The notes beneath the pieces were generated by a model that did no database searches, was not told the origin of the DNA, and saw nothing but the letters and a program-made list of their open reading frames with translations. Shown here piece after piece: positions 1 to 64,000 of a stretch of 64,000 nt of DNA (position 1 is the stretch's first letter; the number at the start of each line of letters is the position of its first letter). Source of the stretch: Macrostomum lignano (Eukaryota). The DNA lies in NCBI GenBank assembly GCA_002269645.1, contig NIVC01000065.1, positions 313,489 through 377,488 of the forward strand, read 5' to 3'. Both the position numbers and the translations under genes were made by a program.

Positions 1-376
1 GTTGGATTGCAGGGCGTGGATGTTGCATTGCAGGACGTAGATTTTGGATTTCAGGGCGTGGATGTTGGATTACAGGATGTGGATGTTGGATTGCAGGATG
101 TGGATGTTGGATTGCAGGATATGGATGTTGGATTGCAGGACGTGGATGTTGGATTACAGGATGTGGATGTTGGATTACAGGATGTGGATGTTGGATTACA
201 GGATGTGGATGTTTGGATGCAGGATGTGGATGTTTGATTGCAGGATGTGGATGTTTGATTACAGGATGTGGATGTTGGATTACAGGATGTGGATGTTTGA
301 TTGCAGGATGTGGATGTTGGATTGCAGGGCGTGGATGTTGGATTGCAGGGCGTGGATGTTGGATTGCAGGACGTGA
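1..376. repeat. 21-bp minisatellite (GTTGGATTGCAGGATGTGGAT), probably intron 2 of WSC-PAN paralog 1
   Basis: About 18 near-identical units read directly; truncated by the window start. Confidence 0.95.
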
Positions 377-970
377 ATGCTAGGTTGTAGAATGTCTCAA
401 CGATTAATCGATAATTTTTATTTTCAATCGATTCAAATTCCGTAATCAACTGTCGGTAATGAATGAATTCCAATTCAAATTATACTGAGGTAATTTCTTA
501 GAAAACAACTAGATCTCACTGGAGCCGTAGCGCATAGCGAAGACCGAGTTGCGCCACGCTCTACCGCAGTTAATCGAAGCATTGCCTTTGCACGGTGTGT
601 TACATTGTTCGTCCACAGCCTGTCCATGGGATCCCTAGGACCGGCTGCAGAAGCAATGACTATAATACTGCACTCCGAAGTATGGGAAGCCGCCGAGAGA
701 GCACACTTTGGCGCAGTAGTCTGGAGTCATTGCGATGCTGCTTATAGCCCATAGGTTGTTCGGCTGCAATTTAGTGAAGAAAATGGTCGTAAGTAGCAAT
801 GCAATTTAGTTAAAGAAGAAATGTAAATTTAGAAACATATTTTTAAATGCTATGTGCACGACATACTACTTACTAGCTTTCTGTATAATTAGAAGAGGGT
901 TGTAAATCTAAAAAACGATTTCATATCTCCTAGCGGCTGATTATTCCATTGGGGGCAGAAATCCAATTAG

Positions 971-3446
971 TGATGTAACCACGCTCTGGTCGCGGGATAG
1001 GGCAGGTGAACTTTTTCGAAAGTGCCTCCTGTCGCCGTGCACCCCCTACACAGAGCTGTTGAGACTCGGCCAGGTCTTCGACCAGGCCTGGAGACTCCCG
1101 CTCTGCTGCACCCCCTGCTGCCTTGGCTCCGTCTCCCCTGCCGCCACACTTGCCTTTCCGGAGCTCCCTGTTTTGATGGTTCATGCAATAAATTGAGTCT
1201 TCGCAGTAAGCGACTATTTTTCGGCTACTAGCCAAACGAACAAAAACCAGAATGCGCACTCTCTCTGGAGAGATTGATAACTATATATTGCAATAATTTT
1301 AAATAAATGGGGTGGGTGCGGCTGAACATTATAATGGTGGCTGGGGCTGAAACGTACGTATACCAAAATCTCTGATATGAAAGTTACGCGCAGGTGAATG
1401 AAAAGTACATGTAAGCCATCTCCTAAACACTCCCTACCCCTCTCTGTGCCTCCCCCTCCACCCTATCTCTTCTGCTTTCCGCCCTATTCTTCGTGTACTT
1501 TCCCTGTCTATCCTCTTTTTTGTCTCTTTCTGCACTAGTTTCCTGCACTGCCCCCCTTTCTCTGCGTCTACTTACAGTATTTTATGCGCTCACCGTCACC
1601 CCATCCCTTCTCAAACTCCCAAACGGTGACGCAAGTCGTGTGACCCCTCCTTCCCCTCGATGATTCATCGATGACTCATCCCCCTCTCTTGCGCAAACTT
1701 TTCTCATGCTATTGTTCTTCTCCCCAAATTTCTCATGCGACACCCACCCCACCTCCGCTTCTATTGTTCTCGTTTTTGATTCTTTTGTTCTCTTTATCCC
1801 CACCAATTATCACATTTTCTCCGATTTTCTCTTTCTATTGTTCTCGTTTTCGCACCTAATTATCCCCTTTTCCCCAATGTTTGCTTTTCTATTGTTCTCG
1901 GTTCTCCCCAATTATCCCCGATTTCCAATTCCTTTGTTCTGGACCCCCGCCCCATTGTTCTCAATGTTTGCTTGCGCAACACTTTCGCGACCTCCCGCTG
2001 CGCCAATTATCCCCCACCCCACCTCCGGATTGCGCAATTCTCCCATTTCTCATATTGCTATGCCGTTCTCATACTTCTCATCCTGACTCATTCTGACGTC
2101 ATTCTGCCGGCAGCCAATCAGAGAGAGGGAGTCACGGAAACGACCTTGGAGCGGCGGCTGGGGTGTCTATATAAGGAGGCGGTTTTCGGCATGAGAATCC
2201 TCAACTCTCGGGGTTCCGGTCTCCTCAGACTGTGCGTCTCCCCGTCCTTCTTTGGACTTGCCGTCAGACGTAGCTCTGACCTATTCGTCTGTAGGACGAG
2301 CCTCTGCCGGTCCACGGTCTGATACCGCCCAGTTACCTTAGCTCCCAAGTGAGCTCGCCTATCGGCCAGCGGTCTGATACCGCCCAGCATCATCAGCATC
2401 GCCTGATCTACATCAGCGCCTCGTCGCTTCAGCGCATCGCCGCTTCACTGTCTGCCTGACTGCAGCCTACAGCCGCCCTCGGTCACTCTGCCGCTCTCTC
2501 TTTCTGTGCAGCTGCCGGTAAGTTCCTATTACTAATTTGTGCTCTAATCGCCTTTGCTTATCCGGGGTTTGCCTATTTTTGCCATTACTTGATTAGAGAG
2601 CTGAGCCAATTGTGATACCGTAACTTTTGCTGTACTTTTACTCAATAGTGAAGCCGCCTACTTGCCTGATTATTTGCCTAAGGGCCTAATTATTAACTAT
2701 TAACTAACCTCATCATTATTCACTCTTCCACCATCATTTAACTCATGGCTTGCTAAGCCTTTCTCTCGGGTGGCAAAGCATAAGGAAGTTTGGGTAAGCT
2801 AATGGCCTCCTGTGAGTGCGTGCTGCGGGCCGTGTGTGCGTGCAGTAGAGGAATTAGCGAGTCTTGGCACAGAATGGCAGTAGGAAGGTTGCAACCCCAT
2901 GCTGACGCGTCCCTTTGCCCTGAGAAATCTAAACTATAGACAGCACATGTTCGCCTCATACTACTCTTAGTAATCAAAGTCGCAAGTCCGCCTCGCTCAC
3001 AGCCACAAAGGATCCCCTGCTGAGAAATCCTCCAGATTGAGCCCAGAGTTCCCGATCATGCCTCAAGCAGAGTCCCTGTACTCGGCTGCATGTGTCTCCC
3101 CTGTTAGCCTAAATCTCCTGGTAACCATCCCAGGCGGGGCTCTAGCCTCGAGAGGTCTGGTAGTAAGATCTAGGTGCGCCGGGTCACATAGAGTGGTGGC
3201 AGCCATTCGGTCATACTATGACCGAGTGACCAACTATTGCACCTTGGCTACAGGTGGGGTCCATGTGGGTCCTTGGCCCTCTGGTCACGAAGCGCTACCA
3301 AAGCTATCAATCATGTGGGCGGGACAGTCTGGTGCTGGAGGTCCGTCAGGTCATTGCCCGGTCATAGGCAGCCTACGGTCATTGCCCCCTCCGGTCATGC
3401 GTTCGTCTCTCTACGGAGCGGACAGGCGACAAGGGCGGTTACATCA
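971..3446. mobile_element. Probable solo LTR (or short-TIR element), about 2.5 kb, in intron 1 of paralog 1
   Basis: 10-bp inverted termini TGATGTAACC (971-980) and GGTTACATCA (3437-3446); 4-bp direct flank TTAG (967-970, 3447-3450); internal Pol II promoter motifs; no convincing ORF. Confidence 0.55.
2094..2175 (+). promoter_or_regulatory. CRE / CCAAT / TATA motif cluster inside the putative solo LTR
   Basis: TGACGTCA 2094-2101, CCAAT 2114-2118, TATATAAG 2168-2175 at plausible spacing; downstream donor-like CCG|GTAAGT at 2518. Confidence 0.5.
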
Positions 3447-3479
3447 TTAGCATGATGTAACATAAGTGCGGTGATTCTT

Positions 3480-4215
3480 ATTGACTCGTGATGATGACTC
3501 CTAATGATACCTTTAATTATGACTGCTAATGATGACTCCTAATGGTAACTCCTAATGATAACTCTAATGGTAACTCCTAATGATGACTCCTAATGATAAC
3601 TCCTAATGATAACTCCTAATGGTAACTCCTAATGGTAACTCCTAATGATGACTCCTAATGATAACTCCTAATGATAACTCCTAATGGTAACTCCTAATGA
3701 TAACTCTAATGGTAACTCCTAATGATAACTCCTAATGGTAACTCCTAATGATACCTCTAATGGTAACTCCTAATGATAACTCCTAATGATAACTCCTAAT
3801 GGTAACTCCTAATGATAACTCTAATGGTAACTCCTAATGATAACTCTAATGATGACTCCTAATGGTAACTCCTAATGATAACTCTAATGGTAACTCCTAA
3901 TGATGACTCCTAATGATAACTTTAATGATGACTGCTAATGATAACTCTAATGATAACTCCTAATGATAACTCCTAATGATAACTCTAATGGTAACTCCTA
4001 ATGATGACTCCTAATGATAACTCCTAATGGTAACTCCTAATGATAACTCTAATGGTAACTCCTAATGATAACTCTAATGATGACTCCTAATGATAACTCT
4101 AATGGTAGCTCCTAATGATAAATCTAATGATAACTCCTAATGATAACTCCTAATGATAACTCCTAATAATCTCTAATTACAACTCTAATGATAACTTATA
4201 TGATAACTCCAATTG
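3480..4215. repeat. 12/13-bp minisatellite (CTCCTAATGATAA / CTCTAATGGTAA)
   Basis: Direct reading. Confidence 0.93.
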
Positions 4216-4409
4216 ATAAATGCTAATATTTTCTTGTTTCTTATTAGTAATTTGGTTTTTATACGTTCTACGACCATCAAATTATAAGCTAGGGATGCTC
4301 ATCAGCGCTCTTGTGTGGTGCGGGGCAGTGGCTGTTTATCGCTCCTCTTGCTAGTATTTGCTACTGCAGTGGTTGTTCTGGGAGAATGGAAGACAAACTA
4401 TGAGAGGGT

Positions 4410-4800
4410 GGTGGCCCAGCAACTGAGGATCTGGGAAGGCGGCGGTGGGAACCCAGCAACTGAGGATCTGGGAAGAGCAGCGGCGGTGGGAACCCAGCAA
4501 CTGAGGAGCTGGGAAGAGCAGCGGCGGTGGGAACCCAGCAACTGAGGATCTGGGAAGAGCAGCGGCGGTGGGAACCCAGCAACTGAGGATCTGGGAAGAG
4601 CAGCGGCGGTGGGAACCCAGCAACTGAGGATCTGGGAAGAGCAGCGGCGGTGGGAACCCAGCAACTGAGGATCTGGGAAGAGCAGCGGCGGTGGAAACCC
4701 AGCAACTGAGGATCTGGGAAGAGCAGCGGCGGTGGGAACCCAGCAACTAAGGATCTGGGAAGAGCAGCGGCGGTGGGAACCCTGGATCTGGGAGGGCGGC
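4410..4800. repeat. 41-bp minisatellite (GGAACCCAGCAACTGAGGATCTGGGAAGAGCAGCGGCGGTG) near the 5' end of intron 1 of paralog 1
   Basis: About 9 near-identical units. Confidence 0.93.
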
Positions 4801-5699
4801 GGATATGGCAGCTCCTGATTATCTGGTGCCTCAGATTAATCCAGGTAATGACAATAAATAAACTTACGTTGTACTCTCCCATCGTGGTGATGCCAACCAG
4901 GCCGAGGAGGTCCCGGTCGTCATCGTCAATAAAGCAGCCCAGGTAAGAATAAGAGTAGGATGTGTCGCCAGGCGCGAAGGCTGCGCCAAGAACTGCGATA
5001 AGACTCACAGCAAGCATTTTTGGACACTTTTTCTAGTACGTGAAAGCCTCTGCGCACAGAGTAGAGCTGGGGGGGGGGTTAAATTGCAGCGTAAAATTGC
5101 TAAAAAACGATTTAAATTTATAAAAATGGCTGACTTCTTCTATGCTGCTTCAATATGAATCTAATCTGCATGCACAGGCGTGTGCATAGGGAGAGAGAGA
5201 AAGAAGCAGCTGACCCATCAAGCAGCAGGTTTGGCAATGGGGGTGTTAGCTCAGTGCCCTTCCGCGCACGGATCTCACGCGTGTGCGTCAGCCGTCATCA
5301 GCGCTGAGCAGCGTCGCCATAGCAACAATATGACTAAAAAACGTGAGATAAAAATTCACTGGCTGGCACCACAATGCCGGCAGTTTTTCGATGGGCAATG
5401 GTAAGTTTTTTTTGAAACAAGCATGGGGTTTAAAATAACCAAACGCTGTAAGCAGTTGTTTCAGTAGCAACATGACGCCTTACAGTTTTTTTTGGCTTTT
5501 AAAGGGCTTGATGGCATCCTTATTTGGACATGACGAATTTTAAAGTGCTACTCTATTAATAATAATTACTGTTTCTTTGATGAAAGTTATCAACTTTTTT
5601 GAAATGTCTCATTTTTTTCTGGAAAGGTGCCAGTTTGCTTTGCGCTCGTAAAGGTGAACCAGTTTCTTTGAGGTGTCAGCCTCTTAGAAATGTGTCACT

Positions 5700-6911
<1,212 letters not shown>

Positions 6912-7464
6912 TTGGACTTGGAGCCAGAGATTCCTAATAACTTCAAAGAGAATAACAGTTCTTCAAAACATGGGAAATGTCTCCTACAAAACAGGCAGAA
7001 TGCCATCTGACATTCTACTTTCAGAGTTGCCAGTTTTGAAATGCAAAAAACTTTCTCCAGTCGAATTCGCGGTCAGAAGGAAATAACAAAGAGCGGATGC
7101 GTGTTGTCAATGCCAATTATCAGAAAGCAGCTCAGCGGTGGCTTCAAGAACGGCATGATGCGTTTTATATTTGCACAAGACAGTTGCTGGAAAAACAGGA
7201 AAACAAGAGAAAAAATAAAACAAAGTAAGAAACCACATGATTTTGATTTTTGATCGGAAAATTGATTTTATTGATTTATGTGCGATAGTTCTAAAGGTAA
7301 AAACAGTTATTGATTTATTTCTGCAAACAAAATCTTTCAATTTTTTCTGTAGACTACGTGTAAAAAAAGAGGAAAAGCTATTCGGCACTTTTCAAGTTTA
7401 AGTCGTTATTCAGGGTAAAAAAAAAGGTATGAAGAATTTTAATAGCTAATCAGATGGCTGCACA

Positions 7465-8045
7465 GCAATCCGCCTCACCCCTTTTCCTGGCCAATCAGCT
7501 GACCGCACAACTATCCGCCCCACCCCTTTTCCTGGCCAATCAGCTGACCGCACAACTATCCGCCCCACCCCCTTTTCCTGGCCAATCAGCTGACCGCACA
7601 ACTATCCGCCCCACCCCCTTTTCCTGGCCAATCAGCTGACCGCACAACTATCCGCCCCACCCCCTTTTCCTGGCCAATCAGCTGACCGCACAACTCTTCC
7701 CCACCTCCTTTTTCTGGCCAATCAGCTGACCTCACAACTATCCACCCCACCTCCTTTTTCTGGCCAATCAGCTGACCGCACAACTATCCGCCCCACCCCC
7801 TTTTCCTGGCCAATCAGCTGACCGCACAACTATCCGCCCCACCCCCTTTTCCTGGCCAATCAGCTGACCGCACAACTATCCGCCCCACCCCCTTTTCCTG
7901 GCCAATCAGCTGACCGCACAACTCTTCCCCACCTCCTTTTTCTGGCCAATCAGCTGACCTCACAACTATCCACCCCACCTCCTTTTTCTGGCCAATCAGC
8001 TGACCTCACAACTATCCGCCACACCCCCTTTATCGACCAATCAGA
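7465..8045. repeat. About 46-bp minisatellite containing CCAAT, E-box and GC-box-like motifs (GGCCAATCAGCTGACCGCACAACTATCCGCCCCACCCCCTTTTCCT)
   Basis: About 13 units read directly. Confidence 0.93.
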
Positions 8046-9134
8046 TAAGCGCAGATTAGATACAATAAAAGAAAGTAGACATGTTGCATTTAGTATTTTC
8101 TCATTGCGTAGCCGGGTCGTTCTCAAATTCTGGGAGGAGTGAAAATGTTAACAATTTACCGAACATTTACTTTTGTTACTGGAAATAGCACATGTCGGAC
8201 GTGCGACTATATATATACATATATATGCACAGCACAGACACTATAAGTTCATACATTATTTAATGTAGTTGATAGAATTCCTATCAGGAGCTTTGGTCGA
8301 TGGACAAACCTGAAATTACTAGAAAAGCTCCAGCCTTCTTTGAGCAGCAAGCTGCGCTGCGAGCAAAATATATGATGCCTTAATAGTGCAACCTATTATA
8401 AAAGTGTAGTCAGGCTACAGCCTGAAGCAGCCACGCGTGTATAAGATGCGGAGGGATAATTTTTGCATAGGAGCTGCTAAGGTTGATGGAACTAGGGGAG
8501 GTGAGAGATTTAAAGCGAGGGACGGAAACCATGCGTAGTTCGATCATAAGTTTGATTATTGCATGGGTTCTGAGGACGCAACGAGAAGCAGACGAGAGCT
8601 CGCTTTTGATCATCAAAAGCTTGGGCGCCATTAGTACTGGTGTTTCAGTGTGCTTGTGCGCATTATGTCTCCTTATCATATTAAATATGCATGTGCAGTG
8701 TCTTTTTTCGTTTTATGCGAAATATTAATTTTCACACATTTAACTTTTTTGTTTGTTTCTGTTTCCTGCATGCTCATTTGCATTTGTACATCTCACACAA
8801 CCTCATTTTTCTCAATTAACAGGTGGAATTTTTCTTAGACTAATTGCTATTTTAGTTAAGCTAGTAGATTTTTAGTAATTAATTAATTCAACTTTGTCTA
8901 AAAATTTTGTCTAGAATAACAAATAGATTCATTTATTGTCATACTTACGTTTTTTGTGGTTTTAGTAGCAGCTTCTAACTGAAATTGTCAAAAGAAATTT
9001 TTTTGTACTGTTGTTGGTCCGTGTACAAACTTTTTTTCAATAACAAAAAGTTGTGACCTAGCTTTGAGAACGACCCAGCCTTGCTATTTCAGATAGGTGG
9101 CCAATTAAGATTGTTAACAAAGGTCACTCATATC

Positions 9135-15854
<6,720 letters not shown>

Positions 15855-16332
15855 CAGATCAGGAAATCCTTGCAGAAGAATCCTGTCAAGCATGATTTTA
15901 CAAGTTTAAAATTATAGAATTAACGTAAAAATTAAGTTCGCACTATCATTAGTGTAAACAAAGTAAAAACTATATAGTAAAAAATGCAGTACAAGTTTTT
16001 TAATAAACTTATATGTACGACTGGCGTCTCATTGCAATAACCTCAGCAATCCCTTGTTATTAAGCCTTGACATCTCAAATGATAAAAAATCTGTGAACAT
16101 TAACCCTAACCCTAACCTTAAAGCATTGACATTTCAGCAATTCTCCCCAAGAGTCATTATAGCATTACAGCAGTATAGCGATTCCCTCAAAGCCTTGACA
16201 TCGCAGCGGTTCCCAAATTAATCTGTCAACTTCGACATGACGCTTCTTCTCTATCAGCACCCCCATGGGAGCCAAAGAGAATGTAATAAAAAATTTAAAC
16301 GAACTACATGTAGCCTCTGACTTTCTGACTTT

Positions 16333-16698
16333 GGGGGCCGTAGCCCAGCGGTAGCGCAGCTGCTCTGGTGTGCCAGCGACCCAGGTTCGATTCCTAGTGC
16401 AGTCACATTAATTTGGGACTGAATTGGAATCTCGGCTTGGCTCTGCTCATGCAATTAACGGCCTTGAGAGCCAACCCCCCAAGGCACAGTGAAGTGTACA
16501 TGCCTTACGATAATATAAAGTTAGGGCCGCTGTACACTCCTTTGCGAGTGTGTGCCTGCGTACGTATCCGTGCGCTTGTATGCCTGCTCAGGGGAGTCGG
16601 CGGAATGGGCAGCAATGCCTCTCGCCGGTTGTGTGCAAATGTCGCTTGAAGTGCGCCAGGGTGCACACAACCCCCCTGCCTCTAATAAAAAAGGCCTC
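16333..16698 (+). mobile_element. tRNA-derived SINE, full-length copy with TSD
   Basis: A box TAGCCCAGCGG 16341-16351, B box GGTTCGATTCC 16384-16394, A-rich end CTAATAAAAAA, direct flank TCTGACTTT (16324-16332, 16699-16707); second copy at 26881-27064. Confidence 0.8.
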
Positions 16699-17639
16699 TC
16701 TGACTTTTGCCTTGACATCTAAGAAATCTCCCCGTAAGCCTTTACATCTCAGTTATTCACCGTAGGCCTTCAAAACTCTCCCCAAGAAGTCACAGCAATG
16801 CTTATACGAGAGGCTTCTTTTACGCGCGAGGCCTCTGCAGAGGCCTCTGCAGCCCATCATCAATATTGGTATATTCTCTAGAATTCTTACAATACATTTC
16901 AAGTCGAAAAGTTTGCTTGACCTTTGCAAAAAAAGATTTTTTTCGAATATTTAATCCCTTTAGCATTAGGCAATTTCTTAGCCAAGACACATGTACCGTC
17001 ACGGGAAAATTTCTGATCGAACAGTGCAAGTCTAATGAAAATCAGTTGAGCTGTTTTTCTCTAATCGATCGCATACCTACCTAGATAGATAGTAGATACC
17101 TACATGTAATACCTACCGACAGACCATTTTTAGTATGGTGGAGGATGGAGGAAGGATATCGGCAAACTTACGAAACTTTTCCCAGTCGTTCTACTGCGCA
17201 GAAAACTGATTATGTTGTCTCGTGAGGCAATCAGCCAAGCAGCAACGATCTGCTTTTTAAGCTCTTTTTTAAAGTGTCTCACGGCTGAGGTTGGCTGCAG
17301 CTTGAAGAAGAGACGCTGCAGAAGTAGCAAGCCGCACGCTTTGCCAGTGTCTTCCCGTCTCTGTCTAAAAGCAGAAGCGCTAGGGAAATATTTGCCAGCA
17401 TCTACAGGCTCTCGTGCCCATTCAGGGGAAACATAGAAGGCAAAAAAGTCTCAAAAAAGAGTATATGAGAATAAGTTTGCGATGCTGCGAGCTTATAGGA
17501 ATTAAATTTGTCAGTGTACTTTTATAGAGTGATTGGCAATATTCACAAAAAAAGAATGACGCTTTTTTAATTGAAAAAGTTAAAGTTCAGCGTTTAAAAA
17601 GCGACACATCTAACACACAAAAAATACTTTTCTAACACT

Positions 17640-18405
17640 CTCTTTAACCAACCAGATGACGGACAAACAAAGTCTAACCCCTTCCTGCACTCTCTTTAAC
17701 CAACCAGATGACGCTCAAGGAGAGTCTAACCCCTTCCTGTACTCTCTAGCCAATCAGATGACGGTCAAGGAGAGTCTAACCCCTTCCTGTACTCTCTGGC
17801 CAATCAGATGACGATCAAGGAGAGTCTAACCCCTTCCTGTACTCTCTGGCCAATCAGATGACGATCAAGGAGAGTCTAACCCCTTCCTGTACTCTCTGGC
17901 CAATCAGATGACGACAAGGAGAGACTAACCCCTTCCTGCACTCTCTGGCCAATCAGATGACGACAAGGAGAGACTAACCCCTTCCTGTACTCTCTTTAAC
18001 CAACCAGATGACGGACAAACAAAGTCTAACCCCTTCCTGCACTCCCCTTAACCAACCAGATGACGGTCAAGGAGAGTCTAACCCCTTCCTGCACTCCCCT
18101 TAACCAACCAGATGACGGTCAAGGAGAGTCTAACCCCTTCCACTCTCTAGCCAATCAGATGACGATCAAAGAGAGACTAACCCCTTCCTGCACTCTCTAG
18201 CCAATCAGATGACGATCAGGGAGAGTCTAACCACTTCCTGCACTCTATAGCCAACCAGATGACGGTCAAGGAAAGTCTAACCCCTTCCACTCTCTAGCCA
18301 ATCAGATGACGATCAGGGAGAGTCTAACCCCTTCCTGCACTCTCTAGCCAATCAGATGACGATCAAGGAGAATCTAACCCCTTCCACTCTGTAGCCAATC
18401 AGATG
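17640..18405. repeat. About 50-bp minisatellite with GCCAATCAGATGACG core
   Basis: About 15 variant units read directly. Confidence 0.92.
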
Positions 18406-19094
18406 GGCATCAAATTTAGAAATCCTGCAAAATTCGCAGCTAACACGAAACTAATTGAAAAGACACGATATGAATCAGTAAAATTAAAGTAAGCAATTCG
18501 AAAAGGAAATAAGGATTGGGTACTAAAGGCAATCAGTTAGTTTGCAGAAGGCTATGAATTACAAATCAAGGCCGTTCCACCGACTCCTGAGCATGTACAC
18601 AGATACATACGCAGGCGCTGCACACTCGCACAGGGTGACTTTCTAACTATCAGGCATGTACAGTCTTTGTTCCCAGAGGGGTTGGCTTTCATGTAGTGAA
18701 CTAATTTTCCTCAGCAAAAAAATATTAATTACGAGCGTAATTAGACAGTTCACTGTTGCATATTTTTCAGTAGATGTTTAAGCAGAGGACCTCTCTCAGG
18801 CTCTGATGTAGAAGTCTCCAACAGTGGTGTTCAGAGTCTGCGGCACCAGAGCGAACTTCAGAAGGTGGCACAGCCGGGCCTGCTGCTGGAAAATCACAGC
18901 CTGACAGTTGCTACTGGCGGAGGAGTGGCACTTCAGAATGCAGTTGTCGGCCTCGGTGACGGGTTCAGTCCAGTGGGTGGTCTTCGAGTAGGAGCTGGTC
19001 ACCACCAGCTGAGGTCAGCTGGCCTCCAGCCGAAATATCTTGCAGCCGCTGCCTACAGGAGACAAAAAGGGCTTTGGAAGCTCCAATCAGTTGA

Positions 19095-21005
19095 GCCATG
19101 GAATCCTAGCTACTCCCCATTGAGCCATGGAATCCTAGCTACTCCCCATTGAGCCATGGAATCCTAGCTACTCCCCATTGAGCCATGGAATCCTAGCTAC
19201 TCCCCATTGAGCCATGGAATCCTAGCTACTCCCCATTGAGCCATGGAATCCTAGCTACTCCCCATTGAGCCATGGAATCCTAGCTACTCCCCATTGAGCC
19301 ATGGAATCCTAGCTACTCCCCATTGAGCCATGGAATCCTAGCTACTCCCCATTGAGCCATGGAATCCTAGCTACTCCCCATTGAGCCATGGAATCCTAGC
19401 TACTCCCCATTGAGCCATGGAACCCTAGCTACTCCCCATTGAGCCATGGAATCCTAGCTACTCCCCATTGAGCCATGGAATCCTAGCTACTCCCCATTGA
19501 GCCATGGAATCCTAGCTACTCCCCATTGAGCCATGGAATCCTAGCTACTCCCCATTGAGCCATGGAATCCTAGCTACTCCCCATTGAGCCATGGAATCCT
19601 AGCTACTCCCCATTGAGCCATGGAATCCTAGCTACTCCCCATTGAGCCATGGAATCCTAGCTACTCCCCATTGAGCCATGGCAACTCAGCAACTCCCCAT
19701 TGAGCCATGGCAACTCAGCAACTCCCCATTGAGCCATGGCAACTCAGCAACTCCCCATTGAGCCATGGCAACTCAGCAACTCCCCATTGAGCCATGGCAA
19801 CTCAGCAACTCCCCATTGAGCCATGGCAACTCAGCAACTCCCCATTGAGCCATGGCAACTCAGCAACTCCCCATTGAGCCATGGCAACTCAGCAACTCCC
19901 CATTGAGCCATGGCAACTCAGCAACTCCCCATTGAGCCATGGAATCCTAGCTACTCCCCATTGAGCCATGGCAACTCAGCAACTCCCCATTGAGCCATGG
20001 CAACTCAGCAACTCCCCATTGAGCCATGGCAACTCAGCAACTCCCCATTGAGCCAATTGGCAACTCAGCAACTCCCCATTGAGCCAATTGGCATCCCAGT
20101 AACTCCCCGACTGAGCCATTTGGCATCTCAGCAACTCCCCATTGAGCCAATTGGCATCTCAGCAACTCCCCATTGAGCCATGGCAACTCAGCAACTCCCC
20201 ATTGAGCCATGGCAACTCAGCAACTCCCCATTGAGCCAATTGGCATCCCAGTAACTCCCCGACTGAGCCATTTGGCATCTCAGCAACTCCTCCATTGAGC
20301 CAATTGGCATCCCAGCAACTCCCCATTGAGCCAATTGGCATCTCAGCAACTCCCCATTGAGCCAATTGGCATCTCAGCAACTCCCCATTGAGCCAATTGG
20401 CATCCCAGCAACTCCCCATTGAGCCAATTGGTATCTCAGCAACTCCCCATTGAGCCAATTGGCATCCCAGCAACTCCCCATTGAGCCAATTGGCATCTCA
20501 GCAACTCCCCATTGAGCCAATTGGCATCTCAGCAACTCCCCCATTGAGCCAATTGGCATCCCAGCAACTCCCCATTGAGCCAATTGGCATCTCAGCAACT
20601 CCCCATTGAGCCAATTGGCATCCCAGCAACTCCCCATTGAGCCAATTGGTATCTCAGCAACTCCCCATTGAGCCAATTGGCATCCCAGCAACTCCCCATT
20701 GAGCCAATTGGCATCTCAGCAACTCCCCATTGAGCCAATTGGCATCTCAGCAACTCCCCATTGAGCCAACTGGCATCTCAGCCACTCCCCATTGAGCCAA
20801 CTGGCATCTCAGCAACTCCTCATTGAGCCAATTGGCATCTCAGCCACTCCCCATTGAGCCAATTGGCATCTCAGCCACTCCCCATTGAGCCAATTGGCAT
20901 CTCAGCAACTCCCCATTGAGCCAATTGGCATCTCAGCCACTCCCCATTGAGCTAATTGGCATCCCAGCAACTCCCCATTGAGCTAATTGGCATCTCAGCA
21001 ACTCC
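19095..21005. repeat. 29/31-bp minisatellite with three zonal unit types (paralog 3 intron 2)
   Basis: GAGCCATGGAATCCTAGCTACTCCCCATT, then GAGCCATGGCAACTCAGCAACTCCCCATT, then GAGCCAATTGGCATCTCAGCAACTCCCCATT. Confidence 0.95.
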
Positions 21006-21384
21006 CCAACTCTAGACACGTACCGTAGTGCATAGCGTAGACTGCATTCAGATCCAGACCGCCGCACACTTCAGCCGGATTTCCTCTGCAAGTTTGACCG
21101 GAACCGCTGCAATCCGCGTCGCTGACCTGACCGAGAGATCCGTAGGACCAGCCGCAAAAGCAGAAAGCGCTGGCTTGTACGCCGAAGTAGGGGAAGCCGC
21201 CCAGCGAGCAGGCGCTAGCGCACAGGCTCAGCGACATTGCGGAGTTGTCAAAGATGTACTGCGCTCCAGTGTTAGGGTCCACCTACTCAGGACGATGTTA
21301 GTTAATTGATTTAAGGACCAATTTTGTTTGAAAATGCATCATTGAAACAAAAGTAAGTAAGGACTTCTTAAATAGTCCTTGGGC

Positions 21385-22235
21385 ATCATTTGGGGGCGCC
21401 ATTTCATTTGAGTGGGGGGAGCGCCATTTCATTTGATTAGGGAGCGCCATTTCATTTGATTGGGGAGCGCCATTTCAATTGAGTAGGGAGGTCATTTCAT
21501 TTGATTGGGGAGCGCCATTTCATTTGATTGGGGAGCGCCATTTCATTTGATTGGGGAGCGCCATTTCAATTGATTGGGGAGCGCCATTTCATTTGATTGG
21601 GGAGCGCCATTTCAATTGATTGGGGAGCGCCATTTCAATTGAGTGGGGAGCGCCATTTTATTTGAGTAGGGAGGCCATTTTAATTGAGTAGGGTGAGCGC
21701 CATTTCATTTGATTGGAGAGCGCCATTTCACTGGATTAGGGAGCGCCATTTCAATTGAGTAGGGAGGCCATTTTATTTGATTGGGGAGTGCCATTTCAAT
21801 TGAGTAGGGAGGCCATTTTATTTGATTGGGGAGTGCCATTTCAATTGATTGGGGAGCGCCATTTCATTTGATTGGGGAGCGCCATTTCAATTGATTGGGG
21901 AGCGCCATTTCATTTGATTGGGGAGCGCCATTTCATTTGATTGGGGAGCGCCATTTCAATTGATTGGGGAGCGCCATTTCATTTGATTGGGGAGCGCAAT
22001 TTCAATTGATTGGGGAGCGCCATTTCAATTGAGTGGGGAGCGCCATTTTATTTGAGTAGGGAGGCCATTTCATTTGATTGGGGAGCGCCATTTCAATTGA
22101 GTAGGGAGCGCCATTTCTTTTGAAAATGGGCGCCGGCGCAATTTCATTAGAAAAGAGGCGCCATTTCATTTGAGAGGGGCGCCGTTTGATTTGAGAGGGG
22201 GCGCCATTTTATTTGTGAGGTGGCGCCATTTCATT
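21385..22235. repeat. About 23-bp minisatellite (GGGAGCGCCATTTCATTTGATTG), paralog 3 intron 1
   Basis: Direct reading. Confidence 0.93.
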
Positions 22236-24036
22236 TCTCTTTCTGGGCACCGGCACTAAAAATCGTGTGCTTTTGTCAGTCGATTAGGGGGCCACATTCT
22301 ACTTAGCATTGGTCTACAAAACAGCATGAAAAGTGTAACAGAGACTTGCTGGAAAACTGCCCAGCTGGGAGATGCCGCCTAAGCCAGTGATGTCTCTGTT
22401 AGACCCGCTGTCCGTGTAGCAGCCAACGTAGCTATAGGTGAAGCTGGGGTAGCTGTGGACCCCGGATGTGCCCAGCATCGCTGCGAGAGCAATCGATAGC
22501 CAGAGTGATGGCAGTGGATTCCGCATTGTCTCTGTGGAATACACGGATGGGCGGGCGGGCGGGGGACATGCGGATGGAATCGATGCAGGGTCATAAACTG
22601 AGCTTCAGTTTTTCACGTCGCATATCTAGCCAGCTAAAAGTTTATGTAGCATTTTGCTGTGGTAGTTTAGACTGCTAGCTGGCTTCTATTTTTTGTCTAA
22701 TTTTTTATCATTGAATGCAATAAGTATTGAGCGCAATGGACGAATGTTTTGCTATTCTTAAACAAAATTTGATTTTTAAAACTTTAATGTTAAAACCTAC
22801 ATGTACATGTAGCTTGAATGTGCAGCCTGCAGGCGGCGAGATACTGGATTGACAGTTTGTTGAAGTATACGTGACCTGATTCTATGTTTGCTGCTTTGAT
22901 GAAAAAAAACTCTGTTAACATTGAAAGCCCACAGTCTAAACTAGATCGCAAAAGGCTGTACAAATGCTAGAGTTTCACTGAAAGCTTTTTCATTACCTAT
23001 AACGATTTCACTGAGTATTAATGCTTGTTTTTACCATAGAAGCGTACGGCAACATTATGTGGCGTTGGTAACAACAAAAAAACGTTCCTGCACTCAAAAA
23101 GCCGTGTGTGTCATCTCTCCATTGTCTACGGTAAAGCACCAAATTTCCTCAGCTGTATTAGCCTAGCTAATTAGTGTAAATAAACAAATAAGTAATAAAG
23201 CACTTACTTTTATTATAATTGATTTCAAAATTTGAATCGAATTTTTCTGTTGCGGGATCGGGACAGTGGGTTAGTCTGTGTTATTAAATGCCGTTAACTG
23301 TAGTAGGGTCTCAAGCGCAAGGTTTATATTAATAATAAATCCAATAGATTGATTTGGATTGGTCTGCGTTGGATGTGAGAGAGTGGCTACTGAGGCAGAC
23401 AGGGAGGTAATAGAGGTAGATGCGTTACCAACGGATACAAAACTCGTCTTAGTTAAAAACACACACGCGATGAGAGCCATTGTCGCCCACCTCAAAACGC
23501 GCGGGACATTGTTGAATGATTGAATAGGCTATAAGTTGGATTGGGTCTACGCTAATTAGCCACAGATAGGCTGTAATTTGCCTGCTGTAGTAAAAAATGC
23601 TCTAAAAAGCAGCTAAACCGTGTTGGGAATCGATTAGTTTAACAGTTTGACTGTACATTGCATGATGACCACGGCGGATAGGGGGACGGCTGTAGCTATT
23701 GTGCCAAAAACTGAGAAAATTTTTATTGATTTGTCCTTGTCACGACACTCAAATGCAATGAAAGCACAAGATTTTAATGGTTCGTGTGTTGTCTTCGCAT
23801 TCAAATGTCTATGGCCTAACTCAACCTTATAGACACGGACTTAGCGGCGTTTCCTCCCTGCAACGCTGTCACTCTCCAGATCTTCTTTACTTGGGTGTTC
23901 GTTAGGCTTCGATCCTGCATTTGCTTTTATACCTTTTTGCGATCTAGTTTGCCAAAACTGCTATCAATTTTGCCCGCGGAAAAATATCACTTATAATTTT
24001 GCTGTCTAGGCCAAGTCTGCTCAGTCATGACCAGAG

Positions 24037-24731
24037 CAAGGACGACTTAAGTAGGACGGGAAACCTCGTTTCTTAGAAAATTTTTGAAGGCACTTTTTTC
24101 CGAAAAAATACACTACGGAGATAGGAAGTTTTCATTTTTTCAGCACAAAAATTGTTATTGCGTTTGATAGGAGGCAGATCCAGTGTTCATCTTTTGATAT
24201 GTTGTGCCTTTTTTATTGCTCTATCGATATTTATAAGGCTTTTCGTTCAGAAAATTAGCTTTCTATGTTAATTTTTTATTCTACGTATATTTCCTGTACC
24301 TGAAAATCACAATAATGCATGACACAGCTCCAATATTTGGTTTTATGAATCTATTTTATCATCTCTGTTACGAATATTTGCTACACAGTCAGTTAAGAAT
24401 GACAAAATAGACTCATGAAACCAAAGAGCCGAGCCGTGGCAGTCTAATGTATTTCAAGCACAAGACGCGTGAAAATATACGTAAAATAAAAAATTAACAT
24501 AGAAATCTAATTTTCTGAACGGAAAGCTTTATAAATATCGATAGAGCAATAAAAAAGGCACAACATATCAAAACATGAACACTGGATCTGCCTCCTATCA
24601 GAAGTAATAGCAATTTTTGTGCTGAAGAAATGAAAATTTCCTATCTCCGCAGTGTATTTTTTCGGGAAAAAGTGCCTTCAAAAATTTTCTAAGAAACGAG
24701 GTTTCCCGTCCTTCTACTTAAGTCGTCCTTG
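24037..24731. mobile_element. Foldback MITE, about 260-bp arms, CAAGG...CCTTG termini, 8-bp TSD (P/hAT-type)
   Basis: Arms about 24037-24296 and 24472-24731 are inverted copies; GACCAGAG at 24029-24036 and 24732-24739. Confidence 0.88.
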
Positions 24732-25554
24732 GACCAGAGTTTCAGCCACGGACAACTCCTTGAAAACTGCAATTAATTTTGCCAAAACTGCGAAAAAGGT
24801 ATACTTTACCGTCTTGCTTTGCATGTCCTGTCTCTGTCCACCAGACTGAAACCAAATTGACTTTTGTTGTCTATGGCTTTTTATGGTTTGTCTGTGTAAA
24901 ATCTCTGCCATTGCTGACGGCCTTGCGCACCAGTTTGAATGAAGTAAAAGCTAAATAGGACGCAAAAAGGTACAACTCAACAGTTCGCGAACTTGAGCTA
25001 CGAGCTATTTGTATCATGAAATTCCAGGTTTGGTGCGCGGACTATGCTTGTACTTCAGTAGAATAGCGCAACGCGTGCAATGTTTTGCAGTCTTGCATGC
25101 TATGTAGCATGTGGCACACAATTTTCTTTATAGGAGCCGTAACAAGTTTATATGTGCTTTTCGGAGAAACCCATCGCAAGCACAACCGATAGAGGCGTTT
25201 TGAGGCGACAATACAATTGACTTTATGGAAAAAGTTTTGATTTCTGGGAATTGGGGAGTATGTTATGTCAGAGGACGGTCCACGGGTCACATGCAGCCCG
25301 CCAAGCCTCTCTATCCGGCCTTCGGGTTTTTTGAAGCTTCACAGTGGCGATCCGGCCCGCTTAAGGTTTGTGTCTCTTCTCAGCTCTCTTCTCTCTAATC
25401 TCCTCTCCCTTCTCTCTTCTACTCTACTCCCATTCCTCTCCTCTGGACCACAGTCATGCGCTAGATTGTCCATCTGGCTCTTGAGGTAAAAAGTTTGTGA
25501 ACACCACCTGTGTTACAAATTGGCTGAGCCCACGGGGCGCCCACAGAGACGATG

Positions 25555-25790
25555 TGAGCACAGAGGGTGGGAGCACAGAGGGTGGGAGCACAGAGGTGAG
25601 AGCAGAGAGGTGAGAGGGTGAGAACTGAGAGGTGAGAGAAGAGAGGCGAGAGTAGAGAGGTGAGAGCAGAGAGGTGAGAGCAGAGAGGTGAGAGCAGAGA
25701 GGTGAGAGCAGAGAGGTGAGAGCAGAGAGGTGAGAGCAGAGAGCAGAGAGGTGAGAGCAGAGAAGGTGAGAGGGTGAGAGCAGAGAGGGT
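25555..25790. repeat. 14-bp purine-rich minisatellite (GAGAGCAGAGAGGT)
   Basis: Direct reading. Confidence 0.9.
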
Positions 25791-26880
25791 AAAGTCAAAT
25801 CAGATACTTCTAAAATAATGGTGCAGAATTGATAAATTTATAATACCAAAGCTGGTATCTTGGTGGTTTCTAGTGAGCTTTGAGAAAGAAAACCGTGAAT
25901 ATCTTGAACTAGCCTAATTACAAGTTTGTAAATAATATTAAACACACAATTGTATTAAAACTAAATGCTGATAAACAACTTATTATTCCTTAATAATTGT
26001 ACAGGAAAATGGTGCATATTTAAGGTTGTACTCTAGTGAGAATTTTGCGGTACAGTATACGCTACAGACCCTTAAACAATGACTCATTTATTTTTCATAG
26101 CTAAACGCAATGCAAAGAACCCAATTGCGCCAGTAGTTGATACATAATTCAATAGTGGAATTTTCTTTTCTAAATGCCTTCTATTTGAATCCAACCCGCT
26201 CTCGCCGAAGAGGCTGTTGAAAAAAAATAGCTGGTGAAAAGAAGCACACAGGTCTTTAAAACAGGCGATGGCAATCCAAAACTTCTTGGCAATCCATATT
26301 TCCATCCCTTCCACCCACGTAAGTCTCGAGACAGAATCCACTGCTCCCCCCCCCCAGGAGACGCTGTGAGTTGAAAACAACTTCCATAATTTTTTTAAAA
26401 CGCGAAAATTTCACAGAAACAGAGCGCTGCACGCATGGGGCACTGAAGCGTGCTACGCATGCAGAGTCGGTCTCAACCCCCCACCCCACCTCTTAAACCC
26501 ACGCAGCTGCATACGACAATTAAGACACAATAGGAAGCCAATACTGCAGCTGCAGGCAGTCACGCTGGCAGATGGCGGGGAGAGGAGGCTTAAGAAGAGG
26601 AAAACAAAAAACATTGCCATAGTTACACTAACCCGCCTCTCTCTAGCAGGGGTGAGCTGTAGAAACTTGTTTACAACAATCGTTAAGTCTGAGGATTTGA
26701 ATATTAGCTACACGCAAGCACCTGGTAAGGCCAATCACATTGCGATGATGTCTCGATTCTCAGCTGCATCATTAACTCGGGTAGTAAAAAATCACCCGTG
26801 TGAATTGGATTAGTTGGATAATCAATTGGATTATCTATCTAATTCTAAGAAATCTCATGGGAGAGTCACTAGCACGCATG

Positions 26881-27064
26881 TCTCTTTATTAGACACTTTA
26901 AGCGACACTATCACACAACCGGATAGAGGCATTACTGCCCATTCCGCCGACTCCCCTGAGCAGGCATACACTCACACTGCAATTGCACGAGCAGAGCCAA
27001 GCTGAGATTCCAATTTAGCCTCAAATTAGCACTTGGGTTCAAGACTGGGTCGCTGGACTACGGC
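26881..27064 (-). mobile_element. Internally deleted second copy of the tRNA-derived SINE
   Basis: Reverse complement matches head (GCCGTAGTCCAGCG), body (TTGGAATCTCAGCTTGGCTCTGCTC; TGTATGCCTGCTCAGGGGAGTCGGCGGAATGGGCAG) and tail (CTAATAAA) of 16333-16698. Confidence 0.78.
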
Positions 27065-27443
27065 ACAACTAACTCCATAGATTAGCTGTTGCAAGGTAAA
27101 AAAACACCAGACACCAGGCTAAGGGCTAAATTTAGTTTTTCATCAATTTAGTTCCCCGTCTCGCATGCAGAAGCATTGAAACCTACCTAAGCCGAAATCT
27201 GTCAATCAACATTTTTGTAACGAAAAAAGCATCGCACTAAAAAACGGACTGCAGACAGCTGTGTACAGTTTACTCAGCAAATGCGTCAGACAATAGTAAA
27301 ACGAAAATTTTCGAGTTGAATTTTTTAAAAAAGAATTTTTGGAAACGAAGCTTTAGTAAAAACAGTTGTTGTTTCAGATGAACCCGAGAGATTTTGCATG
27401 TAGAAAAGTGCTTTTGAGGGCACTGGAAAAACAACAAGTTCTA

Positions 27444-28445
<1,002 letters not shown>

Positions 28446-28875
28446 CTATTCCTCCTATTGTAATATATTTTTGGTGACCTGACAGCCATGAATCGAAATG
28501 GTTGTGTATTAAGCACTTAGCACGGCTAATGTAAAATATACAGGATATATTTATACACACACAAGCAGGCATTTTAATGCGCTTGGTAAGGTTAGGAGAA
28601 GTTATATAGAAGCAATATATTGTGTTTACAGCTAAGCGCTGAATATAATAAATAATCTTAAAAATAAAACTGGCTACTAATAGTAGTGCAGCGGATTATA
28701 CATGTAAAGAAAAAATACAGATTTGGACAGTTTTTTAGCCAATCAGACAATTTTCGGAGATAAATGAAGATTTGCACAAATATTTTTGAAGAGTTAGGAG
28801 GGCCAGCGGATTGCAAATCTATTTAGAGAATGAAAGTTCGCTTTTACAAGTGGCTTATTTCTTTTTTGTTTTACG

Positions 28876-29302
28876 CACAGATACTAGAATAACTAGATGG
28901 GCCACTCTGCAAATTTGCATGTAAGCTACTTTCAGTTCAGTAGTAAGTTAGGCCGAAGCATTTTAATTCATTTTTAAAGCCACGGCTCATTTATTGGCTC
29001 TTACCCCCGCGCTTTTCCACACTACCCCCCGCCCCGCCCCAAGTTTTATTGCCTTTCTCGGAATTCCAGTCTAAGCTGCCATGTACATTTCAGTGGACTG
29101 GTCAATGTACATTATTGCTGAACCAATTAGCAAGTTGTTTACGCCTGCAAGCTTTGGGCTTCTAAACTTATTAGTCGTTTCAGCTGCCTTTATTTTTATA
29201 AAATAGCTTATGTATTCTTCTTTGCTACTGAACTGAAAATAGAAAGCAGTTTTACTAAGTACCTATGCCTGAGTGGCCCATCTAGTTATTTTAGTATCTG
29301 TG
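28876..29302. mobile_element. MITE family A copy 1 (32-bp TIR, CACAG...CTGTG termini)
   Basis: CACAGATACTAGAATAACTAGATGGGCCACTC inverted at 29271-29302 with 1 mismatch; subterminal IR CTTTCAGTTCAGTAG; homolog at 60890-61327; no TSD seen. Confidence 0.78.
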
Positions 29303-29624
29303 GTTTTACCCAGAAGGCTCGTATCGTCGCATTGTGGAATCAAATAAAAAAATGGCACACACGCACAAGTAGTACAGTGATTACAATGGCATGCATTGGT
29401 GCCATATGGTGCTAAAGAGAAAAAAATGTTAAGAATAGCAAAGTGCGGCATATTTTTCAGACGCTAATAACAGAAAAAATTACAAACGTAAAAACGTAAG
29501 AAAAAATGGAGCAAGACAAATAAAGCGGTAGAGATCTCTAGCCGGCTTATGCGGCTGGGGCTGGCTTCAAATGCGCGCGGTGTTTGTTTACTTTGCGACT
29601 TTGCCCTAAATGTATGCAATCTAG

Positions 29625-30345
29625 AAATTCACAGATCTTAAATCTGGAAATTCACAGATCCCAAATCTGGAAATTCACAGATCCCAAAGCTGGAAATTCA
29701 CAGATCCCTAATCTGGAAATTCACAGATCCCTAATCTGGAAATTCACAGATCCCAAATCTGGAAATTCACAGATCTTAAATCCTGAAAATTCATAGATCT
29801 TAAATCCTGAAAATTCACAGATCCCTAATCTGGAAATTCACAGATCCCAAATCTGGAAAATTCACAGATCTTAAATCCTGAAAATTCATAGATCTTAAAT
29901 CTTGAAAATTCACTGATCTTTAATCCGGAAATTCACAGATCTTAAAGCCGGAAATTCACGGATCTTTAATCTGGAAATTCACAGATCCTAAATCTAGAAA
30001 CTCACAGATCCCATAATCTAGGTATCTCAAATCCCTAATCTAGGTATCTCAAATCCCTAATCTAGGTATCTCAAATCCCTAATCTAGGTATCTCAAATCC
30101 CTAATCTAGGTATCTCAAATCCCTAATCTAGGTATCTCAAATCCCTAATCTAGGTATCTCAAATCCCTAATCTAGGTATCTCAAATCCCTAATCTAGGTA
30201 TCTCAAATCCCTAATCTAGGTATCTCAAATCCCTAATCTATGGTATCTCAGATCCCTTAATCTGGGTATCTCAGAGGATCCCTAATCTAGGTATCTCAAA
30301 TCCCTAATCTAGGTATCTCAGATCCCTAATCACCTAGATCCCTAA
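29625..30345. repeat. 22/23-bp minisatellite downstream of fzr (CTGGAAATTCACAGATCCCTAAT shifting to CTAGGTATCTCAAATCCCTAAT)
   Basis: Direct reading. Confidence 0.92.
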
Positions 30346-30424
30346 TCCAGGAAATACCCAGTGGCTCACAGCGCAAAGTAAAAGAACACAATAATAATGT
30401 GAATTAGGCTTCAGTTAGATACCA

Positions 30425-34798
<4,374 letters not shown>

Positions 34799-36316
34799 TT
34801 ATAGCAATAGAGCGAGACTAAAGTTATTACTGTGCTGGCAACTGCTGCAGGTCTGCGTTTGAATGGTTTGGTCGCATTAACGTTTTTTGATTTTATTATT
34901 ATTTGTAGTAGTATTAGTAGCACTAGTAGTAGTTGTAGTAGTAGTAGTTGTAGTTGTAGTTAAATGGCTAGTCTATGATAAAGAAATATTCAATCAAAAA
35001 AGCTTGTTTAAAATTTCCTATAACATTCTAGAGAAAGCAAAAACTAACTTTTTAATCATAGAACTAAAAGTAATGTTGGTATTAAAAATTATTTTTTTGA
35101 AACTCTGGCATTCTTTTGTTAGATCTGATCCCTGAGCAGGTCAAGTTTGGTTTTACAATCCCATTAAAAAGAGTCAAAAAGGCACTCCACTACAAGTATA
35201 TCAAAATATAACATTTCACATTTGTTACATTTTACCAACTTTTCAAAGTCCCTTCAAATCATTACTGAAAGGCATTGAAATTTAGTATAGAAAGTTATGG
35301 AAGTGTAGCTTCCATAAATGGTGAAATATGTAGGTGATCATAAAATGAAACCAAAAAGAGTGTATAGGCTTTGAATTATAATCAAACTAATAGTAGAATT
35401 GTATTAGAGGGATTGTATCATAAAATTAAATGCCAGGTTGTGGATTGTATAGTAGTGTATGCCAGAATAAGAATCCTAGTAGCTCATCTAAATGTATGCC
35501 AGTGTAAGCCTAAAACAAAAAATCCTAAAATGTATGCCAAAAATTCATCCTAAAAAGGTCATTCAATTTTTACAAGAGTTTTTTAAGAAGTAAGCTTTTG
35601 TACAAAAAGTTTTTTTTAATATTACGAATATTTTCATTTTTAAAAAAACTTAAATTATACTAGGCCTAACAGAAATATTGATACAAAATTGATGCTCTTA
35701 GCAATAATTTATATTTATTTATTGTTACTTTAAAGAAGCAAAAAGTTTATCATGGACCTTCGAGACTATACAAATTTTCCTTTATTTTACAGTAAAAACA
35801 TTAATTTACATTACAATTTTCATGCATGGCATAAATTTATTCAGCAAATTTGTATGCCAAAAATATATATGTGGTTGTCTTACTTATATATGCCAATAGT
35901 ATATGCCAACAAAGTGTGCCAAGGGTTGTATATACCGGTTATATACACCAAGGACTTAGGGTTGACATTTTGTACACTGGAAAGGTTTTGGCATATATGT
36001 AAACTATCCACAACCTAGATTGAATGGAATATGGCCTAGTATGGTCTTAAAGTTGCAGTTTGATTGTGTTCATTTGGTGGAGACAGAGTCCCAGTCTATG
36101 TCAAATACTACACCTTTATCAATGATTTGCAGGGTTCAGAACAAACTTATTTATTATGGATGGTAAGCTTCTATACCTCCCTCACTTTTGTCTAACAATC
36201 CTATCCTAAATATAAAACATGAGGCTCATTCCATATAAGCATAGCCATAACATTACAGTTACAGGCTATTTTTACTTAAAAAATGAAATATAATAATAGA
36301 ATATACTAAAATAATT

Positions 36317-38432
36317 GGCAGTGCTTATCCCCACGGTACCGTAGGAATAATTTCTGTCTTATTCCAACGGTACCGTGCGAATAATTTTCTGCTTATCCGC
36401 ACGGCACACTGACGAGATAGCTGCCCTATCTTCTACATATGCCGTGCGAATAATTTTCTGCTTATCCGCACGGCACACTGACGAGATAGCTGCCCTATCT
36501 TCTACATATGCCGTGCGAATAATTTTCTGCTTATCCGCACGGCACACTGACGAGATAGCTGCCCTATCTTCTACATATGCCGTGCGAATAATTTTCTGCT
36601 TATCCGCACGGCACACTGACGAGATAGCTGCCCTATCTTCTACATATGCCGTGCGAATAATTTTCTGCTTATCCGCACGGCACACTGACGAGATAGCTGC
36701 CCTATCTTCTACATATGCCGTGCGAATAATTTTCTGCTTATCCGCACGGCACACTGACGAGATAGCTGCCCTATCTTCTACATATGCCGTGCGAATAATT
36801 TTCTGCTTATCCGCACGGCACACTGACGAGATAGCTGCCCTATCTTCTACATATGCCGTGCGAATAATTTTCTGCTTATCCGCACGGCACACTGACGAGA
36901 TAGCTGCCCTATCTTCTACATATGCCGTGCGAATAATTTTCTGCTTATCCGCACGGCACACTGAGGAGATAGCTGCCCTATCTTCTACATATGCCGTGCG
37001 AATAATTTTCTGCTTATCCGCACGGCACACTGAGGAGATAGCTGCCCTATCTTCTACATATGCCGTGCGAATAATTTTCTGCTTATCCGCACGGCACACT
37101 GACGAGATAGCTGCCCTATCTTCTACATATGCCGTGCGAATAATTTTCTGCTTATCCGCACGGCACACTGAGGAGATAGCTGCCCTATCTTCTACATATG
37201 CCGTGCGAATAATTTTCTGCTTATCCGCACGGCACACTGACGAGATAGCTGCCCTATCTTCTACATATGCCGTGCGAATAATTTTCTGCTTATCCGCACG
37301 GCACACTGACGAGATAGCTGCCCTATCTTCTACATATGCCGTGCGAATAATTTTCTGCTTATCCGCACGGCACACTGACGAGATAGCTGCCCTATCTTCT
37401 ACATATGCCGTGCGAATAATTTTCTGCTTATCCGCACGGCACACTGAGGAGATAGCTGCCCTATCTTCTACATATGCCGTGCGAATAATTTTCTGCTTAT
37501 CCGCACGGCACACTGACGAGATAGCTGCCCTATCTTCTACATATGCCGTGCGAATAATTTTCTGCTTATCCGCACGGCACACTGACGAGATAGCTGCCCT
37601 ATCTTCTACATATGCCGTGCGAATAATTTTCTGCTTATCCGCACGGCACACTGACGAGATAGCTGCCCTATCTTCTACATATGCCGTGCGAATAATTTTC
37701 TGCTTATCCGCACGGCACACTGACGAGATAGCTGCCCTATCTTCTACATATGCCGTGCGAATAATTTTCTGCTTATCCGCACGGCACACTGACGAGATAG
37801 CTGCCCTATCTTCTACATATGCCGTGCGAATAATTTTCTGCTTATCCGCACGGCACACTGAGGAGATAGCTGCCCTATCTTCTACATATGCCGTGCGAAT
37901 AATTTTCTGCTTATCCGCACGGCACACTGAGGAGATAGCTGCCCTATCTTCTACATATGCCGTGCGAATAATTTTCTGCTTATCCGCACGGCACACTGAC
38001 GAGATAGCTGCCCTATCTTCTACATATGCCGTGCGAATAATTTTCTGCTTATCCGCACGGCACACTGACGAGATAGCTGCCCTATCTTCTACATATGCCG
38101 TGCGAATAATTTTCTGCTTATCCGCACGGCACACTGAGGAGATAGCTGCCCTATCTTCTACATATGCCGTGCGAATAATTTTCTGCTTATCCGCACGGCA
38201 CACTGAGGAGATAGCTGCCCTATCTTCTACATATGCCGTGCGAATAATTTTCTGCTTATCCGCACGGCACACTGACGAGATAGCTGCCCTATCTTCTACA
38301 TATGCCGTGCGAATAATTTTCTGCTTATCCGCACGGCACACTGAGGAGATAGCTGCCCTATCTTCTACATATGCCGTGGGAATAATTTTCTGCTTATCCG
38401 CACGGCACACTGACGAGATAGCTGCCCTACAC
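36317..38432 (+). repeat. Left TIR: 55-bp terminal segment plus 30 x 69-bp units
   Basis: Unit CTGA(C/G)GAGATAGCTGCCCTATCTTCTACATATGCCGTGCGAATAATTTTCTGCTTATCCGCACGGCACA. Confidence 0.97.
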
Positions 38433-39544
38433 GTCCTCTGATTTATTCCCTCTGCTTTACTAGCTGCCCTATCTGCTACATATATATGCTGTGTGTGAAT
38501 AGTTTATAGCTTATTGAAAGGGAGTTTGAACTGAGGATACTAAGAAGCTGTTGATCTTGATGTATAAACTCGAATCAGTTCTAGACTGTATATGCATGTG
38601 TAAATGCGTGTTATTCTGCTTTACTGATACCCTTCTGTATACTTATTCAACAATGAGCGTATTCCTTCCAACTTAAAGATAGCTCAACTGTTCAAAAGTA
38701 GAAATAAAATGAAAATAGGATTCATCAAGTTACCTAAAGTGGTGATTTTCGGAAAGGAAAACGGATCGTTTTTCGTAAAAGCACGTGTACAAAATATATT
38801 TCATTCTAAAGTATAAAATTGATCATATTAACATATTTTTATTAGACACTTTGGTTGTGATAGCCATTGTATACTCAGTTTCTTGTGTACTCTCGTTCGA
38901 AATTAGGTTCTTTAGAGAAATCTCAAAACATTGTCCCGAACTTTAAGCGTCAATCTCTCACCCGAGGACAAAGCACTCATACCTAATGGTTCAAGGACAG
39001 TACAGAGGTATAACAGTAAACACACGTAAGGTATATCATAAAAGTAACAGAGAAGGTAGCAACTGTCCCGAGACTAAAACGTGATAGTACGAGCGCATAT
39101 TCTGCTTTTTTATAACTGATTCGTGCAGCACGTATTTTTATTTCTCAGTTGTGATTTTTAGCTCGTACTGACCTCTTTTCGCGAATTTTATGCTAACCTT
39201 TTTGCATTATTTCGGACAACATATTTTGAATTAGTTTTAAATAGAAATACAGTAATAAAAAGTATTAGCACCATGCTGGTGTGCGCAGTTAATAATAATA
39301 TGCTTCTACATAATGTTGAGATGTAGCAGATAGAATTTCTGCGGGCAAAGTCGAATGTGAAATATTACGAGTAGAAGAAAAAATTGAAAAGAAAGAAATG
39401 CAAATAAAACGTCTGACTTTTTGAGTACCAGCAGGCTTGCAGGATAAATTGAGCTAATTATGGTACAGCAAATTGAAAATAATAGTGGTACCGCAAATAT
39501 TTAAAATATACTACGTAATTTTTTGTCAAACAGCAGCAGCTGCT

Positions 39545-40893
39545 CGGGTGGAACAAAAGTATTGTCGTTTAAGCTATAACTCTGCTAAAAATAGCTATTA
39601 TTCCATAATTTTTCACTTCAATAAAAACGGGACACAAACTGGCTGCTAAAAAACTGGCTTGCTACGAGAAAAACACACGAGTCAGGCTAAAAACCATTGA
39701 GTGTCTATAGGCCACGGCATGCAACGAGCCTAGGAAAACGTAGTTGAAGCATGGAGCCTGACAAGACGCATTTTCAATCTTACGCGGCTACTCGCCTAAA
39801 ACTCGGTGACTGCTACCGAAGTTCACCAAGATCTGGTAGCTGCTTTGGGCGGTACTGTTCATCCTTAAGAACCATACAGCGCTGGATGAAAGACGTTAAT
39901 GACGGGACGCGGGAAGTGCTTGGCGATGGTGAACGACCTGGCAGGCCAAGGAGCTCAAGGACAGGAGATCTGGCGATGAAGGTGAAGGAGATGATCTGTG
40001 AGGATCCCCAGCTCTCGTCTCGTGATCTAGCTGAGCAGCTGAGTAGTGACCACAGCACAATACTTCGCATCCTTCGAGAGGACTTGCAGCTGCAAGGTGG
40101 ATTTGCTCTGTGTGGGTACCCCTCAACTTCACGGATGAGCAGAGACAGATGCGAGTCAACTGTGCCACACAATTGCGACGGGTTCTGCTAGTGCTAGGGA
40201 TGAAGGAGAAAAGGTAAAATCTGTACGCTGTGCAAGACGTGATATGGGTGTCCTGGGATGCTCATGGAACCAAGACTGCCAACAGGACTTGGCTTGAGAA
40301 GGGAGAGGCCCGGAAGCAGGTCGTGCGACCGAATGCTATGAAGAAGCGGAAGTCCCTGCTGATGGTCATGTTCACAGCCAACGAGCGATTCTCAGTGACT
40401 GCATTGCCTCAGGGAGAGTCGGTGGATGCCGAGCAGATGGTGAGCTACCTTTGGCGAACCGGAAACCAGTGGCTTACTCTCTGCGCTCCAACCCAGTCCG
40501 ACTGAGCGAGATCAGCTTGCAAATGAACAATGCTCGACCGCATGTTGCACGACTCTTTCGGGATTTCCTGCAAGAGCGCTCTGTCACTGTTTTGGCAGAG
40601 CTTTAAAGTCCCGATCTGAACCTGTGTGACCGGTGTCTGTTCCTCTGGCTGAAGAACGCACTCCGGGGCATGAACTTCAACAGCTGTCAAGAGGTTAAAG
40701 ACGCCTCGTTGCAGGTGTTGCAGAGCATCTCCGAAAGTCTTCGAGACCAGGTGGGTCTGCTCCTGGACCACTGCCAGCGCGTGATTGCAGCCAATGGACT
40801 ATGAACACTACTTTACTGATTAGAGTTAAAATGTTTCATGTTTTTACCTGTTTGCTTGTCTAGAGGTACTGACGACGACTTTTGTTCCACCTG
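39545..40893 (+). mobile_element. Degenerate mariner (Tc1/mariner) element nested in the MULE; transposase pseudogene from about 39751
   Basis: TIR C(A/G)GGTGGAACAAAAGT at 39545 and 40893 with TA on the right; fragments RTIQRW, GRP, WVPLNF, NNARPH (catalytic D replaced by N), SPDLNLCD; several frameshifts. Confidence 0.85.
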
Positions 40894-41239
40894 TAGTACA
40901 TAGAAGCGTGTTGAAACTAAAGACGAAAAATAGCATTTTTGAAAGATTTACAAGATTTGTACGCATAGCAGATTTGCGTTCAGAAAAATAATGCACCATT
41001 TATGATTCTGCTAAGTACTAGCTAAAACGTACGAGTAAAACGAAAAACTTTAAACTATCGACTACTTAGGTTTTGAAAAACTCCTAAATTTTCAATTTTA
41101 CCTACATGTTCACAATATGTCGACATAGACTACCTTTATCAACTTAGACCATGTCACCTGACTGACTCGTCATAAAATTTGGTTTACATTGTATGTTTCA
41201 ATAAAGAAATTGAAGACAGCTGTCGATAAGCAGTTAGCC

Positions 41240-44200
41240 TTAGCCATTGGCTGAGCAGAAAACACACGACCATATCTTGTGTTTCGACGCTGCATGGGTC
41301 TCAGGGCGGCCAATACACTTGGTGTGGAACCACTTCTTACAGTGACTGCACTCGACCTGTTAAAAGTGAAAGCGAAATTACAGGATTAAAGGCTCGTTCA
41401 CACTGCCATCAAATAACCATTTGCCCATCAGACATTTACTTAATGTCTGATTGATGATGGCAGTGTGAACAAGCCTATGCATAAAAAACTGTACATACTT
41501 TTAGGCAAAAAATGAATCCTTAACCCGCATAATTATTAAATATAGGCTATAACACAACTATTACATAATGATTCACATCATTGCATACCCAATTTTCTAG
41601 GTTAGAAATTGAAAGCGGCGACGACGTCTCGCCACACTTAAAGCACAAGTCATATGCATTATCTGCGTTGTCCAGCAGCCGGCGCCAGATTTTTTGCCTC
41701 TCAGAGGGCATAGCTGCTGGCGATGGATCAAATTTGATTTGTTGATCTGATCGCGATTCTAGCGATTTTAGAAATGCAGCTGCGAATTTGCAAATAAATA
41801 TGCCACAGCTTCTAGCATCTCGCTGGTTAGGATGCTGCAAAGTAAGCGGTTGCAAAACCGGCCAGAGCAAATAGCTGTGCAGCAAGCTGGAATAGAAACA
41901 TTGATATACGAAGTGCAGCTTGAATTCTACGAATCGACGTATGAAATACAAAATAAATATTTACATACAATAAAATCACACCAGTGCGATTCAAACAACT
42001 TTTGTTAATCTTGAAAAGTCAGCACAGTTTTTAGTTTAAACGCTAGTAATCAGAAAGCTACTAAAGATACTAATATATAAAGTTATCATACTTTACAGTC
42101 TCACACGTGCTTGCAGTGACCTTGTCCTCTTGCCCTAGTAATGGGTCCAAGATTGTAACGCTTCGCCTGCCAAGGTCGATTATCAAGAGCGAAAAGTGCT
42201 CGTTCTGTAGCTTAGGACCCAACAGTACGGAAGTTGAATTGGATGCCTTTGTGAGATTTAAACAAACGAGGCTTTATTATTATATGTGCTAATACTCGTG
42301 ACAGTAAGATTTAACAGTCGGAGCCATTTTGCCGCCGGCTTATATACGAAGGGGAATTTTCAATTGCCCATTAATATTATTGGTGCGCCGGAACGGAGTC
42401 ATGCCACGCAGCCACACTACCAGTGCCTATCCAAAGATTTTTTGCTACTTTTACTAGCCTAAGTGTAATTTCCAGGCTTGATAATCGAGATTGGAGAAAT
42501 TCGCAATCAGGTATAGACAATTAGCTGGTGCGTAAGCTTGTGTTGCGCCGCCGAGGTGCAGAAAAAACTGTCAGGGGGCGGGGGGAATATCCCACGTTGG
42601 TAGTTGGACTGTCGAATCTGCTGCTGCTGGACTGTTGGACTGTAGATCGCAAACGTTCACCATACGTACAAAAAGCAGCTAGGTGGTGATACTTAAACGA
42701 AATGTAAGTGTACATGTACAATACGATACCGACAAAAATATAAGATGAACTTACTGTCCTCAATTTTTTTAATAAGCCTTCAGTCAGCTTCAATTGGTCT
42801 CCGCTGAGGATTATGTCAACCTCATAATTGAAGAGGATCACGATAGGATTACGGCGCGTATTGCAACCCATAGCCAGAACGGCAATAAAAGCATGCACTA
42901 TCTGAAATGTTTATTATTGATTTACCGGACTAAACTTTCAGACGGTAGTTTTGGATACGCTTCTGAACAATCTTGGCTTTTCATGTTATGAGACTCTACC
43001 GCGGTACGTATTAATTATTACAAAAATTTCAAGAGAAAATTGTTCAGCAATTTTTGTAGTGGAATATATGTACAAGATAACAGGTTAAAATAACGCCGCA
43101 TAGCTCGACGCCGACGTCTTCGAGTCAAGCGGTTGGAATAGTTCGTTTTGGGGAAGCCTGGCGGTAATCGGAGGAAAACTGACACACGGGAGTCCCATGA
43201 CCGCTGCGGGCAAATCTGGACATACAAAGCTCGGCAGGTAGCAGGTAGGTAAAGTTCGGTGGGAAACGATCTCGCGGGAAAGTCACGTGTTCCCTTATTC
43301 CCAAATAGGGAATGTAAGTAATGAGCAAAAAGCCAAAAGCAACAAGAACTAACTTTTTTATTTTTATCAAGCTTAATCAAGAAGCATTTGAAATGAATAT
43401 ACTCACCGTTACAGACAAGGATGCATTCTGATCTAGAAGCGAATCGCGGTCCCAGCGACGAATAGCGAATTTCCCGAACTTTCCTGCATTACAGTCGAAG
43501 CAGGGCACTAGGTCAGATTGTTTTACATCATCCGATTGACTGCATTGACGAATCTTTTTTGGAAGGATCTCGGACTTCTTTTTCGCTGAAAAGCGCTTTG
43601 ATGCTTTAGGTCGACCGCGGCATACTGCACGGGGTGGCAGAACGCAATGCTGTAAGGCCAACTTGTAATTATCGCTTGTCATCGGATTGGCCTGTGTGCA
43701 AATACTCGTTTGACTTGTAGGGACCGTCGGAAAATTTAAAGAGCACAACTTGGTTTGGTCAGGAATGATGCTCGCAGCGTTGGCCGGAGGATCCGTACAC
43801 AACTTGGTTTCGTCAGAGACGATGCTCGCAGCGTTGGCCGGAGGATCCGTACACAACTTGGTTTCGTCAGAGACGATGCTCGCAGCGTTGGCCGGAGGAT
43901 CCGTACACGACTTGGTTTGGCCGGAGGCATTGCTAACAGCGGTGGCTGCGGTGTAGGACGTTTCTTGTTCAATGGCACTGTCGCATGCTTCACCTAGCAT
44001 TTCTAAAAATATACTGTCTGTCATACACCGGTCTGACGCACACTGCACAGTATTATCGCTTTCCAGAATGACGTGCTTTCGCGCTGCCCAATAGTTTTCG
44101 AGATTGGCAAGCAGTTGCAGTCTTTCTTTAAACTCAGCTCCCGACGATTCAGCTGCTAGCGATGCTAGTCTTTGAGCGATCTAAAAGACGCAGTGATTTT

Positions 44201-47200
44201 TTTAAATCAAGTAAATCGCCTTCAATGCGCTTAATTTTCATATTGTTGATTCGATCTAAGTTTAGGACTAAAATTTTACTGCGGTCTATTCTTTTGTCAC
44301 TTACCCGGAATGCAGTGCAGTATTTCTCTCGCTCAGACAATGGTGCGCTTCGTCGAGATGTGATTGGTGTAATAGAAGAGATTAGGCTTTCATTCCCGTC
44401 TCCAGAAGCACGGAGGGCTCGATGCGACTGCATATAATAGCTTACAGTCCAACGCTCGCAGCATAACCCTGGGTCAAACAGTGGAAGATTGCACGCACTG
44501 CGGAAATTAAAAATGTGCCGACATGGAAGATTAAAATGACGAAAAAATCGACAGGTGCAGTCAGTGGCTGAAGTTGAAGCGGACAGAGTTGAGACGTCAG
44601 TCTGGCTCTGCAATTCGTGCAGGACTTTGTCGGTGACAAATGGAGTTAGAAGACGAGAATATCGACCTTCAACAGAATCTTCGCTGAAAGGCCGGACGGC
44701 ACTTTTAGACAGCATAATTGTCGCTCGATAATCGCGCTCTGCGCAAAGAGAAGCCAGGGCGCTTAACAAATGGTCAAGAAAATCAAGGAACTTCGCATTC
44801 AGAGGTACAACAGCTTTGAGTTTCTGATTTAACGACTCGACTCGGTTATTCGTATTATTGTTGAAGGCACCGCATTTCAGTCCTACGACCCATTCAGATC
44901 GAATTTCATGCCAATTCTTACGGTAGTACTCTAAAAGCCTTGAACTTGCAATGTTCGCAAAACGGTTATAGATTTCAGTGTACGACTCCTCGCTCACTGC
45001 GTGCATTAAGAGCTTTAGCAGGCTGAGAACGGCCTCCTTGTTGTTCTCGTTTCTTGTTTCTTTCTGAAAAGTCTTTACGACATGAAAGAGACAGATTTCT
45101 AAAGTAACGTTCATTTCGCTTTGGAAGACGTCTCGTTCCACACAATCCTTATCAGTTACAACAACTCGGGTTCGGACCCTCGATGGATTACCGTCTTTGA
45201 ATGATTTAACTAACGCCTCCAGAGTTGATTTGGTCTCGCACTTTACGATCCATACTGCAACAATTTCGCTTTCGCCATTTCCATCTTCAATGACAACAAG
45301 AAAAACGGGCATTCGTAAATTGTTGAGCTTGTATGTCGCATCGATAAAAAGAACTTCAGGAAACTGGTTAAACATTGACTTCATAGAGCCATTTTGAAAA
45401 GAAATGGCCTCGACGATTTGTTGTTCGCCGGAAGTAGAAGTAAAAATCCGGACATCGGCACCCGGTTGACTGGAAAGGAGGTTTATAACCTCCTCTACTT
45501 CGCTACTTTCACTCTGAGCTGATTGATTTGACCGCGACTGCAGATTGTGCAGATCCTGAAGAATAACTCGTTTGCCTTGTTTTATCAGATGAGCTTGAAT
45601 AAGCTTTTTGTTGCAGCCAAGCTTTATCATCTGCGTCACTGCCTCTTTTTCTTGTTCGTCCAGTCGTCGTTGTGGAGGCAAGTTGGCAAATACTTCCTAT
45701 GAAATAAAAATGTGGTTAAAATGTTATCCAATTTACTAGAGGCTACTGTATCAGATGCACTATACACATATATATGTATGCTCGTTTATGTGTGTCTATT
45801 CAGTGGCGTAGCCAGGAATTTCAATTGGGTTGGGGGGGGGGGCGGGTTGGCCTGGTTGGCCATGCCTTATGCCATTGCCACTTTTGGCGCCGCAGGCACT
45901 CATTTTGGCGCCGCAGGTACTCAATTGCCTTCTGGTTTTTGGTATCCGCCGCGCCCAATCCCACCCCCAGGCGATTGGGGCCCTAGACGCCCGGATTGCG
46001 CAGAAATGGTGGCTAATTGTGACATAGAGTTCAATGTTTTGCTAAATGACAAATTGTACCAGTGGAGTCAAAAATCAAATCCCCAACCACTAGGCTTCAA
46101 CACCTTAATTTGGTATTGTTTAAACTGTAAATCATAACATATAAATGAATCCTAACATTTCTACTCACTATAGGGTAAACAAAGAAAATTCTATCATCTA
46201 AGTAATTACAATACTTACCTTTAGAACTGGATGGTTGTGCTGTAGGTTGGCAGTACGAACAACTAGGAATTGGCCACAGCTGCTTGCAGACAATCGGATC
46301 CTCAAGGGGCATCCTTGGAGTCCTGTGCTACAGTAAATAATAGAACAATTTAGTATTCGAAAATTATATTTGTACATGTGTACATGGTAACTAAGAAAAA
46401 TTCCCTAGATGCTAGGGTTTAATTATTACCAAAAAGCATTGAAATTGCTTTTATATATTGATATAGTGCCTAAAGTAATAGTTTATTTTATATGCTCAAT
46501 ATGCTCAAAATTATATATATTTATTTAAATGTTGTGATCTGTGAAATATTCTTGTGAATTATTATTTTGTTTAAAATTGCAACCAATCTATAGTATTAAT
46601 AGACGCACTTTGCAGGCTTTAAAGAGACAACCATTTTTTTGCCACCTCTTGGTTTAATAAACAAACTTAGTTCATTCTACTAATATTGAAATCGTTACTT
46701 GCAGTATTCTAAAGATTTAGTTATTTGCTAAGATTGAAATCATCATATAAAGAGTAGCAAAAAGCCTGCTAGAAAGTGAGAATCACCTCAAAGAGAGCAT
46801 AAATCGCCTCACAGCAATAACCTCAGAGAGTATAAGTCGCCTCAGGGCAGGAGAACCGCTTCATAGTGAGAGAAGATCGCCTCAGGGCAGAGAGAAGTAT
46901 AGAGATATGACCCTCTAGTCCCGGGAATGCCCAGGACTGAGAGATAGAAGAGCAGACAGTGCCAATTAAGACTGGTCAGGCTACAAGTACAGTACATGTA
47001 CAAATGCTATCAGTAAAAGTAGATAAGTAGGTAGATATGCTACCAAAAATAATAGTACATTTAGGCAAAAGTACAATAGGTAAAGTGATATAAGTTAAAC
47101 ATTAAAACAACTTTGGAGACAGCTTAAAGAATAATTAAATAGATTAAGAGCAGATAGCCTCTCACTATTGAACTTTAGGGACATAAAATACTTCTCATTT

Positions 47201-48845
47201 TCCAATTTTTCTGAAACTTTTCTGATTGGTAATAGTTAGCCACCCCACTCCTATTAGACCCCCTTAGGTTTAGAATTTATCTATCCAATCTTCAATAGAC
47301 TCCCATGCCTCTATTGAAGTTTAGGTATGTAAAATAAATCCTTATGAAAATTCTCTCTATCCTAAAGCCCCTATTCCCCATACCCTGGTTGTTAGTAGTT
47401 CTTAGCCCCCATGCACCCTACTTCCACCTTGTCACCAAATAGTTGCCTCTCCCCTTAGCCTTTGAATTTATCTAACTAATCCTCAATAGATCTCCATGCC
47501 TTTACTAAATTTTAGGTATATAAAATCATTCCCCATGAGATTCTTCCTATCCTAAAACCCTCTATTCCCCATGCCCAAATGGTTGGCCTTAAGGGTATAG
47601 GACCAAGACTGCCATACTTAAGAGCTAGGAGAGGAATTTGGCTCAATAAGTTATTGAATAGTGCTAGAGAAAAGAGTGGGTAGCACAATAAGCCTGCAAA
47701 AGAGGAACCTATGACTAGGTCTATGACTGTCTTGTTACAGTAAAACAAAGTTATTAATTTGAAAACATTAAATTATATGAAAAGTACATTAAACTCAAAA
47801 AAGAATTATACATTTTATTTTTAAAGTTAAGATTAATTTAAACTTAAACTTTGATTTAAATATAAGTGGCCTAAAAAATCAAGTGCCAAAAACTTGCACA
47901 GTTTATGGTAAAAAAAAACTTGCATAAAAATTGTACAAAATGTCTTGTTCTAAAATTGTCATATAAAGATTCCATCCTAGTTAATAATAGGTTGCCTAGC
48001 CAAGTCAAGTTCTATTATTACTAATGTGACCCTATAAAATAAGTATACTTATGTATAATCTAGGCTACAATTAGGGCCATATACCAAGATGGCTACAGTT
48101 TATTTAAATATCTAAATAGATAACATAATGTCTATTTCTTTATTATATCTAATCACAATTGGTCTTAAAGGTATAGATCTTCAAGTCTTTTAGAGATATA
48201 ATGTGTGTATAAATAGAATTAGATTAGGGGCTAAACCTATCAATATAAAGTAAAAAAGATTTCAGTTTTTATATTAAATATCAATAATTAGTTTCAAATC
48301 TAATTTTTTTACTAGATTAGTATCATGAATATTATGATTAATTAAATATAATATAACAAGTTAATCTGCTATAAGTTGCTAAATAATGGTAAAAAGAATA
48401 GATATATTGTGGCCATCTTGGTCTTACACTACTACTAGTGCTAAAAGATTAAAAATAGACAAAACTACAAAAAATAGCTATGCCTTAGAACTTTATTAGC
48501 TGAAGTTAATTTATTTATTTTTTGCAATAACAAGACAATAAAATGAATTTTATCAATTTGAAACTATATTTACCTTTGATTGGGCCTTGAACCTTTTGAT
48601 TCTGAAACATGTGTGCCACTATTGAAACACACATACACAACTTCATAGTACTTCAGTGCAGCTTTGAGTTGAGTTTTCGGAACTCTGCACTGAGCACTAG
48701 CAATAGTGCGTGATTCTCTAATTTTTAATTGTACGAAACACGACTTTCCAAAGTCACAAATAGCACTATTTAGAGCTTCAAAGGACTCAAACTGGCGACC
48801 AACAAAGAAAAAGTCTGAAGCAGTGGCATTGACATTGCCAGACAT
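41240..48845 (-). CDS. MULE transposase fused to Ulp1-like C48 protease and PHD finger, about 1087 aa; exons 48845-48574, 46327-46219, 45696-44305, 44180-43407, 42901-42755, 42246-42092, 41886-41589, 41356-41240
   Basis: Exon lengths sum to 3264 nt with compatible phases. Motifs: C...C...HNH (WRKY/GCM1-like), FIDATY, VVTDKD, CLFH, NNRVES (DDE), CTC...PCRH (SWIM), RGRPK, EHFSLLIID...ILDP, NQRDARSCG (His-Asp-Gln-Cys), CFKC...CSHC...WFHTKC...CVFC (PHD). Confidence 0.85.
43750..43925 (-). repeat. 54-bp coding tandem repeat (KLCTDPPANAASIVSDET x3) in MULE exon 4
   Basis: Visible in the ORF 43377..44048 translation. Confidence 0.88.
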
Positions 48846-49392
48846 TTAAACTTGGCTATTCTCAATTATCAAAAATAATAAATCGTTGTTTATTCCTTTG
48901 AATAAAATTTAGCCTAATTTTTCTAAATTTTTTATTTTTTGCAATAGAAAAACTTAATATAGCTACACTAGACTACGCTTTAGTTAGGCTTAGCAATTGC
49001 AAGAATTCTAATGTGTAGCAGTGGCACGAGCAAATAGCGAATATAAGTCAATAAAGTGAATAAAGTGAATAAAGAGAATAAAGCGAATAAAGCAAATTGT
49101 TAAAGCAATGCAATAATCGATACAAACAAAATTGCGAATTCACATGAGTAGTAAAATTCTACGGAAGCGGAAATGGACTATATAAATCACGGCGAGATCA
49201 GATTAGACTTTGCTAAAAATTTAAATAATGAACAATTCTTAGAGTTAATTTAATTTTAATCATTTGTTACTACACAAAAAATTCTTTCTTATAGAAAAGT
49301 CGTTAAATCTTTATTTCTTCAGAACAAATGTTCAAGCTAAGTTATGTTGTTATACTGCACTCAAATCGTATGTACTAAACTTCCCACACGGC

Positions 49393-49861
49393 TTATGTAG
49401 AAGATAGGGCAGCTATCTCGTCAGTGTGCCGTGCGGATAAGCAGAAAATTATTCGCACGGCATATGTAGAAGATAGGGCAGCTATCTCCTCAGTGTGCCG
49501 TGCGGATAAGCAGAAAATTATTCGCACGGCATATGTAGAAGATAGGGCAGCTATCTCGTCAGTGTGCCGTGCGGATAAGCAGAAAATTATTCGCACGGCA
49601 TATGTAGAAGATAGGGCAGCTATCTCGTCAGTGTGCCGTGCGGATAAGCAGAAAATTATTCGCACGGCATATGTAGAAGATAGGGCAGCTATCTCCTCAG
49701 TGTGCCGTGCGGATAAGCAGAAAATTATTCGCACGGCATATGTAGAAGATAGGGCAGCTATCTCGTCAGTGTGCCGTGCGGATAAGCAGAAAATTATTCG
49801 CACGGTACCGTTGGAATAAGACAGAAATTATTCCTACGGTACCGTGGGGATAAGCACTGCC
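49393..49861 (-). repeat. Right TIR: 6 x 69-bp units plus 55-bp terminal segment, inverted
   Basis: Reverse complement of the left TIR. Confidence 0.97.
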
Positions 49862-50738
49862 AAAATAATTATACATATAGTAAAAGACTAGGCCTATTTT
49901 GTCAAGAATATGTTTATATACTTTCATATAGATATTATCAATAGTAAAGATGCTATTAAACCTTGAATGGCACTTATTGTCATAACAAAAAGATTCTTGA
50001 CATATAGAAACTAAAAGGTAAAAGACTTATAAGTGTTACAGATATTTAGTAATAGTAGGCCTTAAAACTTTTGACAAGCTGAATGACCAGTGTTTTAGTA
50101 TGTTTGGACAGCTAGGCCAAACGTAGCTGCTTAAAACCATATTTTCGTAGAAAAACAGTAGTAGTAGTAAGTTTGGCTCAGGCAAGAAGCCTGTTGCATG
50201 TTTGGCCAATTTATTTCTGTGTATTTAAGATCACTTCAGGAACAGAAGGCAATATTTTAACATTAGGCCCTAGTTATTTAACTACGATTGTACGAGTTTT
50301 GCAATATGGTTATTTGAAAGAACGCGTAAATGTTGTTAACGAAACCTTGGACGACTAACGAAGTGAAAGAAAAAGCAAGGAGTTAAAAAAGAATTGCGTG
50401 AATTGTGAAATATATTTTTTTATGATTTGATTTTCTTGAAAAACTGCGAGTATCACCATTCGTACACGTGATAATAAATTGAAGCATAAAAGTACTAAAT
50501 ATTATTTAGTAACCAGTTAAATAAGTAAATTTTATTTATTTTGTATTTTTTCTTTTTTTAGTACATAAGACTTGTTATAGTAATTTAACACTTTCAAACT
50601 TTGTTTTTATGTGATTTAAGATAATGACTTTTAAGCACGCAGTCTAGGACATTCAATAGGAACATAGTAAGTATTTTTCCTTCGCAAGTTAGGTTCTTTT
50701 ATTAATTAACGTAATATTGCATTTCTGTTGTTCTAATC

Positions 50739-53700
50739 ATGGTAGAAGCAAAAGCGGAAAATATTAAGGTTGTTTGCCGTATTCGTCCACTTTTAAGCAA
50801 TGAATTGGCACTCCAAAGTCAGTTTTGCTTATCACTTGTCAATGAAACATCAATCAGCATTCAGGTATGTCTTTAATTTAAAAAATGAAATATGTTGTAA
50901 CCTTGGGCTATGCGTGTTTTGAGGATACTATGATTTACTTTATCTATAGTGTAAAATTGTGTTATTGTTGGTGTTATATAAAAATACATATTTGGCCCAT
51001 TTGTTTGATTTCAAGTCCTACTTTTGTCCCATAGTCCGGATCATGCTGGGTGCACGCCTGAACAAAAATTGAATAATTACAAATGCACACCGAAAAAAAT
51101 TTAGTGCATGCCCATTCTCAAAAATATGCTGGTGTTGCAACAATAAATGACATTTTTTACGTTGTGACAATAAAAGACCTTTTTTAAATTGCGTAATAGA
51201 CCTTTAATATTGGATAATTTTGTTGCTTTTAAAGCTTTTTTGGCGATACTATTAATAGCAGAAAGTTTATACATGCAAAGATTTGTTTAAATATTTTTTA
51301 TGAGCTGGAAAAACCTGGAAAGCTTGAAATTTGTGCTTGAAAATGAACTTTTTTCATCTTTTTTCTACTTTACAATAACTTTTACTCGTGATTCTATAAA
51401 GTGCATGCCAGGTGTGCACGCATACTATTTTCTCAGGAGTGATGCACGCCAACTGTGCACGCCTAATTTTGGCGTGCAAGGCCAATGCACGCCTGAATTT
51501 TTGGGCATATACTACATGATCCGGAGTGTGGCTTTTGTCAAGCCTCCAACACATAACTAAAATGCTATTTACATATAAATATAGAATAAACTACTCTATT
51601 AAGCCCCCATGGGGGCATTAAAATTCAAAACATTGATAGCATAAAAAACTTTTTTTGAATATTTAACCAACTTCCAAATCCAAATCTATTTTTCATTGTT
51701 TAAAATTTTATATATACTTAGCAACATTGAAAAATTGCTACTTTATACGCCATTGAGCAATTTTATCTTGGACTAGGGCCTATTCTAAAATAAAAGATAC
51801 AAGAAAACTAATTAGATGGCTTTAATCTATTCAATAAAACCCTAGCACATTGTAGGCCCCACTTTATTCCTCAACTTAGGCCTGCCACGGTGTAGCAATT
51901 TGTGTCACTTCCAAAGATAGAAAGACTTTACTTGCACTCTTAAAAGTGGCAACCATAGATAGAATCTTCTATGATGGCAACTTTTCAATATTACTAAGTA
52001 TATAAGCATACTATAACATCAAGCCCCTGATAATAGGCATTCAAATAAAAAATTCAAGCAATGAAAATTTTGTTTTTAAAATATTTGACTCTATAACAAT
52101 TAGTGTAATTTTTTTGACCCATTGACAATTGGTATAAATTTTATATACCAATTTGCCAAATAATTCTAAATTTATTGGGCCCATTTGTTATTATCCCCAT
52201 TTGAAATTACACCACCTAGTGTTGTATTCATAAAACAAGACAATCAAGATCAGAGCAGTTTAGGGGCTTGATAAATTTCAGGCTATCTTTTTAACTCGCT
52301 CTCTCCTATGCACCCATTCTTTTATCAATTGTCTATATTAGACTGGTTGGTAAACAATAATAAAATTTAAACAATCCTACAAATTGTGAGCCTGCTATGT
52401 AAAGCGTCATAAAATGTCTCCTTAACTTTATTGTACATTCTACATGATAAATTGTCCAAGGTTAGACCTAAATGGTTAAACTGAGCAAATAAATTAAGAA
52501 ATAGAGCACCATTGATAGCATAAAAAATCTTTTTCAAATATTTGACACACTTCTCATTGGAATTTTTCATCAAAAAGTTATGCATGATCCTTGAAAAATA
52601 AGTAAGTTTTTAAAATTTGAAAAAAATGGCTAGATGGTTCTCAAAAAAATCAACAATAGATGGGCAGACAGATAGACAAGCAAATGGTGCAACATTTATA
52701 TATAGATTTGCTTTCTGGTGTTAATTTTCTTTATACAAAGCTTGTTTGATAGAAGTGTATTTGCTATAAGTATTCTTCTATTAATATCAAACAAGCTATT
52801 GAAGCCTATAAATTTTAAACTTGTATGATTCCAATCCCTAGAACTTTTTGCTTATATTCTAATATCTGAAGTCATTTAAAAAACTTTTTGATGGTTAAGA
52901 TAAGGATAAACATAAAATGAAATAAATTCATATAACTAAGATTTGAGGCAAGCATTGATCTCATTGATAGAATGAGGCAATGTCTGTTTAAAATGTGTAT
53001 TGGCAAACTCTGTTCTCTGCCTCTGTTTCTCTTTGTATCCTTTGGATCCTTTGAAACTTCTATCTTCTCTTTTGCTTTCTCTTCTCTCTTGTCTTTTCCT
53101 TCTCTATTCTTATCTTTTCTTCCCACTCTTGTCTCCACTTTTCTGTTTCTTCTCTTCTATCTCATTCTGTTCTCTCATTTCTCATTTCTCCTTTTATCTC
53201 TGCTCTCATCTCTATCATCTCTTCTATTCTCTCATCTTTCCTCTCTCTTTTATAAACCATGTTTACAAGCCTTGATTTTGCTAATTGCCATATACTGTTA
53301 AACTGCTGCAGAGTCGCCTATACAGAGGACAATGGTTACTATTTAAAACAAAACAATAATATGCAAAATATACAAAATATTTCTAATATTTGTACAGTTT
53401 AACAAAATGGCAAAGCTTTCAAAATATCCATTTCTAGGAAAAGTCACATATCTACCTAGATAGATAGATGGATACCAACAGACCATTTTTAGTATATGGA
53501 TATACCAAAAAATGAATCCTAATAGAAAAAAGTAATACAATCAGAATAAGACCTCTAGACTTAAAATCTTAGGAATTGCATTAGAAGACAGAACATCTAT
53601 CAAAGGGTAAAAACATCTAGACCAGGAGCTGACAACATTGCCTGAAAACTTTGCCTAAGAACCTGTTCTTCTATTATTCCAATAGAAGAAGTCAGAGAAC

Positions 53701-56700
53701 TCAGAAAAAACAATTGAATTAAATTGAAAAAATAAAATTGTAAATTATGCAAAAAATAATTTTCCTTTAATGAAAATAGCTTGATGAAATAAAGTTTTTA
53801 TGTCAATCTTTTTTATACTTCCTTCCTATAGCATTAAATATTATTAAACCTTTTAGCAAGTCATTGCTTTGCCATAAAGCATTTCTTGTGTTTTAAAATT
53901 GTGCCATGTTTGTTTTTCTTTTCTTTTTCTTCATTTTAGGTAGATACTTTTTGTTTTAATTTGGTAGTAATACCAATATGCATGTTATTAGACAGGGGGG
54001 GGGCATGTTTCAAACATCTAAGTCCATAAAAGTAGAGAGTGAAAGTAAAAAAAGACATGTAGAAAATCTAATAAATTCTGCATTAATAAATTGATGCTAG
54101 CAATGTAAGGAATTAGTCATATAGGTCAAAAAGCATTTTGAAAATTTCAAGTACATTTTTATTGTGAATAATTTTAGTGGTAGGATATGCTTCATGTTAT
54201 CAATTAGTTAGTGTTCATGTTTCAAATATTTCCAAAATGCTTTGAAAGATTAATATATTTATAAAAAATTCAACTGAACATTATTTTGTTTGTGTAAAAC
54301 TCCCTTAGAATTTACCCCTTTTCTTTCTGTAGGGCAAGAACTACACCTTCGATCGCGTATTCGGCCCCCATGACAGCCAGGCTGATGTCTACGATTTTGT
54401 TGCCAAGCCAATTGTTGACGATGTTATGAATGGCTACAATGGGACAATCTTTGCTTATGGCCAAACATCCTCTGGCAAGACCCACTCAATGGAGGGCGAC
54501 CTTGACGACCCTGTCAATCAGGGCATTATACCGCGAATTATTCAAGACATTTTCGGCTACATCTACGGCTTGGACTCGAGATTCGAATTCGAAATTGAAG
54601 TGTCCTACGTGGAGCTGTACATGGAGAAGATCCAGGACTTACTTAATAGCTCCAATACCAACCTGCCTATCCATGAAACTGAGAAGCGAGTGCCCTACAT
54701 CAAGGTGAGCTGCCCTCCCGAATCCCCAGTTGCTGGGCCAGCCTACCAGATCCCCAGTTGCTGGGCCAGCCTCCCAGATCCTCAGTTGCTGAGCCACCAC
54801 CCTTTTATAAAATCAGCAATTCCCTTAGGGCCAGTGTATTATCAAACAACGCCTGTACTACTCACTGTCATTGCTCATTCCAGGGCGTCACAGAGGTACA
54901 AGTGTGGAATCCAGACGAGATTTTCCAAACGATTCAAAAGGGTCGCCAGAACTGCCACGTCACGGCTACAAGTATGTTGTTTCATGTCAGCTAGATACAG
55001 TTTCTTACTTATATTGAGTAATATTAGTAATAATAATATATTATATTAACAACTAATATAAGGCGATTCTGAAGATTTTAAGATTGTGAAAATAAGGGGA
55101 TTGTGAAGAAAACAGGATTGTGAAGATTACGGGATTGTGAAGATTATTGGATTGTGATAAAGATTAGGGGATTGATTGATATGAAGATTAGAAGATTGTG
55201 AAAATTAAGGGTTTGTGAAGATTATTGAATTGTGATGAAGATTAAATGATTGTAAAGATTAAGGGATTGTGAAGAAAATTAAAAGGGATATGTGAAGATT
55301 ATTGGATTTTGATGAAGATTAAGGGGATTGTGAAGACTATTGGATTGTGAAGAAGATTAGGGGATTGTGAAGACTATTGGATTGTGATGAAGATTAAAAG
55401 ATTGTAAAGATTAAGGGATTTGTGAAGATTCTTGGATTGTGATGAAGATTAGGGGATTTTGAAGATTAGGGGATTGTGATGAAGATTAGGGGATTAATAT
55501 GAAGATTAGGGGATTGATAAGAAGATTAGGGGATTGATATAAAGATTAGGTGATTGATATGACGATTAGGGGATTGTGACGATTAGGGGATTGTGAAGAT
55601 AGATTCCGTCTGTAGCCATCTAATTAGTGTTAATTATTGCTCATATTTCAATCCGCTGGCAGACATGAACGCCGTCAGTTCGCGCAGCCATCGCGTATTC
55701 ATGATTAAAATCAAGCGAACCAACACCGAGGACCAGCAGACCCTATTTGGCAAGCTTCACCTAGTTGATCTGGCCGGCTCCGAGAAGGTGTCCAAAACCG
55801 GCGCCGAAGGTGTCACCCTAGACGAAGCCAAGATGATCAACAAGTCGCTATCCACTCTGGGCAATGTGATCAACGCTCTAGTTGAGAATAACGCCTACGT
55901 GCCCTATCGCGACTCCAAGCTCACTCGCATATTGCAAGAGTCTCTTGGCGGCAATGCCAAGACTACTATGCTAATCTGCTGTTCTCCGGCCTCTTATAAT
56001 GCTGCCGAGACTAAATCCACACTAATGTTTGGCGTTCGGGCTAAGACTATTAAGAATTCTGTTGCACAGCAGATTCAACTCACAGCCGAAGAGTGGCAGA
56101 GACGCTACGAGATTGAGAAGGCTAAGAATGAGAAACTGTTGGGCATTGTGGCCTCATTGCGCGCCGAGCTGGTTAGATGGAGGCAGGGCGAACGCGTGGA
56201 AGCTGATGAGCAGGTGAGTCCTTACTCATTTGTCTATTCTTGTTTTTGTCTGCTCTCTCATGTTTATATGTTTTATTGTATTCTCACATCCCCCTGGCTC
56301 TCACCCCACTATCTCTTTTCTCACACCTTTGTCTCTATTCTCACTCCACTATCTCTATTCTTACCTACTGTCTCCATTCTCACCCCTTTGTCTCTATTCT
56401 CACACCTTTGTCTCTATCCTCACTCCACTATCTCTATTGTTACCCACTATCTCTATTCTTACATACTGTCTCTATTCTCGCTCCACTATCTATTCTTACC
56501 TACTGTCTCCACTCTCACCGCTTTGTCTCTATTCTCACTCCACTGTCTCTATTCTCACCCACTGCCTTTATTCTCACCCCATTGTTTCTATTCTCACCTT
56601 TCTCTTCTAACTCCAATGTCTTTATTTATACTTTATTGTCTATTCTCACCATACTGTCTCTCTTCTCACCCACTGCCTTTATTCTCACTCCACTGTCTCT

Positions 56701-59585
56701 GTTTTCACTCTAATGTCTCTTCCCACCTCTAGTGTCTCTATTTTCACACCCACTGTCTATTGGCCGCACTAACTAAATTAATTGAATTCCTCCGCAGGTC
56801 ACAGACGCCGATTTCGAAGCTCCCGACTCAGCTGTTGGAACGCCAGCAGCCGCGGGCGGCTCGAGCGCGGCCCCTATCCTGCAGCCCGCCAGCCTCCCCT
56901 CCCGCACCAGCGCCAGCGACGATCCGAACAAGGTGGAAGAGCTCTACGCCGAGTTGGATCTGAAAGACGAAGAGATTAATAAGCTGCAACAGGCGATTAG
57001 CAAACTGGAGAATCAGCTCAAACAGCAGGACGAGATGAGCAAGAAGTTCAAAGCTGAGAACGACTCAATGTTCAACGATTTGACTCGAATCCAAGGCGAG
57101 AATGAGGCTTCTAAAGCCGAAGTGAAAGAGGTTCTGCAGGCTCTGGAAGAGCTGGCTATGAGCTACGATCAAAAGAATAATGAACTTTCTGAGAAGGTAG
57201 GAATGTACCGTTTTTTATTTTATTATTGTTTCTATAATAAAATAAGCATCCCCCAGATAGCAAGCATTCCCCAGATAGCAAGCATTCCCCAGATAGCAAG
57301 CATCCCCCAGACAGCAAGCATCCCCCAGATAGCAAGCATTCCCCAGATAGCAAGCATCCCCCAGATAGCAAGCATTCCCCAGATAGCAAGCATTCCCCAG
57401 ATAGCAAGCATCCCCCAGACAGCAAGCATCCCCCAGATAGCAAGCATCCCCGGACAACAAGCATCCCCCAGATAGCAAGCATCCCCCAGATAGCAAGCAT
57501 TCCCCAGATAGCAAGCATCCCCCCAGACAGCAAGCATCCCCCAGATAGCAAGCATTCCCCAGATAGCAAGCATCCCCCAGATAGCAAGCATCCCCCCAGA
57601 CAGCAAGCATCCCCCAGATAGCAAGCATCCCCCAGATAGCAAGCATTCCCCAGATAGCAAGCATCCCCCAGATAGCAAGCATCCCCCAGATAGCAAGCAT
57701 CCCCCAGATAGCAAGCATCCCCCAGACAGCAAGCATCCCCCAGATAGCAAGCATCCCCCAGATAGCAAGCATCCTGCAGATAGCAAGCATCCTGCAGATA
57801 ACAAGCATCCCCCAGATAGCAAGCATCCCCCAGATAGCAAGCATCCCCCAGATAGCAAGCATCCTGCAGATAACAAGCATCCCCCAGACAGCAAGCATCC
57901 CCCAGACAGCAAGCATCCTGCAGATAGCAAGCATCCCCCAGACAGCAAGCATCCCCCAGACAGCAAGCATCCTGCAGATAGCAAGCATCCCCCAGATAGC
58001 AATAGCAGATAGCCTATTGAAGCCCTATGAGTGTAGGATTGCGCCATGTAGTTCTATAGTTCTATTTCGACAGGCGCTGAGGCAGTTCTGCCCATCCCAC
58101 TGACTCCTGAGTACATACAAGCGCGCCAATACTGTACCTTGTGAGACAGATTTTGAAAATTTATAGGAAGCTACCTTAAAAGCGTCTTTTATCCCCATTC
58201 GTGTTCACTGTTCAACTCCCAAGCTAATCCGTTTTGTCCTCCCTACAAAAATGATGCCACAACAGGTGCAAGAGAATGAGACTCTGCAGGAGGAGCTGCA
58301 GCGCCAACGCGCCGCCGACAGCGTCAAAGAGGGCCAACTGCAGGAACTGCGCGACACTGTGTCCACTAGCAAGAAGAAGCAGGTAGAGATGATGAACTCC
58401 CTGCTGAAGGAGCTCGCCGAACTGGCCGACTCTCTTGGCATCGTCTCGCCGTCGTTTTGCGGCGCCGACAAAATCGAAGAAGAATTCACCGTGCTCCGGT
58501 TGAACATCTCCAAGATGAAGTCGGAGGCTGTTAGCCTTCGCTCGCATGTCGATCACCTACAGGGCGAGCGGACCAGCGATAGCGGCCGGGTTAAGAAGGC
58601 CGAGGCGGAGCTCGGCGATGCCAAATTGAAGCTGAAAGAGGCGGAGACTCGAGTTGAGACTCTCACGGCTAGGATTGGCGAGATTGAGCAGGAGCGCAAC
58701 CAGCAGGAGGCGCAGCTGGACCGGGTCAATGCCGAACTGTCCGAGCTGCGCACCAAAGACCAAATGCTCGCCCAGATGCTTGAAGAGCGCGGAGTCTCGG
58801 CCGCCAATTCGGAAGAGCTGAAAACTAAGATGGACAAAATGCTGGAGACTATTGTGAAATCGCAGAGCTCCCAGCTAACAGATGAGATTCACAAACTGCG
58901 AGACGATCTGCACGAGCGGCAGCGTAAACTCGAAGAGCTCAAAGAAGAGAATACTCATTTGAATTATTTGAATACGCAAATCTCCGAGAGCAAAGCGGAG
59001 GCTGAGAAGCGAGCCGAAGATTTGACGGCTAGAATCAGTGTGCTCGAGCGCAAGGCGGAGCGGCACGAACAGGCTAGGCAGGACCTGCAGGGCCTTGAGG
59101 ACACTGTGCTCAAAGAGTTGCGCACTCTGCACCAGCTGCGCAAACTGTTTGTCCAAGATCTGCAGCAGCGCATCAAGAAGAGCGGCGATCTAGACGAGAA
59201 AGACGAGGAACCGTCCGGCTCCCTGGCCCAGAAGCAGAAGATTCTATTCTTGGAGAAGAATCTGGACTCGCTAACTAACGTGCACAAGCAGCTAGTTAGG
59301 GACAATGCCGATCTGCGCTGCGAGGTGCCCAAAATGGAGAAACGATTGAAAGCCACAGCTCAGCGCGTCAAGGATTTGGAATCGGCGCTTAAAGAGGCCA
59401 AGGAGAGCGCTATGCGAGATAGGAAGCGCTACCAGGCTGAGGTTGACCGCATCAAGGAGATGGTCATCAAGAACAAGAACGCCAATCCTGGCGGCAGACT
59501 TGGCGGCGGCGGGGCGAAGATTCCCAAGAAAATTATCGGCGGCGGTGGACAGCCGCGTCCTGCTGGGGCCTCTCCTATGGTCTAA
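50739..59585 (+). CDS. Khc: Kinesin-1 heavy chain, about 951 aa; exons 50739-50864, 54333-54704, 54884-54971, 55663-56213, 56798-57196, 58266-59585
   Basis: [17 protein letters not shown] (P-loop), [40 protein letters not shown], tail [10 protein letters not shown]...LRKLFVQDL and [13 protein letters not shown]...[15 protein letters not shown]; all GT-AG junctions in frame; AATAAA at 59716-59721. Confidence 0.95.
51029..51531. mobile_element. MITE in Khc intron 1 with 8-bp TSD and subterminal TGCACGCC repeats
   Basis: Imperfect TIR CCA(T/C)A(G/C)TCCGGATCATG; CTTTTGTC at 51021-51028 and 51532-51539. Confidence 0.75.
55065..55600. repeat. Degenerate about 20-bp repeat (GAAGATTAGGGGATTGTGAT), Khc intron 3
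   Basis: Direct reading. Confidence 0.85.
56250..56760. repeat. Degenerate CT-rich repeat (CTCTATTCTCAC core), Khc intron 4
   Basis: Direct reading. Confidence 0.8.
57243..58010. repeat. 18/19-bp minisatellite (CCCCCAGATAGCAAGCAT), Khc intron 5
   Basis: About 40 units. Confidence 0.95.
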
Positions 59586-60889
59586 TTGTAGGGCCTAGGC
59601 TCTGCTAGCTGAGACTAAGTTAACACACATCACATCTTACATTTTTGATTTATTCATCTGCAAAAGAGCTGTCTTAGTATCTTAGATGTTTTTTCTGTTA
59701 ATGTGTTATGCTGATAATAAATAATATATATTTGGTTGCTACCCACATTCATTTAGCTAGTGTTGGTTGCTACCCGCATTCATTCAGCTAGTGTTGGTTG
59801 CTACTTGCATTCAGGTAGTTCCCAGCACCCAAATAATAGTTTTCTTTAATAGTTTACACATAATATTAATTTATATATGGGCATAACCATCATTTTTAGT
59901 TAGAACACCACGTCCTTTTGTTTGTTAAAAGACAGCCGAAAGAAATGGTCTTACCTATAAATAATATTGTTTGCATTCACCTGCTTATTTATATACGCAG
60001 TAAAGCTTTCTGAGTTTATAAATATTTATAGTACGTATATATCACATTTCTAAGATCATTTTACTAATCAATATATAATATTACTGAAGTGTTTAACTAT
60101 TTTTACTTTGACTTTCCTTTCTATACATCTATAAGGATAGAGCATCTCCCCTGAGATTTTGTGTTTTTTGTCTTTCTAATTTAACTGTTTATCTGTGTCT
60201 ACTTAAATTCTATCATAAACAACTACAGCATACTGTTAGGCTTACTAAACTTTATATATTAGGTTACTGGTTTATGTTAACTATGTAGTAAACATTGGTG
60301 TTTTGTTTTGCCTGCCACAAAATAACGCGAAACACACTTTCTGGCCTAAAGTGATAAAAAATTCGAAACTGGCCTACTTATTCTGTTGTTTGTTAGTAGT
60401 ATGCTGAGAATGCTTTGTAATAGTTCCCTAATAATTCAACTATCTTGTGTTGTTCTGTGGCAATTTTATATAAAAAAGTCTATCGAATCTCTCACTTTAG
60501 TAATATATTAATAAATAACAAGTCATGTTGCTGGCACAATCGCATTACTCATATAGAGCTTCTAGTTAACGTATATTTATAAATCGATAATTATTACTTA
60601 ATTACAGACAACCACACACAACTGCTGTTATGTTTGCTTGCCTAAATATCTATCTTGCTTTTTTATTATTAAAACATACGGCTGTGCGCTTCTGCTCCTA
60701 GTGGCCCGGCTCAAGTTTGGATCGTGAAACATTTTCGGTTATAAAATCTTTCGTGTGTAATTGACCAAGCAACTGTTTCGCTTCTGCTTGAGCCAGGGCG
60801 TCGCCTGCTTGTTCTGCTGCTGTTACCCGACCTATGAGATAATATTAATAATTAATTCTAAGTCCGTCTCATTATAAATTTATTCCAAC

Positions 60890-61327
60890 CACATATACAA
60901 GAATAACTAGATGGACCACTCATCACATTTGCGTGTAAGCTACTTTCAGTTCAGTAGTAAGTTAAACCGAAGCTTTTTAGTGTATTTTTTATTTAAAGCC
61001 AAGGCTCATTTATTGGCTCTTACCCCGCGCTTAAACCGTTCAACCGCGCCTTTCCACTCTACCCCCTCTACCTTGCCCCAATTTTTATTGCATTCCTCGG
61101 AATTCCAGCCTAAAGCTGCAATGTACATTTCAGTGGACTGGCCAATGTACATTATTGCTGAATCAATTAGCAAGTTGTTTACGCCTGCAAGCTTTGGGCT
61201 TCTAAACTTATCAGTCGTTTCAGCTGCCTTTATCTTATAAAATAGCTATAGTATTCTTCTTTGCTACTGAACTGAAAGTAGAAAGCTGTTTTACTAAGTG
61301 GCCCAACTAGTTATTCTAGTATCTGTG
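60890..61327. mobile_element. MITE family A copy 2
   Basis: Collinear similarity to 28876-29302 including TIRs. Confidence 0.78.
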
Positions 61328-62547
61328 ATTTTGACTAAAACTAACGCTTCTTGTGCAATAAGAACCTTGCGTGTCTGTCAGCAGGATTATGAATTCATAC
61401 CTAAAAATCATTGAATAGAAGAATAGATTCAATCTGTGAGTTTTTGCTTTTCTGCGTCTATGTAGTTTGTTCGCTTTTCAACAATTGTTACTATTGTTAC
61501 AGCTTATTGATATTCGAATATTGGAATTTTTTAGTTTGATGTGACTTCTTATCTTCCCCTGATTAGTATGAGCTAGTTAATCTGTTCTCGCTGTGGCCCA
61601 TTTTGCTTATTATGATATCTAATCGCATTGTTGCTCTTCTAATCCGGATATTCTCACAATTATGCTCGCATATATATATCTGGTTTTTAATTCTGTTGTT
61701 TTATGTTTTTATTATTAATTTGTAAGATAATTATAATAATACAAAAGACTTTGTATTGACATTGTTGTTAATCACGTATATTGATTGGATCCCTCCTGAA
61801 TCTGTTTAATTTGAGCACGGCACAATGCATATTAATAGATTTAAAAAATAAAACTCGTGCACTCGCATTGCGCACAACTAACTAAACTTGTGTTTATCCA
61901 GTTTTTTTCTGTTCTACTAAAGGTGTTTGGGCGGCTTCTCTTTTTATTTAAAACATAGTCCCTATTCTTAGTCTGGCTGTCTTTGTTGCGGAAAAAATTG
62001 GCTTTTTTACACCCATCATGCGATCAATGCTGCTATGAGTAGTATGCAGAAGCGAGTCGCTTGTCTAGTTTACCTACTCGATGCTTGGCTATATTACTTT
62101 ATTTCAACTGACTATATTAATATTGTCTACTTCCTTTTTTAGGCATCAGCTGTTTTTTTGCTTTTCTGTGTTGCTGCTTCCCAGATCTCTTCTGTTGTCA
62201 GCGTCATTGGGCAGTGTGTTTAACCTGGGTTTGATTTCATCCAATCAATAATATATAAACTGTTGCACAAAAGTGAACTCAAATCAGCGCAAATAAAACA
62301 TCGAATTTTGTGTTCCGTGATTTTAATTTTCTCTTATAGGATAGATGTTTTACAGTCTCTAGACTAGATAGATCAAGCAAGTCCAAAACAAGTAGACAAC
62401 AAGTCTTAAAAGGAGTTTCAAAGGCAGATAGATACAGGTGGGATGCTTCAGAAGTTTTGCATTTCGACTAGTTAAAGTTCTTTATTAAAATCCTTCAAAG
62501 TAGGCTCCTCGGTTGAATCGTGTGGCCCTGGAACTCAATGTACCAGC

Positions 62548-63074
62548 CAAGGACTACTCAGGTAACATAGATATAGGACGCTACACTCGAAATCTATGGT
62601 TAATGTTTTGAAGGCAATTTTTCCTGTTAATTTGTCTGTCACTTGAAAAAAACGTTTAAAATAATGACAGACCAATTTAACATGAAGAATCGATTAATGC
62701 GTCGTTAGAGCAGCATGTGAGGCACAAAATAGTGTGATTAGGACTTTCTCTAACACTGTTAAGAGACCCAATCACTGTTTTAGTGTTGAAAATCGTGAAA
62801 TTTCCTATCTCCGTAGTGTATTTTTCCGGTGAAACCTGCCTTTAAAACCATTTCTGGACGAAAAGCTTTATGAATATCGATAGAGAAATAAGAAAGGCAC
62901 AACATATCAAAAGATTAACACCTGGATCTGCCTCCTATCAAAAGCAATAACAAATTTTGTTCTGAAAGAAATTAAAACCTCTCATCTCTGTAGTGTATTT
63001 TTCGGCGAAAAGTTGCCTTCAAAACATTTACCATAGATTTCGAGTGTTGCGTCCTTCTACTTAAATTGTCCTTG
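62548..63074. mobile_element. Diverged relative of the CAAGG...CCTTG foldback MITE
   Basis: Termini CAAGGAC and GTCCTTG; body similar to 24500-24731; degenerate flank TGTACCAG(C)/TGTAGCAG(C). Confidence 0.72.
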
Positions 63075-63829
63075 TGTAGCAGCGTGTAACTGTGGCATAT
63101 GACGGTGCTTGAGTCCTGTAATCTCCAATGCGGTCAGTAACTCGGAATGAGTCTGAAGCTCCGTGAGCTTTCTCTTGTGTTAGGCAATACCGAATCTGTA
63201 GCCGATTCTGCTTGAGATAAAATCGGTACAGTCAATTTTCTTAGAAATCAACTGGTTGCTAAGGCTCCCTCAGTATGCTCTATCTCGAGCACAGTATATT
63301 CTCTGTGCAATCGACAAATTCGGTTAAAAATCGATATCTTGAGAAAGCTTGAAAACCAAGGCTCAGGGTGGTGAAATGAGGCCAAGATCCGTTACTCCGA
63401 ATCGAACTGGCAAGTCTTTCTTCCTCGACTCTTATTTTAATCTTCCTTGAGTTGCTATATGTAATAAAAAACTCAAGATAAAGGCCAAATAAATTGTCTA
63501 CAAAGTATGCCGGCATTCGTATAGCCTTTTTTATTTTGGGTTTCACAGAGTTCGGCGAAACCACTATCGCTTTATTATTTTTAGTTAAGAAAAAATATTT
63601 CTATAACTGAAGACTCGCACTTTTTTATATCGCCGGGTGTCGGTTTTTTACAAGCAAACTTTGCACTGTAAAACAGGAGGTTAACACCTTTATAACACGG
63701 TTGGTTAGACTATCGTTATTAGGTAGTAAAGGTACGGATTATCTAATTAGAAAAGGTTTGAGTAGAATCCGCACTTGTGTCCTTTGTCTTCCAAAATAAT
63801 CCGGTATCCATGTTGAGTTCATCCACGCG

Positions 63830-64000
63830 CTTCACTGTTTTCTCTGCTTACGCAACGGCGTGCTGCCTGACGATCCGCTGCTCACCTGCTGCTTGAGCTT
63901 GCTCTTTGATGACGATGCTCTCGCTGTTGTGAGCCTCCTGCTGCTGAGCAGCCGCCGTCGCAACTCCGGTTGAGTCGCCGTCTCTTTAGTCCTCCGCACC
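63830..64000 (-). other. GC-rich coding-like segment, possibly the last exon of a minus-strand gene extending beyond the window
   Basis: Abrupt GC rise and an open frame (VRRTKETATQPELRRR...KQRKQ*); no recognisable motif. Confidence 0.3.

What the first reader, a model, noticed from the sequence alone, without database searches (positions are those of the whole stretch)
41240..48845. Apparently intact 8-exon transposase-Ulp1 protease-PHD fusion gene in an animal MULE
The ORF track shows only fragments. Joining eight GT-AG exons gives one uninterrupted frame of 3264 nt (about 1087 aa): WRKY/GCM1-type Zn finger, MULE DDE core (D in FIDATY, D in VVTDKD, CxxH, E in NNRVES), SWIM finger, AT-hook-like RGRPK, a Ulp1/C48 fold retaining His (EHF), Asp (ILDP), oxyanion Gln and Cys (NQRDARSCG), and a complete C4HC3 PHD finger. 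Ulp1-like domains are known in plant MULEs (Kaonashi) and Zisupton. A single spliced animal transposase carrying both a candidate deSUMOylase and a histone-reader domain suggests an element that reads chromatin and strips SUMO-dependent silencing. That function is inference. The exon 6 acceptor (AAG) is the weakest junction.
Basis: partly seen in the sequence, partly recalled or inferred. Interest (0 to 1): 0.9.

Follow-up and report, generated by a model that had tools for sequence, protein, structure and literature searches.

The report
Flatworm jumping gene with protease tail
A freshly inserted 13.5-kb Mutator-type jumping gene of the flatworm Macrostomum lignano encodes one spliced transposase that ends in a SUMO-protease-like domain and a histone-reader finger; the gene is real and intact on paper, but this design is already known in animal transposons.

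Summary
Pfam finds ZSWIM3_N/FAR1-type finger, MULE DDE core, SWIM, Peptidase_C48 and PHD, all above curated cut-offs. An MSA-based AlphaFold model matches Ulp1/SENP structures, and His915, Asp932, Gln971, Cys977 and all eight PHD ligands are present. The gene sits in a 13,545-bp element (36317-49861) with a perfect 9-bp target duplication, near-identical inverted ends and subterminal 69-bp minisatellites, in Macrostomum lignano contig NIVC01000065.1.

There are two corrections. First, the weak point is the exon-6 donor, not the exon-6 acceptor. The RNA-derived GenBank model uses a donor 13 nt upstream, which shifts the frame and removes the Cys box and PHD. The in-frame donor is supported by intron positions identical to those of a 35-40%-identical paralogous module. 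Second, the architecture is not new. The Ulp1-PHD cassette has at least 234 database relatives, is the usual tail of Rehavkus transposases, and was reported in 2010 for hydra and lancelet Mutator and for Ginger1 transposases.

The deSUMOylase and chromatin-reader function remains inference. Verdict: a new member of a known kind, of moderate interest.

The parts
36317..49861 (-). Whole element: a 13,545-bp MULE-superfamily DNA transposon. Its gene is on the minus strand.
   Evidence: The inverted termini begin with GGCAGTGCTTATCC at both tips. They are perfect for 165 nt, with 3 mismatches in 475 nt.
36308..36316 (.). Left copy of the 9-bp target-site duplication, AAAATAATT.
   Evidence: Direct reading of both flanks.
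49862..49870 (.). Right copy of the 9-bp target-site duplication, AAAATAATT.
36317..36372 (.). Left terminal segment, made of about 34-bp degenerate units that contain the palindrome ACGGTACCGT.
36373..38429 (.). Left subterminal minisatellite: 69-bp unit, 29.8 copies, 99% matches. It is inverted relative to the right array.
49387..49805 (.). Right subterminal minisatellite: the same 69-bp unit, 6.1 copies.
49806..49861 (.). Right terminal segment, the mirror of 36317-36372.
48574..48845 (-). Exon 1 (ATG at 48845; aa 1-90.7). It encodes the first half of the WRKY/GCM1-type (ZSWIM3_N/FAR1) DNA-binding finger, including C73.
   Evidence: Donor AAG|gtaaat. The Pfam ZSWIM3_N hit, aa 15-123, runs straight across the exon 1/2 junction. 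Relatives align across the junction. This exon is not included in the 5'-partial GenBank model.
46219..46327 (-). Exon 2 (aa 91.7-127), the second half of the N-terminal finger (C97, H121, H123).
   Evidence: The exon 2/3 junction is present in P0001.
44305..45696 (-). Exon 3 (aa 128-591). It encodes the RNase H-like MULE DDE core (D246, D309, C329xxH332, E414) and the SWIM finger (C507, C509, C519, H521).
   Evidence: Pfam. Residues. The junction CTAFR|IAQRL is present in both public models, so the unspliced stop at 44149 is bypassed.
43407..44180 (-). Exon 4 (aa 592-849). It encodes the transposase C-terminal helices, an 18-aa coding minisatellite (54-nt unit, 43744-43918), the AT-hook-like RGRPK, and the start of the Ulp1 module.
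   Evidence: Similarity to the Rehavkus-type paralog P0184 starts at about aa 750-780.
42755..42901 (-). Exon 5 (aa 850-898), the N-terminal helices of the Ulp1 fold.
   Evidence: The intron position is the same as in the paralog.
42092..42246 (-). Exon 6 (aa 899-949.7). It encodes Ulp1 catalytic His915 (42198-42196) and Asp932 (42147-42145).
   Evidence: The acceptor cacaaag|GCATCC is used by P0001 and P0002. The donor AAA|gtatga at 42092 splits an Asn codon as AA|C, exactly as in the paralog.
42093..42105 (-). The 13 nt that lie between the alternative upstream donor used in the public models (exon end 42105, CGT|gtgaga) and the conserved donor (exon end 42092).
   Evidence: Using 42105 with acceptor 41886 shifts the frame and ends at a stop at 41770-41768.
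41589..41886 (-). Exon 7 (aa 950.7-1049). It encodes the oxyanion Gln971 (41825-41823), catalytic Cys977 (41807-41805) and the first half of the PHD (C1031, C1034, W1049).
   Evidence: The acceptor ttctattccag|CTTGCT is the one used in the public models. Residues. Alignment to SENP1 and SENP2.
41240..41356 (-). Exon 8 (aa 1050-1087 plus TAA), the second half of the PHD (C1052, C1055, H1060, C1063, C1080, C1083).
39751..40800 (+). A degenerate mariner-like fragment inside the element. It is either a nested insertion or a passenger, and it is not part of the transposase gene.
   Evidence: HTH_32 at 1.4e-9. The downstream frames are broken.

Best explanation
This is an autonomous, very recently inserted MULE-superfamily (Mutator-like) cut-and-paste transposon of the flatworm Macrostomum lignano. 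It spans 36317-49861 (13.5 kb).

Its single 8-exon gene encodes a 1087-aa transposase with these parts, in order:
- an N-terminal WRKY/GCM1-type zinc finger;
- a ZSWIM3-like MULE DDE core;
- a SWIM finger;
- a repetitive basic linker;
- a C-terminal cassette made of a Ulp1/SENP-type CE-clan cysteine protease followed by a PHD finger.

Shown here: the gene structure, the domains, the fold, the catalytic and zinc ligands, the termini and the target duplication. Also shown: the Ulp1-PHD cassette is a conserved unit, with conserved intron positions, that is shared with Rehavkus transposases.

Inferred mechanism:
- The transposase binds the repeated subterminal 69-bp units through its N-terminal finger.
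- It excises and reinserts the element, making 9-bp duplications.
- The PHD finger tethers it to histone H3 tails, probably at K4-methylated or open chromatin.
- The protease removes SUMO or a related ubiquitin-like modifier from nearby chromatin, silencing or repair factors, which favours transposition or expression.

Whether this copy makes the full-length protein depends on which of two exon-6 donors, 13 nt apart, is used.
For: - Gene model: reproduced at 3264 nt with GT-AG introns.
- Junctions 2/3, 3/4, 4/5 and 5/6 are present in two independent public models. One of these comes from the RNA-seq-guided assembly (PMC5730564).
- The window is 100% identical to NIVC01000065.1.
- Pfam domains are all above their cut-offs.
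- The AlphaFold model built with an MSA has pLDDT 83 and pTM 0.79. Its top Foldseek hits are Ulp1/SENP structures: 6dg4 at 1.8e-8, then SENP5, SENP2, SENP1 and 1euv.
- phmmer aligns His, Asp, Gln and Cys with those of SENP1 and SENP2.
- Among 92 relatives, His and Cys are invariant and Gln is present in 91 of 92. All eight PHD ligands are conserved.
- TSD, TIR and minisatellites.
- The cassette has 234 relatives at E<=1e-3.
- The same MULE+SWIM+C48+PHD order is found in Solemya velum KAL5013870.1, and MULE+C48+PHD in Frankliniella XP_026290701.1.
- All five junctions bounding the four cassette introns match, in position and phase, those of the M. lignano Rehavkus-type paralog.
- A profile built from the relatives scores our exons 5-8 at 172 bits.
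Against: - The only deposited transcript-derived models (P0001, P0002) use donor 42105. They end out of frame at 41770-41768, without Gln971, Cys977 or the PHD. The two donors match the splice consensus equally (6 of 9 positions each, from direct reading).
- The first Trp of the Gly-Gly clamp is Ser845 here; it is Trp in 28 of 45 relatives. The second is Phe916; it is Phe in 26 of 92 and Trp in 64 of 92. These changes might weaken activity.
- The PHD and SWIM hits exceed their Pfam cut-offs only narrowly.
- Only one copy is visible, and there is no direct evidence of mobility or of protein.
- No AATAAA lies within 300 nt of the stop.
- A dead mariner-like fragment lies inside the element.
- The SUMO specificity and histone binding are inferred from fold and sequence only.
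Confidence: 0.8

Rival explanations
1. In this family the protein actually made is a truncated transposase of about 960 aa. The stronger-looking upstream donor (42105) is used, the frame shifts after Asp932, and the Cys box and PHD are never translated. Under this reading the Ulp1-PHD tail of this copy is a relic, or is made only as a minor isoform.
For: Both public models, from two assemblies and two annotations, end ...VTASTSCCTAICS...LHF*. This corresponds to donor CGT|gtgaga plus acceptor 41886. The GenBank annotation derives from RNA-seq (StringTie/TACO/TransDecoder). The conserved donor has weakened here to GTATGA, whereas the paralog has GTAAGT.
Against: - The downstream frame is open for 137 codons and still scores as C48 and PHD.
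- The in-frame donor lies exactly at the conserved intron position.
- The annotation kept only one CDS per set of alternative transcripts.
- StringTie-type assemblers can pick one of two donors that lie 13 nt apart.
- The insertion is too young for decay to be informative.
Confidence: 0.25
2. The Ulp1-like domain is a non-catalytic, or only weakly catalytic, SUMO/ubiquitin-like-binding module. It would recruit the transposase to modified chromatin rather than cleave anything.
For: Ser replaces the first clamp Trp and Phe replaces the second. The Pfam match covers only profile positions 94-193 of 217.
Against: His, Asp, Gln and Cys are all retained. His and Cys are invariant across 92 relatives, which argues for selection on catalysis. 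Phe at the second clamp position is common in the family. The full fold is predicted.
Confidence: 0.12
3. The protease acts in cis or in trans on the transposase itself, by self-processing as viral CE-clan proteases do. This would release the DDE enzyme from the PHD-protease tail.
For: CE-clan relatives include the adenovirus protease. Relatives P0079 and P0081 give weak Peptidase_C5 hits. A long disordered repetitive linker precedes the cassette.
Against: There is no Gly-Gly motif anywhere in the 1087-aa protein. The best structural matches are SUMO proteases, not viral processing enzymes.
Confidence: 0.05
4. This is a domesticated host gene (ZSWIM3-like) rather than a mobile element.
For: The closest named relatives are annotated 'zinc finger SWIM domain-containing protein 3-like'. 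Only a single copy is seen.
Against: The gene lies between near-identical inverted termini, with a perfect 9-bp target duplication, in an intergenic site between a kinesin gene and a WD40 gene. The DDE triad is intact.
Confidence: 0.03

Closest known systems
Rehavkus group of MULE-related transposons (Repbase; Dupeyron et al. 2019, PMC6446971; Tribolium work, bioRxiv 10.1101/2024.12.02.626372)
   Same: - A 9-bp TSD, long inverted termini carrying subterminal tandem repeats, and a PHD finger at the transposase C-terminus.
- Shown here: Rehavkus-type transposases also carry the Ulp1 domain in front of that PHD. Examples are the T. castaneum Rehavkus-1_TC-like protein EEZ99552.1 and many others.
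- A Rehavkus-type paralog in M. lignano shares our cassette at 35-40% identity, with identical intron positions.
   Different: The DDE core differs. A profile of the six reference Rehavkus cores does not detect our transposase (E 0.11), while it hits 20+ cassette-bearing proteins at 1e-9 to 1e-115. Our core is ZSWIM3-like MULE (FIDATYKL, against DATGS in Rehavkus).
Animal Mutator (MuDR) transposases with Ulp1 domains from hydra and lancelet, and Ginger1 transposases with Ulp1 or Ulp1+PHD (Bao, Kapitonov & Jurka 2010, PMC2836005)
   Same: A DDE transposase with a C-terminal Ulp1 domain, with or without a PHD, encoded by spliced genes in invertebrate DNA transposons. Figure 1e of that paper aligns the Ulp1 and PHD domains of Ginger1 and Mutator transposases.
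   Different: The host phylum differs (Platyhelminthes). Ginger1 has an integrase-type core, not a MULE core.
ZSWIM3-like MULE transposases of aphids, sea spiders, nemerteans and others (e.g. Aphis gossypii LOC126549742)
   Same: These are the closest transposase relatives, at 31-38% identity over aa ~10-690. They share the N-terminal finger, core and SWIM. Many end in a PHD that matches the PHD part of the cassette.
   Different: None of the 29 sampled has the Ulp1 domain between the transposase and the PHD.
Plant ULP-carrying MULEs (Kaonashi/KI-MULE, CUMULE; Hoen 2006 and van Leeuwen 2007, as cited in PMC2836005)
   Same: A MULE associated with a C48/Ulp1 domain.
   Different: These are plant elements. 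No PHD tail is described for them. As I recall, KI-MULEs lack a recognisable transposase. Not compared by sequence here.
Zisupton (Bohne et al. 2012; recalled from memory)
   Same: SWIM and Ulp1 domains in an animal DNA transposase.
   Different: Zisupton is a different transposase superfamily. Our core passes the Pfam MULE and ZSWIM1-3 RNaseH-like models. Not compared by sequence here.
Ulp1/SENP SUMO proteases (1euv, SENP1/2/5)
   Same: The same fold and the same catalytic His-Asp-Cys plus Gln.
   Different: Only 16-22% identity. The clamp Trp residues are replaced by Ser and Phe. The domain is fused to a transposase and a PHD.

Membership tests
MULE (Mutator-like) superfamily | RNase H-like DDE core with the MULE signature (D, D, CxxH, E) | tested here: met
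   PF10551 at 56.7 bits and PF21056 at 113.7 bits. D246, D309, C329/H332 and E414 are present.
MULE (Mutator-like) superfamily | 8-11 bp (typically 9 bp) target-site duplication flanking long TIRs | tested here: met
   A perfect AAAATAATT lies on both sides. The termini are identical for 165 nt.
MULE (Mutator-like) superfamily | N-terminal WRKY/GCM1-type finger and a SWIM finger downstream of the core | tested here: met
   ZSWIM3_N at 43.6 bits (FAR1 is below its cut-off at 18.4). SWIM at 21.0 bits against a cut-off of 19.6.
MULE (Mutator-like) superfamily | Transposition activity | not testable with these tools
   There is only indirect evidence of recency: the perfect TSD and TIRs.
Rehavkus | [quoted passage not shown] | tested here: met
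   The features are as listed in PMC6446971 Table 1.
Rehavkus | DDE core homologous to the reference Rehavkus transposases (DATGS... type) | tested here: not met
   A profile of the 6 reference cores scores our protein at E 0.11 and 5.5 bits. It scores true members at up to 378 bits.
Ulp1/SENP (peptidase C48, clan CE) | The Ulp1 catalytic-domain fold | tested here: met
   AF2 model with pLDDT 83. Foldseek top hits are 6dg4, SENP5, SENP2, SENP1 and 1euv, at E 1e-8 to 1e-7. The model was built on a variant that differs only in the exon 6/7 loop.
Ulp1/SENP (peptidase C48, clan CE) | Catalytic His-Asp-Cys and the oxyanion Gln | tested here: met
   H915, D932, Q971 and C977 align with those of SENP1 and SENP2 and with invariant family columns.
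Ulp1/SENP (peptidase C48, clan CE) | Two Trp residues clamping the Gly-Gly of the substrate (a feature recalled from the Ulp1/SENP structure papers) | tested here: inconclusive
   Here the residues are Ser845 and Phe916. Relatives have W at the first position in 28 of 45, and W in 64 and F in 26 of 92 at the second.
Ulp1/SENP (peptidase C48, clan CE) | Cleavage of SUMO (or NEDD8 or ubiquitin) conjugates | not testable with these tools
   This needs an enzyme assay.
PHD finger | C4HC3 zinc ligands with canonical spacing | tested here: met
   C1031, C1034, C1052, C1055, H1060, C1063, C1080 and C1083 are present. PF00628 scores 24.9 bits against a cut-off of 24. The best PDB sequence hits are the ALFIN-like, PHF2 and PHF8 PHDs.
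PHD finger | Binding of the histone H3 tail | not testable with these tools
   W1049 and W1058 occupy positions that are aromatic in K4me3 readers (recalled from memory). There is no assay.
Zisupton | A Zisupton-type transposase core | not tested
   No Zisupton sequence was on hand. The core already passes the MULE models.
Domesticated ZSWIM1/3 host genes | Loss of termini and TSD, with fixed syntenic single-copy orthologs | tested here: not met
   The termini and TSD are intact.

The most novel reading that the evidence does not exclude
The Ulp1-PHD unit is a transferable cassette that moves between unrelated transposase lineages. In Macrostomum, a ZSWIM3-like MULE whose relatives carry only a PHD tail would have taken the whole intron-containing cassette, and perhaps the minisatellite-type termini, from a resident Rehavkus element. 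In this element, two exon-6 donors 13 nt apart would then act as a switch between a full-length transposase and a truncated one that lacks protease activity and the PHD, in analogy with splicing control of the P element.
Probability: 0.2. Interest if true: 0.65.

Novelty: new member of a known kind. Interest (0 to 1): 0.4.

Why it matters
Transposases from several superfamilies (MULE, Rehavkus, Ginger1) repeatedly carry the same protease-plus-histone-reader tail. Its role has been discussed since 2006-2010, but I found no experimental test of it.

This locus offers an apparently intact and very young copy in Macrostomum lignano, an animal with established transgenesis. The copy has defined termini, so it could serve two purposes:
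- as a test bed for whether a transposon uses chromatin-targeted removal of SUMO-like modifiers to escape silencing or to manage repair;
- possibly as the basis of a native transposon tool for this species.

Two practical points also follow. The public gene model for this locus is truncated. The literature describes the 'PHD finger' of Rehavkus, but that finger is really part of a larger Ulp1-PHD cassette.

Tried and rejected
- Exon-6 acceptor.
- Exon 6/7 pairing. My interim model E (donor 42097, acceptor 41918; 1096 aa) scored slightly best against the family profile (175.9 against 171.8 bits) and matched SENP2 spacing. I dropped it for 42092|41886 for two reasons. That pair reproduces the paralog's intron position and phase exactly (Asn codon split AA|C), and it uses the RNA-supported acceptor. 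The variant 42107|41886 is also open but shorter, and it scored lower (165 bits).
- Single-sequence AlphaFold gave pLDDT 37 and was useless. The MSA version was used instead.
- The word-index homology search with the 279-aa tail returned nothing, although P0002 shares 155 residues with it. I treat this as a failure of the tool's sensitivity, not as absence. The exhaustive HMMER search found 234 relatives.
- Filing the element as Rehavkus was rejected on the DDE core.
- No second copy of the internal region exists in the window.
- No AATAAA or ATTAAA lies within 300 nt downstream of the stop, and there is no GG motif for self-cleavage.
- Literature searches for Ulp1+PHD+MULE, for Peptidase_C48+transposase, and for M. 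lignano Mutator found no description of this element.

Full report
**Where the window comes from.** The spliced protein retrieves two Macrostomum lignano entries at 98-100% identity. The locus fetched for one of them (GenBank NIVC01000065.1, assembly Mlig_3_7) is 100% identical to window 56326-31768. The finding therefore lies in the genome of a free-living flatworm. It sits between a kinesin gene and a WD40-repeat gene.

**The observation.** Exons 1-5 and 8 have clean GT-AG borders: the donors are GTAAAT, GTAAGT, GTAAGT, GTGAGT and GTAAGT, and the acceptors are pyrimidine-rich. For exons 6 and 7, open frames alone do not decide, because 683 GT-AG combinations stay open.

The final model is 48845-48574, 46327-46219, 45696-44305, 44180-43407, 42901-42755, 42246-42092, 41886-41589 and 41356-41240. 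Pfam on this protein gives the following:
- ZSWIM3_N, aa 15-123.
- ZSWIM1-3_RNaseH-like, aa 200-321, E 7e-33.
- MULE, aa 242-335.
- SWIM, aa 505-522.
- Peptidase_C48, aa 913-1000, 33.9 bits.
- PHD, aa 1031-1083, 24.9 bits.

All of these are above the curated cut-offs.

**Which junctions have outside support.** GenBank protein PAA-type entry 'BOX15_Mlig017792g2, partial' (P0001) annotates this very locus, window 46326-41768. UniProt A0A1I8GU03 (P0002) comes from the earlier assembly.

The GenBank annotation was derived from a genome-guided RNA-seq assembly (StringTie, TACO, TransDecoder; PMC5730564). These joins are therefore transcript-supported. The unspliced stop at 44149 is bypassed, and the transposase is joined to the first half of the Ulp1 domain in one mRNA. 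P0001 has one 18-aa repeat fewer than the genome. This suggests that reads from a second allele or copy contributed to it (an inference).

**The real weak point.** Both public models leave exon 6 at CGT|gtgaga (exon end 42105) and enter exon 7 at ttctattccag|CTTGCT (41886). That shifts the frame and gives ...VTASTSCCTAICS...LHF, with a stop at 41770-41768. Such a protein has His915 and Asp932 but no Gln971, no Cys977 and no PHD.

The in-frame alternative uses the same acceptor and a donor 13 nt downstream, AAA|gtatga (exon end 42092). By direct comparison with MAG|GTRAGT, each donor matches 6 of 9 positions.

The decisive argument for 42092 comes from a paralog. M. lignano protein PAA72330.1 (P0184, locus L002 in NIVC01001098.1) carries a 35-40%-identical cassette behind a Rehavkus-type core. 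All five junctions that bound its four cassette introns sit at the same codon and phase as ours. They include a donor TTAAA|gtaagt that splits an Asn codon as AA|C, exactly like GTAAA|gtatga here.

Whether this copy's mRNA mostly follows it is open.

**The tail is a true Ulp1 fold plus PHD.**
- Single-sequence structure prediction failed, with pLDDT 37.
- With an alignment of 42 relatives, the model reached pLDDT 83 and pTM 0.79.
- Its best PDB matches are Ulp1/SENP catalytic domains: 6dg4 at E 1.8e-8, then SENP5, SENP2, SENP1 and yeast Ulp1 1euv. NEDP1 and bacterial CE-clan enzymes rank lower.
- phmmer aligns 'HFSLLIID...ILDPL...HPNQRDARSCG' with 'HWSLVVID...YLDSM...IPQQLNGSDCG' of SENP2.
- In 92 relatives, the His and Cys are invariant, Gln is present in 91, Asp in 76 (Asn in 14), and the eight PHD ligands are nearly invariant.
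- There are two deviations. The position of the first Gly-Gly-clamp Trp is Ser845 (Trp in 28 of 45 relatives that cover it). The second is Phe916 (Phe in 26, Trp in 64 of 92).
- The best PDB sequence hits for the PHD are the ALFIN-like, PHF2, PHF8, KDM5 and Pygopus fingers, which are readers of methylated H3K4. That points to a K4-methyl reader, but it is not a test.
- The predicted structure was made on my interim splice variant. That variant differs only by a 9-residue longer loop at the exon 6/7 join, which is also the lowest-confidence part of the model.

**The element around the gene.** Inverted 69-bp minisatellite arrays lie at 36373-38429 (29.8 units) and 49387-49805 (6.1 units). Each is capped outwards by about 56 nt of 34-bp degenerate units. 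The tips read GGCAGTGCTTATCC... on both ends. They are identical for 165 nt and have 3 mismatches in 475 nt. Both are flanked by AAAATAATT (36308-36316 and 49862-49870).

The element is thus 36317-49861, or 13,545 bp, with a perfect 9-bp target duplication. That is the hallmark of MULEs and a sign of a recent insertion. Downstream of the gene, inside the element, lies a decayed mariner-like fragment at about 39751-40800 on the plus strand. No other copy of the internal region is in the window.

**What family it is.** The termini, the 9-bp duplication and the PHD are exactly the listed traits of Rehavkus (PMC6446971 Table 1; Tribolium data). I took the six reference Rehavkus DDE cores from that paper's supplementary alignment and built a profile from them.
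- The profile hits 20+ of the proteins that carry our cassette, at up to 378 bits. They include T. castaneum LOC103312407 (essentially Rehavkus-3_TC) and EEZ99552.1 (Rehavkus-1_TC-like, with C48 and PHD by Pfam).
- It does not detect our transposase, at E 0.11.
- A profile-profile comparison places the Rehavkus-type cores only distantly next to MULE cores (hhalign probability 78%, E 2e-5, with D, D and CxxH aligned).
- Our core belongs instead with 'ZSWIM3-like' MULE transposases of a nemertean (38% identity), aphids, sea spiders, a sponge and molluscs.
- Many of those end in a PHD that matches the PHD part of the cassette, but none of the 29 sampled has the Ulp1 part.

The element is therefore a ZSWIM3-like MULE with a Rehavkus-style tail and Rehavkus-style ends.

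**How common the cassette is.**
- An exhaustive HMMER search of 1.84 billion representatives with the 279-aa tail found 234 proteins at E<=1e-3. Many align from the Ulp1 N-terminus to the last PHD cysteine.
- Of 36 longer ones, 24 pass Peptidase_C48 and 15 pass PHD at E<=1e-3.
- 22 share the Rehavkus-type N-terminus.
- Solemya velum KAL5013870.1 (1095 aa) has MULE + SWIM + C48 + PHD, and Frankliniella occidentalis XP_026290701.1 has MULE + C48 + PHD. Both match our protein collinearly in core and tail.
- By score (159 bits against at most 79 bits) and in a rough neighbour-joining tree without support values, our cassette is sister to the M. lignano Rehavkus cassette. It sits among Rehavkus-linked cassettes rather than with the bivalve and thrips MULE cassettes.

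Together with the shared introns, this is compatible with exchange of the cassette between two transposon families within the flatworm lineage. Common descent with loss of Ulp1 in other ZSWIM3-like lineages is not excluded.

**Comparison with the literature.** Bao, Kapitonov and Jurka (2010, PMC2836005) state that Ulp1 domains are encoded by Mutator transposons of hydra and lancelet as well as plants. They list Ginger1-9_HM as 'Ulp1, PHD'. [quoted passage not shown] They proposed a role in transposition or in repair signalling.

The papers on Rehavkus that I could search mention only the PHD and never Ulp1. I found no description of this element, or of MULEs, in M. lignano. The architecture is therefore known. 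This is a new host phylum and a new combination of core and tail, and nobody appears to have tested the cassette's function.

**Mechanism, with its status.**
- Shown: an intact DDE triad, DNA-binding and SWIM fingers, repeated subterminal units, the 9-bp duplication, a complete protease active site and a complete PHD.
- Inferred from what is established for MULEs and foldback-type ends: the transposase binds the repeated units and performs cut-and-paste.
- Inferred from fold and motif only: the PHD docks on H3 tails, and the protease removes SUMO or a related modifier from neighbouring proteins. This would help the element escape SUMO-dependent heterochromatin formation or would tune repair after excision.
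- Rivals are listed separately: a truncated main product, a non-catalytic binding module, self-processing, and a domesticated gene.

**Verdict.** The functional reading is plausible but untested. One junction is contradicted by the deposited transcript model. The design has precedents. I rate it a new member of a known kind, interest 0.4.

Noticed in passing
window 10138-14246 (+ strand): ORFs of a Gypsy-like LTR retrotransposon. They comprise a DUF7041 gag-like ORF; protease, RT, RNase H and integrase zinc finger in one 745-aa ORF (11067-13304); and the integrase core (13341-14246).
   Followed up: partly
window 39751-40800 (+ strand), inside the MULE: A decayed mariner-like fragment. It has an HTH_32 domain and remnants of the DDE region in broken frames. 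It is either a nested insertion or a passenger.
   Followed up: partly
window 43744-43918 (exon 4): A coding 54-nt minisatellite of 3.2 units, encoding an 18-aa repeat (TDPPANAASIVSDETKLC). The GenBank protein for this locus has one unit fewer, which suggests allelic or copy-number polymorphism.
   Followed up: partly
locus L002 (NIVC01001098.1), about 5012-12137: A second M. lignano transposon family. It has a Rehavkus-type DDE core, a long coding decapeptide minisatellite (MAESxQPKRR, about 25 units), and the Ulp1-PHD cassette with the same introns. It belongs to the multi-copy 'Mlig000140/Mlig023417' gene clusters. In both families a coding minisatellite lies just upstream of the cassette.
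   Followed up: partly
window 5701-6911, 14613-15678, 32944-33957, 19091-21008, 57244-58002 and others: The window is unusually dense in long micro- and minisatellites: (TCTG)x303, (TATC)x266, (TCTA)x253, a 29-mer x64 and an 18-mer x42. This is consistent with the repeat-rich M. lignano genome.
   Followed up: no
window 47260-47385 and 47451-47576 (intron 1): A 128-nt direct repeat at 81% identity inside the 2.2-kb first intron.
   Followed up: no
window 50739-56732 (+ strand) and 31768-34798 (- strand): The flanking host genes are a kinesin motor protein and a WD40-repeat protein. The element is inserted between them.
   Followed up: no
36 of the longer proteins (list): Pfam misses the C48 domain in 12 of 36 cassette-bearing proteins, including the Rehavkus-3_TC-like T. 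castaneum protein. This may be why the Rehavkus literature mentions only a PHD finger.
   Followed up: partly
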